A stretch of 64,000 nt of DNA, from positions 128,570-192,569 of IMG/VR virus record IMGVR_UViG_3300027534_000002; one strand, 5' to 3'. The notes beneath the pieces were generated by a model. It did no database searches. It was not told the origin of the DNA and saw only the letters and a program-made list of their open reading frames with translations. This DNA comes from a virus (taxonomy: Duplodnaviria; Caudoviricetes). Positions 1 through 64,000 of the stretch are shown one piece after another (within the stretch, counting starts at the first letter, position 1; each line of letters begins with the position of its first letter). The translations under genes were made by a program, and so were the position numbers.

Positions 1-350
1 TTATTTTCTTTTTGCCGATCTCGAATACATCACCAATTCCAGTTGAGCCGAAAGATAATAGAGACGTTGATCTTGAATATCGAACAGAAATTGACCAATT
101 TCTTAAAGCGTTTAATGTAGATTATGTGCAGAAAAAAGGCAAAGTATTTCCAACAGAAGATTGCCCTGCTATGATTGAAATTTTTGGAGATAGGTCTGAA
201 AGACTAGAATTAGCAGCTCTTTACATCAAACCAAACGGCAACGCTTTTGGGGATGAAGATGGTTCTTTGATTAGTTTCAGCGAAGATACTGATGCAGAAG
301 ATACACTTTCTCCATTTGAAAAGGATGAATTATTGCGCAGCCTTTCCTAA
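1..350 (+). CDS. hypothetical acidic protein, probably 5'-truncated by the window edge
   Basis: Frame is open from the window start; stop at 348-350; no recognisable motif. Confidence 0.6.
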   Translation, partial: IFFLPISNTSPIPVEPKDNRDVDLEYRTEIDQFLKAFNVDYVQKKGKVFPTEDCPAMIEIFGDRSERLELAALYIKPNGNAFGDEDGSLISFSEDTDAEDTLSPFEKDELLRSLS

Positions 351-377
351 AAATGAAATATATTGGTAAATAAATCC

Positions 378-1607
378 ATGGACTTGCAAAAACTTTATAA
401 AATTTTAAAAGAAAACACATCATCTCATGATGATATAATGGATGAAATGGCGCAGATTGCAGGAGGATTGGATACTGCAATTAGAGACGTTATTGCACAA
501 AATTCTACATTATCCGATTCAGATCTTAGACGTGTTATCAGACGCGACGCAACAGTGCGATCTGAATTAGAAGCGTCTGGTGAAAAGTTACACGACAATC
601 AATTGAATCGGTTTATCGCAAAAGTCAAAGAAGGTAAACCAACAAAAGCACCAAAGCCACAAGAAAGAGAATGGAGTGACGTCGAACCAGATAAGGCGGA
701 AATCGCCCAAATGGTTCGCAAGACAATGGCAACAAAAAGAGCAGTCTCACCTAACCATAATCTTTCTCCAGCACAAGTAGAAGACTTGGTAGCAACACTT
801 GACGCTGTATCCGACGACCCAAGATCATTCCAAGAGTTATCAGTAGAATTGGCAAGCGACTATGAATTAACACCTGACGCAATTATTTCTATTTATAAAT
901 TTGAAAAGGGTGATGTCGAAGACACCGAAGATGAAGAAGGTGGGCCAGATCTACCAGAACCGGCTGACAAGGAGGATGAATTTGCTACTAAGGTTAAATT
1001 AGACATTCCAGAAGTGCCAGCAGCAAAGGTCGAACAAAAGGTGAAAGATAAAGCAGAGACTCTATTTGCTATCGGCATCAAGAGTGAATCTGATGTTCTT
1101 CGTCGCGTTCGCAGCTGGATCGATTCAAGAGATGAAGAAAGGGAAGTCGATGACCCAAGAGGACCGCACCCATTAGCAGGTGTTTCTGATGAGGTGGCTG
1201 ACGATGCATATAATGCAGTCGCGGCAGGATTGAAAGGATTACAAAAGACAGGGCTATCTAGAGCACGCAAATCAAAGCCAGGTGGTGCTGATTATGGCGG
1301 TGATAGCAGCGGTCGCACAGACAAAGCACCAAGTGCAGAAGAAATGGGGGTTGCGTTTGATTCCTTCCAAAACTTCGCCAATTCGATTGGAGAAAATCTT
1401 AAGACGTACAAGGCAACAGTTGTCACCAGATATCCACAGCAAATCAGATTTAGTGAAAAGTTCATTAATCAATTGGCTGAAGAATTCTTTAATCACAATA
1501 TGATCTCCGAAGATCAAGGATTTATTCGAAATCTAGAAGAAAAAATGGTTAAAGCGCTTCGAATGCATGTTTACGAGTTTGCTCGACAATATAAAGAAGC
1601 ACAATAA
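378..1607 (+). CDS. acidic hypothetical protein, possible internal head protein
   Basis: Long ORF; ATG at 378 follows TAAATA (367-372) by 5 nt; N-terminus MDLQKLYKILKE. Confidence 0.75.
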   Translation: MDLQKLYKILKENTSSHDDIMDEMAQIAGGLDTAIRDVIAQNSTLSDSDLRRVIRRDATVRSELEASGEKLHDNQLNRFIAKVKEGKPTKAPKPQEREWSDVEPDKAEIAQMVRKTMATKRAVSPNHNLSPAQVEDLVATLDAVSDDPRSFQELSVELASDYELTPDAIISIYKFEKGDVEDTEDEEGGPDLPEPADKEDEFATKVKLDIPEVPAAKVEQKVKDKAETLFAIGIKSESDVLRRVRSWIDSRDEEREVDDPRGPHPLAGVSDEVADDAYNAVAAGLKGLQKTGLSRARKSKPGGADYGGDSSGRTDKAPSAEEMGVAFDSFQNFANSIGENLKTYKATVVTRYPQQIRFSEKFINQLAEEFFNHNMISEDQGFIRNLEEKMVKALRMHVYEFARQYKEAQ

Positions 1608-1616
1608 AAATTAATT

Positions 1617-1643
1617 AAGGGGAGCCCAAAGCTCCCCTTTTTT
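1617..1643. terminator. intrinsic terminator between convergent genes
   Basis: AAGGGGAGC-CCAAA-GCTCCCCTT hairpin with a T-run, between the stops at 1607 (+) and 1649 (-). Confidence 0.8.
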
Positions 1644-1648
1644 ATTGC

Positions 1649-2389
1649 TTAGTAATTGCCAAATACAGAATCTCTATTGTCTGTATATGGTTTAATGGTC
1701 TCTGAAATCGCCTCGACGCTACCATCATATACCTTCGCCGGCACTGGCGACGCAGGATTAGTGCTGCCCGATAATCTGCCGAATATTTCTTCGTCAGAAA
1801 CATCTGGGTTTTCGGCTTCAGGTGGTGCACCCGGTTCATATGCATATTCAAATCTATTCGCCTCGAGAAACCAACCATAATGTCTGCCGAGGAAATCACC
1901 AGCAGCATTCTTACGATCGTAACGCTGTGTGACTTCAAATACTTCGGCGGTTCTTTGGCCCTTACGACCACACCCCGTATTAACTACTACAAACACATCT
2001 CCTGTTTTTGGTTCATCATTAGGGAAGTATGTATCCCAAACATCAAATGGAATGGCGACGCTCACTTCCGCCGATGTCTTTATACCGAACTTGCTCAATA
2101 CATTACTGTTCTTGGTTATTTCGACATACGCTCTGAAGGTAGTATCGTCACCAAATCCAGCCATCAAATCCTCCCCGAACAGAGTGTTCATTTGTTCTAG
2201 TTCAAGTTTATAAGGATAATACCGAATCATCACACCATATAGGTTTATGATATCTTTCAACCAACTGCCATATGTCAATTGATCATTGGTTGGTTGGGAT
2301 GCACACGATGGAATATACGAATAAGGAGTGTCTGAATCGTTTGGATTAAATGAAAAGGGCTCGTCTTGAGGATTGAAAGTAAAGGCCAT
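1649..2389 (-). CDS. gp14: T4 gp14-like neck protein
   Basis: IINLYGVMIRYYP, LFGED and LSKFGI motifs typical of gp14; divergent from a gp15-like gene. Confidence 0.75.
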   Translation of the reverse strand: MAFTFNPQDEPFSFNPNDSDTPYSYIPSCASQPTNDQLTYGSWLKDIINLYGVMIRYYPYKLELEQMNTLFGEDLMAGFGDDTTFRAYVEITKNSNVLSKFGIKTSAEVSVAIPFDVWDTYFPNDEPKTGDVFVVVNTGCGRKGQRTAEVFEVTQRYDRKNAAGDFLGRHYGWFLEANRFEYAYEPGAPPEAENPDVSDEEIFGRLSGSTNPASPVPAKVYDGSVEAISETIKPYTDNRDSVFGNY

Positions 2390-2392
2390 CGG

Positions 2393-2404
2393 TAAATATA
2401 TTTA
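2393..2404. promoter_or_regulatory. palindromic bidirectional late-type promoter TAAATATATTTA
   Basis: Perfect palindrome giving TAAATA on both strands between the divergent starts at 2389 and 2412. Confidence 0.55.
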
Positions 2405-2411
2405 TCACAGA

Positions 2412-4433
2412 ATGCGCGACTATACTTACAATTTTGAAATAGAGGATTTGATTGTTCAATTTATTGACGCATTTAATGACGTTATTATTAAGCGCTATAA
2501 TAAAGACAGAGTCGCACAAGATCATATACATGCCAATTTTGTATATTCTCCCAAAAAGAGAATGATCTATGACATTTTAAACAAAAATCCAAATCCAGTG
2601 AATATGCCGACAATTGCGGTGTATATTAAAAGCATTTCGAGAGATTCGACAAGGGTTGAAAATAAAATAGATAAAAGTTTTTACGTTAACGATTCGGGTA
2701 CATACAAACAAAGAAGGCAACCAGTACCTGTGAATGTTCAGATGGGGATGTCTGTAATCACAAAGAGCACTCAAGACATGCTTCAATTGATGAGTAACTG
2801 GGTTCCGTATACAGATCCATATATCTACATCGATGTTGTAGACCCAAGTACAAAACAAACATTAAGAACAAAGGTTACATGGACCGGAGAAATCTCGATT
2901 AACCAAGAACTGGACGTTCCAGACAATTCAACATTTCGGACTGGATTCGACACTTCATTTACAATTGAGGGCTATTTATTTAAAGCACCTATAGGAGATG
3001 AAGGGCATATTTGTAAGGTGGTTACAAATATGATATCTGTTACATCGATGAACAATTGCTTCCTCGATATCCAATCATTTGAAAAATCAATCAACGCGAC
3101 AGAAGACAACAAGATTACATTCTCTATTAAGGGTGTACCTAAACTTAGATGCTTGTCACCATTTGCAATGAACCTTGGGTTAACCAAGTATAATTTCCAA
3201 ATCACAGGACAAAACTTAGACTTTACATCAAATCTATACATAAGTGCAACACCGGGGATGTTCCCCACATCTGCATACAATTATTACAATCTATTTCCAG
3301 ATACTAGTGCAACCTCTGCAATTAACGTATGCTCTGAGAACCCGTCAGTAACAACGTCAATTACATCAAGCGAATGCCCACCGTTCTACGCAATTCCTAT
3401 ATCAGCATATACGATCAATTCAGTAGGCAATACAATTGATTTTACACTGCCGTATATACCAGACACAGAAGGCATATTCGATATAATAGCAACATCGAAA
3501 TGTGGTTGCTCTAGGCTATCCATTGATAGCGTTCTTGAAACGTATAATCCATATCCATCAGGCACAAATGATTATGAAAATTATATCCCATATCAACCAC
3601 CATATGCACAAACAGAATATGGTGGTGCTGTAATCTTTAATGTCAATTGCGACGATTTAGCAGGAAGAGTAATTGCATTGGAGGCACTAACTGCGGGGTA
3701 CACATCTACTCAAAACACAGTAACAGCAAACAGTGCGAATTGGAATGCAACATATAGTATAATATCAGCAAATAGTGCTAGTTGGAATAATGCATATGCA
3801 TTGTCATTAGCAAATTCGGCTACATTGATACAGATATCCGCATATACCTTAACAAGCACAAATACACCAAATGCAGCATTAGCCCAGCTTAGTGCAGATG
3901 TAATTTCTCTATCCGCGTCTCTCGGTGCCTTAGAATATCATCATTATAATTCCACATATAGCGTTCTTGGTGATTTTATAACATACGAATATAGCACAGC
4001 CAATGTCAGCAGAGGCGATACAGTTAAGCTCGCAAACGGTCGTATATTTTTATTAACAACCAGTAGTGGTACACTGTCTGCAGATTATCTTGAGATAAAT
4101 CCATATCCAATACAACCAATATACATCACAAATATATCAAATTATGGCACTGTAAATGCGTTTAATCTGTCATCATTCAATACAGCCAAATATACAATGC
4201 AAGTAGATGACCTCGCACTGAGCGCATCACAATACTCAGAACTCGTAGTTATAGCATCAAACACAGATTCATCAATATTAGAGTATGCATTAACTTACAC
4301 ATCAGGATCTCCGTTAGTTGAATATGGCGTTTACTCCAACGGAGTGACAGTGACATTGTCAGCATATTCAGCATCAGGATCGATGACGAATAAAACATTC
4401 AAAGGAACACGCACTAATTTCTTTAAGAGATGA
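2412..4433 (+). CDS. gp15: gp15-like tail sheath stabiliser/terminator with a long C-terminal extension
   Basis: N-terminus YTYNFEIEDLIVQFIDAFNDVIIKRY...FVYSPKKR matches gp15; followed by ~450 extra aa including SANW repeats. ATG at 2412 preferred over 2373. Confidence 0.7.
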   Translation: MRDYTYNFEIEDLIVQFIDAFNDVIIKRYNKDRVAQDHIHANFVYSPKKRMIYDILNKNPNPVNMPTIAVYIKSISRDSTRVENKIDKSFYVNDSGTYKQRRQPVPVNVQMGMSVITKSTQDMLQLMSNWVPYTDPYIYIDVVDPSTKQTLRTKVTWTGEISINQELDVPDNSTFRTGFDTSFTIEGYLFKAPIGDEGHICKVVTNMISVTSMNNCFLDIQSFEKSINATEDNKITFSIKGVPKLRCLSPFAMNLGLTKYNFQITGQNLDFTSNLYISATPGMFPTSAYNYYNLFPDTSATSAINVCSENPSVTTSITSSECPPFYAIPISAYTINSVGNTIDFTLPYIPDTEGIFDIIATSKCGCSRLSIDSVLETYNPYPSGTNDYENYIPYQPPYAQTEYGGAVIFNVNCDDLAGRVIALEALTAGYTSTQNTVTANSANWNATYSIISANSASWNNAYALSLANSATLIQISAYTLTSTNTPNAALAQLSADVISLSASLGALEYHHYNSTYSVLGDFITYEYSTANVSRGDTVKLANGRIFLLTTSSGTLSADYLEINPYPIQPIYITNISNYGTVNAFNLSSFNTAKYTMQVDDLALSASQYSELVVIASNTDSSILEYALTYTSGSPLVEYGVYSNGVTVTLSAYSASGSMTNKTFKGTRTNFFKR

Positions 4434-5188
4434 CACTATTTTTAACACGAAGAGTTTCTGCGCTAGAGGCGCTGACTGCGGCATATACTAGCACACAGAC
4501 TGTAGTATATACCAATAGTGCATCGTGGCAAAATTCGTTCACAATATTATCAAGCAATAGTGCATCATGGTTGCTCACTGACCAAATAAACGCTTCTATT
4601 GGATCCTTTATAACTTCGATCACCGCAGTATCAGCAAGCATTCTCAATCTATCCTTATTAGTGTCAAGCATAAGTGCTGATATCACCGATACGCCCTTTG
4701 ATAATTTTAACTCCAATTATAATACTCTTACTGGTTTCATAACATATGAATTAGGTTCTGTGAATATTCATAAGGGGGATACGGTGTATCTCAAAAATGG
4801 TAAAATATTCATGTTCGCCACTGGCAATGGTGCATCAGTAAACGACTATATCAATATAAACGACAATGTAGCTGATGTCATTTATGCCAAAAATTTAAGT
4901 GCAGGGGATGTATTAGATGCATTTGCACTATCGTCTATCGGTGCTATAAAATATGAAATCGAAGTTAAAGACTTGTCTACCAACGATTTATATTTTTCAT
5001 CACTAATTGTGCATCCATCAAATACTGCTGTCGATTTAATTGAATATTCGATTGTGTATACATCAACTCCATTTATTTCATATGATGCTGTTATTTCATC
5101 CGCCGCAGTCATATTAAAAGCATCAACCACACAGAATGTTCTTTCGACAAAAGAATTTAAAGGCATTAGACTAAAACATTATGTATAA
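4430..5188 (+). CDS. virion structural protein, paralog of the gp15 C-terminal extension
   Basis: RVSALEALTAAYTSTQ and FITYE...GDTVYLKNGKIF align with the last ~260 aa of the 2412-4433 protein; ATGA overlap. Confidence 0.7.
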   Translation: MTLFLTRRVSALEALTAAYTSTQTVVYTNSASWQNSFTILSSNSASWLLTDQINASIGSFITSITAVSASILNLSLLVSSISADITDTPFDNFNSNYNTLTGFITYELGSVNIHKGDTVYLKNGKIFMFATGNGASVNDYININDNVADVIYAKNLSAGDVLDAFALSSIGAIKYEIEVKDLSTNDLYFSSLIVHPSNTAVDLIEYSIVYTSTPFISYDAVISSAAVILKASTTQNVLSTKEFKGIRLKHYV

Positions 5189-5223
5189 TGATCCGGTATG
5201 TATAAGTAGCTTTTAATAAAAAA

Positions 5224-8200
5224 ATGGCTGGATATGACAAAGCATTTATCGTAAGAAACTATTTTAACGCGCTGAGCGGGGCGTTCTTTGGAAATACAAT
5301 ATCTGGTGTTTCTATTAGCACGTCGGGTAAAATATTATCAGCGGGCGTTGATTTGTCACTGATATTTGCATCACAAAATAACACAGCAAGTTGGAATGCT
5401 GCGTACACTACACTAACAGCCAATAGTGCTAGTTGGAATAATACTACGGTTACAGTTATAGCCAATAGTGCTAGTTGGAATGCTGCTTACACTACATTAA
5501 CAGTAAACAGTGGAAATTGGAATAACACTACAAATGTTGTTAATGCAAATAGTGCCAGCTGGAATTCTACTACCAGCACCGTGAATGCGAATAGCTCCAA
5601 CTGGAACACTTCGTATACAATACTGACAGCAAATAGTGCCAGCTGGAATTCTACAACCAGCACAGTGAATACTAATAGTGCCAACTGGGGATCTTCGTAT
5701 ACAATACTGACATCAAATAGTGCCAGTTGGAATAACACTACAAATGTTGTTAATGCAAATAGTGCCAGCTGGAATTCTACTACCAGCACAGTGAATACTA
5801 ATAGTGCCAACTGGGACACTTCGTATACTACCATAACAGCAAACAGCGCATCATGGGGATCTGGCAGTGGCAACACATCCGTCAACGCCGCAGTTACGTC
5901 TAATAGTGCTAATTGGAATACTTCATATACTACTCTGACTGCAAACAGTGCCAATTGGAATTCTACATATGCTACAGTAACAGCCAATAGTGCCTCATGG
6001 GGATCTGGCAGTGGTAATGCTGCAGTTAACGCGGCAGTAACGACGAACAGTGCTAATTGGAATACTTCATATACTACTCTGACTGCAAACAGCTCATCGT
6101 GGTTCCCAGCAGGAACAGGAACAGAAATTCAATTTAAAAATGGAAATGTTTTTGGAGCAGTATCAGGTTCATCCGTATTAGGCACTTCTATAACAGCAAT
6201 TGGTGGTTTGACTTTGCAAACGACAGTAACTGCAGTCTATGGTACATTTATTACTCTACGGACACTAACACCGGCAACGTCGGCTGTTCAATATACATCA
6301 CCAGCATTAAGATTTACAACGACTGGGTGGAATACTACCGTTTCGGGTGTTTCTGCAGTTTCGGCGAGCAGACCAGTGGACGCAGAGCTTTTTCTGCAGA
6401 GTAACTCGGCCCCAGGCGAACCTGACTCAACTGCTATTTTCCGTTTTCGTACAAATTCAGGCGCGTGGACCAACCTACTATCTATCAGACACAGCACAAC
6501 CAATGGGCATTTGATAAATATCGGTGGCGTGCAGATATCGCAAAATAACGGCAGCACCTTTGTAAACACTTTGGATGTCGGGGGCAACATATTACACAAT
6601 GCAAACGGTCTCACAATTAGAAACGACTATGCGTTAAGATGGTCGTCGACGACCCAAGTGCATGGGGCGGCAGATCTATTCTTACGCCGCAGATCAGCGC
6701 ATAATTTATGCTTAGGAACTACCGATACGTCTGCCATAAACCCTCAAACAATTTCGGTCCAATCTGTTGCAGCAGGAACGACTAACAGTCCAGGTTCAGC
6801 ATTTACTATTGACGGTTCGCAAGGAACCGGGACGGGTGCTGGAGGTGACATCATTTTCCGGGTAGCACCTGGGGGGGTTTCCTCTGCTGCTCAAAACCCT
6901 TTAACAGAAGTTTTTAGAATCAAAGCAGGCACTAGCGGACCCCCACAAATAGCTTTCTACGGGACTAATCCTAACGGGTTTTTCTACACGCCAGGAGCTA
7001 CTATACTAGCTTACCGTGGTTCGCAGTTTAGAATTGAAGGATCAAACGCGATAGATTCTACTGCACTCTTTGTAATGGGAAATACTGCCCGTGTTCAAAT
7101 GCGGCCTAGATCCCTGGACAACTTGTGCCTTGGTCCAGTGGATGCCGCATCTCCGTTTCCGCAAACAATTTCCACACAAAGTGCAACAAGTTCTGCAAAT
7201 GCCGCAGGCTCATTATTCTCAATTGATGGTTCTCAAAGCACTGGAAATGCACTAGGAGGAGATATCAGATTCCGTACCACAAATGCAAGCACTGTTCCAA
7301 GTAATAGTGCTACACAAAATGTATTGAATGAAGTATTCCGTATCAAATCCACAGGGGCGATTAATCTTAACCCTTTAGCCGTTGAACCATCTCTTCCTTC
7401 GTCGGGAGATGTGTATTTTGATTCTGCTCAAACTACTTTAAAGTTCTATGACGGATTTGCATGGATAGATCTTAAGAGTGCTAATACAATATTAATTGCG
7501 AACAGTGCCAATTGGAATTCTACATATGCTACAGTAACAGCCAATAGTGCCTCATGGGGATCAGGCCGCGGCAATGCAGCAGTCAATGCAGCAGTGACAG
7601 CGAATAGTGCTAATTGGAATACTTCATATACTACTCTGACTGCAAACAGTGCTAATTGGAATTCGACATATGCTACAGTAACGGCAAACAGCGCATCGTG
7701 GGGATCTGGCAGTGGTAATGCTGCAGTTGATGCTGTAGTTATTGCGAATAGTGCTAATTGGAATACTTCATATACAACATTAACAGCCAATAGTGCTAAC
7801 TGGAATTCTACGTATGCTACAGTAACTGCGAATAGCGGAAATTATATTTTAAATGGAGGCAATGACACAAATTCTTCATTGACACTAGGAACTAATTCAA
7901 ATTTCGATTTAGATTTTAAAACAAATAACGTAACTGGAATGAAGTTTTCTAGGTTTGGTCAATTAGGAATTGGAACAACTACTCCGGTTGGAAAATTACA
8001 TATTAATGATACCATTCACGCAGGATCGAGTGGATTATCTGATCCTGCATTAAATATCACTCAAACATGGAATACTTCTGGAACACCAGTGTCATTTAGT
8101 TTAAATGTTACAGATTTATCAAGTAATGCAAACTCTTCTTTACTTAACTTATCAATAGGTGGCGCATCTCTTTTTAGAATTGCAAAATCTGGAAATATAA

Positions 8201-9345
8201 TTATTCCCGCAAATGCTAGATTAACAGATAATACAAATAGTTTTGTAGTGAGAGACACTACGAGATCTAGTGCCGCAGTGCTGTCTTCTATGCAAGGCAT
8301 GAAATTTATATATGGAAGTAGTCTACAGCATGTGGCAGAATTTATTAATAATGGTTGGCTCAACCTTCCTACTAGATTAGTTATAACTAATCCTAATGCT
8401 GGGGCGGATTTGATTTCAGGTCCGCGTTGGACATTAGCAGGAAATGGAGGCTCTGGTGAATTCGTCGTATTTGACCAAAGTGGCAATCCAGGTCATTTAT
8501 GTCTTGGAAATAACAATAAACTGATGTGGGACGCAAATAATGCATTTGGTGTTAGAAATGGAACGAATGCACAAACATTTTCAATTTACAGAACATTTAC
8601 AAATTCTACAACATATGAAAGATTAGTGTTCAAATCTTCCGCAGGTAATAATATCATTGGAGCAGAAACTTCTCCGGGAAGCGCAACTTGGAGAAATATT
8701 GAATTTCAAACTCTGACCGCAACGAGAATGTCTATTAAAACTAATGGTTCAGTTAATTTCGCAGGTATATCAACCGATCCGACTGTAAATTCCGCAGGAG
8801 ATGTTTATTATAATTCAACTTTTAATTCATTAAAATTATTCGATGGTACTGCTTTTGTTCCAGTAAACACGACTAGAACAATTGCAACTTTTACCGCATT
8901 GGAAAATCATCCAGTTTCTGCAAATTTCGCAACATTGAATACACGAAATTTTGATAACGTAGGAGTTCTACAATTTGCAGCAGGAAGTCCAATCAGAGAA
9001 GCAAGATTTATTAGTGTAATTCCTGATAATGCAGTTTTAGCAAATGGATTACTAATTAGAACGCAATTCTCTACAATTACCGCAACATCTGGTTCATGCC
9101 GTTGGGGAGCGCAAATTAAAAAATTATCATCAACTTCATATGCAGCATCTGCGGGAATAGATGTAACTGTTTCTGGAACTGCTAATCAAACAACTATGAC
9201 AGGAACAATCACATTGCCATCAATTGATAGTTTAGCTCCGGGAGATGCATATGCATTAAGAATATTCAGAGAAAGCAGTAATGTTGCTGATACATTAGTA
9301 GATTCGGCTCAACTATTAACAGTAGAAGTTAGAACAAATATTTAA
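5224..9345 (+). CDS. long tail fibre/adhesin-like protein with T-A-N-S-A-(N/S)-W repeats
   Basis: 1373 aa, S/T/N/A-rich, two blocks of ~14-aa repeats, LGIGTTTP fibre motif, two GDVY(F/Y) modules. Confidence 0.75.
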   Translation: MAGYDKAFIVRNYFNALSGAFFGNTISGVSISTSGKILSAGVDLSLIFASQNNTASWNAAYTTLTANSASWNNTTVTVIANSASWNAAYTTLTVNSGNWNNTTNVVNANSASWNSTTSTVNANSSNWNTSYTILTANSASWNSTTSTVNTNSANWGSSYTILTSNSASWNNTTNVVNANSASWNSTTSTVNTNSANWDTSYTTITANSASWGSGSGNTSVNAAVTSNSANWNTSYTTLTANSANWNSTYATVTANSASWGSGSGNAAVNAAVTTNSANWNTSYTTLTANSSSWFPAGTGTEIQFKNGNVFGAVSGSSVLGTSITAIGGLTLQTTVTAVYGTFITLRTLTPATSAVQYTSPALRFTTTGWNTTVSGVSAVSASRPVDAELFLQSNSAPGEPDSTAIFRFRTNSGAWTNLLSIRHSTTNGHLINIGGVQISQNNGSTFVNTLDVGGNILHNANGLTIRNDYALRWSSTTQVHGAADLFLRRRSAHNLCLGTTDTSAINPQTISVQSVAAGTTNSPGSAFTIDGSQGTGTGAGGDIIFRVAPGGVSSAAQNPLTEVFRIKAGTSGPPQIAFYGTNPNGFFYTPGATILAYRGSQFRIEGSNAIDSTALFVMGNTARVQMRPRSLDNLCLGPVDAASPFPQTISTQSATSSANAAGSLFSIDGSQSTGNALGGDIRFRTTNASTVPSNSATQNVLNEVFRIKSTGAINLNPLAVEPSLPSSGDVYFDSAQTTLKFYDGFAWIDLKSANTILIANSANWNSTYATVTANSASWGSGRGNAAVNAAVTANSANWNTSYTTLTANSANWNSTYATVTANSASWGSGSGNAAVDAVVIANSANWNTSYTTLTANSANWNSTYATVTANSGNYILNGGNDTNSSLTLGTNSNFDLDFKTNNVTGMKFSRFGQLGIGTTTPVGKLHINDTIHAGSSGLSDPALNITQTWNTSGTPVSFSLNVTDLSSNANSSLLNLSIGGASLFRIAKSGNIIIPANARLTDNTNSFVVRDTTRSSAAVLSSMQGMKFIYGSSLQHVAEFINNGWLNLPTRLVITNPNAGADLISGPRWTLAGNGGSGEFVVFDQSGNPGHLCLGNNNKLMWDANNAFGVRNGTNAQTFSIYRTFTNSTTYERLVFKSSAGNNIIGAETSPGSATWRNIEFQTLTATRMSIKTNGSVNFAGISTDPTVNSAGDVYYNSTFNSLKLFDGTAFVPVNTTRTIATFTALENHPVSANFATLNTRNFDNVGVLQFAAGSPIREARFISVIPDNAVLANGLLIRTQFSTITATSGSCRWGAQIKKLSSTSYAASAGIDVTVSGTANQTTMTGTITLPSIDSLAPGDAYALRIFRESSNVADTLVDSAQLLTVEVRTNI
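5380..6095 (+). repeat. intragenic ~42-bp coding repeats (TANSA(N/S)W), block 1
   Basis: Repeated AA(T/C)AGTGC(T/C)A(A/G)TTGG cores at ~42-bp spacing. Confidence 0.85.
7495..7840 (+). repeat. intragenic coding repeats, block 2 (near-identical to the 3' part of block 1)
   Basis: AACAGTGCCAATTGGAATTCTACATATGCTACAGTAACAGCCAATAGTGCCTCATGGGGATC occurs at both ~5944 and ~7501. Confidence 0.85.
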
Positions 9346-9354
9346 TAAATTATT

Positions 9355-9992
9355 ATGGCACTTTCATTTAATGGCGCAAATGCTTTGGTAAATATAATAT
9401 CTCCCCGGTAGTATCGGTTCCGTTGACCATTGCTTGTTGGTTTCGACCTTTAGTATTCCAAGGGCAAGCAGTAACTTTTACTTCGGCTATTGGCGCGACA
9501 CACGTTCTCCTCGGAATAAACACAAGTGGCCAATGTGTCACTTCTATGAGAGATGACAACTTCCAATCAGGAATTGCAACTACTGCAACAATTTCTGCAA
9601 CACTTGGAAACTGGCAACATATTGCATGTGTTCATAACTCTATAAGTGCAAGAACCGCTTATTTAAATGGAGTTGCATCGCCCGTAGGTACGTTTGTTCT
9701 TGTCGGAACAGTACAACCTTTGTTTAGAACAGCAATAGGAGCTAGGAGAACTGGCGGACTTGATTCTTTTGCAAATGGCGATGTTGCGGAAGTCGGGGTC
9801 TGGAATACAGTTTTGACTGCTGAAGAAATCGCATCTCTGGCAAGAGGATTCAAACCATCCAAAATCTGTCCATCCTCTCTAGCTTTTTATACTCCTCTCA
9901 TCCGTGCAAGACAAGATGTACGTAATAATCTTGTATTAACTGATTCAGGCACCGGATTGGTACAGGAAGTGACTCATCCGAGAATAATATAA
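9355..9992 (+). CDS. LamG/concanavalin-A-like jelly-roll protein, apparently frameshifted near the 5' end
   Basis: PLTIACWF, WQHIACV, AYLNG, FANGDVAEVGVWNTVLTAEEI. ATG at 9355 (MALSFNG) is out of frame with the body, which is open only from 9372. Confidence 0.65.
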
Positions 9993-10030
9993 ATCACGAA
10001 GATTTAGACATTATAACTATAAATATAATT

Positions 10031-10366
10031 ATGCCAATACCAATTCCAGAAATAATTCAAACTCCACTAATTCCAGCAAAAACATTTGATATTTTGTGGA
10101 TTTACAATCTTGCAATTTTTTGCCCATCAACTACAAACGGAACAGTCAAAATTGCCTGTTTGCCTATGTCTTCTGCTACGGGTGAACTAGGATCGACTAA
10201 TTTAATGCAAATGGTGCAAACCGACGACTTATTTTCTGCCGTGAGCGAAGTACCCGAAGTTGCCATTGCATTCCAAGCAGTTATTAACGCAGTAGCACCT
10301 CTTCAAGCATGGATCGATGCAAAAAATTCCCCACCAACTCCAGAGCCAACTCCAGAGCCAGTATAA
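10031..10366 (+). CDS. hypothetical protein, fibre-associated
   Basis: TAAATA 5 nt before the ATG; C-terminal PTPEPTPEP. Confidence 0.7.
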   Translation: MPIPIPEIIQTPLIPAKTFDILWIYNLAIFCPSTTNGTVKIACLPMSSATGELGSTNLMQMVQTDDLFSAVSEVPEVAIAFQAVINAVAPLQAWIDAKNSPPTPEPTPEPV

Positions 10367-10441
10367 GACTAATCGGGATTTTTAATATAGTATGCGCAAT
10401 ATAGATGGAAATATTGTATATGTCAAATAAATACAATTAAT

Positions 10442-12193
10442 ATGCCATCGACAATGCCGCAAAGTTGGACTCATCGTATCTTGGGTTCATTGCCATACAC
10501 AGCTTCGAGAAAAGTAGAAGATACCAATCCTAAATACAAAGCGTTCGAAGCTGCGAGTGGTAGACGCGATGAAATTATTCGCAGACTATCCGTGTCTCGC
10601 AATTCGGTAAACAATCCGATGGGATATGATAATATGATGACCGATAAGGGTTATCATTCATTGATTTACGCACCTCTAGATGAGAATAAAATCAATCGCA
10701 TTAATGAATATCGACGCATGTCGGATTATTCAGAGCTATCTGATTGTCTAGATATTATATGTGATGAAATTCTTAACGAAGATGAAAATGGCAAACTAAT
10801 CAATTTAAGAATTGAAGCAGGCAAATATAATCAAACAGCAAGAAGCGAAATTACAAAAGAGTTTGAACATTATGTTTCTGTTTTTGGATTAAAAAATAAA
10901 GGGTGGGAATATTTCCGTCAATTCTTTATTGAAGGTGAACTATTCTTTGAAAACGTTATCTCTGACAAAAATCCAGAACTAGGCGTCTTAGGAGTTGTTA
11001 ACGTTCCTACTGAATTAATAGAGCCAGTATATTTTAACGTTCAAAATGAGGATTTAAGCCATTTCATTTTAAGAAAGTATAATGAAACGACGGTGCATCC
11101 TGGGATCTTTAATAGAGTATCATTTACGAGTCAAACACCAACGACAGAAGAATTAGTACCAATGCAAAAACAGCAAGTGGTATACATTCATTCGGGTGTA
11201 TGGGATAGAGACAGATTATTCAAAGTACCTTATCTTGAAAAATCAAAAAGAGCTTATTTGCAATTAAGCATGATCGAAGATGCTATCGTTATATATCGTC
11301 TTGTTCGTGCGCCAGAGCGTCTTAAATTTAAGATCTATACAGGTAATGCACCCCCCGCGCAAGCAGAACAAATTGTGCAACAAGCGATGAGAAAGTTCTG
11401 GGAAAAGAGAACACCAGGACAAGGTGGATTTAAGAATGTATATGACCCACAGTCAATGCTTGACAGTTATTGGTTTGCAAGATCATCTGGTGGCGAAGGT
11501 TCGGATGTTGAAACAGTTCCTGCTGGGCAAAATTTAGGCCAACTAGATGACTTAAACTACTTCGTCAAGAAGCTATATCGGTCGATGAAGATTCCTTTGA
11601 ATAGAATGAATCCAGAAACGACCATGCGAGACGGCAAAGAAATTACCGCAGAAGAATTAAGCATGGCACAATTCATTATGCGCATTCAAAGGCAATTCGC
11701 GGAAGGGATTAAGCAAGGATTCATCACACATCTCAAATTGAGAGGATTGTGGAAATTATACAAGATTCGTGAATTTGATTTCCAACCAGAATTCAACGCG
11801 CCTCGAAACTTCAAGATGATGAGAGATCTGCAGTATCTCGAATTATTGTACAAGACATACGGTGATATTTCTGGTAATGCGAACATTTCGCCGACATTAC
11901 TAATGATGGACGTCTTGAAATGGACACCAGAAAAGATTCTTGAAAATCGCGCACTGTTGCGTAAGGATAAAGCGTTTACATGGGAATTGGATCAAATTGG
12001 ATCACAAGGACCTAGCTGGAGAGATGAAATGGCTGCAGCAAATGCATCAGCAGGGATTACGCCACCCGAATCACCTCCTAGTGGTGCCGGTGGTGGATCA
12101 GAGTTGCCCCCATCATTTAGCGCACCACCAGAAGAAGCACCGGCGCCTCCTGAAGAAACCCCAGCAGCACCGCCTGAAGAAACTCCAGCATAA
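10442..12193 (+). CDS. gp20: T4 gp20-like portal protein
   Basis: INEYRRMS, MIEDAIVIYRLVRAPERLKFKI, SMLDSYWF, GQNLGQLDDLNYFVKKLYRSMKIP. Confidence 0.95.
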   Translation: MPSTMPQSWTHRILGSLPYTASRKVEDTNPKYKAFEAASGRRDEIIRRLSVSRNSVNNPMGYDNMMTDKGYHSLIYAPLDENKINRINEYRRMSDYSELSDCLDIICDEILNEDENGKLINLRIEAGKYNQTARSEITKEFEHYVSVFGLKNKGWEYFRQFFIEGELFFENVISDKNPELGVLGVVNVPTELIEPVYFNVQNEDLSHFILRKYNETTVHPGIFNRVSFTSQTPTTEELVPMQKQQVVYIHSGVWDRDRLFKVPYLEKSKRAYLQLSMIEDAIVIYRLVRAPERLKFKIYTGNAPPAQAEQIVQQAMRKFWEKRTPGQGGFKNVYDPQSMLDSYWFARSSGGEGSDVETVPAGQNLGQLDDLNYFVKKLYRSMKIPLNRMNPETTMRDGKEITAEELSMAQFIMRIQRQFAEGIKQGFITHLKLRGLWKLYKIREFDFQPEFNAPRNFKMMRDLQYLELLYKTYGDISGNANISPTLLMMDVLKWTPEKILENRALLRKDKAFTWELDQIGSQGPSWRDEMAAANASAGITPPESPPSGAGGGSELPPSFSAPPEEAPAPPEETPAAPPEETPA

Positions 12194-12195
12194 TT

Positions 12196-13773
12196 ATGAG
12201 CCAAGTACCTTGCATTTCATCAGTTCTACCTACAGGATATCATGGTTCGACTTATCTTAATAGTAAGATCGAATCATATGCAAACCTGGCTTTACGCATT
12301 AAAAAGGCACTAGGCTATCCAGCGGTAACCGTAGAAGTAACAGATTCTCAATTAGCGGACTTTATAGATAGAGCCGTAGAGATGTATACTCGATATGCTG
12401 GGTACACAGAAGAGTATCTAGTATTTGATAGTAATTTATACATACCTGGAGTTGGTGTTAAATTAGATACACTTTTGACAGGCAATATGTGCCTGCAAGA
12501 TACTAATTCAGATTATGAGATAAATGATATCGAAAGAGGATATTGCACATTTGCGGTAGTTACAGGCACTGCAGTCACTACTACATATCTTGGAAGTGCG
12601 GTATCATACGCACAAGCAGGAGCTACATCGACATCAGGTAATATTGTTACACTAACACCTCTATCTTCATGGAACTTTGCTGTATCTGATACTGATAGAG
12701 TTGTTGTTAGCTCAATATCGAGCTATACACCAAATACATTATATTCTAATGTTACTGGTTTGATTAGTGTATCAGGAGGAAATGTAACCATTTATTCGGG
12801 AAGTGCATACAATATACCATCTGGTTGTCCAACCCCACCACTTACAGCATTATGGGGATATGACGTAACCAAAGCATCACATATTACTATTAGTAATCTA
12901 CCAACATGTGAATTGACAGAAAATACTATTGCCATCACATCAAATAACGGCAATTACATCACTGCACGCATATGCGATACAGAACTCAACTCAGAAGGAT
13001 TTATTCCAGCAACGTTTAATTTCTTAAGTGCTAAACCATATCCGAATGCAATCTTTGGTACATTTGATCTTGTCAATAATAAGATCTTTAATATGTCATA
13101 TCAAGCGGCAAGCTGCTGTCAGTATATGCCTACTAAATTGCCAGTTGCGGTGACATTCTATAGCACAAGCACTACGGAAGCTACAGGATTATCCTCTGTA
13201 ACAACAACAGGAAGATATGATTATAGCTTGGAGGACTATCGCAAAATCACGAGTGTTGTAAGCTTCGAAGCAGGTAGCTTCACTAATACAAATATTCTAT
13301 TCAATATTGACTATGCAATTGCTCAACGAGTATTTGGCCAGACTTCGCAATTTAGCCATATTCAACACACAGGATTTGATCTTATCTCTTATGAGATTTT
13401 AAGACAGTGGGTTGATTTGACTAATAGAGTATTAGCACGCAACGTCTATATCCGATTTGATCGCAAAACACAATTGCTAAAGCTTATTCCTGAACCATCA
13501 CCAAATAGTAGATATTGTGCTGCTATTGGATGTTACATGGAGAAAAGAGTAGAAGATGTCATTGATGAAAAGTGGGTATTTGAATATGCTACAGCATTGA
13601 CGAAAATAGCATTAGGATATATTAGAGGCAAATTCTCAGGCATTACATTATACGGCAGCGGCTCGCTTGTTGCTAATATCGGCGATCAGGGTGAAAAAGA
13701 AAAAGTCGCACTTGAAGAATTACTACTAAAAGGAGGCGAAGGTCCGACAATCGCCCCATTCTTTATCGGATAA
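12196..13773 (+). CDS. gp13: T4 gp13-like neck protein with a large internal insertion
   Basis: IKKALGYPAVTVEVTDSQLADFIDRAVEMY and WVFEYATALTK...GYIRGKFSGITL; ~280-aa S/T/C-rich insert. Confidence 0.8.
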   Translation: MSQVPCISSVLPTGYHGSTYLNSKIESYANLALRIKKALGYPAVTVEVTDSQLADFIDRAVEMYTRYAGYTEEYLVFDSNLYIPGVGVKLDTLLTGNMCLQDTNSDYEINDIERGYCTFAVVTGTAVTTTYLGSAVSYAQAGATSTSGNIVTLTPLSSWNFAVSDTDRVVVSSISSYTPNTLYSNVTGLISVSGGNVTIYSGSAYNIPSGCPTPPLTALWGYDVTKASHITISNLPTCELTENTIAITSNNGNYITARICDTELNSEGFIPATFNFLSAKPYPNAIFGTFDLVNNKIFNMSYQAASCCQYMPTKLPVAVTFYSTSTTEATGLSSVTTTGRYDYSLEDYRKITSVVSFEAGSFTNTNILFNIDYAIAQRVFGQTSQFSHIQHTGFDLISYEILRQWVDLTNRVLARNVYIRFDRKTQLLKLIPEPSPNSRYCAAIGCYMEKRVEDVIDEKWVFEYATALTKIALGYIRGKFSGITLYGSGSLVANIGDQGEKEKVALEELLLKGGEGPTIAPFFIG

Positions 13774-13800
13774 CTAACATAAATTAAATAAATATATATT

Positions 13801-14484
13801 ATGCCAGGATTAAAATTATTGATTAATAAACCATTTGATATTCAATATCATCTTAAAGAATCGAACAAAGATTCCACCAGAGAAATGTATATTGAAGGGC
13901 CGTATCTTATGGCTGAACAAGAAAACAGAAATGGAAGAATTTACTCGGAACAGGAGATGGATGACGAGGTTCAAAGATATACAGAACAAATGATCAAGAC
14001 AGGCAGAGCAATTGGTGAACTAAATCACCCAACATCTGCCGAGATTAATCCTGAAAGAGCTTGCCATAATATCGTATCATTTCGCCGTGATGGAAATATT
14101 TGGTACGGCAAGTCCAAAATTCTCACAGGGGTGCCTATGGGAGACTTGGTTAAAGGTCTTCTTTTGAATGGGGTTAAATTGGGAGTATCATCTAGAGCAC
14201 TAGGAACTCTTGCGGAGACAGATGGCACCAAAGGAAATCGTGTTTCCAATTTTCATCTTATTTGTGTAGATGTAGTTAGCGACCCATCAGTGCATAGTGC
14301 ATTCGTTGAAGGCGTATTAGAATCAAAAACATGGATGCTAGATTCTAATGGTGAGTGTAAAGAGTGTATGGACCTGATGTACAAACAACTTAATAAAAGT
14401 ATTGCAACTCTACCAAAAAGAGACGCAAACTCATTTATTCAAGAACAAATTCAAAAATTTCTCACATCACTAAGACAGATGTAA
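13801..14484 (+). CDS. gp21: T4 gp21-like prohead protease
   Basis: NRNGRIY, AIGELNHP, LGVSSRALG, DVVSDPS motifs. Confidence 0.95.
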   Translation: MPGLKLLINKPFDIQYHLKESNKDSTREMYIEGPYLMAEQENRNGRIYSEQEMDDEVQRYTEQMIKTGRAIGELNHPTSAEINPERACHNIVSFRRDGNIWYGKSKILTGVPMGDLVKGLLLNGVKLGVSSRALGTLAETDGTKGNRVSNFHLICVDVVSDPSVHSAFVEGVLESKTWMLDSNGECKECMDLMYKQLNKSIATLPKRDANSFIQEQIQKFLTSLRQM

Positions 14485-14511
14485 TGAAATTAGGGTAAGT
14501 ATTTTTTAATT

Positions 14512-14670
14512 ATGCAAATCGGTAAACACATCGATAATTTTAATGCTAGTTTGCTCGTCAAAAACTACGCACAAGCCGACAAATTCTTAAAGAAAATTGT
14601 CAAAGAAAAACTACGCATTAAATTTGATAATGAATATCGCAAAGTTGAGCGTTCGTTTTTCACTAAATAA
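14512..14670 (+). CDS. small gp67-like prohead core protein (52 aa, not in the ORF track)
   Basis: MQIGKHIDNFNASLLVKNYAQADKFLKKIVKEKL...; fills the gap between protease and scaffold; TAAGTA upstream. Confidence 0.55.
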   Translation: MQIGKHIDNFNASLLVKNYAQADKFLKKIVKEKLRIKFDNEYRKVERSFFTK

Positions 14671-14675
14671 TTCCA

Positions 14676-15617
14676 ATGAAAATATTAGATATTATCAAAG
14701 AAGCCACTAAGGAATATCTTAACGAAGATACCTTAAAGACTATCGAACAAGGCTTTACGGCTGAGGTTGACCAACTTGTTTCCGAAAAAGTTGCCGCTGC
14801 AGTACAAGTAGCTTTGGATAGACAAGATAATGAACACGCTTCGGCTCTTCAATCTCTTGTTGAAAAGCTAGATTCGGATAGAGCAAGAAAGCTTCAACTT
14901 GCACTCGAAACGATGGAGAGCGATCATATTGATAAGCTAATTCAAATCAAAGAGAGTTATGAAAAGCTACTCAAGAAACAGTCTACAGTTCTTCGTGACG
15001 AATTGAGAGTACAAATTTCCAAATATCTTGACCTTCAATTGGAAAAGGCAATGCCTGCTAAACAACTCCAAGAAGCAGCGAAAGAAACATTCGCGCGCAA
15101 TATTCTATCAGAAGCACGCAAGCTTTTTGCTATCAATGATATCTATGAAAATGAAGTCGTTGTAGAGGCAGTCAAAGACGGTGTAAGCAGAATCAAACAA
15201 CTCGAAGAACAAGTTGTTGGCTTACAAAAGAAAAACCAAGTAATTTCAGAACAAGCAGAAAAAACAAAAGCTACTTTACTAGTCAACGAAAAAGTGAATA
15301 GCTTACCAGAATTCAAAGCTGCTTATTTAACCAATTTCTTCAATAGCAAGAGTGAATCGTATATCAAAGAGAATTTTGATTATGTCGCATCCCTCTATGA
15401 TCAGGAAGAAAATGATCGCCGCCAAGTAGTATCCGAGCATGCAAAGGAACTGCGCAGACGGAGTAATGTTGATCGCTTAGTCACAGAGAAGAGAAGCGAT
15501 GAAGCGGAGAATCTTAATTCGTTTACTCCAGACAAAGAAAACGGCAGTGCTGTTTTGTCATACATTAGCGAATTAAAAAGAAATGACTCTAAACGTTATG
15601 GTAGCGTTCAAGAGTGA
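14676..15617 (+). CDS. gp22: T4 gp22-like prohead scaffold protein
   Basis: Coiled-coil, E/K-rich, ISKYLD motif; sits between protease and major capsid. Confidence 0.8.
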   Translation: MKILDIIKEATKEYLNEDTLKTIEQGFTAEVDQLVSEKVAAAVQVALDRQDNEHASALQSLVEKLDSDRARKLQLALETMESDHIDKLIQIKESYEKLLKKQSTVLRDELRVQISKYLDLQLEKAMPAKQLQEAAKETFARNILSEARKLFAINDIYENEVVVEAVKDGVSRIKQLEEQVVGLQKKNQVISEQAEKTKATLLVNEKVNSLPEFKAAYLTNFFNSKSESYIKENFDYVASLYDQEENDRRQVVSEHAKELRRRSNVDRLVTEKRSDEAENLNSFTPDKENGSAVLSYISELKRNDSKRYGSVQE

Positions 15618-15654
15618 CACACTATTACCAACATAAAAACACAAAACTAATAAT

Positions 15655-17091
15655 ATGAATAAACATATTACATCATCACCAAACCTCATCAATGAGGATC
15701 GTGCAGCTCAGCTGCTTAATAAATGGGGACCAGTTTTGGATTATTCTTCATCGAGCGTTCGCCCGATTGAAGAGGACTATGTTCGTCTTAGCACCGCAAT
15801 CCTTCTCGAAAACCAAGAAAAATGGTGCCTTACCGAAGCTAACATAGCCGCAGGTAACTCCACACAAAGTTCTTTTGTTTACGGAGCGGGGGTTAATAAC
15901 GGTGCTCAACCAAACTTCGGCAATGCTGACACATATGCCCCTGGTGACGCGCGTCTTCCAAAAATCCTTATCCCGATGATTCGTCGTACTTTCCCTGAGC
16001 TCATCACTAACGAAATCGTTGGTGTGCAGCCAATGGGTGGTCCGGTCGGATTAGCATGGGCTCTTCGTTATAAATACGACGGAACCCAGGGCCTTGATGG
16101 AACCAATACTGCCAACGCAGCACAATGGCCTTCCGTTTCGGCAAACAATGAAATTGGTTATAACTTCCTCAATACTAACTATACAGGATCGTCTGCTCTT
16201 AGCTCCGATCTTGGTGTTGGTATTCTTGGTACGTCCGGTATTCTTGCTGCTGACCGTGGTCTTGCTGCAGCACTGGGTGTTTTCGAAGCACAAGGTAATT
16301 TCCCACAAATTTCCCTTAGCATCGAAAAGACTGCAGTCGAAGCAGGCACACGTCGTTTGGCATCCAAATGGACACTTGAGCTCGAACAAGATCTTAAGAA
16401 CATGAACGGTATTGATATCGACTCGGAACTTACGAATGCAATGTCGTATGAAATCCAAGCCGAAATCGACCGCGAAATGGTTATTCGTATGATCAAAGTC
16501 TGTCTCAAAGCAGGTGCCGGTGCAGGTTACTCCACATGGTCTCCAGCTTCTGCTGACGGTCGTTGGTTAGCTGAGCGCGGTGTTGACTTCTATAACAAGG
16601 TTCTTGTTGAAGCCAACCGTATCGCTATTCGTAACCGTAGAGGTGCTGCAAATTTCATTATCGCCACACCACGTGTGTGTACGATTCTTGAAATGCTCAA
16701 AGAATTCAAGCCTTACATGATTAACGGCAATGTAAACACACAACCAACTGGTATCGCTAAAGTCGGTTCCGTTGGTGGTCGTTTCAACGTTTATCGTGAT
16801 ACTCGCTTTGAAGGACAGATCCAAGTTGGTTACCGCACAGACACAGTGGAATACGCACTCCTCGGCTATAAAGGCCCTGAGTTCTATGACACTGGTATTG
16901 TGTACTGCCCTTACATCCCAGTGATGGTGCAAAGAGCAATTGATCCGAATAACTTCACACCACGTGTGGCGATGTTAACACGTTACGGCGTTGTCGACAA
17001 TCTATTCGGTGCAAATCTCTACTACCACATGGTGATTGTATCTGGCCTCAGCACTGCATTTAGCCCTGCTAATCAGTCGGTGTATCTCTAA
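15655..17091 (+). CDS. gp23: T4 gp23-like major capsid protein
   Basis: KWGPVL, LLENQEK, IVGVQPMGGPVGL, ELEQDLKNMNGID, EIDREM, YCPYIP, TRYG. Confidence 0.97.
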   Translation: MNKHITSSPNLINEDRAAQLLNKWGPVLDYSSSSVRPIEEDYVRLSTAILLENQEKWCLTEANIAAGNSTQSSFVYGAGVNNGAQPNFGNADTYAPGDARLPKILIPMIRRTFPELITNEIVGVQPMGGPVGLAWALRYKYDGTQGLDGTNTANAAQWPSVSANNEIGYNFLNTNYTGSSALSSDLGVGILGTSGILAADRGLAAALGVFEAQGNFPQISLSIEKTAVEAGTRRLASKWTLELEQDLKNMNGIDIDSELTNAMSYEIQAEIDREMVIRMIKVCLKAGAGAGYSTWSPASADGRWLAERGVDFYNKVLVEANRIAIRNRRGAANFIIATPRVCTILEMLKEFKPYMINGNVNTQPTGIAKVGSVGGRFNVYRDTRFEGQIQVGYRTDTVEYALLGYKGPEFYDTGIVYCPYIPVMVQRAIDPNNFTPRVAMLTRYGVVDNLFGANLYYHMVIVSGLSTAFSPANQSVYL

Positions 17092-17117
17092 TCTAGATCC
17101 TAACACACAATAACACG

Positions 17118-17152
17118 AAGAGAGCTGAGAGAAATTTCAGCTCTCTTTTTTT
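17118..17152 (+). terminator. intrinsic terminator after gp23
   Basis: AAGAGAGCTGA...TCAGCTCTCTT hairpin followed by a T-run. Confidence 0.85.
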
Positions 17153-17188
17153 GTTGATTTAAATTGTCGACTACACATAAATATAAGA

Positions 17189-18031
17189 ATGACGGATGAT
17201 GAAATCAATAATCTCTTAGATCAAACTACGTTCAAGAAATATACAAGGGACCAAGCCTTTGAAGCTCTTAAAATTTGTTCAGAGAAAGGGTTACTTGAAG
17301 CAGAGAGGCAAACAGGAATACCTAGAAGAAATATTACTAACTGGAAAAATCCTGGACGAAATTCGCAGTATTGCAAAGCAAATACAAAACGACATTATGA
17401 TGCATATCAACAAAAGTGGGTAGAGCGTTATAAGAACAATCCTCAAAAGATTAAAAATATAATCAATAAATCAAAGCAAAAACAAGGATATGATGGTATA
17501 ATAAAAAGACGAGAATATGCGAGAGATGAGAATATAGCTAATCTACAACCACTGCAGAAAAATTTAGCCAAAGGCAATAAGATCATCGGAAAGACATTAG
17601 GTATAATTGCATGCTCCAAACGTAAAAAGGATTATAAATGTACTGTAAATGAAATGTATAGTGATTCGACATTCTTTAATACATTCAAGACATATTGTTT
17701 GCAGAATTACCATAACTGTAAAGTTCTATCAGCCAAGCATGGGTTGCTTGACTTGCTAGAAACTATTGAACCGTATGAATCAATAACATTATCAGAATGC
17801 TTTGATCGTAAAGATACCAAAGTAATGTCTCATCCAGATCGTCGTGTTTGGGCACTTAAGGTTTATAATTCCTTCGATTGGCGATCTTATGAAGAAATAC
17901 ACTTTCACATGAGCAAGCACTACTGGAGATATTTGGAACCTTTGTTCACTAATCATAAGAATATATTCTACCATCCAATGGACGCAGGATTAGGAATCAA
18001 TATGCAAAAGATCCAAAAACAAATTTCTTGA
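17189..18031 (+). CDS. N-terminal HTH plus C-terminal DUF6884-like domain protein
   Basis: AERQTGIPRRNITNW (HTH-like); IIACSKRK...MYS...VLSAKHGLL...IEPYE (DUF6884-like, recalled from memory). Confidence 0.65.
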   Translation: MTDDEINNLLDQTTFKKYTRDQAFEALKICSEKGLLEAERQTGIPRRNITNWKNPGRNSQYCKANTKRHYDAYQQKWVERYKNNPQKIKNIINKSKQKQGYDGIIKRREYARDENIANLQPLQKNLAKGNKIIGKTLGIIACSKRKKDYKCTVNEMYSDSTFFNTFKTYCLQNYHNCKVLSAKHGLLDLLETIEPYESITLSECFDRKDTKVMSHPDRRVWALKVYNSFDWRSYEEIHFHMSKHYWRYLEPLFTNHKNIFYHPMDAGLGINMQKIQKQIS

Positions 18032-18090
18032 CAACTAACACACAATAAAAAAGGATTCAAAAATTGCTCCTTTATACCATAAGTATATTC

Positions 18091-18507
18091 ATGGCATTAT
18101 TTAATTTTCAAGCAACCCCTGCATCGGCTACTACACCTTTTAATATCTCGGTATCATCGCGCGTTGCGAGTGGTGCTAATACTTTAGCACAATTCAATGT
18201 AGTTGGCGGTGCTTCATTCTATGGTTCTAACATCATTGGTGTTCTCTTCAATGCACCTACCGCTACTATCGTTGCCGGTACTACGACATTCTCCGCATTT
18301 GGTGGTGCACAATTTTTGCTTAATAACGCACTCAATAACCAAACGGTGGCATTACTATTCGCAAATGGTGGAACAATTAAATTCACGGCACTGTCCTCAG
18401 GAACTACCGTGTCATTATCAACCCTAGCTACCTTCGCAGCAAACAGAATTACATTTGAGGATTCGTGGCCAGATTTGAGACGCAAATATGAATTAGGATA
18501 TATCTAA
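18091..18507 (+). CDS. hypothetical virion (possible head decoration) protein
   Basis: TAAGTA shortly before ATG 18091; A/T/S/G-rich beta-type sequence near gp23. Confidence 0.65.
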   Translation: MALFNFQATPASATTPFNISVSSRVASGANTLAQFNVVGGASFYGSNIIGVLFNAPTATIVAGTTTFSAFGGAQFLLNNALNNQTVALLFANGGTIKFTALSSGTTVSLSTLATFAANRITFEDSWPDLRRKYELGYI

Positions 18508-18508
18508 T

Positions 18509-19036
18509 TCAATCTTCCGTCAAATCAATAGTAAGGGGTTGTTTTTCGACTTTTGAGTTAATGTCGCTCGTAAGTTGTTGCATGATTTCTTCTCTTGATG
18601 CGTTGATGTAAAAGTTATTTTGTTGCATATGCATTCCTCCTGAATTGCTATTACCCAAAAGTTCTTTTTGTTGCTCGTGTTTGCGCTCGAGCAATTTTTC
18701 TTTTAAGGCATGGTCTTTTGCTTGCATAGATTCTGCATTCTTGATTTTGCGACTTTGGAGTGCAAACTTGCTCATCAGTTCTAATTGCTTCGATGCTGCG
18801 GTAATCAGAGAAGCCAATGCTGAAATGGTTTCGCCATCATTGGATTGAATTGCTATGTCTTTGACTTCTTCAATGCTGTCAATGCTTATCTGCGCTATCT
18901 CATCTAGTTTGCCTGTAATATATTCCTCGAGATTTTCTGGGTCAATTTTTACCGGCTGGTTCTGTTTTTGAGTAGGTGCTGGTTTTTGTTCTAGTTCGAA
19001 ATTTTGTAAAAATTTATCGATATCGGCGTCTTCCAT
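18509..19036 (-). CDS. gp16: T4 gp16-like terminase small subunit
   Basis: Helical core (SIEEVKDIA...ISALASLI...LELM) and C-terminal QNNFYINASREEIM pattern resembling gp16. Confidence 0.6.
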   Translation of the reverse strand: MEDADIDKFLQNFELEQKPAPTQKQNQPVKIDPENLEEYITGKLDEIAQISIDSIEEVKDIAIQSNDGETISALASLITAASKQLELMSKFALQSRKIKNAESMQAKDHALKEKLLERKHEQQKELLGNSNSGGMHMQQNNFYINASREEIMQQLTSDINSKVEKQPLTIDLTED

Positions 19037-19072
19037 TTGATTTTACTTACACCACGTTTTATATTAATCTAT

Positions 19073-19261
19073 ATGATACCAGTAATAGTACAAGGTTATG
19101 GGACCTATCAAATCCCAGTAGAACGAGTCGGAGAAATCATCTCAGTACTGAAAGCAATGTCAGCATCAAGAATTAACATTAATCACCCAAATATTTCTGA
19201 ACAAAATGGACGCACGGATCGTATTCTTCTCCAAGAATATCAAAACACCAACACCCATTAA
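19073..19261 (+). CDS. hypothetical protein
   Basis: TTGATT-17-TATATT promoter (19037-19065) just upstream of ATG 19073; first gene before queD. Confidence 0.55.
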   Translation: MIPVIVQGYGTYQIPVERVGEIISVLKAMSASRININHPNISEQNGRTDRILLQEYQNTNTH

Positions 19262-19262
19262 T

Positions 19263-19757
19263 ATGCATACACCCCACACTAACAAATTTGTTTCAACAAA
19301 AGTAATTGAGCTTGGTAGTTGTGCGTTTAGGCAATGGCGTGCCACACATAGCCATTGTTGCAAGCTTCATGGCTATCGGCTTACAGCGAAATTCTGGTTT
19401 GGTGCAACTAAGCTTGATGAGAAGAATTGGTGTGTTGATTTTGGTGGTTTGAAACCGCTGAAGGAAAAGCTGCAACATATGTTCGATCATACCACCTGCG
19501 TTGCGGCAGACGACCCGTGCATTGATCAATTCTTAGTGCTCGCGGAAGTGGGTGCTTTGGATATTCGAATTATGCTGAATGGAGTTGGGGCCGAAAGAAT
19601 TGCGGAGTACTGCTATAATGTATCTGCTGAATATATCAAAGAAAAATACGGAGATCGTTGTTGGGTAGAAAAGGTTGAAGTGTTTGAACATGAAGACAAT
19701 TCAGCTATCTACGAAAAACCAATTCAGTCTTTCTATACAGGCATTAACATTAATTGA
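19263..19757 (+). CDS. queD: 6-carboxy-5,6,7,8-tetrahydropterin synthase (QueD/PTPS family)
   Basis: SCAFRQWRA.HSHC..LHGY, VDFGGLK, FDHT, GAERIA, EVFEH motifs of phage QueD. Confidence 0.85.
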   Translation: MHTPHTNKFVSTKVIELGSCAFRQWRATHSHCCKLHGYRLTAKFWFGATKLDEKNWCVDFGGLKPLKEKLQHMFDHTTCVAADDPCIDQFLVLAEVGALDIRIMLNGVGAERIAEYCYNVSAEYIKEKYGDRCWVEKVEVFEHEDNSAIYEKPIQSFYTGININ

Positions 19758-19759
19758 TT

Positions 19760-20320
19760 ATGATTAAAGCAAAATTCATTAAAACACACCAAAATGCTCA
19801 ATTGCCTAAGCGCAACAACGGCAGTACATTAAAGGACACACCAGATCAAATTTTTAATATTGATGAAGGGGCTTTTGGTTTTTATACTCTCAGAGATAAT
19901 GGTGATTCTGGATATGATTTGACAGCTGTTGAAGATACATTCATTCCGCCAACAACCGTATCGTTGACCGAAACACAAGACGGAGAAATCGAAAGTCAAT
20001 GTGAAGTAGGCAATGCGGTAGTTCCTGTGGGATTAAAATTGGCAGAGATTCAAGATGGATTCTGGTTCAGAATTGAAGCAAGATCAGGTCTCGGGTTTAA
20101 GCATTCAGTTCAACCACACTTTGGAATTATTGACAATCAATACAGAGGAGACTTGGGTGTCAAATTGTATAATCTTTCGTCGAAAGGATATCACATCAAA
20201 GCAGGGGATCGAATTGCACAAATTGTCTTTTATCCGATCATTTCAGCTGATATGTCATTTGTTGATGTTGCTGCAGAGTCTGCCAGAGGAGAAAATGGTC
20301 TTGGTTCAAGCGGAAAATAA
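19760..20320 (+). CDS. dut: trimeric dUTPase
   Basis: DSGYDL, ARSGLG, GIIDNQYRGDLGV, GDRIAQ, RGENGLGSSG. Confidence 0.93.
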   Translation: MIKAKFIKTHQNAQLPKRNNGSTLKDTPDQIFNIDEGAFGFYTLRDNGDSGYDLTAVEDTFIPPTTVSLTETQDGEIESQCEVGNAVVPVGLKLAEIQDGFWFRIEARSGLGFKHSVQPHFGIIDNQYRGDLGVKLYNLSSKGYHIKAGDRIAQIVFYPIISADMSFVDVAAESARGENGLGSSGK

Positions 20321-20322
20321 TT

Positions 20323-21264
20323 ATGACATTTACTGATCTTTTTATCGAGAAATATCGACCTAAGCGTTTGGCTGATATTGTGCTGGAAGATGGGGTGCGC
20401 GAAAAGTTTGAAGAATATATTCAAAATGGATCTATTCCTCATTTACTTTTTGCAGGCCCTCCTGGCATTGGCAAGACTTCATTATCAAAAATTATTGTTA
20501 ATGAACTTGGTTGTGACAGGCTTTACATCAATGCGTCAGACGAAAACGGCATTGATACTATTCGCAATAAGGTACAAGATTTTGCATCTACAGTGTCTTT
20601 GGGTGATGGTATTAAGGTTGTCATTCTTGATGAAGCAGATGGGATGTCTTCCAAAGGGAGTGGTTCGTCCGCTCAAGACATTTTGAGAAATGTCATGGAG
20701 ACCCATAGTGATAATTGTCGATTTATTTTGACATGCAATAGCTTGGCAAAGATCAGCAAGCCGCTACAATCAAGATGTCAGAGGTTTGACCTTACTCCAC
20801 CAATTAAGGGTGTATTGTCTCGAATAGTATCTATTCTCTCACAAGAAAATATTACGCTCGACACCGACCAGAAAAACTTTATCGGTTTAACTGTCAAAAG
20901 GCATTATCCAGATATTCGGACAATTATTGGAGTCATTGAGCATTCCATTATCGGTGGTAAAATCACAACAAAGCAGGCGGCTGATACCACAAAGACCATC
21001 TCAAATGTCGTTTTAGAGATGATTCAGGAAAAGAAAAACATTGCAGAAATTCGTGAATATGTAATTACAAAATCAATTGATTTTAACAATGATTATGGTG
21101 TGCTACTTCGTGGGCTATTCAATGCTGCGTATGAAATTAATGACGAAAAAAAGAAAAGAGATAGTATGCTGATCGTCAGCAAGTATCTCTTTCAACATAG
21201 CTTAGTTATGGATCAAGAAATCAATGCAACTGCATGTTATCTTGAACTCATGACTGCTCTCTAA
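20323..21264 (+). CDS. gp44: clamp loader ATPase subunit (T4 gp44/RFC-small type)
   Basis: EKYRP, GPPGIGKT, INASDENGID, ILDEAD, LQSRC. Confidence 0.92.
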   Translation: MTFTDLFIEKYRPKRLADIVLEDGVREKFEEYIQNGSIPHLLFAGPPGIGKTSLSKIIVNELGCDRLYINASDENGIDTIRNKVQDFASTVSLGDGIKVVILDEADGMSSKGSGSSAQDILRNVMETHSDNCRFILTCNSLAKISKPLQSRCQRFDLTPPIKGVLSRIVSILSQENITLDTDQKNFIGLTVKRHYPDIRTIIGVIEHSIIGGKITTKQAADTTKTISNVVLEMIQEKKNIAEIREYVITKSIDFNNDYGVLLRGLFNAAYEINDEKKKRDSMLIVSKYLFQHSLVMDQEINATACYLELMTAL

Positions 21265-21266
21265 GT

Positions 21267-21668
21267 TCAGTAATCGGTGTACTGTGCTTGTGTTGGCTTA
21301 TCTTTAGGCTGACCTTGCACAGGCACCTGGAACGAGTCGTTCTGATTCGCAACGAATTCAAGAACATCAATTGGTACTGTAACCGGATTGTACCATAATC
21401 CTGGCATCTCTTCTTCTACGATGTCAGCAAAGACGACACCGTCACGAATCATACCCATGCCACTGTGCTTGGTGGCAATAGAAGAAACCCGAATGCGTTT
21501 GCCATCCGTACCAAGCTCATCTAGCTTTTGAATCACATTGGATCCCATATCTTTAAAAAAGGGATTTTTTTTCCAATTGGATTTTAATTTAACAACATCC
21601 CCCTCGAGGATTCCATGTTGTTGGAAGCGATTTAACGCTGATTCGTAAATCTGATCAAATTTGTTCAT
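21267..21668 (-). CDS. hypothetical protein
   Basis: Start at MNKFDQIYESAL (21668) with TAAATA 5 nt upstream. Confidence 0.7.
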   Translation of the reverse strand: MNKFDQIYESALNRFQQHGILEGDVVKLKSNWKKNPFFKDMGSNVIQKLDELGTDGKRIRVSSIATKHSGMGMIRDGVVFADIVEEEMPGLWYNPVTVPIDVLEFVANQNDSFQVPVQGQPKDKPTQAQYTDY

Positions 21669-21702
21669 ATATGTATTTAGTCTATTATGGTAATTATTTA
21701 TA

Positions 21703-22239
21703 ATGGCATTAAATTTTAACATCAAAAACGAAATTCGTGAACTTGATCGCAAAACGAGCAGCACTGAATTGGCAGTTCGTAAGTCCAATAAGTACGTGGA
21801 TATCAAACTGGATCTAATGCAATCCAAAGTAGGTAATCCATTATATTTTGATCAGTCGATGGTTAATGATGTTGATATCGCTATCGCCACAGACGAAGAG
21901 GCTGTGATTGAGTACTTGAAGAACTTATTTACATGTGCTCCTGGGGATCTTTACCTGTATCCAAATTTTGGATTGAATCTTAAGAAATACACATTTGAGC
22001 CTATAACAGATCGAGTAGCGTCTGAAATAGGCCATTACATCAAAAACAGTATTGATGACCTTAGCGATGCTTCCACGAAAGGTCCATTAGTTCGACTTGT
22101 AAAAGTTTCCATCTATCCAAATATCGAGGCGAGTCAATTCGAAATCACCATAATATTTCAGGTCCGAATGCTTAGTAAAGAAATAACCTTATTTGGTACC
22201 ATTTCAACACAAGATGGGGTTTACTTTTTCAATAAATAA
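21703..22239 (+). CDS. gp25: gp25-like baseplate wedge protein
   Basis: DEEAVIEYLKNLFTCAPGDLYLYPNFGLNLKKYTFEP matches the GPW/gp25 pattern; upstream of gp6. Confidence 0.75.
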   Translation: MALNFNIKNEIRELDRKTSSTELAVRKSNKYVDIKLDLMQSKVGNPLYFDQSMVNDVDIAIATDEEAVIEYLKNLFTCAPGDLYLYPNFGLNLKKYTFEPITDRVASEIGHYIKNSIDDLSDASTKGPLVRLVKVSIYPNIEASQFEITIIFQVRMLSKEITLFGTISTQDGVYFFNK

Positions 22240-22244
22240 CTACA

Positions 22245-24077
22245 ATGAGTAATATTATCCAAAGAGATGCTATTTTACCACTAAAGAGTGATAGCTACGC
22301 AGCATTTGATCCAGTTTCCCTAAAAGACCTTTTTAAGAAACGTCTTAACGAATCTGGATTATTCACCCAACAGAACCATGAAGGATCAAACCTTGCTGTG
22401 CTGAATGATTTCATCTCAATGGCATTTGGCTCGTTGTTGTTTTATCTTAATAGAACATCCACAGAAGGCATGTTTTCAGAAGCAGACATTTATGAAAACA
22501 TGAATAGAATTGTCAAGCTAAATGATTACAATCCTCAAGGTTATCATAGTGCCAATCTTGGATTTAGTCTGAGTGCAAACCCATCAATTCCCGTTGGCGC
22601 ATACACCATTCCAAGATATTCATATATCAATGTTGTAGGTGATATACATTACTCATTTACCAAAGATGTAAGCTTTGTCAAAAGCGTATCTGGGTTCGAA
22701 TTTCTTGAAGAGCCATCTGTGCAGCAGTTACTCTATCAAGGCAAATTCAGAGAACATCCTACTATCGAGGCAACAGGGGAAGCTAATGAAATTGTTTATC
22801 TAATAACAGACTCAGGTACTAAGGTTGATCATTTTAACATCCACGTATACGTACAGCAATCAGGAACAACTCAGTGGACATTATGGGAACAAACTCCTTC
22901 CTTGTACCTAGAAAACACCAACTCGAAAAAATACGAAATTCGTTTTAATGAAAATGAAAGGTATGAATTAAAATTTGGTGATGGGGTAAATGGCGTTCAA
23001 TTGAATAGCGGTGATAAAATCGCTATCATATATTTGTCGACATTAGGTCAAGAAGGAGAAGTGGGAGCATTGGCGTTGGGTGACGGTAGATTAGTTCCTT
23101 TTAATTCAAAAAATTACCAAAGCATTCTTTCGAGCACATTGCAAACCAATTCGGTTTTAAGTGATTCCCTTTACACAGGATTGCTGTTTGATAATGCATA
23201 CCCATCTACCTATTCTAGCGAACCAGAGACAGTAGACCAAATCCGCAAGAATGCACCTAAAGCATACCGTTCGCAATATCGTCTGGTAACTCAAGATGAC
23301 TTCACAACATATGTCAATACTAACTTTTATAACATTTTACAAGATGCAGTAGTAGTTGATAACGACACATTTGTCAATTCATACATGAAGAGAATTTATG
23401 AGTATGGTGTATTGGATCCATCGAGAGAAAGTCGCGTTCTATTCAATCAAGTAATGTTCGCAGACGCTTGCAACTTTAACAACGCGTATATCTTCGCAGT
23501 ACCACGTCAGATTACTGGTTCGTCGTATACTTCATATCTTACACCGGCTCAAAAAAGACTCGTATTAAACACGATTCAAAACTCGAAAATTAAGGTACAT
23601 ACAGTCGAGCCTGTTATGGCTGACCCGATCTATATCACTTTCGATGTCGGGGTGCCACTATATGGCCAGGATATTACCATGAGTGATATCGGCACATCAG
23701 AAATAGTTGTAAATAAAAATCCAGATGTAAGAGTGAGCAATGCATCAATAATCAATGGCATTACCGCCATCATCGAGGACTATTTTGCAAGGAAAAATAT
23801 GAAGCTCGGTAAATCGATTGACATATATGATCTCAATAATCAAATACTGGCAGTGCCTGGCGTAGGGAGCATTCGTACACAAAGAACAGACAATCCTAAT
23901 ATTTCAGTAGAAGGTCTTGGCTTGGTCGCCTGGTCAATGGTTTACGGATTGCCTCGCTTTGTGACTTCAAGACTTAATTTGGAATTTTTTGAATTTGGAT
24001 ATTTCCAATCAGGCGTATCAACAAAAATTCGAATCAACGAAACTGCATCGAATCTATCTAGAGCTATTCAATACTAA
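22245..24077 (+). CDS. gp6: T4 gp6-like baseplate wedge protein
   Basis: EGSNLAVL, YELKFGDGVNG, ETVDQIRKNAP, QYRLVTQDDF. Confidence 0.85.
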   Translation: MSNIIQRDAILPLKSDSYAAFDPVSLKDLFKKRLNESGLFTQQNHEGSNLAVLNDFISMAFGSLLFYLNRTSTEGMFSEADIYENMNRIVKLNDYNPQGYHSANLGFSLSANPSIPVGAYTIPRYSYINVVGDIHYSFTKDVSFVKSVSGFEFLEEPSVQQLLYQGKFREHPTIEATGEANEIVYLITDSGTKVDHFNIHVYVQQSGTTQWTLWEQTPSLYLENTNSKKYEIRFNENERYELKFGDGVNGVQLNSGDKIAIIYLSTLGQEGEVGALALGDGRLVPFNSKNYQSILSSTLQTNSVLSDSLYTGLLFDNAYPSTYSSEPETVDQIRKNAPKAYRSQYRLVTQDDFTTYVNTNFYNILQDAVVVDNDTFVNSYMKRIYEYGVLDPSRESRVLFNQVMFADACNFNNAYIFAVPRQITGSSYTSYLTPAQKRLVLNTIQNSKIKVHTVEPVMADPIYITFDVGVPLYGQDITMSDIGTSEIVVNKNPDVRVSNASIINGITAIIEDYFARKNMKLGKSIDIYDLNNQILAVPGVGSIRTQRTDNPNISVEGLGLVAWSMVYGLPRFVTSRLNLEFFEFGYFQSGVSTKIRINETASNLSRAIQY

Positions 24078-24079
24078 TC

Positions 24080-25987
24080 ATGTCAACTGTAGCAATAACA
24101 CCAGCGTTAACGGGATATGCAGCCATAACCCAATTTACCCTTTCCTCTGATAGTTCAGGCAAGACCAATTGGTCTCTCGGTGATGGTACTATTGCTTCTA
24201 GCCCAAACAACGCATATCGCAAAACCTATTCGGAGCCAGGAGTATATAAAGTAACGCTACTCGAAAATGATACAGTAACATCTACAACATTATCTGTCTT
24301 TAATTATTTGCCAGAAAGTATATCATTCAAGACACCGTCAGTGACGGGCACTGCAGGGATAGCTATACCACTAACAATCAGCGTAACATCCAATTCACCA
24401 GGACCATATACTATTGACCTATATGCAGCAAATTCATATTCAGCACCATATGATTTTGATGGTACATTATGGTCGCATTTAAACGCAACTTGGAAATTTA
24501 CTGACGAAGATGGTACTCCAGTTAAAAGAATCGAAGTCACACCAACGAGTGTCTTTTATTCGAGTGCGTCGGGTATCGTCACCGATTCTAATTATACGTT
24601 TATTGGTACTACGGCTACCGTTACAGCGAAGTTTTGTGATGACTTGCCTAGTGTAACGGCGGGTACTAGAATCATCGCATCAAAGTATGTTAGTGATACA
24701 ACAAATAGTAGAGTGACAGCAAATACATTAGTGTTTCTATCTGCAAATTCAGTAACAGGCATAAACGTAACGATCGACGGCATTAATACACACAATCCGT
24801 TTTACTGGCAAGGCGGCAATATTCCTTATGTTGTCGCACTTAATGGTGCTCAAGGAATTGTCAAGTTTCTACCATATGATGTGACACCGATTAATGTCAC
24901 CATTAAAGTGCTAAGTGGTTCGACAGACATCACATCAAATTTCACATTCAAAGAACCAAATAATCAAATTAAAAAATATGACGATGATGGTTACACCTAC
25001 AGAGGAGGGTATACACGAAATATAGCAAAAACTCTGTTATCAGCATCGAATGTTCGGATTCAGGCATCTGCAGTTTTTGATGTCAATTATAATTCGTTTT
25101 CATCGGTATACTTCGCACCACAGAAAATTAATTCGACGTTGAACTTTGTTGCATACTCTCCATATTTTGACGTAAAACCATTATCATACAACAGCTTTCG
25201 TCGCTTCAATGAAAGCGAAAATTTCAAATGCCTGATGAATGATTTCGTCAACGCACCTGTGCTCAAAAATAGTACAAATTTCTTTGACAATTATCTTGGC
25301 GTATTGCTTGGCGATACTCCAGACGATACCGAAAATCCAGGCCAAAAGGTCATGGAAAAAATATCAAATTTTGCCAAAAATCATCACGATGTAGACACAG
25401 CAAACTTACAACAGTTTTTAAGTCTAGCGAAACAAGTAGACATGCCCGTTGACGATTTTGGATTGTCATATCCTTCAAGACTCGCAAGAGTAATGGATAT
25501 AGCATCATGTCCACGTAAAAAAGTGTGGGGTGCAAAATGCCCATGCAATCAGAATTTTGGTTGCTCGAATTGCTGTGGTGATGTGTGTAAGGTTTGTGGC
25601 AAAGACCGCACAGACAATCTTGGTGCGAAATTAACAATGTCCAGTACTATTACGGCCGGGACGCCAATAGTAATTGAATATCTACAGAGTAATAATACAA
25701 AATATGAATTATTTTATCCAAAGGCAATTGGTGCATTATCATCATATACGCTCAATTCGCTTACGAGCATTAGTCTTAAAACACCGCTAACAACCTATTA
25801 TAATTTCTATACATACATCGATACACCATCAAACAATCAAGTTGAAGGGTTGATTAACTGGAGCGATGGGTATACAACTATTTCTGAAAGTGCCTCAACC
25901 GAATTCCAGTGGTATGGAGATAATCAGATACTCGATAGCTTATTCAATCTCGAGCTGCACCGAGGATTAAATATAATCGATGAGTAA
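24080..25987 (+). CDS. baseplate-associated protein with an N-terminal PKD domain and a Cys cluster
   Basis: WSLGDGT...TYSEPGVYKVTL (PKD); CPCNQNFGCSNCCGDVCKVC. Confidence 0.7.
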   Translation: MSTVAITPALTGYAAITQFTLSSDSSGKTNWSLGDGTIASSPNNAYRKTYSEPGVYKVTLLENDTVTSTTLSVFNYLPESISFKTPSVTGTAGIAIPLTISVTSNSPGPYTIDLYAANSYSAPYDFDGTLWSHLNATWKFTDEDGTPVKRIEVTPTSVFYSSASGIVTDSNYTFIGTTATVTAKFCDDLPSVTAGTRIIASKYVSDTTNSRVTANTLVFLSANSVTGINVTIDGINTHNPFYWQGGNIPYVVALNGAQGIVKFLPYDVTPINVTIKVLSGSTDITSNFTFKEPNNQIKKYDDDGYTYRGGYTRNIAKTLLSASNVRIQASAVFDVNYNSFSSVYFAPQKINSTLNFVAYSPYFDVKPLSYNSFRRFNESENFKCLMNDFVNAPVLKNSTNFFDNYLGVLLGDTPDDTENPGQKVMEKISNFAKNHHDVDTANLQQFLSLAKQVDMPVDDFGLSYPSRLARVMDIASCPRKKVWGAKCPCNQNFGCSNCCGDVCKVCGKDRTDNLGAKLTMSSTITAGTPIVIEYLQSNNTKYELFYPKAIGALSSYTLNSLTSISLKTPLTTYYNFYTYIDTPSNNQVEGLINWSDGYTTISESASTEFQWYGDNQILDSLFNLELHRGLNIIDE

Positions 25988-25996
25988 GTATGGATA

Positions 25997-28900
25997 ATGG
26001 CCGAGATTCTCAAAAGACTAACGCAACAAACAACCACATCGTTTGAAACCCAATACAATGCCAATCTTGCGAAAGGTGTTGTTGATGATGTGCCATTGGA
26101 TTATAATCGACCTTTTACATTTTTAGAATGGTCTGCGGCAAACCCGAATGCTAACAGCACCATTGCAAAGAAAGTCTATGAACAGTATCTTAGCAGCTGG
26201 TACAGCAATCGTTATGATACTCAGACTGCAGCAGACCTTCTCAAATCACAATATCAGCAAGTAGTTGAGAGACTGCAATATATTTTTAAAGATGATCCAG
26301 CATTCAGAAAATTAGCGAATGCAAATTTAGACGATCCTTATGATGTCGAAATTTTAATTCCTTTGCTTTCCAAGAAGCTAAGAGATATTGCGCTCTATTA
26401 TGTAGGCCAAAGAGCAAATGCAAAGAAGAGCAAAATCAAATACAATATTGCAGGTAGTAATGCAGCAATTGAAAGATTATTCTATGAATACATTTTAAAA
26501 AATTACACAGCATCGACATATCAAACTACGGTAATCGAACAAAGTGCATTCGCAGGTCTTCCTCAATTATCATCAGTTAAAGATGACTTCAAGATAGTAA
26601 TACAGGAGCTGTATGACACCTCAACATATCAAGACAAAAATCCAAGCACTGCATATGAAGACATTACAGTAGACTTTGTCAAAGACTTTTGTGCAACGGA
26701 TGTAGAGGCGCAGCCATATTACAATAAGCTGGGAGCATATGATGTAGTAATAGATAATCCGATGTTCTTTAATCTTGCAGACTATGTGCAAGACGTTGCC
26801 AATATGGCAGCAAGTGCGACGATAAATCTAGACGGCATCGATAGCAATAAAATCAATGAATTTGAGGCTACTGCAAAATATCTAGGAACTGATTTGTACT
26901 ATATTAGTGGGGGATATTATATTCCAAAAGTTGATACAGTAAATCTAGATATCAAATCGGGCAGTAATTTATTCTACTGGCCTTCCGGCGAGTTTGTATA
27001 CAGAGGATTGACGAACGCAGAGTATTCAGAACTACCAATCAACGAAAGCGAATTTTTAACCAAAGGAACAGCTGCAGCAAATTATGAAGATGCTGATAAG
27101 ATTTTCGTCAATAGATGTGGATATGGCATTCAAGGTGCCTGGTTGTGCAAGACATCGGAACAAGATAGAGAAGACACATTTAAAGTTGAATTGCAGGGAT
27201 CTCTCAAGTGTGATGGCCGCACGATTTTAAGATTCCCATTTCCAGGTCGAGGATATTTTATTGATGACGAATGGACTGGTGTGCAGACGAATGGACTGAT
27301 TAACAAAACATACTTCACAGATGCAGAACTTGCCAAGCTTGAAGATTTGTATTGGAATACAAGTATTGCAGACGTTCAGTCGTCCACCAAACCTGTTGCG
27401 ATTAACGATACCTATCTAGCAGCGGATGGCGCACAGCCCGGTTCTATATACAACAAAGCAGATCACTTCTTTGTTCGACAAACAACAAATCCAAATCGTA
27501 TAGATGATGAAACGCCTGATGGTGTTTTTAATAATAGTGTAAATGATTACTGGTTGTTTAGGTTTGAGAAGACAGAATTGCCAATTACAGCATCAGTTGA
27601 ATTGTCATCTAGCATTGACAAAGAAAATGGTACGCATATATTCTGGCCATATGAAAGCTTTGATGGTTCTGGTGAATACACGCCACTGCCTACATACATC
27701 ACACGCAAAAATAAAATCGCATTGCCTACCGCACTGTCGTCGTTAAATGTATTCAAAGATTTCGGTTCATCAAAAGCAGGCACAACTCATTTAGATTCTG
27801 ATGTAATATTGAAATTAGATAATTGCGGTGAAATCGTCGGTGCGGCGTATTTGAAAGGCCAGTCTTTGCGCAATTTCAATAGCACAAAATTTAATGACTA
27901 CGTATTCAACAATAATTATCTAGATCCGTTTGGATATACATTATTGTCTGGTGTAATTCAGCCGGGCTTGACATTAAAGGCAAGTCCTGGTGTGGTGGCT
28001 CCATTTATATGGGGTGTTAATGGTGCGAAGTTTGGTGATATTAATGATGTCCCAGCTACTAAGATTAACAGCATAGCCGCATTCACAGGACATAAGCATG
28101 AACCAAATTGTCCTTATCTTAGAAAAGATCTACAATCTCTTTATTACTATCAAACAGAAATTGAACACACCACTGCATGCGAATGTAAAGCTCTGAACTA
28201 TTCGCCGTTCGGACACAAAGGAAATCGTCTTGATTCTTTTGGTTCATTATCAGATTTTATTTTTGAAATCACATCGCCTCTAGATTTTGATAAATTTGAA
28301 TTATCTGAATGGAGGGACAGTCTCGGCAGAGGATGGCAAAACAGCGATCGCATTGCCTATTTCAAGCTAGACGCTGACAATAAATTTGTTGATCTTGGTT
28401 GGGGTACGGGTAAATGGATGACACCAGGCGGGGGTGAATTTTTACTCCGTCCTGGTGTCGTATATGGCTACTATCGCAATAACAAATTACCATGCTTAGT
28501 CAAAGGATCTGATTTTTATTTCATTCTTAACCATCAATATTGCAACCCACAAGAATATCTATCAATCAAAGACGAACTTTGCTATTCGAACGAATTCATG
28601 TTCGATTTCACACCAAGATGGATTGATCTGGTTGTTGACAATGATACTAATATTAGTAGCTGGAAATCGAGGGATTATACTCCATCAGATATTGTCTTTA
28701 ATCCCGGAGATCATTTAGTATATATCCATCGCAAGCAAAATACATTTTCGATCCAATGGGATGATGGAGATGAAAAAACAGTATCATATGATTTGATTAA
28801 TTTCATATGGCAAACAAAATTGCGCGGATGGAATTATAGTCTAAACAAATGGACCGGCTCACAGAATACAGTAGGTGCGAAACCATACTGGGCACTCGCT

Positions 28901-30772
28901 GATGAGTTGTGTGGTATAGACCATTTCAATTTGTCAATTGGAAATCATCGCAAGTTGGTAAACGAATATCTGTTTACAAATCATCCGAAATATACACTTA
29001 ATACATTAAACCATTTCGACACAATTGAATACTTCCGCAGAGCGAATGATTCATTTATATGGACCCAAAATTTTACAGTTAGCTCTACACAAGCAACGAC
29101 AGAGTGGAGAAAAATTAACCTAGTCGAAAAAGAACCATACATTAAACACAATTGTTCGGTTCGTACAGAGACAGTCAAGAAATGTTATGGATTGCCTGAT
29201 GAGTATACACCAGATGATACAGAAACAAATTTTATTAGCCAACAAGAAGTATTTGATAAAATTTTAGTCATTGAAAGTCTGTCAGGCGAAAGTGATATTG
29301 TATTCGAATCATCATCTCTCGACCAGCCAGTTAGCATAGTATATTGCGCCAAAAATCCGTTTACTATAACCCAAACGCTAACAGACGTATCGGTAGGACT
29401 TCCACCTTCCGGTGGTGTATATGTACCAGTTACATCGGGTGTTCTTGTCAACGCTAAGGCACCATATGCTAATCTGCTGAATATTAATAACCCTACAGTA
29501 GCATATATACCAAACTCGAGCGGATTGGCTACAAAAGAAAATCTCGGCCTATTCACACCAGACAATCTAGTAGTTCCGATTTACAATTCGAGCATCGTTG
29601 CCAAAGAACCAAATATCGACAATGACTATCGCGAAAATGTATTCTACGTTGCAGATCCTACTTTTTATATAGACAACCGCGGATTATCAAATGTTGACAA
29701 TAATCAGATTTTAAAAATCAAATCAACAAATGCATCATTTATCAAATATCCATCAACAGCAGCATGCAAATCGGGGGATGTATACAACGACAAAAATTAT
29801 CCTAACTTCAACGCATATCAAAGTGTTGCGGAATCGCATGGCAATGATACTATCAGTATTCCATTTAATGAATTGACTGATCCATGGGTTGGTGAATTTG
29901 AAGACGAATGGTTTGACAAGATTAACTATACAGCGAACTTATATGGTGAATATAATATTCTCAGTGGTTCAAATTCGTGGGCATCATCAAGATTCAACGA
30001 AACAACGGCATATATACACAAACACCAAACAGATATATACGGCAATTATTATACATTATTCAAAGACACACCGACTGCTACATTGTTTGCAAAGCAATCA
30101 AATTATGGTAGGTTGTATGTGAAGACCATCAACAACAAAACATTGCCAGCAGTATCCGCACTTGCTAAAGTGTATGATACCTACGCAGCGTCAAATACTT
30201 CAATCTATCGACAATTAACAGGAAACAAGATCAAGAATATTGAAGTATTTTACGATACAATGATTAGCCACTTGTCTGGTGCTATTCTCGTCGATCGAAT
30301 TTCGGTCGATTATGAAACAGGTGAAATCTTTTCTAGTGCAGAACAAAAAGCATCCAATACATCCGATAATTCATTTGTCATTACAATAGATAGTCCTACA
30401 TATGGTACTTGCGGATCTATCTTAATTCCTGACGACAACACACTAACATTCGTGACAATGGCTAGCTCGAATCCGCCATATCCGAAAGTATATGAACATA
30501 TACTTGGCAGCGATATAGTCAGACTGGCTTATGATGGCGCAAATGATTACACTACATTCAAGGCAGCATTAAGTAGTTATGGCACTTCGACGATCCCATC
30601 ATTTGATTTCGCTTATGACAAAAACTCAGGGATATACACAGTATCTTACATTTTATTCACAGCAAGCACACTAGTCAATGCGTTTATGACAGTGTTTATC
30701 AATTTGAAGAAACAAAACGGTAAATTGGTTCTAGATTCTTTCAATCTAATCAGACCGTATCTATCCTATTAA
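25997..30772 (+). CDS. very large putative baseplate/tail structural protein (1591 aa)
   Basis: Long ORF in the baseplate cluster; TAAGTA 6 nt before the ATG; function not recognised. Confidence 0.7.
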   Translation: MAEILKRLTQQTTTSFETQYNANLAKGVVDDVPLDYNRPFTFLEWSAANPNANSTIAKKVYEQYLSSWYSNRYDTQTAADLLKSQYQQVVERLQYIFKDDPAFRKLANANLDDPYDVEILIPLLSKKLRDIALYYVGQRANAKKSKIKYNIAGSNAAIERLFYEYILKNYTASTYQTTVIEQSAFAGLPQLSSVKDDFKIVIQELYDTSTYQDKNPSTAYEDITVDFVKDFCATDVEAQPYYNKLGAYDVVIDNPMFFNLADYVQDVANMAASATINLDGIDSNKINEFEATAKYLGTDLYYISGGYYIPKVDTVNLDIKSGSNLFYWPSGEFVYRGLTNAEYSELPINESEFLTKGTAAANYEDADKIFVNRCGYGIQGAWLCKTSEQDREDTFKVELQGSLKCDGRTILRFPFPGRGYFIDDEWTGVQTNGLINKTYFTDAELAKLEDLYWNTSIADVQSSTKPVAINDTYLAADGAQPGSIYNKADHFFVRQTTNPNRIDDETPDGVFNNSVNDYWLFRFEKTELPITASVELSSSIDKENGTHIFWPYESFDGSGEYTPLPTYITRKNKIALPTALSSLNVFKDFGSSKAGTTHLDSDVILKLDNCGEIVGAAYLKGQSLRNFNSTKFNDYVFNNNYLDPFGYTLLSGVIQPGLTLKASPGVVAPFIWGVNGAKFGDINDVPATKINSIAAFTGHKHEPNCPYLRKDLQSLYYYQTEIEHTTACECKALNYSPFGHKGNRLDSFGSLSDFIFEITSPLDFDKFELSEWRDSLGRGWQNSDRIAYFKLDADNKFVDLGWGTGKWMTPGGGEFLLRPGVVYGYYRNNKLPCLVKGSDFYFILNHQYCNPQEYLSIKDELCYSNEFMFDFTPRWIDLVVDNDTNISSWKSRDYTPSDIVFNPGDHLVYIHRKQNTFSIQWDDGDEKTVSYDLINFIWQTKLRGWNYSLNKWTGSQNTVGAKPYWALADELCGIDHFNLSIGNHRKLVNEYLFTNHPKYTLNTLNHFDTIEYFRRANDSFIWTQNFTVSSTQATTEWRKINLVEKEPYIKHNCSVRTETVKKCYGLPDEYTPDDTETNFISQQEVFDKILVIESLSGESDIVFESSSLDQPVSIVYCAKNPFTITQTLTDVSVGLPPSGGVYVPVTSGVLVNAKAPYANLLNINNPTVAYIPNSSGLATKENLGLFTPDNLVVPIYNSSIVAKEPNIDNDYRENVFYVADPTFYIDNRGLSNVDNNQILKIKSTNASFIKYPSTAACKSGDVYNDKNYPNFNAYQSVAESHGNDTISIPFNELTDPWVGEFEDEWFDKINYTANLYGEYNILSGSNSWASSRFNETTAYIHKHQTDIYGNYYTLFKDTPTATLFAKQSNYGRLYVKTINNKTLPAVSALAKVYDTYAASNTSIYRQLTGNKIKNIEVFYDTMISHLSGAILVDRISVDYETGEIFSSAEQKASNTSDNSFVITIDSPTYGTCGSILIPDDNTLTFVTMASSNPPYPKVYEHILGSDIVRLAYDGANDYTTFKAALSSYGTSTIPSFDFAYDKNSGIYTVSYILFTASTLVNAFMTVFINLKKQNGKLVLDSFNLIRPYLSY

Positions 30773-31068
30773 GTATTTTGAGATGAATCGGAGAAATATT
30801 GTGTACGATAATACAATGGACCAGAACCAGCAATTGTCTTTGCGCTTACCTGATTGGAATCTGTTACACCTCTAAATGTAAATGTGTCGTCAGCAGATAG
30901 AGCCATTGCATTGCTTGCTCCAGAAAATCCGTTGTCATAAATTTCAATAGTTGTTCCAGTTTTATTCACTACGATAACCTCGCTACAGCTTTGCGACGAC
31001 AAGGCAACCAAGGAATTTGAGATAGTTTGGTTAAAAGAGCGACAAATATTTTTGTTTGTAAAAGCCAT
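30769..31068 (-). CDS. small putative virion protein
   Basis: Start MAFTNKNICRSF (31068) with TAAATA 5 nt upstream. Confidence 0.65.
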   Translation of the reverse strand: MAFTNKNICRSFNQTISNSLVALSSQSCSEVIVVNKTGTTIEIYDNGFSGASNAMALSADDTFTFRGVTDSNQVSAKTIAGSGPLYYRTQYFSDSSQNT

Positions 31069-31082
31069 ATAATTATTTATCG

Positions 31083-32456
31083 TTATGCACGTTGAATCAC
31101 ATTCATCGACGCCCAAATTACAGCATCATTGGTAATGCCCTTTGCTGCAATGGTAATATTCTCTGGTGTGCCGTTTATTTTTACACCGAATCGACCGTTT
31201 AAACCACCCACAGATGCTTCGTCTGTACTAATGCCAGCACGTTGAGATGCACCGATAAATTTCGTCAGCAGGTCGGTTCCTGCAGTCAATATTGCAGTAT
31301 TAGCACCAATAGCATATTGGAATGGCGTGCCGACTAGATCAGCCCATGTAGGAGCAGTGCCAGACACTTCAGCATTGTACACTAATTTATAGACACAAGA
31401 ACCATTATTCGATGCATTTAACAAATCAACAGAGCGTAATAATGGGACAATATCTGGTTGTGCTGGATTTAATCTAACAGATAATACAGGATGAAATGCT
31501 AAGGTATTCACAGTGACAGACGCACTCGTAGACACACTCGCTGGTGTTCCTAAAATATCCTCGTTACCCTCAATTATTACAGATGAACAAATATGTTTCA
31601 TCGATCCAGATCCAGCACCAGTCTGACGAATTTCATATCGGATTGGGTGATTAGGAGAAGACAGATATGTGGAATTTAAACTATTGAGATTTGTTACATA
31701 GTGCGCATAATAACATTTTCCTTCCAAATAAAACCCAAAGCGAACACGACCGACACCCAGCCATTCATAATCCATTGTAAGAATCTGAGCTTTGGTAAAA
31801 TCAATAGCCAACCCAGATGGGCCTGTGCCATCTAGCTTGTCGACATTCCATGCAGATTGTGGCACTGAAACCGAATATGCAGTGCCTTCAGTTTTGAGAA
31901 CTACAAATCTTGGGCCAGCAGAAGTGACTTCAAGATAGATCCCGGAATTAGGATTATACGGAGCCACCGAACCACTCTGGAATAATCCAACTCTCTTTGT
32001 AATATTGGTTTCTGGAGCAAAAACACCAGTAAATAAACCTACAATGCCTTTGCCTGGTTGATAGTTGAATCTCAAAGGAGTTTGTCTTATAACGTAAGCA
32101 CCGTTCGCATTTGTCGTCATATTCACCAACGAATCACCGCTAACATGAACACTAGTGGCATTTGCAGTTACAACCTCATCAAAAATATTGACACCTTTGC
32201 CGTACAATTGCTTCGCGTCTATCAGTGAGACTGGCTGCGAAACCCGCAAACGGCCAAATGCGTCAGAAGAAGCGTTGTCACCAAATGCACTTCCATTTAC
32301 CTGAGCCTTGGTTAGGTCGTACACTAGCATTGCAGTTTTATTATATCTAGTCCCATCAGATGTCGTGACTGGAGGGTAACTAGTGTCGCCGCTTACGGCA
32401 ACCCAGCACATCGACTTGAGTGCTTGTTCTTGATATCTTGGATTCGTAATAATCAT
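31083..32456 (-). CDS. putative virion structural protein (DAFGRLRVS family)
   Basis: DAFGRLRVSQP, YQPGKG and DYEWLGVGRVRFG motifs recalled from large-phage proteins; TAAATA 6 nt before ATG 32456. Confidence 0.7.
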   Translation of the reverse strand: MIITNPRYQEQALKSMCWVAVSGDTSYPPVTTSDGTRYNKTAMLVYDLTKAQVNGSAFGDNASSDAFGRLRVSQPVSLIDAKQLYGKGVNIFDEVVTANATSVHVSGDSLVNMTTNANGAYVIRQTPLRFNYQPGKGIVGLFTGVFAPETNITKRVGLFQSGSVAPYNPNSGIYLEVTSAGPRFVVLKTEGTAYSVSVPQSAWNVDKLDGTGPSGLAIDFTKAQILTMDYEWLGVGRVRFGFYLEGKCYYAHYVTNLNSLNSTYLSSPNHPIRYEIRQTGAGSGSMKHICSSVIIEGNEDILGTPASVSTSASVTVNTLAFHPVLSVRLNPAQPDIVPLLRSVDLLNASNNGSCVYKLVYNAEVSGTAPTWADLVGTPFQYAIGANTAILTAGTDLLTKFIGASQRAGISTDEASVGGLNGRFGVKINGTPENITIAAKGITNDAVIWASMNVIQRA

Positions 32457-32535
32457 CAAAAGTATTTAGTTGCATTCTATGCAGCCATCTATTATTATAG
32501 ATATATAAATAAAAAATAGTTCTTTGAAATAATAT

Positions 32536-32980
32536 GGGGGTGAATATGGTTTTCGATTTGATAGTCGAACGTGACATAAGCACACAGTGGTTGACCGGCT
32601 GGCCACTATAAAAGCCGTTCAAACAAACCAAATGCAGAAGACACTGAAGTCGATGCCCTCTTAGCGCAAGCAGAATATATCTTCAATAACGCAGACGAGT
32701 TCGTCTTTGCGGATGAAGAAGCACTGGTTGCCTAAGCTCAACAGCAAATGATCCTATTAAGTTTGCTGAGGTACTACAATAGGTAGTGTTAATACATCTC
32801 ATCACATGTAAACCAAAGATGTCTGTAGTTACTAGCAGTTTGTAGTAGTAGGTAGTGACCCTAAATGAAAGGCCGATGTACCAGCAGACCTAAGTCAGAG
32901 AAATTGCAAATACATCTAAGTGTGTAGAAAGTGTAACCAAGCTATCAAAGACTCCGGTTCAAATCCGGACACCTCCACCA
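32536..32980 (+). ncRNA. ssrA: transfer-messenger RNA
   Basis: 5' GGGGGTG pairs with 3' CACCTCC-ACCA including the G3:U alanine identity pair. T-arm CCGG-TTCAAAT-CCGG. pk1 (AGTGG/CCACT, CGGCT/AGCCG). Tag ORF 32634-32735 ends ALVA*. Confidence 0.93.
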
Positions 32981-32991
32981 TAAATATGTTT

Positions 32992-33591
32992 ATGGATTTC
33001 AAGCAATTTTGTGAAGAGTATGGCGAAGCAATGCAGCTTCTTGAAGACGTTAATGTCAGTGATGAACTAAGGTATCATTTAGATAATAAATTTGCATTAT
33101 ATGAAAATGTATTTCGCATTTACTCAGATGCATATTTTAAATTAATCGAAGAAGTTCGAACACTTTATTTCGATAATAAAATTGCATTATGCAATGAAGA
33201 TGCCGATCTAGTAGAATCAAATATCGGACAAAAGGCTCTTTATAACGGGCGTGAAGTTTGGTTAGATGCACCTATTACAGTCGAAGAAGATTATCTCACA
33301 GAAGCGAAATACAAAGGCAAAAACGTTAACTTGCGAAAACCATTCCGCACACCAGGGGGTCCAAAAAAATTCGCAGTCTATGTCAAGAAGCCGGCATCCG
33401 GTAATATTATTAAAGTAACATTTGGTGATCCTAATTTAAGGATACGCAATGATGATCCAGTAAGAGCCCGATCATTTAGAGCAAGACATAAATGCGAAAC
33501 CAGAAAAGACCCGACAAAGGCAAGTTACTGGAGTTGCAACATTGTAAGATATCGCAAAGCATTAGGAATTAAATCTAGCAGACCATGGTAA
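32992..33591 (+). CDS. DUF6321-like conserved phage protein
   Basis: KKFAVYVK...VTFGDP...SFRARHKC...YWSC; start 32992 follows TAAATA at 32981, directly after the tmRNA CCA. Confidence 0.65.
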   Translation: MDFKQFCEEYGEAMQLLEDVNVSDELRYHLDNKFALYENVFRIYSDAYFKLIEEVRTLYFDNKIALCNEDADLVESNIGQKALYNGREVWLDAPITVEEDYLTEAKYKGKNVNLRKPFRTPGGPKKFAVYVKKPASGNIIKVTFGDPNLRIRNDDPVRARSFRARHKCETRKDPTKASYWSCNIVRYRKALGIKSSRPW

Positions 33592-33857
33592 AATTACCCT
33601 TTACAGAACAGAAAGACGGAGAGCTTCGGCTTCGCACTTTTGGCATTGATGTGCCAGATGATGAATTAATGTGGCATTGGGATGAAGAGGATCGTTACGT
33701 AAAAGTAATTTCCGGTGATAATTGGAAAATGCAATATGACGACCAATTACCCATTCCATTAATTCAAGACGAAATATACTTTATCGCACAAGGCGTATGG
33801 CATCGAATTTTGCGAGGAACTACAGATTTAACAATATCAATCGCCAAACAAAAATAA
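33585..33857 (+). CDS. small cupin-like protein
   Basis: WHWDEEDR...FIAQGVWHRILRG cupin motifs. Confidence 0.65.
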   Translation: MVKLPFTEQKDGELRLRTFGIDVPDDELMWHWDEEDRYVKVISGDNWKMQYDDQLPIPLIQDEIYFIAQGVWHRILRGTTDLTISIAKQK

Positions 33858-33866
33858 ATATCTACA

Positions 33867-36383
33867 ATGAGCTCATTCAAATCACTAATCCAATCTATTC
33901 TAAATGAAGGAGGCCAGGCGGCTGAAAATCTAACTGCAAAATTAATCAAGTCCACTAATAATCCAAATCTAAAGTATAAGAGAGCAACTCCTACTCCCGA
34001 AGTTTTGGATGAAATTCAAAAGATTCTAACTATTCTTAGAAGCCGTGGTTATATCGACCCACAAGAGCCATCATACTATCTTGGTTCTAGTAGGCTATTT
34101 GCAATCAAAGCAGGGCTAAGGGCGCCGGAGCCGAATGAAGTAGAGACCCAAGAAATTATCGACAAAGCACTACAAACGAAAAAGGATTTTGGTGATATTG
34201 ATTTGGATGTTGCATTGAATGACGGAATAACACTAAAAGATATTGGCACGTTTCTTCAAAACGAATACGAGGGCAAATATGCTACAGAGGTCGGTGGTGA
34301 TGAGATCAACACCGCTGTAGTGGTTGCGGGTACTAATGACGTGATCCAAGTAGATATTGTCAACATCAAAGGTAAAGAGAAATTTTTTGGAATGACGCAA
34401 TTCGCGAGCATGGCAGACATGTCGCAAGGAATTAAAGGTGTTGTGCGAGACGTATTGATTCGATCGATTGCGGCTACTACAGACATCGACCCTGTAATGT
34501 CCGTGTCGTTTGACCAAAAAATCAAAAGCAGCGATGCTTATAAAAATTTCGAAGCATCAAACAAATCAAAAGGCGAAATAGGATACAGAATACGATACTC
34601 AATGGCAGGAACTGGCTTGGCATATAGAATCGACTGGACTATAGATGGCAAGCCCCGCAGCTATAGCGCAGGTGGTGTTAAATTCGATCAACTCCAAAAA
34701 TTTGTATCAGGCGAAGATGCACAACCAGTCACATATGATGATATTGATCAGATATCAAGACTGCTTGGATTCAAAGCACCAGAACACATGAAGCATGTCG
34801 TGAAGATGGCGGAATTGGTTTCGACATTCAATGACGACCGCAGACAACTTATATGGAACTCGCTTGTCTCTAACATAAAACCCAAATTGCCAAATGTGGC
34901 TGCAGGGAGAACAGTTGGGCAAATTTCAACACAAGAAGCAAAGCAATCATTGGATTATCTTAAACCGTATTTCGGTGATATTGATTATACCGAATCAAAT
35001 GATCTTTTCTCAGAAAGTGCTGGCAGCACCAATGATATTTCAGAAGCAGTTAAAATGACATCAATTAAACATATCGACCAAATGACTGCTAAAGATTTCT
35101 GTAATCTTTTTAGCGGAGGTGCTTGGGAGGTGTCTGAAAAATATGATGGCTCGAATGTATCATTCGGATTGAATGAGAATGATGAACTTTATGTCAAATC
35201 CAAAAAAGGTAATCCGGTAACAGACGAAAATGAATTCTTCAACATGGCCACGAACTATGATAATGATATTTTTCAAGGATTTGGTAATTTGTTAATTACA
35301 CTCAAACAAAGTGGAGTTGCTTCATTGTTGAAAGGGGTTCAAGAAAGTCTTGGCTCTCCAATTCAAATATTCGGAGAACTATTCAGCAAAGCACACATGA
35401 ATGTCATTCCATATGCACAAGAATTAATTGGAAATGGCGCTGTAGTATTTTTTGGCGTCATCAAGCTAAACACGCCGAAAGGAGCTGACATTACAACCAC
35501 AGACGACGGCATGGCAATTAAAGATCAATTGATAGATGAACTTAATGGGGTCAATGGGTGGAATTTCTATGACAAAAAACCTCTAGCATTGGATATTGGA
35601 GATGACATTAAATCACAAATAGCGAAAACATGCAGTGCAGAAAATATGGCGATTCTTGCCTCTCGCAAGAGAACAGGATCCGAAGCAGAAATGAAAGCAA
35701 AGTCATCTAAAGAATTTGCAGAGCTTCAATCGATGATTAAGAAAACTCTTCTTGGTTCGTTGGGTACAGTATCATCCTCACTAGGCGCAGCAGAAATTGA
35801 AGGAGCAATCATTCGTAATATTGAAACAGGAGCAATCGCTAAGCTTGTCGATCTAGAAGGGTTTGGTCGCCGCCGTGCAGAGCAATGGGCAGGAATCGAT
35901 GCTCTAAAAGATTATCGCAAATCGTTATACAACCAACTCAAAAATGATGTGCTCAATAATGCGGATATTTTTGTTTTGGATGATAAACAAATCCAAAAAT
36001 TAACAGACGCAATGGAAGAGAAGAAATCAAGATTTAATACCTTAGACGAAATGCTTGATGTGCTGTATGGTGATGCTGCTTCTGAAGTCGAATTCAAGGA
36101 AGCAAATCAAATGGTCCTTGATTTGACTAGTACTCTGTCCGCATACAAAGATAATATCGAAGATGCATTAGACGAAATTGCACAAGATGATCAGAAAGCA
36201 CAAGATGATACATTGAAAGCAATTAAAGCAGAAAAGGTAAGAATCGATGGGTTTATTAGCGAATTGAACAAGAGAATCCTCAACAAACAAAATCCATATC
36301 TGTCAGTTATTCAGTTTGTTCTCGGGCCAAAATCTATTGACGAATTCAAGACTAAATTTATGAATGCTGCACAAAATAAATAA
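33867..36383 (+). CDS. fusion of a Pol-beta-type nucleotidyltransferase-like domain and an ATP-dependent ligase-like domain
   Basis: N-half: LGSS...GDIDLDV...QVDIV. C-half: EKYDGSN (motif I), FGELF (III), EGAIIR (IV), AKL (V). Confidence 0.6.
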   Translation: MSSFKSLIQSILNEGGQAAENLTAKLIKSTNNPNLKYKRATPTPEVLDEIQKILTILRSRGYIDPQEPSYYLGSSRLFAIKAGLRAPEPNEVETQEIIDKALQTKKDFGDIDLDVALNDGITLKDIGTFLQNEYEGKYATEVGGDEINTAVVVAGTNDVIQVDIVNIKGKEKFFGMTQFASMADMSQGIKGVVRDVLIRSIAATTDIDPVMSVSFDQKIKSSDAYKNFEASNKSKGEIGYRIRYSMAGTGLAYRIDWTIDGKPRSYSAGGVKFDQLQKFVSGEDAQPVTYDDIDQISRLLGFKAPEHMKHVVKMAELVSTFNDDRRQLIWNSLVSNIKPKLPNVAAGRTVGQISTQEAKQSLDYLKPYFGDIDYTESNDLFSESAGSTNDISEAVKMTSIKHIDQMTAKDFCNLFSGGAWEVSEKYDGSNVSFGLNENDELYVKSKKGNPVTDENEFFNMATNYDNDIFQGFGNLLITLKQSGVASLLKGVQESLGSPIQIFGELFSKAHMNVIPYAQELIGNGAVVFFGVIKLNTPKGADITTTDDGMAIKDQLIDELNGVNGWNFYDKKPLALDIGDDIKSQIAKTCSAENMAILASRKRTGSEAEMKAKSSKEFAELQSMIKKTLLGSLGTVSSSLGAAEIEGAIIRNIETGAIAKLVDLEGFGRRRAEQWAGIDALKDYRKSLYNQLKNDVLNNADIFVLDDKQIQKLTDAMEEKKSRFNTLDEMLDVLYGDAASEVEFKEANQMVLDLTSTLSAYKDNIEDALDEIAQDDQKAQDDTLKAIKAEKVRIDGFISELNKRILNKQNPYLSVIQFVLGPKSIDEFKTKFMNAAQNK

Positions 36384-36424
36384 TTTGTGTTATGCACAAC
36401 CATAGAGGATATTAGATTCGTACT

Positions 36425-36985
36425 ATGAATCTGTTTATTCTTGACGCCGATCCGATTTATGCAGCAGTATTCAATCAAGATCTTCATGTAAAGAAGATCA
36501 TCATTGAAGGAGCCCAAATGCTCGCTAATGCATATGACCGCAATAGATTAGCTCAAATCGATGTGCCACGAACTGATAAAGGAACTCCTCGTGTAGGTGG
36601 TTTGCCTAATCACCCTATGAGTAAATGGGTTCGGGAGAATAGTGCGAACTTTGCATGGACGTTGCGACACATCCAAGCATTATGCGAAGAGTATACATAC
36701 CGCTTCGGTGCGAGGCATTACACAGAAGGGTTCATTGATTGGGTTGCCAATAATATGCCATCTTTGCCAGACAATCCCCAAACGATCCAACCGCAATGCT
36801 TTGCACAAAGTTTTCCTGAGTGTATTGTACCAGGCGATCCTGTAAAAGGATATCACAATTACTACAACAAGGCGAAGCAGTTTTTTGTATATGGTAAAAA
36901 CAGCAAAACACCCCGAAGGGTGTTTGCCAATTGGACTAAACGCAAGACTCCTTATTTTTTCATTCCAATGTCAAGAGATATTTAA
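36425..36985 (+). CDS. pyrimidine-dimer DNA glycosylase/DenV-like protein
   Basis: MNLFILDADP..AA...DLHVKKIIIEGAQML, NHPMSKWVR, LCEEYTYRFG. Confidence 0.75.
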   Translation: MNLFILDADPIYAAVFNQDLHVKKIIIEGAQMLANAYDRNRLAQIDVPRTDKGTPRVGGLPNHPMSKWVRENSANFAWTLRHIQALCEEYTYRFGARHYTEGFIDWVANNMPSLPDNPQTIQPQCFAQSFPECIVPGDPVKGYHNYYNKAKQFFVYGKNSKTPRRVFANWTKRKTPYFFIPMSRDI

Positions 36986-37322
36986 GCTTATTAATTTCGC
37001 TTAAAATTTCATCACGAATATTGAATAATTCCGTATCTTGCTCTGTGCAGTGAGTTGGAAAATCAGTTTCCAGCAAAATGACACAACGAGTTAACGATTC
37101 GAGCACATTAACCTCTTGCATATTCTTTAGTTGCAATGCCTTGCCAAATGTAAGTCTTGTATTGTATCTACCTTGAAAAACTTCAACCAATTTATCGATA
37201 TGACTATCAAGAGAGTCATAAAAAGAACCAAATGCCGAATGTTGCGCATATGATGTTGTTTGCCAGTGGAAAATCTTAGATTGTAGTTGAAGATGCAGAA
37301 GCTGCTCTATAATTTGATTCAT
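36960..37322 (-). CDS. ferritin-like DUF5856-type protein
   Basis: HWQTTSYAQHSAFGSFYDSL...IDKLVE...NIRDEIL..INKLKYLLTL. Confidence 0.7.
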   Translation of the reverse strand: MNQIIEQLLHLQLQSKIFHWQTTSYAQHSAFGSFYDSLDSHIDKLVEVFQGRYNTRLTFGKALQLKNMQEVNVLESLTRCVILLETDFPTHCTEQDTELFNIRDEILSEINKLKYLLTLE

Positions 37323-37333
37323 ATATAATAATT

Positions 37334-37681
37334 ATGCCCGATCTATTATCTTTTGTTTTGATTTGTTATGGTTGTACCATTATTCTAGCGTATGGTAAAA
37401 TCTTTAACAAAATCAGACCGCCATATTCATTCTTCAAATGCCCAATGTGTATAGGGTTTCATGTTGGGTGGTTTTTTGGGTTGTTTTACAAACCAGTAGT
37501 GGTAGATTTGTCATTGATTGAAAATTATTTTTCGATAAGTAATTATATGAAAGATGGAATTCAATTGCTTGCTTCCGGATGTATAAGCGCGGGTGCAAGT
37601 TATTTTTTATCCATGATTGTAAATGATGGAGGAATTAAACATGACACAAGCCGTAGCACATATTTGGACAAAAGACTATAA
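37334..37681 (+). CDS. small membrane protein with CxxC
   Basis: Hydrophobic segments; FKCPMCIGFHVGW. Confidence 0.65.
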   Translation: MPDLLSFVLICYGCTIILAYGKIFNKIRPPYSFFKCPMCIGFHVGWFFGLFYKPVVVDLSLIENYFSISNYMKDGIQLLASGCISAGASYFLSMIVNDGGIKHDTSRSTYLDKRL

Positions 37682-37741
37682 CCTACGACCAGTCGCACGT
37701 TGCTGTGGTGGTCGATAGCTTGGTTTAACAACCAACAACGC

Positions 37742-37775
37742 ATAACAATAGTTTTCGGACTATTGTTATTTTTTA
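37742..37775 (+). terminator. intrinsic terminator
   Basis: ATAACAATAGT-TTTCGG-ACTATTGTTAT plus T-run. Confidence 0.65.
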
Positions 37776-37784
37776 TAATGATTT

Positions 37785-38168
37785 ATGGACATTGACAAAA
37801 TTACAATTATTCTTTATAGGAGATCTAGTAACGGTGATCAGGTTTTAGGATGGTTGCCGAAAGGATCTACTACATGGGTTTTGCCAAATGCAGCATCCTC
37901 TGGCAATCAAAGAGCAGATGCTGTTAATCTGCTTCGGCATATGGGATTTATTAATCCAGACGAGAATGCGTTAAAGATCGATGTGAGGCCGGTCGAGTAT
38001 AATAATCTTCTTTACAAAGCATATATAGTCATTTATAAAGATGAAAATTTGATTAATCTAGATTATCTAGACGATGCAAAATTCATTGATTATCATGAGT
38101 TATTGGCAAAAATGGAATCTCCTTATAAAGATTTGTTGAAAACCATATCAATTTGGAGGCAATTATAA
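37785..38168 (+). CDS. hypothetical protein (possibly a degenerate Nudix fold)
   Basis: TATAAT 5 nt before the ATG; WVLP and AKFID layout resembles Nudix but the catalytic box is absent. Confidence 0.55.
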   Translation: MDIDKITIILYRRSSNGDQVLGWLPKGSTTWVLPNAASSGNQRADAVNLLRHMGFINPDENALKIDVRPVEYNNLLYKAYIVIYKDENLINLDYLDDAKFIDYHELLAKMESPYKDLLKTISIWRQL

Positions 38169-38175
38169 GATAATT

Positions 38176-38376
38176 ATGCATATGGTAAAAACAGAAGATT
38201 GTTATGTTGTAATTGATGAACAGGGAAATCTTGTAGAGGAATACATGGAGTATCTTTTTGACAGTGTAGAAGAAGCAGAAACACACCTTGAAAAGAACGA
38301 CGATGACGCAGATGAATATGAAGTCGTATCTCTGATTGAATTTTTTGATAATATAAACGATAAATTACTTGAATAA
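38176..38376 (+). CDS. small acidic hypothetical protein
   Basis: 66 aa, very D/E-rich. Confidence 0.6.
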   Translation: MHMVKTEDCYVVIDEQGNLVEEYMEYLFDSVEEAETHLEKNDDDADEYEVVSLIEFFDNINDKLLE

Positions 38377-38407
38377 ATAGATCGCCGGTGTTATAGTATG
38401 TGATATT

Positions 38408-39253
38408 ATGACAACCGAAATTAAAACACCAAATACACTTCCTATTGCTGAAGATTTTTATTCAATCCAATGTGAAGGTATTACTACAGGAAAGCCTGCA
38501 TATTTTATCAGGCTCAAGGGATGTAATCTCACGTGCGGTGCATCACCGACATTCATCAAGCAGATTCAACAACAAGGCAAGGGGAATATTGATTCGGGAT
38601 CTTTCCAAGGAGATTTGCATAAAGAAGGCAAGGCAAGTTGGACATGCGATTCGATTCCAGTATGGCTATTCGGCGAAGCAAAGCCATTTGAATATCTGAC
38701 TGATAAATGGCGAGAACAAAAAATGCATGATGGTCTTAGCATGTATGATTGGATTGTTCGACGACAGATCCATTTGATTTGGACTGGCGGAGAACCAACA
38801 ATGCATCAAAAGAAGATCACAGAATTTCTTAATGTATTTGCTGCAAAGGAAAGCATATATCCATATAGTGAATTGGAAACCAATGGATCTCTTAATCTTG
38901 ATGATGATTTTCTTGAAAGCATGAGTCAGATTAATTGCAGCTTGAAGCTCAAAAATTCAGGCATGTCTACAGCAAAGAGACTCAATCCGAAAGCAATTGA
39001 ACAGATTAAAGAGCACTGGAACTCGTGGTTTAAGTTTGTTATTAGCACAGAAGAAGATGTCCATGAATTCATAAAAGAAATTTGCGAACCTCATGATATT
39101 GATATGACCCAAGTTGTGTGCATGCCTGGATTAGATAGGCAAGAAGATTTTCATGAGCGAACACAGTTTGTTCTTGAAATGGCGAAGAAGTATGGTTTCC
39201 ATGGCTTGACGAGAATGCACATCAGTGCATGGGGAGCTACCACCGGCGTCTGA
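38408..39253 (+). CDS. queE: 7-carboxy-7-deazaguanine synthase (QueE-type radical SAM)
   Basis: FYSIQCEG..TGKPAYFIRLKGCNLTC...WTCDS, WTGGEP, ETNG, FKFVI, RMHI. Confidence 0.85.
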   Translation: MTTEIKTPNTLPIAEDFYSIQCEGITTGKPAYFIRLKGCNLTCGASPTFIKQIQQQGKGNIDSGSFQGDLHKEGKASWTCDSIPVWLFGEAKPFEYLTDKWREQKMHDGLSMYDWIVRRQIHLIWTGGEPTMHQKKITEFLNVFAAKESIYPYSELETNGSLNLDDDFLESMSQINCSLKLKNSGMSTAKRLNPKAIEQIKEHWNSWFKFVISTEEDVHEFIKEICEPHDIDMTQVVCMPGLDRQEDFHERTQFVLEMAKKYGFHGLTRMHISAWGATTGV

Positions 39254-39262
39254 TATAATTTT

Positions 39263-40033
39263 ATGATCTCACATATTCAATTTTACAAGGGATATGCTAC
39301 TAAGTTAGCCAATATCGGAACTAAGCGGTTTGATTTCAAACCAGGCATTAATGTATTATTCGGTCCTAATGGATGTGGTAAAAGCACAATCCTCAAAACT
39401 GCCGCGGCATATTGCGCAATCCCTAATTCAGGATGGACGACATTCAGTGACTCAAAGCATTTCATCAATCCAGATGTAGAGTACTACCCACATAATTACG
39501 CAAAGTACTCTCCAGGTAATTGTGTTGCTGATGTTGGATGGGATGGAACTCCTACTCTTTTTAATGCAGGCGATATTGCGGCAGACGAGAGTTGGTTCTA
39601 CAAAAATGTAGGACAGTCTAAGGATAATATCTTCAGCGAGCAAGAGCAGATGTTGGCTATGGTCAATAACCCGTCGAGCGGCGAATACCGGTCTTATCAG
39701 ATCAATAAAATCTTGAATCATATTAAGAGCAATAAAGCTCAAGCGCCCTTAGGTGACGCCAATTCTAATCCACAAGAAGCAGCGTATATCGGGTCATTAC
39801 CAAGAACAGGCAGAAATACTATATTGTTTGATGAACCTGAAAGATCGCTTAGTATGCCTAAGCAATTAGCACTTTTTAATGCATTGGATCATTTTAATGA
39901 TTTTCAGATCATCATATCAACTCATAGTCCTTTGATCTTGTTCAAAGAAAATATCAACATCATCGACGTTGAAGAAGGATATGCCAATGAGTGTATTCAA
40001 ATCTTGATCAATCTATTCGCACAAATTCAATAA
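39263..40033 (+). CDS. ABC/AAA_21-type ATPase
   Basis: Walker A GPNGCGKST, Walker B ILFDEPE, H-loop STHSP. Confidence 0.85.
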   Translation: MISHIQFYKGYATKLANIGTKRFDFKPGINVLFGPNGCGKSTILKTAAAYCAIPNSGWTTFSDSKHFINPDVEYYPHNYAKYSPGNCVADVGWDGTPTLFNAGDIAADESWFYKNVGQSKDNIFSEQEQMLAMVNNPSSGEYRSYQINKILNHIKSNKAQAPLGDANSNPQEAAYIGSLPRTGRNTILFDEPERSLSMPKQLALFNALDHFNDFQIIISTHSPLILFKENINIIDVEEGYANECIQILINLFAQIQ

Positions 40034-40034
40034 C

Positions 40035-40214
40035 ATGTTTTTAACCGAAGCACAAAAATCAAAAATCAAAGACATTATTAAAAGTGCTGGATTATCATAC
40101 CATTCGAATGATGTACTTGAGTATCAAAACTGGCGTGTCCTTGATGCTCTACAAAAGGAAAACAAAGAACTCAAACGTAGAATTGAAAAACTTGAAAAGA
40201 AAAGTTCTAATTAA
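40035..40214 (+). CDS. small hypothetical protein (59 aa)
   Basis: ATG right after the ATPase stop; MFLTEAQKSKIKDII... with a coiled-coil end. Confidence 0.5.
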   Translation: MFLTEAQKSKIKDIIKSAGLSYHSNDVLEYQNWRVLDALQKENKELKRRIEKLEKKSSN

Positions 40215-40431
40215 AGATCCTATAACGAAGGTGTATCTGCAGTGAAGTGAATAATTTCGGATTGTCATAATTATCCAAATCTTCCAAAGAAACAGGTATA
40301 CGATCGTTATTTCCGTGGGGATACAAAAAGCAGGCGTAAGAGTTCTTAAAAAGCATTAAACATGCAGAACCTCTTACGCCTGCTTTATTTTCACAATCGT
40401 AGAATATAAATGTAGACTCAGGAGTAGGCAT
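40207..40431 (-). CDS. hypothetical protein
   Basis: ORF directly downstream of 40434-40748 on the same strand. Confidence 0.5.
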   Translation of the reverse strand: MPTPESTFIFYDCENKAGVRGSACLMLFKNSYACFLYPHGNNDRIPVSLEDLDNYDNPKLFTSLQIHLRYRIFN

Positions 40432-40433
40432 TC

Positions 40434-40748
40434 TTACATTGTAGAATTGGTCACCATGACATCATAATTTTGCTGACATTCTGGACAATCTTTGCATGTA
40501 CAACTATGCTTCATTGCATATTGGCATTTGCCCTTTAGGCGGGGCACCTCAACACCAGGCTTGCTTGAAACGTCAAATTCATCTTCTCTATACATATCTT
40601 CTTTAAGTTTTACCCCTCTTGCGACAAGCACATCTTTTTTTGTAATTTTGCCGTCGCCAGTCAAATCAGTTAGCTTTTTCTTTGATTTCTGGTCTGATAC
40701 TTTTTTATATGCGTCGAATATTAGATCACGTTCTTTGTTTTTTCTCAT
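40434..40748 (-). CDS. hypothetical protein with an EF-hand/dockerin-like loop and a Cys cluster
   Basis: DLTGDGKITKKDVL; CTCKDCPEC; TAAGTA 5 nt before ATG 40748. Confidence 0.65.
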   Translation of the reverse strand: MRKNKERDLIFDAYKKVSDQKSKKKLTDLTGDGKITKKDVLVARGVKLKEDMYREDEFDVSSKPGVEVPRLKGKCQYAMKHSCTCKDCPECQQNYDVMVTNSTM

Positions 40749-40759
40749 GATATTACTTA

Positions 40760-41083
40760 TCAAATATATGATTGTAATGTTTTATACAAAGAATCTTCTG
40801 ATGAAAGACCTGACTGGGTTGAGATAACTTCTCCATCTTTGAACCAAAGCAATGTCGGAATACTTCTGATATTGTGTGTTTTAGCCAATGTTGCAATATC
40901 TTCATCATCAACATTAGCTTTGTATACAGTGATTTGATCTTTGTTTGATTCCGAAAATTTCTCAAGTACAGGTGCAAGCATCTTACATGGACCGCACCAA
41001 TCAGCATAAAAATCGACTAATACTAGCTTGCTATTTTTTAATGCGGAATTATATTCATTTGTTGTTTTGATGGAATTAATCAT
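40760..41083 (-). CDS. trxA: thioredoxin
   Basis: VLVDFYADWCGPCKMLAP, IRSIPTLL; true start 41083. Confidence 0.92.
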   Translation of the reverse strand: MINSIKTTNEYNSALKNSKLVLVDFYADWCGPCKMLAPVLEKFSESNKDQITVYKANVDDEDIATLAKTHNIRSIPTLLWFKDGEVISTQSGLSSEDSLYKTLQSYI

Positions 41084-41108
41084 AGAGTTAAAATAAATAT
41101 ATTCGAGC

Positions 41109-42359
41109 ATGAAATTTTCAACAGATAAAAGCACCGCACCTAAAAAATTGTCAGACACAGAAGAAAAGCAATTTTGGAGAGCAAAAAAGAAAATTGCATT
41201 TAAGCATAAAAAAACTGCAAATAAAACCAACAACACCGGATGGGTTAAAATGCTAGGCAAGCGAATTAATAAGTACGACGCAAAGATTGGTAATTTATCA
41301 GAGCATAATAGCTTTATTGGGTATTTGTTAGAAGCAGACGACAATGCAGAAATTGTCCTACCACAACAAGACAACCCAAAAGTACAACTTACACAATGGC
41401 CTGACAAAATGCTTAGAGTCATTGAACGTATGAAAACCATCAATGATGGTAGATCCGTTGATCCATATAACACAAAAGAATATATTAAAAAATTTAATAA
41501 ATTCAGTGTCAAAACAGGAACTGAAATTGGAAATGGTGCAATCTATGTTGCCGTTTATTTGGATTCGCAACAAGCGTCACCCAAATTAAATGCAGGATCC
41601 ACATACGATGACATTGAACAATTTCTTATCAATCACATCGAGGCGAATGGCGCGGATGTATATTTTGATAATACAAAAATAGAAGTCAAAGATGGCGAGA
41701 CACTCTTTCGAGTAGGCGGCAGCAGCAAATCAATCGCAAAGGCTGTAACCTTAGTGGCGCCGATTAATACTCTACTTGATAGCTTTAAAACCAAATATTT
41801 GGAATACTTTGAAAACCTTGGCGACCAAGATGCGATAAAAGAATTCAACGCCAAATATGCCGTCTACTTTGAACCCGACGTTTCGTGGGGTATAAAAAAG
41901 TATGAGTTCTTTACTGCGGATGGCACTAAGCGCAAAGACACATTCGCCACCCTCAAAAAATATATTGATGGTAAAATAAATGCATCAAGTGGCGATGCAT
42001 TTGATCGCAAAGGATTTACATCAAGCATGTTTGATGCGTTATCTGCAATTGAGCAAAACGCAGACATTACATCCAGAGGACAATACATAAAGGCGCTCAA
42101 TGATATAATCAGAGACTCTAAATCTATAGCATCTTTTACGGACGCATACAAAGATCTTTATACTGATATTGTATCCAAATCAAACGAAATCCATAATGCG
42201 TTGCAAACCCTTGCAACCTCTATAATGGGAAGCTCTGATCAGATCTACTTTACAAAGAAACAAGGATTTGTACTGGCTGATGTAACCAACGTATCGAATG
42301 CAATTAAAGTTACATCAATATCGTCTGGCCGTGCAAATGCGAAATTGAATATTGATTAA
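41109..42359 (+). CDS. hypothetical protein
   Basis: 416-aa ORF with TAAATA 9 nt upstream. Confidence 0.7.
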   Translation: MKFSTDKSTAPKKLSDTEEKQFWRAKKKIAFKHKKTANKTNNTGWVKMLGKRINKYDAKIGNLSEHNSFIGYLLEADDNAEIVLPQQDNPKVQLTQWPDKMLRVIERMKTINDGRSVDPYNTKEYIKKFNKFSVKTGTEIGNGAIYVAVYLDSQQASPKLNAGSTYDDIEQFLINHIEANGADVYFDNTKIEVKDGETLFRVGGSSKSIAKAVTLVAPINTLLDSFKTKYLEYFENLGDQDAIKEFNAKYAVYFEPDVSWGIKKYEFFTADGTKRKDTFATLKKYIDGKINASSGDAFDRKGFTSSMFDALSAIEQNADITSRGQYIKALNDIIRDSKSIASFTDAYKDLYTDIVSKSNEIHNALQTLATSIMGSSDQIYFTKKQGFVLADVTNVSNAIKVTSISSGRANAKLNID

Positions 42360-42764
42360 TTATTCCCAGCTTATTCTCTTTTTTGATTTTTTAGATCTTT
42401 CGCCCTTGGCTGTACATTGAGAAAGAGTTGGGCGGCATGCTGGATAGCCCTTACGCTTTTCTCCTTCTTGTCTGCCGCAAGGGACCAGCTTGCCTTTTTT
42501 ACTTTTCTTGCAATCTATCCATCCTTTGCCGTGATTCCTATTAAACCACGTATTCAAGGTATCCTCATGGAGAATTTTATCGTTGTTTGGGGCACACGAT
42601 TCTTTTTTTGAATCACCCCAATTGCTTGCACCCATTTTGCGACATCTAACAATCGCACCAGACGCATACGCAGAAGGAAATACTTTATATCTTCGTTTGA
42701 CTTTATAATAGCATTTATCTTTTGCTTCTATCAAACGCAAAAATTCAGTTAATTTAGTCGCCAT
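42360..42764 (-). CDS. conserved basic T4-like phage protein (PSAYASG / YPACRP motifs)
   Basis: YKVFPSAYASGAIVRCRK; WIDCK...PCGR...YPACRPT. Confidence 0.7.
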   Translation of the reverse strand: MATKLTEFLRLIEAKDKCYYKVKRRYKVFPSAYASGAIVRCRKMGASNWGDSKKESCAPNNDKILHEDTLNTWFNRNHGKGWIDCKKSKKGKLVPCGRQEGEKRKGYPACRPTLSQCTAKGERSKKSKKRISWE

Positions 42765-43030
42765 TATATATCGCCTTTGATGACATCAACCATATCACGG
42801 GTTTTTAAAAACGAACTAACAGATTCGACATAGTCTTCTGCAATTGTAATCTTTGACTGCACCCATGCAGGCAGTTCTGTTGGTGATTGAATTACTTCTA
42901 AAATTTCACCGATTCGTTCCGCCATATTTAGTAAACTTGAAATGGCCATTTCGGTCTCACCGTCGAAATGATGATCACCCTTATGTTCAATTGGTGATTT
43001 GAGATACTTTTGAAAAATGTCACAGTGCAT
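42764..43030 (-). CDS. conserved hypothetical phage protein (AWVQSKIT motif)
   Basis: ELPAWVQSKITIAEDY; TAAATA upstream. Confidence 0.65.
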   Translation of the reverse strand: MHCDIFQKYLKSPIEHKGDHHFDGETEMAISSLLNMAERIGEILEVIQSPTELPAWVQSKITIAEDYVESVSSFLKTRDMVDVIKGDI

Positions 43031-43056
43031 AATGTTATTTATGCCAACATATGCGA

Positions 43057-43737
43057 CTACTTCTTAGACTTGAGCAAAAGATACGCCTCGTATCTTAAAT
43101 ATTGAATTGGGATATTCCTCCATCTTTCAGTTTCTGTGTTTAGATAGTTAATCGCCAATGCTCTTAGTTTCTTTCCAGTCATCTGGCTATACATAAATGC
43201 ATATAGAGACAGCTGTAATGCATAGTTGTTGAATTCACATGATTGCAGATGATCAACAGGCTTCAGTAGATATTCATTGTATTTAGAAAGATATCTGAAC
43301 TGTTTATTGGTCTTGAAGTCCATGATACTAAACTCAGACCCGTGATCGACTATTACGTCAGCCATGCCAGCAACTTTAAACTCGTGGTTGTATACGATCT
43401 TTTCTGCATATATAACATTCGCATCGCCTAGTAAATTTAAATTGTGTGTGAATGAGCTGTAGAGGTTCGAATTGCCTGGTGTTTCTTTATACTCTATAAT
43501 AAAGTCTTCCATGATCTTATGATAATTCTTTCCTCGATGGCAGCTAAAGTCCTTAATTTCATCCCATTTATCCATGACTTCTTCCGCAGTGGTGCCGTAA
43601 TCTTTTGCTTTTTTTGCAGCCCAATACTTTGTATCAAAAGGTTTTTTGAACTGCGATAAAACAGCAGAAACACTAGTATATTCTTCGCCAGTCTCAGTAT
43701 TGATATATTTGTGTGTTTCTTCTATGAGTTTTATCAT
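43057..43737 (-). CDS. PD-(D/E)xK exonuclease (Cas4/lambda-exo-like)
   Basis: YTSVSAVL, RGKNYH, AGMADVIV, IMDFKTN, YALQLSLY; start MIKLIEETHKY at 43737. Confidence 0.8.
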   Translation of the reverse strand: MIKLIEETHKYINTETGEEYTSVSAVLSQFKKPFDTKYWAAKKAKDYGTTAEEVMDKWDEIKDFSCHRGKNYHKIMEDFIIEYKETPGNSNLYSSFTHNLNLLGDANVIYAEKIVYNHEFKVAGMADVIVDHGSEFSIMDFKTNKQFRYLSKYNEYLLKPVDHLQSCEFNNYALQLSLYAFMYSQMTGKKLRALAINYLNTETERWRNIPIQYLRYEAYLLLKSKK

Positions 43738-43798
43738 AGCAATAAAATATAATAGGTTATCTGCAAATTCAATGACTGATTTCGAATAATTATATTTT

Positions 43799-43993
43799 AT
43801 GCGATATAAAGATGTAGATCTGATTTGGGAAGCATATGCAAAGAAAGCAGACATCGACCCTAAGCAATTAAAAATGGGGATTAAGGTCGAAATGGAGCAC
43901 ACAGATGATCCTAAAACTGCCGAGAAGATTGCGCTTGATCATCTAGGAGAGGATCCTTTATATTATACAAAACTCAAAAAAGCAAATTTATGA
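43799..43993 (+). CDS. DUF5661-like protein
   Basis: QLKMGIKVEMEHT...IALDHL.E.P.YYTKL. Confidence 0.7.
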   Translation: MRYKDVDLIWEAYAKKADIDPKQLKMGIKVEMEHTDDPKTAEKIALDHLGEDPLYYTKLKKANL

Positions 43994-44469
43994 ACGCAGT
44001 AGCAAGACTTATTGGTTGGATCCGCGAAGAAACGGAACAAAATGTTAAAATCACTCTCGACAAGACATCCGCACGAAAGCTAATGGATGGTTTAGAATCC
44101 GCCATTACTCCGTGCCCAGATCCTACACAAGACATTCAATTGAATTTAGAAAATCGCCAAAAAGCAATTGACGAATATATGTATGGGCCAGCCGATCCGA
44201 ATAATCCGGGAGACTATTGGGATTCATTAGCTTTGGTGTGGAGAGAAGATGACGTCAATGCAGTCAAAGGAATGGTTTGTGGTAATTGCGCTGCATTCAA
44301 TGTAACAAAAAGAATGAAAGCCTGCATAAAAACAGGCTTTCAAGATAAGGGAGAAGATGATTGGGATACCGTAGATGCTGGCGAACTTGGTTACTGCCAA
44401 TTTTTGAATTTCAAATGTGCAGCTAAAAGAACATGCAAGTCTTGGGTTACTGGCGGACCAATCAAGTGA
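43990..44469 (+). CDS. conserved Cys-rich phage protein
   Basis: NRQKAIDEYMYGP, CGNCAAF, GYC...FKCAAKRTC. Confidence 0.7.
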   Translation: MNAVARLIGWIREETEQNVKITLDKTSARKLMDGLESAITPCPDPTQDIQLNLENRQKAIDEYMYGPADPNNPGDYWDSLALVWREDDVNAVKGMVCGNCAAFNVTKRMKACIKTGFQDKGEDDWDTVDAGELGYCQFLNFKCAAKRTCKSWVTGGPIK

Positions 44470-44471
44470 CG

Positions 44472-45398
44472 TTATTTCAAGTATCGGAGATAACCAGCCA
44501 CATACTGATAGCTTTCATTTACAGTCCTCATCCGTGAAAGAATAGCGTCGATTCTGGCCTTCTGTGCTGGTATAATTTGCGCTGCTTTTACCTTTTCGTA
44601 TTCATCAGAATCTGGGAAATAAAAGCGGTCACGCCATTTGGTCATGCCAATATTTCTGCCGTCGCCAGTTACATCGTAGCCGGATTGTTTAATGAATGAC
44701 ACAACATACGGAACATATTTTGCGACGGGTGCCGCGTTCTGTTTTCCTTTGATTTGATTTATCTCGTCACCGTCAATCTCAAGCGTAACGTGTGGTTTGT
44801 TATTTTGATCCCATAGACTGATTATATTCTCAGGATCATATCCAGCAGCACAGTGCCCCATTGTTTCGCCTTCATATTTACACATTTTTTTGGATAGCGA
44901 TTGGACCCATTTGTATGGAGGCATTTCTTTTACCACCTCATAATCTTCGCCTTCTACAAGATCAAAATTCGATGATACTTTGGCAGAAGACATTGAGTCA
45001 TCCCATGCAGGGACTTCGACCATATAAACATCTTTTGGCGTCTTTTTGAATAGATCCTTTAAATATTGATCATCTTTGGTTTTGAAATAATCAGCGACGT
45101 GATTCAAAAAAGAAATGCGTTCATCTGTATATGTGACGTCAAAACTATTAGCTGACCAATCAGGATCTCCTTCTTTTGGTGTATGTTTTTGTATAAGGCG
45201 CATGCGGGCATTCTCATTATCGTTTTGGCTATCTTGGAAATATCTTTTCTCCGCCTTGATAAACCAATCAATAATTCTCTTGTCTGATATTTTTTTATCT
45301 TGTGTGATTTGGTTAACAACATCCACTATAGGATCTGTCGAGTATAGATTCGCCTCGCCCAACATAAAACTACGAAATATTTTGTCAAATTTATTCAT
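44472..45398 (-). CDS. PcfJ-like domain protein
   Basis: EGETMGHCAAGY...ISLWD..NKPHVTLEI...QIKGKQN; start MNKFDKIF after TAAATA. Confidence 0.7.
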   Translation of the reverse strand: MNKFDKIFRSFMLGEANLYSTDPIVDVVNQITQDKKISDKRIIDWFIKAEKRYFQDSQNDNENARMRLIQKHTPKEGDPDWSANSFDVTYTDERISFLNHVADYFKTKDDQYLKDLFKKTPKDVYMVEVPAWDDSMSSAKVSSNFDLVEGEDYEVVKEMPPYKWVQSLSKKMCKYEGETMGHCAAGYDPENIISLWDQNNKPHVTLEIDGDEINQIKGKQNAAPVAKYVPYVVSFIKQSGYDVTGDGRNIGMTKWRDRFYFPDSDEYEKVKAAQIIPAQKARIDAILSRMRTVNESYQYVAGYLRYLK

Positions 45399-45434
45399 AT
45401 TTAAAATATTTATTTTTATCACCTTTGATAAGTC

Positions 45435-45680
45435 TTATCTCTTAATAGATTTCCACATTGCAGCCGCTGCAATTTTTTTGCCCTTTTCGCCACCACCTGC
45501 AGCCTTAGCCATCTTCTCAAAGCCAGGACCTTTTTTACCAATATCCTCACCAGCCTTTGCTTTTTTGACTACATTAGACTTTTGTTTCTGGGTTAACCCC
45601 GCTGATGGTTTAGATTTTTTGGCCTCGGTGATGCATTCGAGATATGCGTTATAGATGGAATCATTTTCTCTGTATTTCAT
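45435..45680 (-). CDS. small basic conserved phage protein
   Basis: KPSAGL...DIGKKG...AAAAMWK; TAAGTA 6 nt before the ATG. Confidence 0.7.
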   Translation of the reverse strand: MKYRENDSIYNAYLECITEAKKSKPSAGLTQKQKSNVVKKAKAGEDIGKKGPGFEKMAKAAGGGEKGKKIAAAAMWKSIKR

Positions 45681-45722
45681 AAAATATACTTACATAAAAG
45701 AAAAAACATTAATCAATGCAAA

Positions 45723-46208
45723 TCATGCGAATATCCTTCCTTTCACATCACATACTGCCCTTACTTGTTCTTCAGTGAAATTAACAGTGTTATTACTGCA
45801 ATAGAAATCACGACCTACTTCCTTTGGCGCCCCTTCCAAAGATGTGAGAGAGTTGTTGGAGCAATAGAAATCGCCTCCTACTTTCTCTGGAGCACCTTTC
45901 AGGGATGTGAGGGAGTTGTAGTGGCAATAGAAATCACTTCCTACTTTCTCTGGTGCTCCTTCCAAGGAAGTCAGAGAGTTGTTGTGGCAAAGGAAATCAC
46001 GACCTACTTTCTCTGGTGCTCCTTTCAGGGAAGTCAGAGAGTTGTAGTAGCAAAGGAAACTTCCACCTACTTTCTCCGGTGCACCTTCTAAGGATGTGAG
46101 GGAGTTGTCGATGCAACGGAAGTTTCCTTCTACTGTCACATCAGAAAAAACATCTGGAATCTTTTCAAATCCTAAACCGGATATATTTATTTCGTCTATT
46201 ATTTTCAT
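45723..46208 (-). CDS. 22-aa LRR-like repeat protein, copy 5 (6 units)
   Basis: Units xFxCxxNSLTSLEGAPEKVG; N-cap MKIIDEINISGLG, C-cap FTEEQVRAVCDV. Confidence 0.85.
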   Translation of the reverse strand: MKIIDEINISGLGFEKIPDVFSDVTVEGNFRCIDNSLTSLEGAPEKVGGSFLCYYNSLTSLKGAPEKVGRDFLCHNNSLTSLEGAPEKVGSDFYCHYNSLTSLKGAPEKVGGDFYCSNNSLTSLEGAPKEVGRDFYCSNNTVNFTEEQVRAVCDVKGRIFA

Positions 46209-46876
46209 ACATTTATAGTGCCACGCACATCACATACTGCCCTTACTTGTTCTTCAGTGAACTTGCCGGGATTTTCTCCACAATAGAAATCACCATACAC
46301 TATCTTTGGTGCTCCTTCGAGCGACGTGAGTTTATTATAAGTACAAACAAAATCCCCATCTACGGTCTCAGGAGAGCCTTTCAGTGAAGTTAGATTGTTG
46401 TGATGACATGTGAAATCCCCATTTATTTCCTTTGGAGCCCCTTCTAGTGAAGTGAGTTGGTTGTTGTCGCAATGGAAACCACCTCCTACTTCCTCTGGAG
46501 CACCTTCTAAGGAAGTGAGAGAGTTGCTGCCGCAATAGAAATCACCTACTTTCTCTGGTGCGCCTTCTAAGGATGTGAGCTGATTGCTCCCACAATCAAA
46601 ATAACCACTCACTTCGTCGGGGGCACCTTTTAGAGTAGTGAGTTGATTTTGCTCGCAATCGAAATGACCACCTACTTTCCTTGGCGCTCCTTCTAGAGTG
46701 ATGAGAAAGTTATGATCACAAAAGAACCCACCATCTACTCTTTTCGGCGCCCCTTCTAGAGTAGTGAGATTGTTGTGGGTGCAAAGGAAATGTTCGTATA
46801 CTGTCACATCAGAAAAGATGTCCGGTATCTTTTCAAATCCTAAACCGGATATGTTTATTTCGTCTATTATTTTCAT
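46205..46876 (-). CDS. 22-aa LRR-like repeat protein, copy 4 (9 units, most divergent)
   Basis: Same caps; ATGA overlaps with neighbours. Confidence 0.85.
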   Translation of the reverse strand: MKIIDEINISGLGFEKIPDIFSDVTVYEHFLCTHNNLTTLEGAPKRVDGGFFCDHNFLITLEGAPRKVGGHFDCEQNQLTTLKGAPDEVSGYFDCGSNQLTSLEGAPEKVGDFYCGSNSLTSLEGAPEEVGGGFHCDNNQLTSLEGAPKEINGDFTCHHNNLTSLKGSPETVDGDFVCTYNKLTSLEGAPKIVYGDFYCGENPGKFTEEQVRAVCDVRGTINV

Positions 46877-47484
46877 ACAAATATTTTACCTTTGACATCA
46901 CATACTGCTCGCACTTGTTCTTCAGTGAACTTGACTGCATTGTACACACATATGAAATCACCACCTACTTCCTTTGGTGCACCTTCTAAAGAGGTGAGAG
47001 GGTTGTCGGCGCATATAAAATTTCCTCCTACTTCCTTTGGTGCTCCTTCTAAAGAAGTGAGCTTGTTGATATAGCAATTGAAATCACCACCTACTTTCTC
47101 TGGCCCTCCTTTTAGAGTAGTGAGAGAGTTGTTGCGGCAATAGAAATCACCACCTACTTCGTTTGGCCCACCTTCTAAGGAAGCAAGAGAGTTGTTGGTA
47201 CAATTGAAATTTCCACGCACTTCCTTCGGCGCTCCTTCTAAAGAGGTGAGTTTGTTGTTGTAGCAATGGAAATACCCACCCACTTTCTCTGGTGCTCCTT
47301 CTAAGGATGTGAGGGAGTTGTAGGAGCAAATGAAATTACCACGTACTTCCTTCGGCGCTCCTTCTAAGGAGATGAGAGGGTTGCCGGTGCAATAAAAATT
47401 CCCTTCTACTATCACATCAGAAAAGACATCTGGAATCTTTTCAAATCCTAAATCGGATATGTTTATTTCGTCTATTATTTTCAT
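46873..47484 (-). CDS. 22-aa LRR-like repeat protein, copy 3 (8 units)
   Basis: Same caps and units. Confidence 0.85.
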   Translation of the reverse strand: MKIIDEINISDLGFEKIPDVFSDVIVEGNFYCTGNPLISLEGAPKEVRGNFICSYNSLTSLEGAPEKVGGYFHCYNNKLTSLEGAPKEVRGNFNCTNNSLASLEGGPNEVGGDFYCRNNSLTTLKGGPEKVGGDFNCYINKLTSLEGAPKEVGGNFICADNPLTSLEGAPKEVGGDFICVYNAVKFTEEQVRAVCDVKGKIFV

Positions 47485-48029
47485 ACGTATATTCGGCCTT
47501 TCACATTACACACTGCCCTTACTTGTTCTTCAGTGAACTTAACAGTGTTATTACTACAAAAGAAACTTCCCTCTACTTTCTCTGGTGCTCCTTCTAAGGA
47601 AGTGAGAGAGTTGTCGTCGCAAATGAAATCACCACGTACTTCCTTTGGTGACCCTTCCAAGGATGTGAGAAAGTTGTCGGTGCAAAGGAAATTACCACCT
47701 ACTTTCTCTGGTGCTCCTTCCAAAGATGTGAGGGAGTTGTTGTGGCAAAAGAAATCACCCTCTACTTTCTCTGGTGCTCCTTCTAAGGAAGTGAGGGAGT
47801 TGTAGGAGCAATAGAAATCACCCTCTACTTTCTCTGGTGCACCTTCTAAGGATGTGAGAGAGTTGTAGGGGCAATAGAAATTACCACCTACTTCCTTTGG
47901 CGCCCCTTCCAAGGATGTGAGAAAGTTGTCGGTGCAATCAAAATAATTTTCTACTTTCACATCAGAAAAGATATCTGGTATCTTTTCAAATCCTAAACCG
48001 GATATGTTTATTTCGTCTATTATTTTCAT
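47481..48029 (-). CDS. 22-aa LRR-like repeat protein, copy 2 (7 units)
   Basis: Same caps and units. Confidence 0.85.
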   Translation of the reverse strand: MKIIDEINISGLGFEKIPDIFSDVKVENYFDCTDNFLTSLEGAPKEVGGNFYCPYNSLTSLEGAPEKVEGDFYCSYNSLTSLEGAPEKVEGDFFCHNNSLTSLEGAPEKVGGNFLCTDNFLTSLEGSPKEVRGDFICDDNSLTSLEGAPEKVEGSFFCSNNTVKFTEEQVRAVCNVKGRIYV

Positions 48030-48763
48030 ACGAATATCCTTCCTTTCACATCACATACTGCTCGAACTTGTTCTTCAGTGAACTTAACAGTGTTATTACT
48101 GCAAAAGAAACTTCCCTCTACTTTCTCTGGTGCTCCTTCCAAAGATGTGAGAGAGTTGTTGTTACAATAGAAACTTCCACCTACTTTCTCTGGTGCCCCT
48201 TCCAAGGAAGCGAGAGAGTTGTTGTTGCAAAAGAAATCACCCTCTACTTCCTTTGGAGCCCCTTCCAAAGAAGTGAGAGAGTTGTTGTAGCAATGGAAAT
48301 ACCCGCCTACTTCCTTTGGTGCTCCTTCCAAAGATGTGAGAGAGTTGTTGTTGCAATAGAAACTTCCACCTACTTTCTCTGGTGCCCCTTCCAAGGAAGC
48401 GAGAGAGTTGTTGTTGCAATAGAAACTTCCACCTACTTCCTTTGGAGCACCTTCCAAAGAAGTGAGAGAGTTGTTGTAGCAATGGAAACCACGACCTACT
48501 TTCTCTGGTGCACCTTTCAGGGAAGTCAGAGAGTTGTTGTAGCAATGGAAATAACGTCCTACTTTCTTTGGTGCACCTTCTAAGGAAGTGAGGGAGTTGT
48601 TGTGGCAAGAGAAATGACCTTCTACTTTCTCTGGCGCCCCTTCCAAGGATGTGAGAAAGTTGTCGGTGCAATCAAAATAATTTTCTACTTTCACATCAGA
48701 AAAGATGTCTGGAATCTTTTCAAATCCTAAACCGGATATGTCTACTTCGTCTATTATTTTCAT
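48026..48763 (-). CDS. 22-aa LRR-like repeat protein, copy 1 (10 units)
   Basis: Start MKIIDEV at 48763 with TAAGTA 8 nt upstream (late-type). Confidence 0.85.
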   Translation of the reverse strand: MKIIDEVDISGLGFEKIPDIFSDVKVENYFDCTDNFLTSLEGAPEKVEGHFSCHNNSLTSLEGAPKKVGRYFHCYNNSLTSLKGAPEKVGRGFHCYNNSLTSLEGAPKEVGGSFYCNNNSLASLEGAPEKVGGSFYCNNNSLTSLEGAPKEVGGYFHCYNNSLTSLEGAPKEVEGDFFCNNNSLASLEGAPEKVGGSFYCNNNSLTSLEGAPEKVEGSFFCSNNTVKFTEEQVRAVCDVKGRIFV

Positions 48764-49065
48764 AAAATACATACTTACCGCAACTTTGATCATTACATAG
48801 GCAACAGACAAGAATACCGATAGGACTTTTCACACCTCCATCCACACCCAAGTCCAGGTGGCGTAGCATCGTGATTAAACACACATATTTCGCTTATAAT
48901 AAAGTCTCATGCTTAATCTATATAGATTTCTGTATTTACAAAGGAACGTATATAACTAAGAGTATGAAGCTTAATATATAGTCTATGCTTCTATTAAGGA
49001 AAGCTTACATAGGCATAGTCATAAGGTATATCCCGGTTGGGTGGGCATAAGCTTCAAGCGTTTGC

Positions 49066-49186
49066 ATCGAGCAGTGCATCGGGCTAAGGAATCGAGCAGT
49101 GCATCGGGCTAAGGAAATGGATGCGCGCTATATACGGAAATTAAGGAAATGGATGCGCGCTATATACGGAAATTAAGGAAATGGAT
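49066..49186. repeat. non-coding tandem repeats: 25 bp x2 then 32 bp x2+
   Basis: ATCGAGCAGTGCATCGGGCTAAGGA x2; AATGGATGCGCGCTATATACGGAAATTAAGGA x2 plus a partial copy. Confidence 0.9.
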
Positions 49187-49355
49187 TTTTGCTAAAAAAA
49201 TTTTAGCCTTGGCCCCTACCCCCTCCGGTTCCTATACCTCTCTATTATACAACTCTCTACGACACCTTTCCTATTTCCAGCGCGCCTAAACCAGCGCATA
49301 GGCAAACCGCCTCGATCTAAACCACAGCAATGATAAACGGCAAGCACTTAATCCA

Positions 49356-49385
49356 GGGAGAGGAACCAACCCTTGTTCCTCTCCC
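49356..49385 (-). terminator. GC-rich hairpin ending the early-gene array
   Basis: GGGAGAGGAAC/GTTCCTCTCCC 11-bp stem just past the stop at 49398; weak U-tract. Confidence 0.6.
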
Positions 49386-49397
49386 ACCTCTTTCCCT

Positions 49398-49748
49398 TCA
49401 ACCAACAATTCGATCCAGACTCGTCTTCAGATCTTTCAGCTTGCATCGGGCATCGAACACATCGCCTTGAGCGGTATTGCACTTCCGATACAGGGCAATG
49501 TAAACCTCCTCGTTCCCAATCAGATTTGTTTTAGCCACCTGCAACTCTTCATTCCATTTAGCAATCGCAACCTCATCAGTGCTATTCAAGATCAGCAATT
49601 CATTGAACCCGATATTGCTTCTCATAATGTGTCTCCGAAGGACGAGATCTTTCAACTGCTTAGAGACCTCTTCATGAATTGCAACCTTGCGGCCGAGGTC
49701 GGCTTCGGCATGTTCGATCTTGAGTTGGGTGAGTTGTGCTTCGGTCAT
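49398..49748 (-). CDS. early hypothetical protein (coiled-coil)
   Basis: Own promoter element abutting the ATG. Confidence 0.75.
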   Translation of the reverse strand: MTEAQLTQLKIEHAEADLGRKVAIHEEVSKQLKDLVLRRHIMRSNIGFNELLILNSTDEVAIAKWNEELQVAKTNLIGNEEVYIALYRKCNTAQGDVFDARCKLKDLKTSLDRIVG

Positions 49749-49778
49749 GAATCAATATAGCTGAGGGTTGGATTGGGA

Positions 49779-50066
49779 TCAAGCATTGAATACCTTTTTG
49801 ATTGCGTATTCCAATGGATCCACCCTCCAACGCAAGACGTCATGCTCTTCAATGATTGCCACGACTGCCTCTGACCTTATCCTTTTGAACTCCTCAAAAG
49901 CAAGAGACATCTCAACCCCAGCCTCGTAGTACGCATCCATCAATTCTGCGTCTCCATTGATTGCAGGCTTGAGGATTCGCATCCTTGCCTTTGCTGCTGC
50001 TCCCTTTGCGGAGGCGTCTGCCAACTTAAGAATCGTCTGCTTCAGCGTCTCTTTGGTATTGCTCAT
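49779..50066 (-). CDS. early hypothetical protein
   Basis: Own promoter element. Confidence 0.75.
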   Translation of the reverse strand: MSNTKETLKQTILKLADASAKGAAAKARMRILKPAINGDAELMDAYYEAGVEMSLAFEEFKRIRSEAVVAIIEEHDVLRWRVDPLEYAIKKVFNA

Positions 50067-50102
50067 GAGATACTATAGCGAAGGGTTGAGTTGCTGTCAA
50101 GC

Positions 50103-50306
50103 TTAGTTGTGCAGTGCTTGATGTGCTCTAATGATCATCATCATCTTTCGGATCGTGGGGCTAGCATTGAACACAATGCGTCGGTTGTGGAACATGTTCT
50201 TCAGCCCCTCTACGTAACCTGTATACATTGAGGCTTTGCGAGCGCGGAACAAGGTTGTGTTAAGCGAGCCGAGCATTGTGATCCAAGAGAGGACGAAGCG
50301 GTACAT
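50103..50306 (-). CDS. early hypothetical protein
   Basis: Own promoter element. Confidence 0.7.
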   Translation of the reverse strand: MYRFVLSWITMLGSLNTTLFRARKASMYTGYVEGLKNMFHNRRIVFNASPTIRKMMMIIRAHQALHN

Positions 50307-50336
50307 GTTTTACTATAGCGAAGGGTTGTTCTGAGT

Positions 50337-50534
50337 TCAACCGTTCTTATCCAGCCAATCCACAATAGCGTCATCGTATGGTGCACAGCCCATGACCTCA
50401 ATGGCATCCTTGATAATGTCCTCCAACTCCTGAATGCGGAACACTGCTTCTTCGATCAAGTCGGCGTGCTCTGTCGGCAGGCCATTGTTCGGGAAGGCAG
50501 CGTCGAGGAGGCGTTCGATAAGTGATTTGCTCAT
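50337..50534 (-). CDS. early hypothetical protein
   Basis: Own promoter element. Confidence 0.7.
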   Translation of the reverse strand: MSKSLIERLLDAAFPNNGLPTEHADLIEEAVFRIQELEDIIKDAIEVMGCAPYDDAIVDWLDKNG

Positions 50535-50560
50535 GAGATACTATAGCGAAGGGTTGTTCC

Positions 50561-50830
50561 TCAGTCTACAAGATTCTCCATCAACGCGGATGCAGTGATG
50601 AATTCACGCATCGAGGAGTCGGCAGCAGCCACCACTGATTTCAGCTCTGCCGTGGCGATACTGATCTTGTCGTGCTTGCCTTTCTCGAGTGCTACATCCA
50701 ATCCCATTGCCATTTTAATCTCGATCAGCACCTCCAGAATCTCCATCATTGCCTCTCCTTTGAGGATCTCTTCCCGGCAAAGCCGCATCTCTTCTTTGAT
50801 CTCTTGCATCATTTGTTGGTCTTCAGTCAT
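50561..50830 (-). CDS. early hypothetical protein, paralog of 60095-60337
   Basis: EIKEEMRLCREEI vs DIEEEIRLCQEEI; own promoter. Confidence 0.75.
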   Translation of the reverse strand: MTEDQQMMQEIKEEMRLCREEILKGEAMMEILEVLIEIKMAMGLDVALEKGKHDKISIATAELKSVVAAADSSMREFITASALMENLVD

Positions 50831-50927
50831 GAATCAATATAGCTGAGGGTTGAGTTGCTGTCAACTGCTTTTGGATCTGACTAACGCAAACAAGGGCAGC
50901 AACATGCTACCCCTTGTTGATGACTGC

Positions 50928-51203
50928 TCAGTAATCGTGTACCTCTAAGCCAAGCTTGACTTGATCATCATTGATGGCATTGATGGCATTGTTGGTGATA
51001 TCTTGAGGCTCGTTACAGATATCGTAAACATAATTCTCAGCCACCTTCATCAATTCCGCCTTGCGGAAATCAGGATCATTCATCATCCGGGTTTTAAAAG
51101 CCACCCATTCTTCGATGGTATCGAAGGATTCGCTGTGGAAGCCGATTTCAATGGGAACCATGATGACTGCGTTGATCGACTCTTCTTTGATTGGATTACT
51201 CAT
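50928..51203 (-). CDS. early hypothetical protein, paralog of 52968-53222
   Basis: MVPIEI..ESFDTIEEW vs MVPVEL..DSFESEEEW; own promoter. Confidence 0.75.
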   Translation of the reverse strand: MSNPIKEESINAVIMVPIEIGFHSESFDTIEEWVAFKTRMMNDPDFRKAELMKVAENYVYDICNEPQDITNNAINAINDDQVKLGLEVHDY

Positions 51204-51238
51204 GAATTAATATAGCTGAGGGTTGAGTTGCTGTCAAC

Positions 51239-51496
51239 TCAGTACGCGTAGTAGAAGAGAGGTGTTGTAAGTGGGTTGTCCATATCAATGACTTTCAGGT
51301 CGTACTCTACCAGGCGACCAGGCGCCTGTGGTTGAGCATTCAAATATTCCAGATGCTGACGAGCAGTCTTCTGTTTGTTGAACACCTTAACCACCCCATA
51401 CTCCCGGCATCCAAGGCCTCGACCAGTCTCGTACGTTACCAGATACATCTTGCTGCCGAAGCGTTGCAGGTTGGTTTTCTTGGGGGTCTCAGTCAT
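51239..51496 (-). CDS. early hypothetical protein
   Basis: Own promoter element. Confidence 0.75.
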   Translation of the reverse strand: MTETPKKTNLQRFGSKMYLVTYETGRGLGCREYGVVKVFNKQKTARQHLEYLNAQPQAPGRLVEYDLKVIDMDNPLTTPLFYYAY

Positions 51497-51530
51497 GAAT
51501 CAATATAGCCGAGGGTTGGTTTGCTGTCAC

Positions 51531-51722
51531 TTACTTTTTCAAACGCATCTCTACTTTGGCGTTCGCCCTCCAGAAGTCCGAGACGATCTCTTGGCCGGGG
51601 TGGCCATTGTAAGATACCTGAACGAAGTTCTTGGCGGCGGCGTGGAACTCGGTAAGGAGGCTTTCGAGTTCCGCAGCTTCGGCGCGGGCGAGGAGTTGGA
51701 TGTCTTCTTGGGTTTCAGTCAT
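51531..51722 (-). CDS. early hypothetical protein
   Basis: Own promoter element. Confidence 0.7.
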   Translation of the reverse strand: MTETQEDIQLLARAEAAELESLLTEFHAAAKNFVQVSYNGHPGQEIVSDFWRANAKVEMRLKK

Positions 51723-51762
51723 GAATCAATATAGCTGAGGGTTGGTTTGCCGGCAAGTGTTG

Positions 51763-51900
51763 TTATTTGGATAGAGCAATTCCAATCGTCACCAGCGTTG
51801 CAAATACCACCAGCAGCGCCAGCACTCCCACCACCGCCTCGTGTGTTGCGCTTCGAACGGCCCTTGCGTATCTCTTCTCGAACTCTGGATCTTTAGTCAT
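51763..51900 (-). CDS. small membrane protein (45 aa, MTKDPEFEKRY...)
   Basis: Promoter element defines the start at 51900; C-terminal hydrophobic helix. Confidence 0.7.
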   Translation of the reverse strand: MTKDPEFEKRYARAVRSATHEAVVGVLALLVVFATLVTIGIALSK

Positions 51901-51940
51901 GAGATAATATAGCAGAGGGTTGGTTTGCCGGCAAGTCATT

Positions 51941-52126
51941 TCAGATGGAGGCTTCTCGAGCTTCAGCCAACCACCTATCCATGCCATCGTCAGAATCGTC
52001 AGTGCTTTCGACGTGCTGTACTGCTACAAACAACAAATCTTTCAAACGATCGATCTTTAGCTGAAGCTCACGATTTTCGCGATGTAAATAGTCAATTTCG
52101 CATTTCAGTTGTTCAGTATTAGTCAT
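51941..52126 (-). CDS. early hypothetical protein
   Basis: Own promoter element. Confidence 0.7.
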   Translation of the reverse strand: MTNTEQLKCEIDYLHRENRELQLKIDRLKDLLFVAVQHVESTDDSDDGMDRWLAEAREASI

Positions 52127-52129
52127 GAA

Positions 52130-52318
52130 TCAATATAGCTGAGGGTTGGTTTGCTGACAAGCTTCTTTGTTATGGATGATCGCTTTTGCTGTAATCAGGG
52201 CTCCAGGACTTCGCCACCAGGATCCTGCACTGGTAGTCTTTTGGGCTAAATCCTCGTACGTGGCTACCAGCTCTTTCATCACCCGAATCAACTTCTCTTC
52301 TTCAGTTGCCTGGTTCAT
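52130..52318 (-). CDS. early hypothetical protein
   Basis: ATGA-coupled to the upstream gene; its 3' end runs through the next promoter element. Confidence 0.5.
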   Translation of the reverse strand: MNQATEEEKLIRVMKELVATYEDLAQKTTSAGSWWRSPGALITAKAIIHNKEACQQTNPQLY

Positions 52319-52578
52319 TCAGGAAACGTAAAGGTTGGGCGCCCCATTGGTGTCAGCATATAATCTGAATCCAGGATACAAGTGTTCATGACATCATAGT
52401 CAGTACAACATTCCTTGATAATAACAAAATGCACCCTTTCGGCATCGTTCTTCGAATTCTGCCATGCACATGGCCTCATCCTCATCAATAGCAACCCTCC
52501 TTGTTGTTTATACAAAACACCAATCTTGGCATCCTGGGCTCGAATGGCGGTTGCGTCTTGTGTGTTGGTGAACTTCAT
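52315..52578 (-). CDS. early hypothetical protein, paralog of 52609-52926
   Basis: AIRAQDAKIGVLYK vs SIDAADAQVGLLYK. Confidence 0.75.
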   Translation of the reverse strand: MKFTNTQDATAIRAQDAKIGVLYKQQGGLLLMRMRPCAWQNSKNDAERVHFVIIKECCTDYDVMNTCILDSDYMLTPMGRPTFTFPE

Positions 52579-52608
52579 GAGATAATATAGAAGAGGGTTG
52601 AGTTGCTG

Positions 52609-52926
52609 TCAAGTGGTAGGGAAGGCGAAAGATGGTTCGCCAATCAAGATGATTTGCTCGTGACTCCTCTTAATCATCCCATCGACTTCCGGTTCCTCGT
52701 TCATTTGCAACCGATTATCTGGCATAGTATACACATGAGCCACCCTCACAAAGTGGATCCACTCTTCACCCCTCGGCAACGCCTGCTTGTTAACGTTTTC
52801 CTGATGGGCGATGCATGGGTTGATGCGCATGATGTAGTCAGGCCCAGACTTGTAAAGGAGCCCGACTTGGGCATCCGCGGCGTCGATGGATGCTGGGCGT
52901 TGAGGAGGTGTGTTAGAGTAGTGCAT
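52609..52926 (-). CDS. early hypothetical protein
   Basis: Own promoter; paralog of 52315-52578. Confidence 0.75.
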   Translation of the reverse strand: MHYSNTPPQRPASIDAADAQVGLLYKSGPDYIMRINPCIAHQENVNKQALPRGEEWIHFVRVAHVYTMPDNRLQMNEEPEVDGMIKRSHEQIILIGEPSFAFPTT

Positions 52927-52967
52927 GAGATAATATAGCAGAGGGTTGAGTGTTGTGCAAGCGATTG

Positions 52968-53222
52968 TTAGTCGTGGAACTTCTGAATTTCAATCCGGCC
53001 CGATTCGATTTCGCTTGACAAGTTATCCATAATCATACAGCGCCCTGCATTGTCGTCATATATTTCAACCATGTCTGTTGCAGCAGCCTTCAACCCTTCT
53101 GGAGTAGAAAGGCGTTGTAGCATTTCCTGCCACTCCTCTTCGCTTTCAAAGCTATCGCGGAAAATCGGAAGCTCTACTGGCACCATGACTGTCAGGACTA
53201 CTTGTGTTGGCAATTGGCTCAT
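52968..53222 (-). CDS. early hypothetical protein
   Basis: Own promoter; paralog of 50928-51203. Confidence 0.75.
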   Translation of the reverse strand: MSQLPTQVVLTVMVPVELPIFRDSFESEEEWQEMLQRLSTPEGLKAAATDMVEIYDDNAGRCMIMDNLSSEIESGRIEIQKFHD

Positions 53223-53258
53223 GAGATAATATAGCAGAGGGTTGAGTTGCTGTCAAGC

Positions 53259-53363
53259 TTATTTCAGCAAGCGCCACATTCCATACAAGGAGGTGAAGCT
53301 GAGAATGAAAACTGCTGTAGTGCAGCGAATGATATCGAAGGTGGTTTCAAGTGCGAAGGGCAT
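53259..53363 (-). CDS. 34-aa membrane peptide MPFALETTFDIIRCTTAVFILSFTSLYGMWRLLK
   Basis: TTGACA-17-TATATT-5-ATG; below the ORF track size cut-off. Confidence 0.6.
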   Translation of the reverse strand: MPFALETTFDIIRCTTAVFILSFTSLYGMWRLLK

Positions 53364-53401
53364 GAAGCAATATAACCTAGGGTGAAGGTGCTGTCAACAC
53401 A

Positions 53402-53429
53402 AGAGGGAGGGGAACCCTCCCCTCCCTCT
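53402..53429 (-). terminator. strong hairpin after the 53443-53886 gene
   Basis: AGAGGGAGGGGA-ACCC-TCCCCTCCCTCT, 12-bp stem. Confidence 0.65.
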
Positions 53430-53442
53430 ACTTTTCCGAACC

Positions 53443-53886
53443 TCAAGCTGCAATCAGCTCTTGCTTTTTCGCAGCCCGTTGTTCCCTCCGCCGGCGATTC
53501 CGTTCTTCCCTTTTCGCAGCCTCCACTTCATTTTCGGTTGGCACAACCACCTCAGCTTCGGGTTCCACAAATACCACCACCTCAGCGTCTTCCTTCGCAA
53601 CCGGAACTTCCACCGCCACCGACTCCTTCCGCGCACCACGCGATTTGTAGTGGAGGAACATTTGAACGAGATCTCCGTTGAACTTTTCGATCCGCTTTTG
53701 GAAGACTGGCGTCTGGCTCATTCCCACCTTCAACCCAGTAGCGGAGCAGTACATGTAGAATGGGCGCTTACCCTTTTCAACGTAGTTGCTGATCATTCGC
53801 ACCATATCTTTAATGGCGGCTTCATCATTGGCGAGGGCGTGGTTGGTGTTGATGAGCAGTTCGGTGAAGACGGTTTCTTGATTCAT
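53443..53886 (-). CDS. early protein, paralog of 58926-59387
   Basis: GKRPFYMYCSATGLKVGMSQ...MFLHYKSR; ends ELIAA. Confidence 0.8.
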   Translation of the reverse strand: MNQETVFTELLINTNHALANDEAAIKDMVRMISNYVEKGKRPFYMYCSATGLKVGMSQTPVFQKRIEKFNGDLVQMFLHYKSRGARKESVAVEVPVAKEDAEVVVFVEPEAEVVVPTENEVEAAKREERNRRRREQRAAKKQELIAA

Positions 53887-53964
53887 TTGGTTTGAAGTGT
53901 TTGTTATTTGGTGTGACTTAATATAGCTGAGGGTATGTTTGCTGTCAACTGTCTTTTGCTTCTT

Positions 53965-54207
53965 TCAAATCCACCCCTGCCCGAAGAGACTGAGGATTGC
54001 GGCGTCAACCATTTTCTCCAATTCCGCCAGTGCTTTCATTCCTTCTTCACCCACCTCATCTTCCAACGCCGCCCCACCGCCAACCACATACGCCAAATCC
54101 ATTTGCAGTTGAATCATCTCGTTGTCCAGAACTTCCAACCTTTCCAGGATGCCGGTGAGCTCTGGGTGTTTGCTGAGTGCGATTTTGATTTGATTGATCA
54201 TGTGCAT
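53965..54207 (-). CDS. early hypothetical protein
   Basis: Own promoter element. Confidence 0.75.
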   Translation of the reverse strand: MHMINQIKIALSKHPELTGILERLEVLDNEMIQLQMDLAYVVGGGAALEDEVGEEGMKALAELEKMVDAAILSLFGQGWI

Positions 54208-54248
54208 GAATAAATATAGCTGAGGGTGGGTTTGCTGTCAAGCTGTTT

Positions 54249-54530
54249 TTACCAAGTGTGATATCCGACCGGAATGTCATCATTGACTTCCAACTGGCAG
54301 TCGTCGTTGATGTCAACCATAATCTTTCTCATCATTTCCCCTTTCGTAACCACCCCGTGGTCAACCAAAGTATTGTACCCAGAACCAGGTTCTTCTTCTT
54401 TTCGAATCCAGAAGTGGATCTTGTCTTTATTCCTGTAGGTTTCCATCTCCCACCCTTTAGTATGCGTCATCTTTCTGGTTACGGGCATGAAATATGCAGA
54501 CAGATTAAACTTGAATGTGTGTTGGAACAT
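54249..54530 (-). CDS. early hypothetical protein
   Basis: Own promoter element. Confidence 0.7.
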   Translation of the reverse strand: MFQHTFKFNLSAYFMPVTRKMTHTKGWEMETYRNKDKIHFWIRKEEEPGSGYNTLVDHGVVTKGEMMRKIMVDINDDCQLEVNDDIPVGYHTW

Positions 54531-54574
54531 GTAACAATATAGCTGAGGGTTGGTTTGATGACAACGGTCTTTTG

Positions 54575-54751
54575 CTACTTCCTGAATTTGAATGCGTACC
54601 TACTACTCAGGCGGATGTCAAACATGCGGTAGAACCCAACACGACGGTATACTGTTCGACTTGCAATGCCGAACACATGGTTGAACTCCCGTCACCGAAA
54701 CGCTGCTGCTGCCCGTTCCTGTGTCTGTTTTCTTTGCTTCCTTTTATTCAT
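54575..54751 (-). pseudogene. MNKRKQ...AAFR family copy with an in-frame TGA at codon 20
   Basis: MNKRKQRKQTQERAAAAFR*REF...MFDIRL; the intact paralog 55065-55268 has Arg here. Confidence 0.6.
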
Positions 54752-54800
54752 GAGTCAATCTATATGAGGGTTTGGTTTGCTGCACCTACTTTTATAGGCT

Positions 54801-55034
54801 TCAGATCGTGGACATGTAGTGTTCCACCACCGGAGCAATGCTCTCGGACATTTGTTTCATGTTTGACCGGAGCTTCGGGCTGAGGTGCATCCCTGCATTG
54901 AACTCCCAGATGCGATTTTCAATCATCGCCAGTTCGCGCTGAAGCCCGATAGCTTGCTCGACCAGTTCCATCCATTTGACATGGATATGATCTTCGAGTT
55001 CCAGTGGCGTGGTGATGTCGAGCGCAGCTTTCAT
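54801..55034 (-). CDS. early hypothetical protein
   Basis: Own promoter element. Confidence 0.7.
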   Translation of the reverse strand: MKAALDITTPLELEDHIHVKWMELVEQAIGLQRELAMIENRIWEFNAGMHLSPKLRSNMKQMSESIAPVVEHYMSTI

Positions 55035-55064
55035 GTTATATATTACGACGGGGTTGTTTGCAGG

Positions 55065-55268
55065 TCAAGCGTCAAATACAGTTCTCGTGCCTTCCATTTT
55101 CTTTACCCAAGCATTCATTTCAGTCAGCCTCATATCAAGGACCCATGACAACCTCAAACGCCTCCAATAAGCAAGATTCCGAATGTAAGGGTTGGTGGTA
55201 AGCAATCGGCGGCGAAAGGCTGCAGACGCTCTGGATTGGCTTTGTTTCTTTTGCTTCCTTTTATTCAT
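55065..55268 (-). CDS. basic early protein (MNKRKQ...AAFR family)
   Basis: Own promoter; paralogs at 54575 and 60595. Confidence 0.7.
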   Translation of the reverse strand: MNKRKQKKQSQSRASAAFRRRLLTTNPYIRNLAYWRRLRLSWVLDMRLTEMNAWVKKMEGTRTVFDA

Positions 55269-55317
55269 GAGTCAATCTATAGGAGGGTTTGGTTTGCTGC
55301 ACCTGCTTTTGTGTGTT

Positions 55318-55461
55318 TCAGTCTTCCCCTTCGAGCGTGCTCTTCACTTCCTTCTTCGTGACCTCCTTCAGCTTCTGCCTCACGTTCGTACCGTCGAGCT
55401 TGTGGTACTTGCTGGAGTTGAGGCTGCGATCATTGATCTTGCGGTACTGAGCGTTCTTCAT
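55318..55461 (-). CDS. 47-aa basic early protein MKNAQYRKINDR...
   Basis: TTGACA-17-TATATT-5-ATG. Confidence 0.6.
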   Translation of the reverse strand: MKNAQYRKINDRSLNSSKYHKLDGTNVRQKLKEVTKKEVKSTLEGED

Positions 55462-55472
55462 GTTTTAATATA

Positions 55473-55748
55473 TCACCGTGTTGTGACACTGTCAACATAC
55501 TTGTCTGCGAGTTCTTCCCAGTCCACCTCTTTCAAGAAGGCCTCGATCATTGTAGAGATGAGGTAGGAAGGTGTGCGCAAGAACTCAGAGTTAATGCATT
55601 CTTCAACTACACCTTCAAACATGCCAGCCAACCGACCTCGATCTTCGATCAAATTCTCTTGGGCTTCTTCGACGATTGAAATAAAGACTTGTTCGAACTG
55701 CCCGTCAATCTGTTGCGTTTCGTAATTGAATTCAGTGTTTTTGCTCAT
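55473..55748 (-). CDS. acidic early protein
   Basis: Own promoter; LKEVDWEELA motif. Confidence 0.75.
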   Translation of the reverse strand: MSKNTEFNYETQQIDGQFEQVFISIVEEAQENLIEDRGRLAGMFEGVVEECINSEFLRTPSYLISTMIEAFLKEVDWEELADKYVDSVTTR

Positions 55749-55778
55749 GAGATAATATAGCGCAGGGTTGTTTGCAGG

Positions 55779-56300
55779 TCAAAGGCTAAGTGCAGCAATC
55801 AGCAACTCCGCCAATTTCCAAGATGCCCGTTCGCCCTTGACATATGAAATGTTCTTGTCCACAAAAGCCCGTTGATGTTCTTGAAGGCGGAGAATGGCAA
55901 ACCAGCAAAGGTTATCTTCTCCAACGAAATTAGGTGCCTGCCAAGATACTTTGCCTTCCTTATCCACCCACTTCAATCCAGCACCTCGAGTCCACCCCAT
56001 TACATGCTCTGCAATGTATTCATTAATCTCGTATTCCGTCTGAAGATTGATGTTCTTTCCTTTGAACCGACAAATCGCCAGCGCCTCTCCTTTGAACTTG
56101 CCCGTTTTCGAATCGCGCAACCATACCGAGTACCATAGTCCAGGATTGGCATCGAACAGGTACCTTGCAGATCGAACAGCATCAATCGGTGTGTCGTAAC
56201 TCCCTCGGATGGTGAGGATGTTCCGACCGTCTTTGTTCATTTCACTGGCTTTGGTAGACGGTTGCACGTACGTGGTGACGATTACGATTTCATTGCTCAT
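55779..56300 (-). CDS. early protein with a C-terminal BC1872/phage ABA-sandwich-like domain
   Basis: INEYIAEHVMGW...PNF...CWFAI pattern (recalled); own promoter. Confidence 0.6.
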   Translation of the reverse strand: MSNEIVIVTTYVQPSTKASEMNKDGRNILTIRGSYDTPIDAVRSARYLFDANPGLWYSVWLRDSKTGKFKGEALAICRFKGKNINLQTEYEINEYIAEHVMGWTRGAGLKWVDKEGKVSWQAPNFVGEDNLCWFAILRLQEHQRAFVDKNISYVKGERASWKLAELLIAALSL

Positions 56301-56326
56301 GAGATAATATAGCTGTGGGTTGTGGT

Positions 56327-56449
56327 CTAGTCAAGATTCGATGCGTACACTCCAATGATAACACCGCAAACAAATAGTGCAGTATTGGTATCAGCCACAG
56401 CAAAGCTTGCGCAGGCGATCATGAATAAGATGTATGGGTTCCTTAGCAT
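56327..56449 (-). CDS. 40-aa hydrophobic peptide
   Basis: MLRNPYILFMIACASFAVADTNTALFVCGVIIGVYASNLD, coupled to the upstream stop. Confidence 0.5.
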   Translation of the reverse strand: MLRNPYILFMIACASFAVADTNTALFVCGVIIGVYASNLD

Positions 56450-56450
56450 A

Positions 56451-56702
56451 CTATTCGATTTTGGCCATTAGTGCCAACGCAGCTTCCACGATCTCATTCG
56501 CCTTCTCGGCGATTTCCTGTGGAGTCCTGATCACAGGGCTAGCAGCCAGCGACGCAATCATGTGCGTCATCATGACTTCCCTCTTAGAGAGACCCATGTA
56601 CGTATTCAGTACCGTCCTACCGTCGCTGGAGTAGGAAATATGCGGGAATGCATTTCCCCATCCCATCTTCCGTGGATTTGTTTCTTTGCCGAAGAAGCCC
56701 AT
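56451..56702 (-). CDS. hypothetical phage protein (AFP...GLSKRE type)
   Basis: Common small phage protein pattern. Confidence 0.7.
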   Translation of the reverse strand: MGFFGKETNPRKMGWGNAFPHISYSSDGRTVLNTYMGLSKREVMMTHMIASLAASPVIRTPQEIAEKANEIVEAALALMAKIE

Positions 56703-56703
56703 A

Positions 56704-56874
56704 TTAGCGAGAGATCAGAGCCCATTCTTGTTCCGTGAGAACCTTGACAGGAGCGCTCTTATTCAGCCGAGGCTTTCGGAATGACCAATGTTTCCTTGCC
56801 TTAGAGATGAAGATCGAAGCGCCCTCCGAGTGGATGCGGTTCTTCATTGTATTCGGTGTGGATGTGTTGCTCAT
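56704..56874 (-). CDS. 56-aa early protein MSNTSTPNTMKNRIH...
   Basis: Own promoter element; not in the ORF track. Confidence 0.6.
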   Translation of the reverse strand: MSNTSTPNTMKNRIHSEGASIFISKARKHWSFRKPRLNKSAPVKVLTEQEWALISR

Positions 56875-56926
56875 GAGATAATATAGCTTCGGGTTTTGTT
56901 TAAGTCAAATGGTTTGTGTGCATCGA

Positions 56927-57136
56927 TTATTGCTCATCATTTCCGACAAGATCCAAAGCAGCACCGATCTCTTTGGTGGTTTCTTTGCGAAGCCGCCTCT
57001 TGGCAATGGACATGGTGTACTTCTTGTGCCTACGAATAGACCTGAACTTCCGACAGCAGTAACACCCAAAGACGCCACGCTTATTCCGACTGCCGTCGAG
57101 ATTCTCTTTCTTTTGATAAGCACGTAGTTGGTCCAT
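56927..57136 (-). CDS. basic Cys-containing early protein
   Basis: GCYCCRK; degenerate promoter element with a short spacer. Confidence 0.7.
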   Translation of the reverse strand: MDQLRAYQKKENLDGSRNKRGVFGCYCCRKFRSIRRHKKYTMSIAKRRLRKETTKEIGAALDLVGNDEQ

Positions 57137-57181
57137 GTATTAATATATTTGGGTTGTGGAGACTGCAAGCTAATATGCAAA

Positions 57182-57232
57182 GGTGCAGTGGGATAATAGT
57201 CTGGACCATACAGAACTAAACCCCACTGCACC
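57182..57232 (-). terminator. hairpin after the 57252-57812 gene
   Basis: GGTGCAGTGGG/CCCACTGCACC 11-bp stem with a large loop. Confidence 0.5.
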
Positions 57233-57251
57233 CCAGAGACGAGAGGTTGCC

Positions 57252-57812
57252 TTATGGCTTTACTGTGTCGGTATTGCTACTGCACGTCCACTTCACCCCG
57301 AGCGGATAAGGACTAACCTGTGTCATTCCTTGGCCAGAATTTGGTACAAGCACAGCCAATATATTGTTGAAGGAGGCAGTGGTGTTGAGAAGGCTATTAA
57401 CCGTAGCAACAAGGTGGCTGATAGTCTTTTCTTGTGCTGAGGTAATGTCCTTCAACCGTTCGATCTCCAAATACGCTCCTGTGAGATCAGACTCATTGTC
57501 ATTTACCTTATTGACAAGATCATCGAAGTCGATATCAAAGAGATCCGGAAGATCATCGAATCGTGATTCAATGTTTTCAATCCTATCTTCGTGTTCGTCT
57601 ACTTGATCTTCCCGTCTGGATAGACGGGTGTCTGTTTCCTTCTCATTCGCCTCGATCTCTTTCTGAATCACCTTGATGGAGTTGCCGTGGTTCGATAGCA
57701 CATTGGTGACCTCATCAACCCACTCAGTCATGTCTTTGAATGCTTCGATGACATCATTTTCTGAAGGTGCCGTGTTTACACCAGCGAGGCGGAGGATTTG
57801 TTCTGCAGTCAT
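57252..57812 (-). CDS. coiled-coil early protein
   Basis: Start MTAEQILRLAG at 57812, since the promoter lies inside the longer ORF-track extension. Confidence 0.75.
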   Translation of the reverse strand: MTAEQILRLAGVNTAPSENDVIEAFKDMTEWVDEVTNVLSNHGNSIKVIQKEIEANEKETDTRLSRREDQVDEHEDRIENIESRFDDLPDLFDIDFDDLVNKVNDNESDLTGAYLEIERLKDITSAQEKTISHLVATVNSLLNTTASFNNILAVLVPNSGQGMTQVSPYPLGVKWTCSSNTDTVKP

Positions 57813-57859
57813 AATGTTATTTGGTATGTATGTTAATATAGCTGAGGGGTTGTTTGCCG

Positions 57860-58183
57860 TCAATCCGGTTTCGTGATTTCCATGATAATTCCTTCGTTAT
57901 TCATATGTTCTCTTTTCCAGGTCTCTGCTGCCTCCTTTGTTGAGAACGTAACCGGGCAGAAGTTATCTCGCCACCATACCCACGCCTTTGCTGGATTTGG
58001 CTTGACCCTCCATCGTGAAAGATCCGAACCCAAGTCAGGGCCATTTGCGGCCGACCCGGTTGGCACGCACCAACCTGCTGTGGCGTATTTGAATTCGAAT
58101 AGCCGATCTGAATTTGCCGCGGCGAGCGCATAGAATTCAGAAAGAGCTTTGCACTTGGTTTCGTAATTAGTTTTGCAGTCCAT
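57860..58183 (-). CDS. FY...GPD...WR family paralog
   Basis: ALSEFY...GPDLGSDLSRWRVKP. Confidence 0.8.
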   Translation of the reverse strand: MDCKTNYETKCKALSEFYALAAANSDRLFEFKYATAGWCVPTGSAANGPDLGSDLSRWRVKPNPAKAWVWWRDNFCPVTFSTKEAAETWKREHMNNEGIIMEITKPD

Positions 58184-58232
58184 GTTTTAATATAGTTGAG
58201 GGTTGAGTTGCTTGCAAATGGCTTTTGCCACT

Positions 58233-58556
58233 TCAGTCTGGTTTCACAAGTTCCTGGATCTTTCCCTTCCCATCAGCGTGTTCGTTATTCCATGACTCTG
58301 CATCTTCGAGATTCGAAAACGATGGTGCCGACGTCAAGTGCCCCCTGACTATCCAATCACAATTAAGCCATACTACATATACTTTCTGCGTCATTGGCTT
58401 GACCCTCCAACGAGTAAGATCCGACCCCAAGTCGGGCCCGTGGCTTTCGTCGCCCCAACCACCAACCATGTAATTGAATTGAATTGGTTGATCGGGGTTC
58501 TTTACTGCTTCTGTGTAGAATTCGGCGAGCGCTTTGCGTTTAGCTTTGTAGTCCAT
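58233..58556 (-). CDS. FY...GPD...WR family paralog
   Basis: ALAEFY...GPDLGSDLTRWRVKP. Confidence 0.8.
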   Translation of the reverse strand: MDYKAKRKALAEFYTEAVKNPDQPIQFNYMVGGWGDESHGPDLGSDLTRWRVKPMTQKVYVVWLNCDWIVRGHLTSAPSFSNLEDAESWNNEHADGKGKIQELVKPD

Positions 58557-58598
58557 AAGATAATATAGAGGTGGGTTGTGTTGCTTGCAAGTAGTTTA

Positions 58599-58817
58599 TT
58601 AGGATTCGAGGGGCCAGTTCCCCCAGAGGAAGGCGGAAACGATCTGGTACCAATCCAAATCGGCCGTGAGATATTCCGGATACCGTTGCTGCATCACCTC
58701 CGTCATGAACCCGATCATCCCGTAATAGTCTTCCGGCGAATCAACCAGGATATCAACCCAATCGATTTGGTCAACCATCTCTTGTGTGTTCTTGTTGCTC
58801 CACTTCATTTTGTGCAT
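58599..58817 (-). CDS. acidic early protein
   Basis: Own promoter element. Confidence 0.7.
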   Translation of the reverse strand: MHKMKWSNKNTQEMVDQIDWVDILVDSPEDYYGMIGFMTEVMQQRYPEYLTADLDWYQIVSAFLWGNWPLES

Positions 58818-58861
58818 GAATTAATATAACACCGGGTTTAGTTAAAGTCAAACAATAAACT

Positions 58862-58899
58862 GCGGAGGGGGAGTCTGACTCCCTAAGCTCCCCCTCCGC
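58862..58899 (-). terminator. terminator hairpin after 58926-59387
   Basis: GCGGAGGGGGAG/CTCCCCCTCCGC 12-bp stem; T-rich tail on the minus strand. Confidence 0.7.
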
Positions 58900-58925
58900 G
58901 TTTCTTTCCCTCTTTCCCAGTTGCC

Positions 58926-59387
58926 TCAACCCGCCACCGATGCGGTCAGCTGACCATTGCGATCGTTAGCCTCTTCTGGGGCGTACCAAATGTAGTCAGG
59001 TTCCGTAGAACCTGGGAACGGTGTCGGCTCCGGGGTTGGTGCGGGGACCGACACTTCCTTCTGAGTCTTGTCTGGCTTAGGAGTCTTCACCTTTGGCTCT
59101 TTCGGAACCTTCTTTTCCTTTGCTTCCGTACCGTCTTTCCGTGCATCCCGAGACTTGTACTCCAGGAACATTCGGACAATATCACCACCATAAGCAGCGA
59201 GACGCTTCTCAAAAACAGCTTGTTGACTCATGCCCACCTTAGTTCCAGTGACGGAACAATACATGTGGAATGGTCGTTTTCCGTTTTGTTGGAAGGCATC
59301 AATCAGCTTAACCATCTCCGCAACCGACTTCTCGTCGTCACGAAGGATATGATTGCTATTCTTAATCAGTTCGTTTGTGTTGCTCAT
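58926..59387 (-). CDS. early protein, paralog of 53443-53886
   Basis: GKRPFHMYCSVTGTKVGMSQ...MFLEYKSR. Confidence 0.8.
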   Translation of the reverse strand: MSNTNELIKNSNHILRDDEKSVAEMVKLIDAFQQNGKRPFHMYCSVTGTKVGMSQQAVFEKRLAAYGGDIVRMFLEYKSRDARKDGTEAKEKKVPKEPKVKTPKPDKTQKEVSVPAPTPEPTPFPGSTEPDYIWYAPEEANDRNGQLTASVAG

Positions 59388-59417
59388 GAGATAATATAGC
59401 TTCGGGTTTATTTTAAG

Positions 59418-59666
59418 TCAAACGGTTTGTCTCTTTCTTTTGCTGAGAACCGCAATTGCTGCCACAGAAAGCAACGGTGTAGTGCTTCCTGGTTCTGGTA
59501 CACTGGATGGACGACAAAAGTTTTCAAAGTTTCCAAAGTTGTAGCTATTGCAAGGCAATGGCAAAATGTGGTCATTGTCCCAGTCATTGCCGTGGCCATT
59601 GCCATTGGCGATACCAGAGATCATAAGAGACAGGCCGACGATTAGTGTAGTGATTAGTTTTTTCAT
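59418..59666 (-). CDS. secreted PEP-CTERM-like protein (exosortase substrate)
   Basis: Signal peptide MKKLITTLIVGLSLMISGIA; C-terminal VPEPGSTTPLLSVAAIAVLSKRKR. Confidence 0.7.
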   Translation of the reverse strand: MKKLITTLIVGLSLMISGIANGNGHGNDWDNDHILPLPCNSYNFGNFENFCRPSSVPEPGSTTPLLSVAAIAVLSKRKRQTV

Positions 59667-59681
59667 GTATTTATATTTATT

Positions 59682-60059
59682 TCAATCTGTAGTATAGTCA
59701 CAAAGAACCCCTTCTTCAATCTCACCAATCAACCCACACAGGCTATTGTAATCATCAACGGAAAGCAATTCCTTTGACTTGACTGAATTTCTCATACCAT
59801 TCCATTGATCTACCATCAGCTCCAACATCCGATTATAGTAGACTTCGACCAATACGATTCCACCAATCCTATCAATCTGGCAGTCTACTTCATTGGAATA
59901 GGCGTCTCGAACAGTGTTGTATTTCATCATACATAGTCCGGTGCCTTTCAAGCGATTGCAAATAGGAGAAAGAACTCTGTAGAATAGATGAGAGGCAATG
60001 GTGACCTTGCATCCTTTTGCTTGCCGAGTTTCGTCAATATATGGTTTGAGATTCATCAT
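59682..60059 (-). CDS. hypothetical protein
   Basis: 125-aa ORF in the array; no intact promoter element. Confidence 0.6.
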   Translation of the reverse strand: MMNLKPYIDETRQAKGCKVTIASHLFYRVLSPICNRLKGTGLCMMKYNTVRDAYSNEVDCQIDRIGGIVLVEVYYNRMLELMVDQWNGMRNSVKSKELLSVDDYNSLCGLIGEIEEGVLCDYTTD

Positions 60060-60094
60060 TTTATAAGAGGGTATGGTTCTTTGTTGGTTCGTTC

Positions 60095-60337
60095 TTAGCC
60101 CATCATCGCCTTTGCACCAGAGATAATAGCCTTCAGCTCCCTTGTAACATCACTGATTACGAAGAACCTGGCTTTCTCCTCGTCAGCAGATTCTCCAAGA
60201 GCGATCTTGGATTCGATCTGCATACCGAGGAATGAGAGGGCGTCTTCAGCCCTGGCGATCTCCTCCTGACAAAGACGGATTTCTTCTTCAATGTCGCGGA
60301 TCGTTTCTGCGTCGAGTTCGTGTGGTGTTTCAGTCAT
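60095..60337 (-). CDS. early hypothetical protein, paralog of 50561-50830
   Basis: Own promoter element. Confidence 0.75.
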   Translation of the reverse strand: MTETPHELDAETIRDIEEEIRLCQEEIARAEDALSFLGMQIESKIALGESADEEKARFFVISDVTRELKAIISGAKAMMG

Positions 60338-60372
60338 GTATTAATATAGATGAGGGTTTAATTGGCGTCAAC

Positions 60373-60510
60373 TTACTTCTTTGCGATCGGGAGGAGGCGA
60401 AGCTTAATTCTTTCGTATGGTGCACCGTACAGAGTAATCCATTTCCCATCGTGCATGAATTGCGCAGCCCAAAGGAACTGATTCTTTGCTTCTTTAGACT
60501 TTTTAGGCAT
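60373..60510 (-). CDS. 45-aa early protein MPKKSKEAKNQFLW...
   Basis: Own promoter element; not in the ORF track. Confidence 0.6.
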   Translation of the reverse strand: MPKKSKEAKNQFLWAAQFMHDGKWITLYGAPYERIKLRLLPIAKK

Positions 60511-60594
60511 GAGTTAATATAACGCCGGGTTTGGATTGATGCAATTGCTTTTGCTAACTCGGGTTTCCATTGGACCCTTCCAGCGAGACCTAGG

Positions 60595-60747
60595 TCAGTG
60601 ACCCGGAACGTCGTCAGCCGTTTCCAGACTTTCCATCACCTTCCCCTCCATCGCCAACCATACAAAGTAACGAATTTGATTAAAGCAACGTTTCCGGAAG
60701 GCTGCAGCTGCTCTCTTCTGGTACTGTTTCTTTAGTTTGCGATTCAT
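60595..60747 (-). CDS. 50-aa MNRKLKKQYQKRAAAAFR family protein
   Basis: TAATG overlap with the upstream stop; paralog of 55065-55268. Confidence 0.55.
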   Translation of the reverse strand: MNRKLKKQYQKRAAAAFRKRCFNQIRYFVWLAMEGKVMESLETADDVPGH

Positions 60748-61073
60748 TAGACTTCTTTTGGTTTCACGACTTTCTGAATAAAGGCTACGGCTGGGAAATG
60801 CTTTTGTGCGTAAACAGCTTCTGGTTCATTATCATAAAGTGCAGTCTCGCCGTTTGTGAACCAGACCACATACACGCACTCTTCTTTTGGAGGTTCCGGT
60901 TCCAGCCGCCATTTGGACATATTAGATGCCAGGTCAGGACCAAACGTCTGACTTTGCCAATGAATCGTAAGATCCCCACCAATATCGTACTGAATCTTCC
61001 TACCGCTAGTAAAGGCTTCAGTATAGAAATCTGCTAGCACTTTGCACTTCTCTTTGTATTCGGTATCAGTCAT
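60747..61073 (-). CDS. FY...GPD...WR family paralog
   Basis: VLADFY...GPDLASNMSKWRLEP. Confidence 0.8.
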   Translation of the reverse strand: MTDTEYKEKCKVLADFYTEAFTSGRKIQYDIGGDLTIHWQSQTFGPDLASNMSKWRLEPEPPKEECVYVVWFTNGETALYDNEPEAVYAQKHFPAVAFIQKVVKPKEV

Positions 61074-61112
61074 CGTGAGTTAATATAGTACAGGGTTGTT
61101 TGTGAGTCAAGA

Positions 61113-61583
61113 TCAAATCAAATTCTTCTTGATAAAGTAGTCGATGTCCGCCTTCAGGTATTTGGATTGTGTGTTGTTGTACAAGTGCGCCTCACCGGTC
61201 CTATCGAAGAAGTAAAGATCACCAGAAGGGTCCTGATGAATAAGGACTCCGTTGTATTCCTCTACTGGTTCTAGAATCAGAACCTCATCAATATGTTCTA
61301 CATATCGAATGAATTTCATTTTCAGGATTCGAGCCATATCATCAGCTTGCGGCTGAGACTTGGCGATATGCTCCGTGTCTTCAGAAACCCACAATTCCTT
61401 CTTAGGATGACGAACTCTCCAGAGTTCCATGCTTGAATCCATACAAGGCCCGTATGCACTGTCGTACCAATTGCCCATCCAAGTATCATACTTCTGAGGG
61501 ATGCCGCCATTCAACACTTGAGTATAGAACTCAATCATCCGTTCCGCCATAATCTTCCGATATGTTTCAGTCGTGTTGCTCAT
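61113..61583 (-). CDS. FY...GPD...WR family paralog with a C-terminal extension
   Basis: MIEFY...YGPCMDSSMELWRV. Confidence 0.8.
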   Translation of the reverse strand: MSNTTETYRKIMAERMIEFYTQVLNGGIPQKYDTWMGNWYDSAYGPCMDSSMELWRVRHPKKELWVSEDTEHIAKSQPQADDMARILKMKFIRYVEHIDEVLILEPVEEYNGVLIHQDPSGDLYFFDRTGEAHLYNNTQSKYLKADIDYFIKKNLI

Positions 61584-61597
61584 GATATACTATGGAT

Positions 61598-61924
61598 TCA
61601 GGCTTTCTGCACTTCAACGTATTCTTTGAATTTCGTATTTCGCTTATAGTTGTAAGCGTCGACTTCTTCAATGCTATAAGCAATATAGCCATCCTCCGAG
61701 ACCCAAACTCTCTCTGGTGGAAAGACAACTCTCCACGCTTCTTGATCACTGGTGAAGTCAGGCCCATAATCTACATCATCTAACCAATTGTAACTAGCAG
61801 TCGTGGAGGAGTATTCTTTATGCTGTGGAATCCCTCCTTCTGCTACTTTCGTATAGAAGTCGGAAAGCCATTCCGCTTGTTTCTTGAGGATTTGTGCATT
61901 GATGTCTTGTGGGGTTGGCTGCAT
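61598..61924 (-). CDS. FY...GPD...WR family paralog
   Basis: LSDFY...YGPDFTSDQEAWRV. Confidence 0.8.
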   Translation of the reverse strand: MQPTPQDINAQILKKQAEWLSDFYTKVAEGGIPQHKEYSSTTASYNWLDDVDYGPDFTSDQEAWRVVFPPERVWVSEDGYIAYSIEEVDAYNYKRNTKFKEYVEVQKA

Positions 61925-62152
61925 GAGATAATCTACTGTCGGGTTGTATGCTGTGCAAGATGTTTGTGCTGATTATATGGAACTGCTCCTTTTCCGCCCA
62001 CCTACGCTTAAGGAAAACTCGCTTTTTAGGAGCGAAAAGGATAGAAGGAAGCAAAAAGCATGGGGTTTAAGTATGGGTTTGGGTGGGAAAGCTAAGCTAA
62101 AAGGTTAAAAGGAAAGCTAAAAGAGGAAGGAAATTGTTAGGAAGCCCCTATA

Positions 62153-62370
62153 TTCCGGTGGGATTCCGATGGGATACTGATGGGATACTGATGGGATTCC
62201 GGTGGGATTCCGGAGTGCTATTTCCCTTTCCGGAGTGCTATTTCCCTTTCCGGAGTGCTATTTCCCTTTCCGGAGTGCTATTTCCTATTTCCCTTTCCTA
62301 TTTCTCTTTCTCTTTCCAGAGTGCTATTCCACGTACTATTCTATTTTTCCTTTTCCGGAGTGATATTCTC
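62153..62370. repeat. non-coding tandem repeats: ~11 bp x5 then 20 bp x3+
   Basis: TGGGAT(T/A)C(C/T)G(A/G) units; CGGAGTGCTATTTCCCTTTC x3 plus partial and degenerate copies. Confidence 0.9.
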
Positions 62371-62568
62371 TTTCTATATTCCTATTGGATATCATAAGGT
62401 CTTGTTTATATTTCTTTTGTATATCCACATACTTCTGTTATTGTCTGGTATATAAAGATTCACCTTTCTATCTATTCTTATTTCCCTAATCCTTTTTTCT
62501 ATTTCCTTTTCGTTTCTTCATATTCCTTTTTAAGGCCTTTCTTATGTATACGTAATATACCTTCCGCG

Positions 62569-62608
62569 AAATATATAATCATCAAAATATATAATCATCA
62601 AAATATAT
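62569..62608. repeat. 16-bp AT-rich tandem repeat x2.5
   Basis: AAATATATAATCATCA repeated. Confidence 0.8.
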
Positions 62609-62680
62609 CTCCATCCGTTTATACAACATATCATACCTTATGTATTTCACTCTCTATTCAAGGTCCTTCTCCTCTATTAT

Positions 62681-62911
62681 TCAACCGAGAGGATCATTTA
62701 TGAACTCATTATTCTCCAATCCTTTTTTGCATTTAACGAACATTTTTCTTAATTTTTCCTCCTTATTTTTGATCTTTGGATCATCTAATACCGTCAATCC
62801 AATATCAATGAATGACAGCAAGACTTCAATTTTCCCTTCTCGATTCTCTTTTTGGAGAGTTTCGATTTTCGATTCAAGGTTTCTTATGAATTCTGGTGAG
62901 TAATGATACAT
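62681..62911 (-). CDS. hypothetical protein
   Basis: 76-aa ORF overlapping the end of the LRR gene. Confidence 0.6.
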   Translation of the reverse strand: MYHYSPEFIRNLESKIETLQKENREGKIEVLLSFIDIGLTVLDDPKIKNKEEKLRKMFVKCKKGLENNEFINDPLG

Positions 62912-63522
62912 ATACGTCCTTTAATATTTGACACTTTTCTTATCTCTTCTTCCGTGAAATGGATCCCTTTTGCAAAAGAGATATAAAGAATTCCGCCGAT
63001 CTCTTTAGGTAGACCTTCTAAGGATGTGAGAGGGTTGTAGGGGCAAGAGAAATTACCACCTACTTTCTCTGGTGCTCCTTTCAGGGAAGTGAGAGAGTTG
63101 TAGTCGCAAATGAAATCACGACCTACTTTCTTTGGTGCCCCTTCCAAGGATGTGAGAGAGTTGTTGTCGCAATAGAAATCACGACCTACTTTCTTTGGTG
63201 CCCCTTTCAGGGAAGTCAGAGAGTTGTCGTTGCAAAAGAAATCACGACCTACTTTCTTTGGTGCCCCTTCCAAGGATGTGAGAGAGTTGTTGGAGCAATA
63301 GAAATCACGACCTACTTTCTCTGGTGCTCCTTTCAGGGAAGTCAGAGAGTTGTTGTAGCAAGAGAAATCACCTTCTACTTTCTCTGGTGACCCTTCCAAG
63401 GATGTGAGGGAGTTAAAGGGGCAAAAGAAATCACCCTTCACTATCACATCTTCGAGAAAATCTGGCAGTTTCTTGAGGTACAAATCACTAAGATCGACAT
63501 CTTCTTGAATCACTTTTGGCAT
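62884..63522 (-). CDS. 22-aa LRR-like repeat protein, cluster 2 (7 Cys units)
   Basis: Same 66-bp units with different caps (VDLSDLYLKKLPDFL / FTEEEIRKVSNIKG); TTGAAG-17-TATAAT-5-ATG. Confidence 0.85.
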   Translation of the reverse strand: MPKVIQEDVDLSDLYLKKLPDFLEDVIVKGDFFCPFNSLTSLEGSPEKVEGDFSCYNNSLTSLKGAPEKVGRDFYCSNNSLTSLEGAPKKVGRDFFCNDNSLTSLKGAPKKVGRDFYCDNNSLTSLEGAPKKVGRDFICDYNSLTSLKGAPEKVGGNFSCPYNPLTSLEGLPKEIGGILYISFAKGIHFTEEEIRKVSNIKGRICIITHQNS

Positions 63523-63545
63523 ACACTATTATAGCTTAGGGCGTC

Positions 63546-63923
63546 TTATTCTTCAAGGATATAAACTTTCCCTTTAATATTTGACACTTTTCTAATTTCC
63601 TCTTCTGTGAAATGGATCCCTTTTGCAAAAGAGATCCAAAGATTTCCGCCGATCTCTTTAGGTACTCCTTCTAGAGAAGTGAGAGATTTGTTGTAGCAAT
63701 AGAAATTACCACCTACTTCCATTGGCGCCCCTTCCAAGGATGTGAGAGAGTTGCTGTGGCAAGAGAAATCACCACCTACTTCCTTTGGTGCCCCTTCCAA
63801 GGAAGCGAGAGAGTTGTTGTGGCAAAAGAAATGACCCTTCACTATCACATCTTCCAAGAAATCTGGCAGTTTCTCGAGGTACAAATCACTAAGATCGACA
63901 TTTCCTTGAATCGCTTTGATCAT
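63546..63923 (-). CDS. 22-aa LRR-like repeat protein, cluster 2 (3 Cys units)
   Basis: Same caps; TTGATG-17-TATAGT-5-ATG. Confidence 0.85.
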   Translation of the reverse strand: MIKAIQGNVDLSDLYLEKLPDFLEDVIVKGHFFCHNNSLASLEGAPKEVGGDFSCHSNSLTSLEGAPMEVGGNFYCYNKSLTSLEGVPKEIGGNLWISFAKGIHFTEEEIRKVSNIKGKVYILEE

Positions 63924-63946
63924 ACAATACTATAGCTTAGGGCGTC

Positions 63947-64000
63947 TTAGGCATCAAGGATATAAACTTTCCCTTTAATATTTGACACTTTTCTAATTTC
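63947..64000 (-). CDS. 3' end of a further LRR-like paralog (truncated by the window)
   Basis: EIRKVSNIKGKVYILDA*, near-identical to the end of 63546-63923. Confidence 0.8.
   Translation of the reverse strand, partial: EIRKVSNIKGKVYILDA

What the first reader, a model, noticed from the sequence alone, without database searches (positions are those of the whole stretch)
45723..48763. Tandem LRR-like gene array with hypervariable codons confined to NNT/NNC (AAY-type, DGR-like signature)
Seen: five ATGA-coupled paralogs share near-identical caps and have 10, 7, 8, 9 and 6 copies of a 66-bp unit. The variable strand reads NNT-TTC-NNT-TGC-NNC-NNC-AAC in most units, e.g. AGT TTC TAT TGC AAC AAC AAC; CAT TTC TCT TGC CAC AAC AAC; GAT TTC ATT TGC GAC GAC AAC; AAT TTC TAT TGC CCC TAC AAC. 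Codon positions 1-2 vary freely while the wobble base stays fixed. The residues are those reachable from AAT/AAC (N, D, H, Y, S, T, G, R, P, I, L, F, A), with E/Q only in the divergent copy 46205-46876. Established: this is the pattern left by adenine-specific mutagenic retrohoming in diversity-generating retroelements, whose usual targets are C-type-lectin or Ig folds, not multi-unit LRR solenoids; xLxLxxN positions form the LRR binding face. Inference: this may be an antibody/VLR-like phage binder library diversified by a DGR-like RT acting on many units, or by unit shuffling plus positive selection. Caveats: no RT or template repeat is in this window, and some non-A variation exists (TCC/TCT, CTC/CTG).
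Basis: partly seen in the sequence, partly recalled or inferred. Interest (0 to 1): 0.85.

Follow-up and report, generated by a model that had tools for sequence, protein, structure and literature searches.

The report
Hypervariable LRR gene array in phage
Five back-to-back phage genes encode small leucine-rich-repeat proteins whose exposed binding-face residues differ in almost every repeat; duplication, shuffling and selection explain the pattern, not a retroelement mutator.

Summary
Window 45723-48763 (- strand) holds five translationally coupled paralogs with 10, 7, 8, 9 and 6 FxCxxN repeats. The unit is 63 bp (21 aa), not 66, and there are 40 units, not about 50. Four codons per unit (x-F-x-C-x-x-N) are hypervariable, and their third base stays column-specific (T, T, C, C).

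The DGR reading fails every test I could run:
- No reverse transcriptase in the 195,888-bp phage record.
- No copy of the unit outside the LRR genes.
- 0 of 2,915 repeat pairs show single-base-biased mismatches.
- Variable columns are not enriched for consensus A.
- Consensus sequence is identical in other samples.

Wobble conservation at the hypervariable codons equals that at the neighbouring two-fold F, C and N codons.

The genes are stand-alone LRR solenoids of 21-residue units with a conserved Cys (AlphaFold2 pLDDT 97.6). They resemble InlJ by sequence and IpaH/SspH/YopM LRR domains by fold. They belong to a family of at least 18 genes in this distant T4-like riverine phage. The family is large, mostly viral and unnamed. 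Units form a mosaic between two arrays, and hypervariable codons have dN>dS.

Most likely this is a repertoire of protein binders built by duplication, unit shuffling and diversifying selection. Targets are unknown.

The parts
48026..48763 (-). LRR paralog A1, 245 aa, 10 FxCxxN units; first gene of the coupled array
   Evidence: ORF and translation. TRF period 63 with 9.1 copies, and period 189 with 2.9 copies. Pfam LRR_4 40.5 bits against GA 27. InlJ chain 3bz5_A E=1.7e-20.
47481..48029 (-). LRR paralog A2, 182 aa, 7 units; ATGA overlap with A1
   Evidence: AlphaFold2 model with pLDDT 97.6 and pTM 0.91. Foldseek top hits are IpaH/SspH LRR domains, TMq 0.55-0.69.
46873..47484 (-). LRR paralog A3, 203 aa, 8 units; ATGA overlap with A2
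   Evidence: Contigs of 4 runs are identical over 46913-47483.
46205..46876 (-). LRR paralog A4, 223 aa, 9 units; the divergent member, with one 20-aa unit and E/Q at hypervariable columns
   Evidence: Framework distance to the other genes is 0.26-0.34. Contigs of 4 runs are identical over 46232-46853.
45723..46208 (-). LRR paralog A5, 161 aa, 6 units; last gene of the array
48764..49397 (.). Non-coding stretch upstream of the array, with perfect tandem repeats of 25 bp x2 (49066-49116) and 32 bp x2.4 (49110-49186). Possible regulatory region, not analysed further.
   Evidence: No sigma-70-like site on the minus strand here.
45435..45680 (-). Small lysine-rich ORF (81 aa) between the array and the PcfJ-like gene
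   Evidence: No family match.
44472..45422 (-). PcfJ-like 316-aa gene. A 285-aa paralog sits in the same position after LRR array B (genome 3037-3894).
   Evidence: Pfam PcfJ 24.3 bits, just under GA 25. The paralog is seen.
62884..63522 (-). LRR paralog of subfamily B (212 aa, 7 units), with different N- and C-caps
63546..63923 (-). LRR paralog of subfamily B (125 aa). Array B runs on beyond the window end, to genome 195888 and 1-2526.

Best explanation
What it is. The locus is one of two arrays of a family of at least 18 genes for small stand-alone leucine-rich-repeat proteins (125-245 aa). Each protein is an N-cap, 3-10 copies of a 21-residue Cys-containing LRR unit, and a C-cap. The host genome is a distant T4-like phage of about 196 kb from riverine metagenomes. 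The five genes here are read as one translationally coupled unit.

The binding face. Each unit places four hypervariable residues (x-F-x-C-x-x-N) at the alternating positions of the short beta-strand. In LRR proteins these positions form the concave ligand-binding face. Each paralog therefore presents a different surface of about 24-40 variable residues, rich in D, N, Y, H, S, T and G.

How the diversity arises. Ordinary processes suffice: duplication and deletion of 63-, 126- and 189-bp blocks, exchange of short segments among units and between the two arrays (a mosaic, with concerted evolution of the framework), and diversifying selection on the four exposed codons. The fixed third base is inherited from the ancestral unit of this lineage. 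It is kept because most favoured residues sit in two-fold NNY codon boxes.

Inferred function. The proteins are binders of variable target proteins. The most likely targets are host proteins inside the infected cell, acted on by stoichiometric binding or sequestration, in the way that IpaH/SspH LRR domains and YopM bind their targets. The architecture, fold, family size, mosaicism and dN>dS are shown here. The cytoplasmic location, the target class and the mode of action are inferred.
For: Architecture and coupling.

Fold: AlphaFold2 gives pLDDT 97.6 and pTM 0.91, with short strands at the x-F-x positions (residues 50-52, 72-73, 93-94, 114-115, 135-136, 156-157). Foldseek top hits are LRR domains of IpaH1.4, IpaH9.8, IpaH7.8, SspH1 and YopM (TMq up to 0.69), several solved in complex with host proteins. 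By sequence, InlJ 3bz5_A scores E=1.7e-20.

Family within the genome: 5 A genes plus 13 B genes.

Family outside the genome:
- 7,230 proteins at E<=1e-3 among the 8,000 candidates scored, a capped search.
- Atlas clusters are 85-100% viral for 6 of the 7 rows shown.
- 149 viral-contig stretches encode a relative, the best 80 kept as 70 loci. I analysed 68 of them (L029-L096; L027 and L028 come from the contigs of L026 and L025, which one search shows are this same phage). 60 of the 68 hold 6 or more units, up to 80 per locus.

Selection (Nei-Gojobori over all unit pairs): array A hypervariable codons dN 0.715, dS 0.323, against framework 0.136 and 0.833. Array B: 0.636 and 0.537 against 0.123 and 0.681.

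Mosaicism:
- 8 unit pairs with identical 51-nt frameworks differ at 36% of hypervariable first/second positions.
- 24 of 3,003 pairs share identical hypervariable bases, against 4.3 +/- 2.2 under column shuffling (maximum 16 in 2,000 shuffles). These pairs carry 0-18 framework differences, and 6 of them are A-B pairs.
- Framework distance is 0.19 within a gene and 0.21 between A and B, although the caps differ entirely.
- Higher-order periods of 126 and 189 bp are present.

Wobble: hypervariable 124/136 against F/C/N 90/102 (p=0.52) in A, and 154/176 against 119/132 (p=0.59) in B. A Vibrio phage homolog has a different column wobble set (C, T, T, T; TGT; AAT), and other lineages differ again.

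Residue bias is soft and family-wide: K/E/Q/M/W make up 4-11% of these columns in 649 units of 120 homologs. The same Y/D/H/N bias is reported for hypervariable LRR positions in Dictyostelium, which is not described there as DGR-driven (PMC10392669, passages).
Against: - Function is not tested. There are no expression, localisation or partner data, and host and targets are unknown.
- dS at the hypervariable codons rests on few synonymous sites. dN/dS over shuffled paralogous units is not a formal site test, and in array B the ratio is only about 1.2.
- In array A, hypervariable codons that lie in four-fold boxes keep the column wobble more often (23/26) than framework four-fold sites do (176/272, p=0.015). 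Very fast turnover fits this, but it is also what a targeted process would leave. In B there is no such excess (24/32 against 250/352).
- Absence of a signal peptide was judged by eye only.
- The 127-bp terminal repeat that makes the record count as complete lies inside an LRR-B gene and recurs at 193906. Completeness, and so 'no RT anywhere in the phage', is not fully secure.
Confidence: 0.72

Rival explanations
1. DGR-like mutagenic retrohoming. A reverse transcriptase copies an A-rich template (AAT TTC AAT TGC AAC AAC AAC ...) and overwrites the units with adenine-randomised cDNA.
For: Hypervariable codons are almost all NNY (131 of 136 in array A). Their first and second positions are near saturation even between units with identical frameworks. 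A is the commonest base at those positions, 309 of 624.
Against: - No RVT_1 in the record, while the controls ring.
- None in the complete Vibrio phage that carries the family.
- RT in only 1 of 10 other large LRR-bearing viral records. There it is retron-like (best match retron St85 family, 138.6 bits) and lies beside IS605-type OrfB copies and Prok-E2/JAB/ThiF genes. It sits about 34 kb from the LRR locus fetched (L073); the rest of that record was not scanned for LRR units.
- No unit copy outside the LRR genes.
- 0 of 2,915 repeat HSPs have 80% or more of their mismatches at one base.
- 9 of 20 consensus-A columns are at least 90% conserved, including AAC (col 7), GAA (col 13) and the A's of GAG AAA (cols 17-18). 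Variable columns are not A-enriched, p=0.60.
- Hypervariable cassettes are inherited as linked blocks and outlast up to 18 framework changes.
- The consensus is identical in other samples: 0 mismatches over 7.1 kb including 4 B genes, and identical contigs over genes A3 and A4 in 4 runs.
- It would require about 100 separate targets in 18 genes. No such DGR is known to me (recalled).
Confidence: 0.03
2. The same proteins, but displayed on the virion (head or tail decoration) as adhesins for host or environmental surfaces, rather than acting inside the cell.
For: LRR domains occur on virion-anchored proteins thought to act in host recognition in phage Goslar (bioRxiv 10.64898/2026.04.21.720040, passages). 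A tail-module protein with only weak similarity to LRR proteins (reported at 10% HHpred probability) is described in vibriophages (PMC10945359, passages). The two subfamilies have distinct conserved caps that could serve as docking pieces. The closest sequence relative, InlJ, is an internalin, and internalins are surface proteins (recalled).
Against: The proteins have no domain besides the caps. The genes lie in minus-strand blocks of small non-structural ORFs, next to a PD-(D/E)XK-type exonuclease and a PcfJ-like gene, outside the plus-strand structural module. In Vibrio phage SRILMA the homolog lies beside a DnaB-like helicase and an RNA ligase. There are no virion proteomics either way.
Confidence: 0.17
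3. No positive selection. The four exposed positions are merely unconstrained, and gene conversion homogenises everything else. The apparent hypervariability is relaxed constraint plus concerted evolution, with no binder repertoire implied.
For: The framework is homogenised across genes and arrays. dN/dS in array B is only about 1.2. Exposed LRR positions tolerate many residues (recalled).
Against: In array A the hypervariable dN (0.715) is more than twice the dS of the same codons (0.323). Residues are not random: D, N, Y, H, S, T and G dominate and K/E/Q/M/W are depleted, across 649 units of 120 homologs. Gene conversion would also erase neutral differences at these codons, yet pairs with identical frameworks differ at 36% of those sites. 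The same four columns are the variable ones in 32 other viral loci: median pairwise difference 0.53 against 0.23 for the framework.
Confidence: 0.08

Closest known systems
Listeria internalin InlJ LRR region (PDB 3BZ5): 21-residue LRR with a cysteine ladder
   Same: Best sequence match among solved structures, E=1.7e-20 over about 165 residues, with the Cys and Asn of each unit aligned. The NCBIfam internalin_J model is also the top hit. The name 'cysteine ladder' comes from the title of Bublitz et al. 2008, seen only in a reference list.
   Different: The NCBIfam score (37.6-51.5 bits) is far below that model's cut-off of 1700, so these are not internalins. The phage proteins are 125-245 aa and consist of caps and repeats only. 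That InlJ is a large secreted, wall-anchored protein is recalled, not tested.
LRR domains of type III effectors IpaH / SspH and YopM
   Same: Best fold matches (Foldseek TMq 0.55-0.69, probability 1.00) and sequence hits at E 1e-5 to 1e-8. They are short-unit bacterial LRRs of similar size with caps. Several are solved bound to a host protein (entry titles).
   Different: There is no NEL ligase domain, because the ORFs end after the C-cap. These are phage genes in tandem arrays, and sequence identity is about 20%.
Tandem LRR gene locus of Flavobacterium psychrophilum (Altae-Tran et al. 2020, PMC10392669)
   Same: Up to 19 tandem LRR genes, each with 2-14 units of about 22 residues. Hypervariable positions are concentrated on one face, and there are signs of recombination among units (passages read). 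This is the closest analogue in layout and in mode of diversification.
   Different: Those are bacterial proteins with an N-terminal secretion peptide and a type 9 secretion signal. Here the genes belong to a phage, show no secretion signal (by eye), and have a different unit consensus.
Diversity-generating retroelements (e.g. Bordetella phage BPP-1 Mtd)
   Same: Variable codons of NNY type, and a phage context. The description of DGRs is recalled, plus abstracts in the listing.
   Different: No RT, no template repeat, no adenine specificity, an LRR rather than a C-type-lectin or Ig target, and about 100 variable units instead of one variable region.
Variable lymphocyte receptors of lampreys and hagfish
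   Same: An LRR solenoid whose concave-face residues vary, with repertoire built from LRR cassettes. VLR A29 (2o6q) matches the model at TMq 0.60.
   Different: VLR assembly is somatic, from flanking cassettes in one locus (recalled). Here the variation is germline, among paralogs, and no rearrangement was seen between samples.
Repeat-protein expansions of giant viruses and Dictyostelium (FNIP / FGxxFN LRRs)
   Same: Large virus-borne LRR families (abstract of PMC9525666). Dictyostelium LRRs have hypervariable positions dominated by Y, D, H and N (PMC10392669).
   Different: A different unit (about 22-residue FGxxFN) and eukaryotic hosts. There is no sequence relationship in my searches.

Membership tests
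Diversity-generating retroelement (DGR) | A reverse transcriptase gene in the element or genome | tested here: not met
   PF00078 six-frame search of the whole 195,888-bp record gave 0 matches, while the control genomes ring. Caveat: the closure of the record lies in a repeat.
Diversity-generating retroelement (DGR) | A template repeat paired with the variable region, with mismatches almost only at template adenines | tested here: not met
   0 of 2,915 self-BLAST HSPs have 80% or more of their mismatches at one base; maximum 0.67, median 0.33. No unit copy lies outside the LRR gene blocks: 2 HSPs, both with E>1.
Diversity-generating retroelement (DGR) | Variable sites correspond to A; A's elsewhere in the repeat are not conserved or are avoided | tested here: not met
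   The consensus starts GAT TTC TAT. 11 of 20 consensus-A columns are variable against 20 of 43 others (p=0.60), and 9 of 20 A columns are at least 90% conserved.
Diversity-generating retroelement (DGR) | Ongoing variation of the target between and within populations | tested here: inconclusive
   Assembled consensus is identical in other samples. However, contigs cannot show minor variants, and genes A1, A2 and A5 are covered only by short cross-mapping pieces.
Diversity-generating retroelement (DGR) | Target protein with a C-type-lectin or Ig-like variable domain | tested here: not met
   The model is an LRR solenoid.
Leucine-rich repeat superfamily | Tandem 20-30-residue units with an LxxLxLxxN/CxL-type core | tested here: met
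   21-aa units with F-x-C-x-x-N-x-L, where F, C, N and L are invariant in the 34 internal units. Pfam LRR_4 is above its gathering score only for the 245-aa gene (40.5 against 27); the others fall below.
Leucine-rich repeat superfamily | Curved solenoid fold with a parallel beta-sheet on the concave side | tested here: met
   AlphaFold2 gives pLDDT 97.6 with one short strand per unit at x-F-x. All top Foldseek hits are LRR domains. I could not inspect coordinates, so the exposure of the four residues is inferred from the LRR pattern.
Class 1 internalin InlJ | Full-length match to the family model, and the surface-protein architecture | tested here: not met
   NF033187 scores 37.6-51.5 bits against a cut-off of 1700. 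Only the repeat region matches.
IpaH / SspH NEL E3-ligase effectors | C-terminal NEL ubiquitin-ligase domain after the LRR domain | tested here: not met
   The ORFs end 20-25 residues after the last unit, and there is no other Pfam or NCBIfam domain. NF011917 (SspH2) scores 29.8 bits against a cut-off of 1243.

The most novel reading that the evidence does not exclude
The two arrays act together as a phage-borne binder repertoire that needs no reverse transcriptase. Short hypervariable cassettes (the 18-nt x-F-x-C-x-x block) would be moved among about 100 units in at least 18 genes by frequent homology-guided exchange through the conserved 45-nt frameworks. Phage populations would then keep reshuffling intracellular LRR binders against fast-changing host proteins such as defence systems. 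This would be a germline, recombination-based counterpart of VLR or antibody repertoires in a virus of bacteria, and the thousands of unnamed viral relatives would be the same device.
Probability: 0.15. Interest if true: 0.8.

Novelty: new member of a known kind. Interest (0 to 1): 0.45.

Why it matters
It removes a tempting false positive. NNY-type hypervariable codons in a phage are not enough to call a DGR, because LRR binding faces enriched in D, N, Y, H and S give the same picture.

It also points to something worth following. This is a very large, mostly viral, unnamed family of stand-alone LRR proteins. It occurs as multi-gene arrays in large phages (up to 80 units within 12.7 kb in other contigs) and shows the evolutionary signature of binders in an arms race. 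If the targets are host defence or takeover proteins, these arrays would be a new class of phage counter-measure. They would also be a natural, very well-folding small LRR scaffold for binder engineering.

Tried and rejected
- Megablast of 44000-50000 against phage records gave no match.
- The search with the flanking PcfJ-like gene returned only distant relatives and no syntenic locus.
- The single-protein locus search returned only two contigs. Both proved to be this same phage.
No bacterial-genome scan was made afterwards, so the family's presence in bacteria is untested. One Atlas cluster of the 7 rows shown is 67% bacterial.
- 'relatives' cannot be drawn for a virus record.
- The weak Pfam hits (DUF4893, Ig_NUP210_16th and others) are all below cut-off and are treated as chance on a repeat.
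- The promoter/terminator scan found fewer sites than shuffles, and none inside the array on the minus strand. It supports no conclusion on transcription.
- Read laying: the 'other letters' at 45828-45992, 47721-47894 and 48152-48604 come from short contigs that also fit other places, in bins where summed depth is 3-6 times the flank. I read them as cross-mapping paralogs, not variants. The joints 46525>47690/47762 and 47785/47848>47101 have only 30-31 letters on one side, so I take them for repeat artefacts of the contig graph. Neither is used as evidence. Parts without long pieces (most of A1, A2 and A5) say nothing.
- The RT found in one LRR-bearing record (G007) was followed up and is retron-like. 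It has no LRR-like repeat beside it.
- Matsushima et al. 2021 (Arch Virol), on LRRs in dsDNA viruses, is cited in PMC10945359 but not held. It may already list this unit type.
- Literature searches for phage LRR multigene arrays found no description of this family. Subscription journals and supplements were not searched.


Full report
OBSERVATION

Window 45723-48763 carries five minus-strand ORFs of 245, 182, 203, 223 and 161 aa. Each of the four junctions is an ATGA overlap. The K-G codons of the conserved C-cap lie 12-13 nt before the next ATG and look like a Shine-Dalgarno site; that is my inference.

The proteins share an N-cap (MKIIDEINISGLGFEKIPD...) and a C-cap (...FTEEQVRAVCDVKGRIFV). 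Between the caps they hold 10, 7, 8, 9 and 6 FxCxxN motifs spaced 21 aa apart, with one 20-aa exception. Tandem Repeats Finder gives a period of 63 bp in all five genes. It also gives higher-order periods of 126 and 189 bp.

In the 34 internal units, codon columns 1, 3, 5 and 6 (x-F-x-C-x-x-N) carry 6-12 different residues, while F, C and N never change. The third base of those codons equals the column consensus (T, T, C, C) in 124 of 136 cases.

WHERE IT SITS

The window is bases 128570-192569 of a 195,888-bp virus record. PHROG matches identify it as a T4-like myovirus: portal, major head protein, baseplate wedge and tail-sheath stabiliser. Its major head protein is only about 33% identical to any isolate's gp23. 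The locus DNA is held, at 87-92% of sampled words, by 24 riverine-metagenome runs.

The record's 'direct terminal repeat' is 127 bp. It lies inside an LRR gene and recurs at 193906. A second contig from another sample supports closure through that repeat but cannot distinguish two exact 325-bp copies. The record is therefore probably complete, but the layout of the terminal LRR array is uncertain.

A LARGER FAMILY

tblastn and an ORF scan found 13 more paralogs at genome 191453-195888 and 1-2526 (window 62884 onward). Their caps are entirely different (MPKVIQEDVDL... / ...FTEEEIRKVSKIKGKVYILDA). I call these subfamily B, and the five genes of the finding subfamily A.

Both arrays have the same downstream neighbours, a small ORF and then a PcfJ-like gene of about 300 aa. 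This indicates a segmental duplication.

Outside this genome:
- A capped protein search gave 7,230 hits at E<=1e-3 among the 8,000 candidates scored. All named ones are 'hypothetical protein'.
- Of the 7 ESM-Atlas look-alike clusters shown, 6 are mostly viral.
- PHROGs file the proteins under families of unknown function.
- A profile scan of IMG/VR found 149 encoding stretches, of which the best 80 were kept as 70 loci. I analysed 68 of them (L029-L096, leaving out L027 and L028, which come from contigs of this same phage). 60 of the 68 hold at least 6 units, and some hold 65-80 units within 12.7 kb.
- Among isolates, the best match is Vibrio phage SRILMA/TDDLMA (59% identity). There the gene lies beside a DnaB-like helicase and an RNA ligase.

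WHAT THE PROTEINS ARE

AlphaFold2 on a 38-sequence alignment gives pLDDT 97.6 and pTM 0.91. Each unit has one short strand at x-F-x. Foldseek's best solved matches are the LRR domains of IpaH1.4, IpaH9.8, IpaH7.8, SspH1 and YopM (TMq 0.55-0.69). Several of these were crystallised with a bound host protein. By sequence the best solved relative is the 21-residue, Cys-containing LRR of Listeria InlJ (E=1.7e-20).

The proteins are not members of the internalin J or NEL-effector families. The family-model scores are far below cut-off, and there is no domain beyond the caps.

The four hypervariable columns are the alternating and following positions of the F-x-C strand. In the canonical LRR these positions form the concave, ligand-binding face. 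This is established knowledge applied to the DSSP pattern; I could not inspect coordinates.

TESTING THE DGR IDEA

1. No RVT_1 match anywhere in the record, while the same search rings in control genomes.
2. No copy of the unit outside the three LRR blocks. A word-7 self-BLAST gave only 2 chance-level HSPs.
3. None of 2,915 repeat HSPs has the one-base-biased mismatch spectrum of a template/variable pair; maximum 0.67, median 0.33.
4. The unit consensus is GAT TTC TAT TGC AAC AAC AAC. Variable columns are not enriched among consensus-A columns (11/20 against 20/43, p=0.60). 9 of 20 A columns are at least 90% conserved.
5. Wobble conservation at hypervariable codons (124/136 in A, 154/176 in B) equals that of the neighbouring two-fold codons F, C and N (90/102 and 119/132; p=0.52 and 0.59). 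Framework four-fold sites vary more (176/272 and 250/352).
6. The wobble letters are lineage-specific. The Vibrio phage homolog uses C, T, T, T with TGT and AAT, and other viral loci use further combinations. They therefore reflect ancestry within each lineage, not a common template.
7. The NNY-type residue bias is soft and family-wide. K/E/Q/M/W make up 4-11% at these columns in 649 units of 120 homologs.
8. Assemblies from other samples are identical. There are 0 mismatches over 7.1 kb including four B genes, and contigs of four runs are identical over genes A3 and A4. Contigs cannot exclude minor variants.
9. The complete Vibrio phage lacks an RT, as do 9 of 10 other large LRR-bearing viral records. 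The one RT found is retron-like and lies beside IS605 OrfB copies and E2/JAB/E1-like genes, with no LRR-like repeat beside it.

HOW THE DIVERSITY AROSE

Nei-Gojobori estimates over all unit pairs:

| Array | Codons | dN | dS |
|---|---|---|---|
| A | hypervariable | 0.715 | 0.323 |
| A | framework | 0.136 | 0.833 |
| B | hypervariable | 0.636 | 0.537 |
| B | framework | 0.123 | 0.681 |

The hypervariable block and the framework are uncoupled in both directions.
- Eight unit pairs with identical 51-nt frameworks differ at 36% of hypervariable first and second positions.
- Conversely, 24 of 3,003 pairs share identical hypervariable bases, against 4.3 +/- 2.2 under column shuffling. Those pairs carry up to 18 framework differences, and six of them pair an A unit with a B unit.
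- Framework distance within a gene (0.19) is no smaller than between subfamilies (0.21), although the caps are unrelated. A4, B3 and B4 stand apart as older copies.

Together with the 126- and 189-bp periodicities, this is the picture of block duplication, short-tract exchange among units and between arrays, and selection for different residues at four exposed positions.

One residue of doubt remains. In array A, hypervariable codons that lie in four-fold boxes keep the column wobble more often than framework four-fold sites do (23/26 against 176/272, p=0.015). In B they do not. I read this as fast turnover at these codons.

FUNCTION (INFERRED)

The proteins are small and made only of caps and repeats. 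They have no secretion signal by eye, and they are encoded in blocks of small non-structural genes. Their fold is that of domains that bind proteins. They most likely bind variable target proteins in the infected cell, host proteins being the obvious candidates. A virion-display role is the main functional rival. LRR domains on virion proteins are reported for phage Goslar (passages).

COMPARISON WITH WHAT IS KNOWN

The closest described analogue in layout is the tandem LRR gene locus of Flavobacterium psychrophilum. It has up to 19 genes with 2-14 units each, hypervariable positions on one face, and recombination among units (PMC10392669, passages). The same paper reports Y/D/H/N-dominated hypervariable LRR positions in Dictyostelium, which shows that this residue set needs no DGR.

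My literature searches found no description of this phage family. A survey of LRRs in dsDNA viruses (Matsushima et al. 2021) is not held and may mention the unit type.

VERDICT

The locus is a new member of a known kind: an LRR multigene array with a hypervariable binding face. What is unusual is that it sits in a phage and belongs to a very large, unnamed, mostly viral family.

Noticed in passing
window 32536-32980 (+): Rfam tmRNA (RF00023) match at 94.7 bits against a gathering score of 47, covering the full model. ARAGORN reported no tRNA or tmRNA in the window. This would be a phage-encoded tmRNA in a T4-like phage.
   Followed up: no
window 44472-45422 (-) and genome 3037-3894 (-): Paralogous PcfJ-like genes (Pfam PcfJ 24.3 bits, just under the cut-off) sit two genes downstream of LRR array A and of array B. 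The whole block of PcfJ-like gene, small ORF and LRR array appears to be duplicated.
   Followed up: partly
window 48764-49397: A 630-bp non-coding stretch upstream of the array holds perfect tandem repeats of 25 bp x2 and 32 bp x2.4, and looks more G+C-rich than its surroundings by eye. No Rfam family matches at gathering score.
   Followed up: no
genome ends (1-127 = 195762-195888; also 193906-194032): The 127-bp 'direct terminal repeat' behind the completeness call lies inside an LRR gene and occurs a third time internally. Also, 193708-194032 equals 195564-195888 exactly. The copy number of array B and the circular closure therefore depend on repeat resolution.
   Followed up: partly
window 3705-7830 (genome 132274-136400) and genome 22000-29900: Two further internal DNA repeat families of about 60-85% identity. 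The first lies partly inside the 1,373-aa ORF at window 5224-9345.
   Followed up: no
L098 3891-12201 (record G007, another LRR-bearing phage contig of 192,052 bp): A retron-like reverse transcriptase (best NCBIfam match retron St85 family) sits between copies of an IS605 OrfB/TnpB-like gene. It is followed by Prok-E2, JAB and ThiF(E1)-like genes, a ubiquitin-like conjugation set carried by a phage.
   Followed up: partly
L037, L042, L053, L056, L070, L079, L086, L096 (IMG/VR contigs): Other viral contigs carry far larger arrays of the same 21-aa unit, 58-80 units within at most 12.7 kb. Many LRR loci lie at contig ends, so this family commonly breaks metagenome assemblies.
   Followed up: partly
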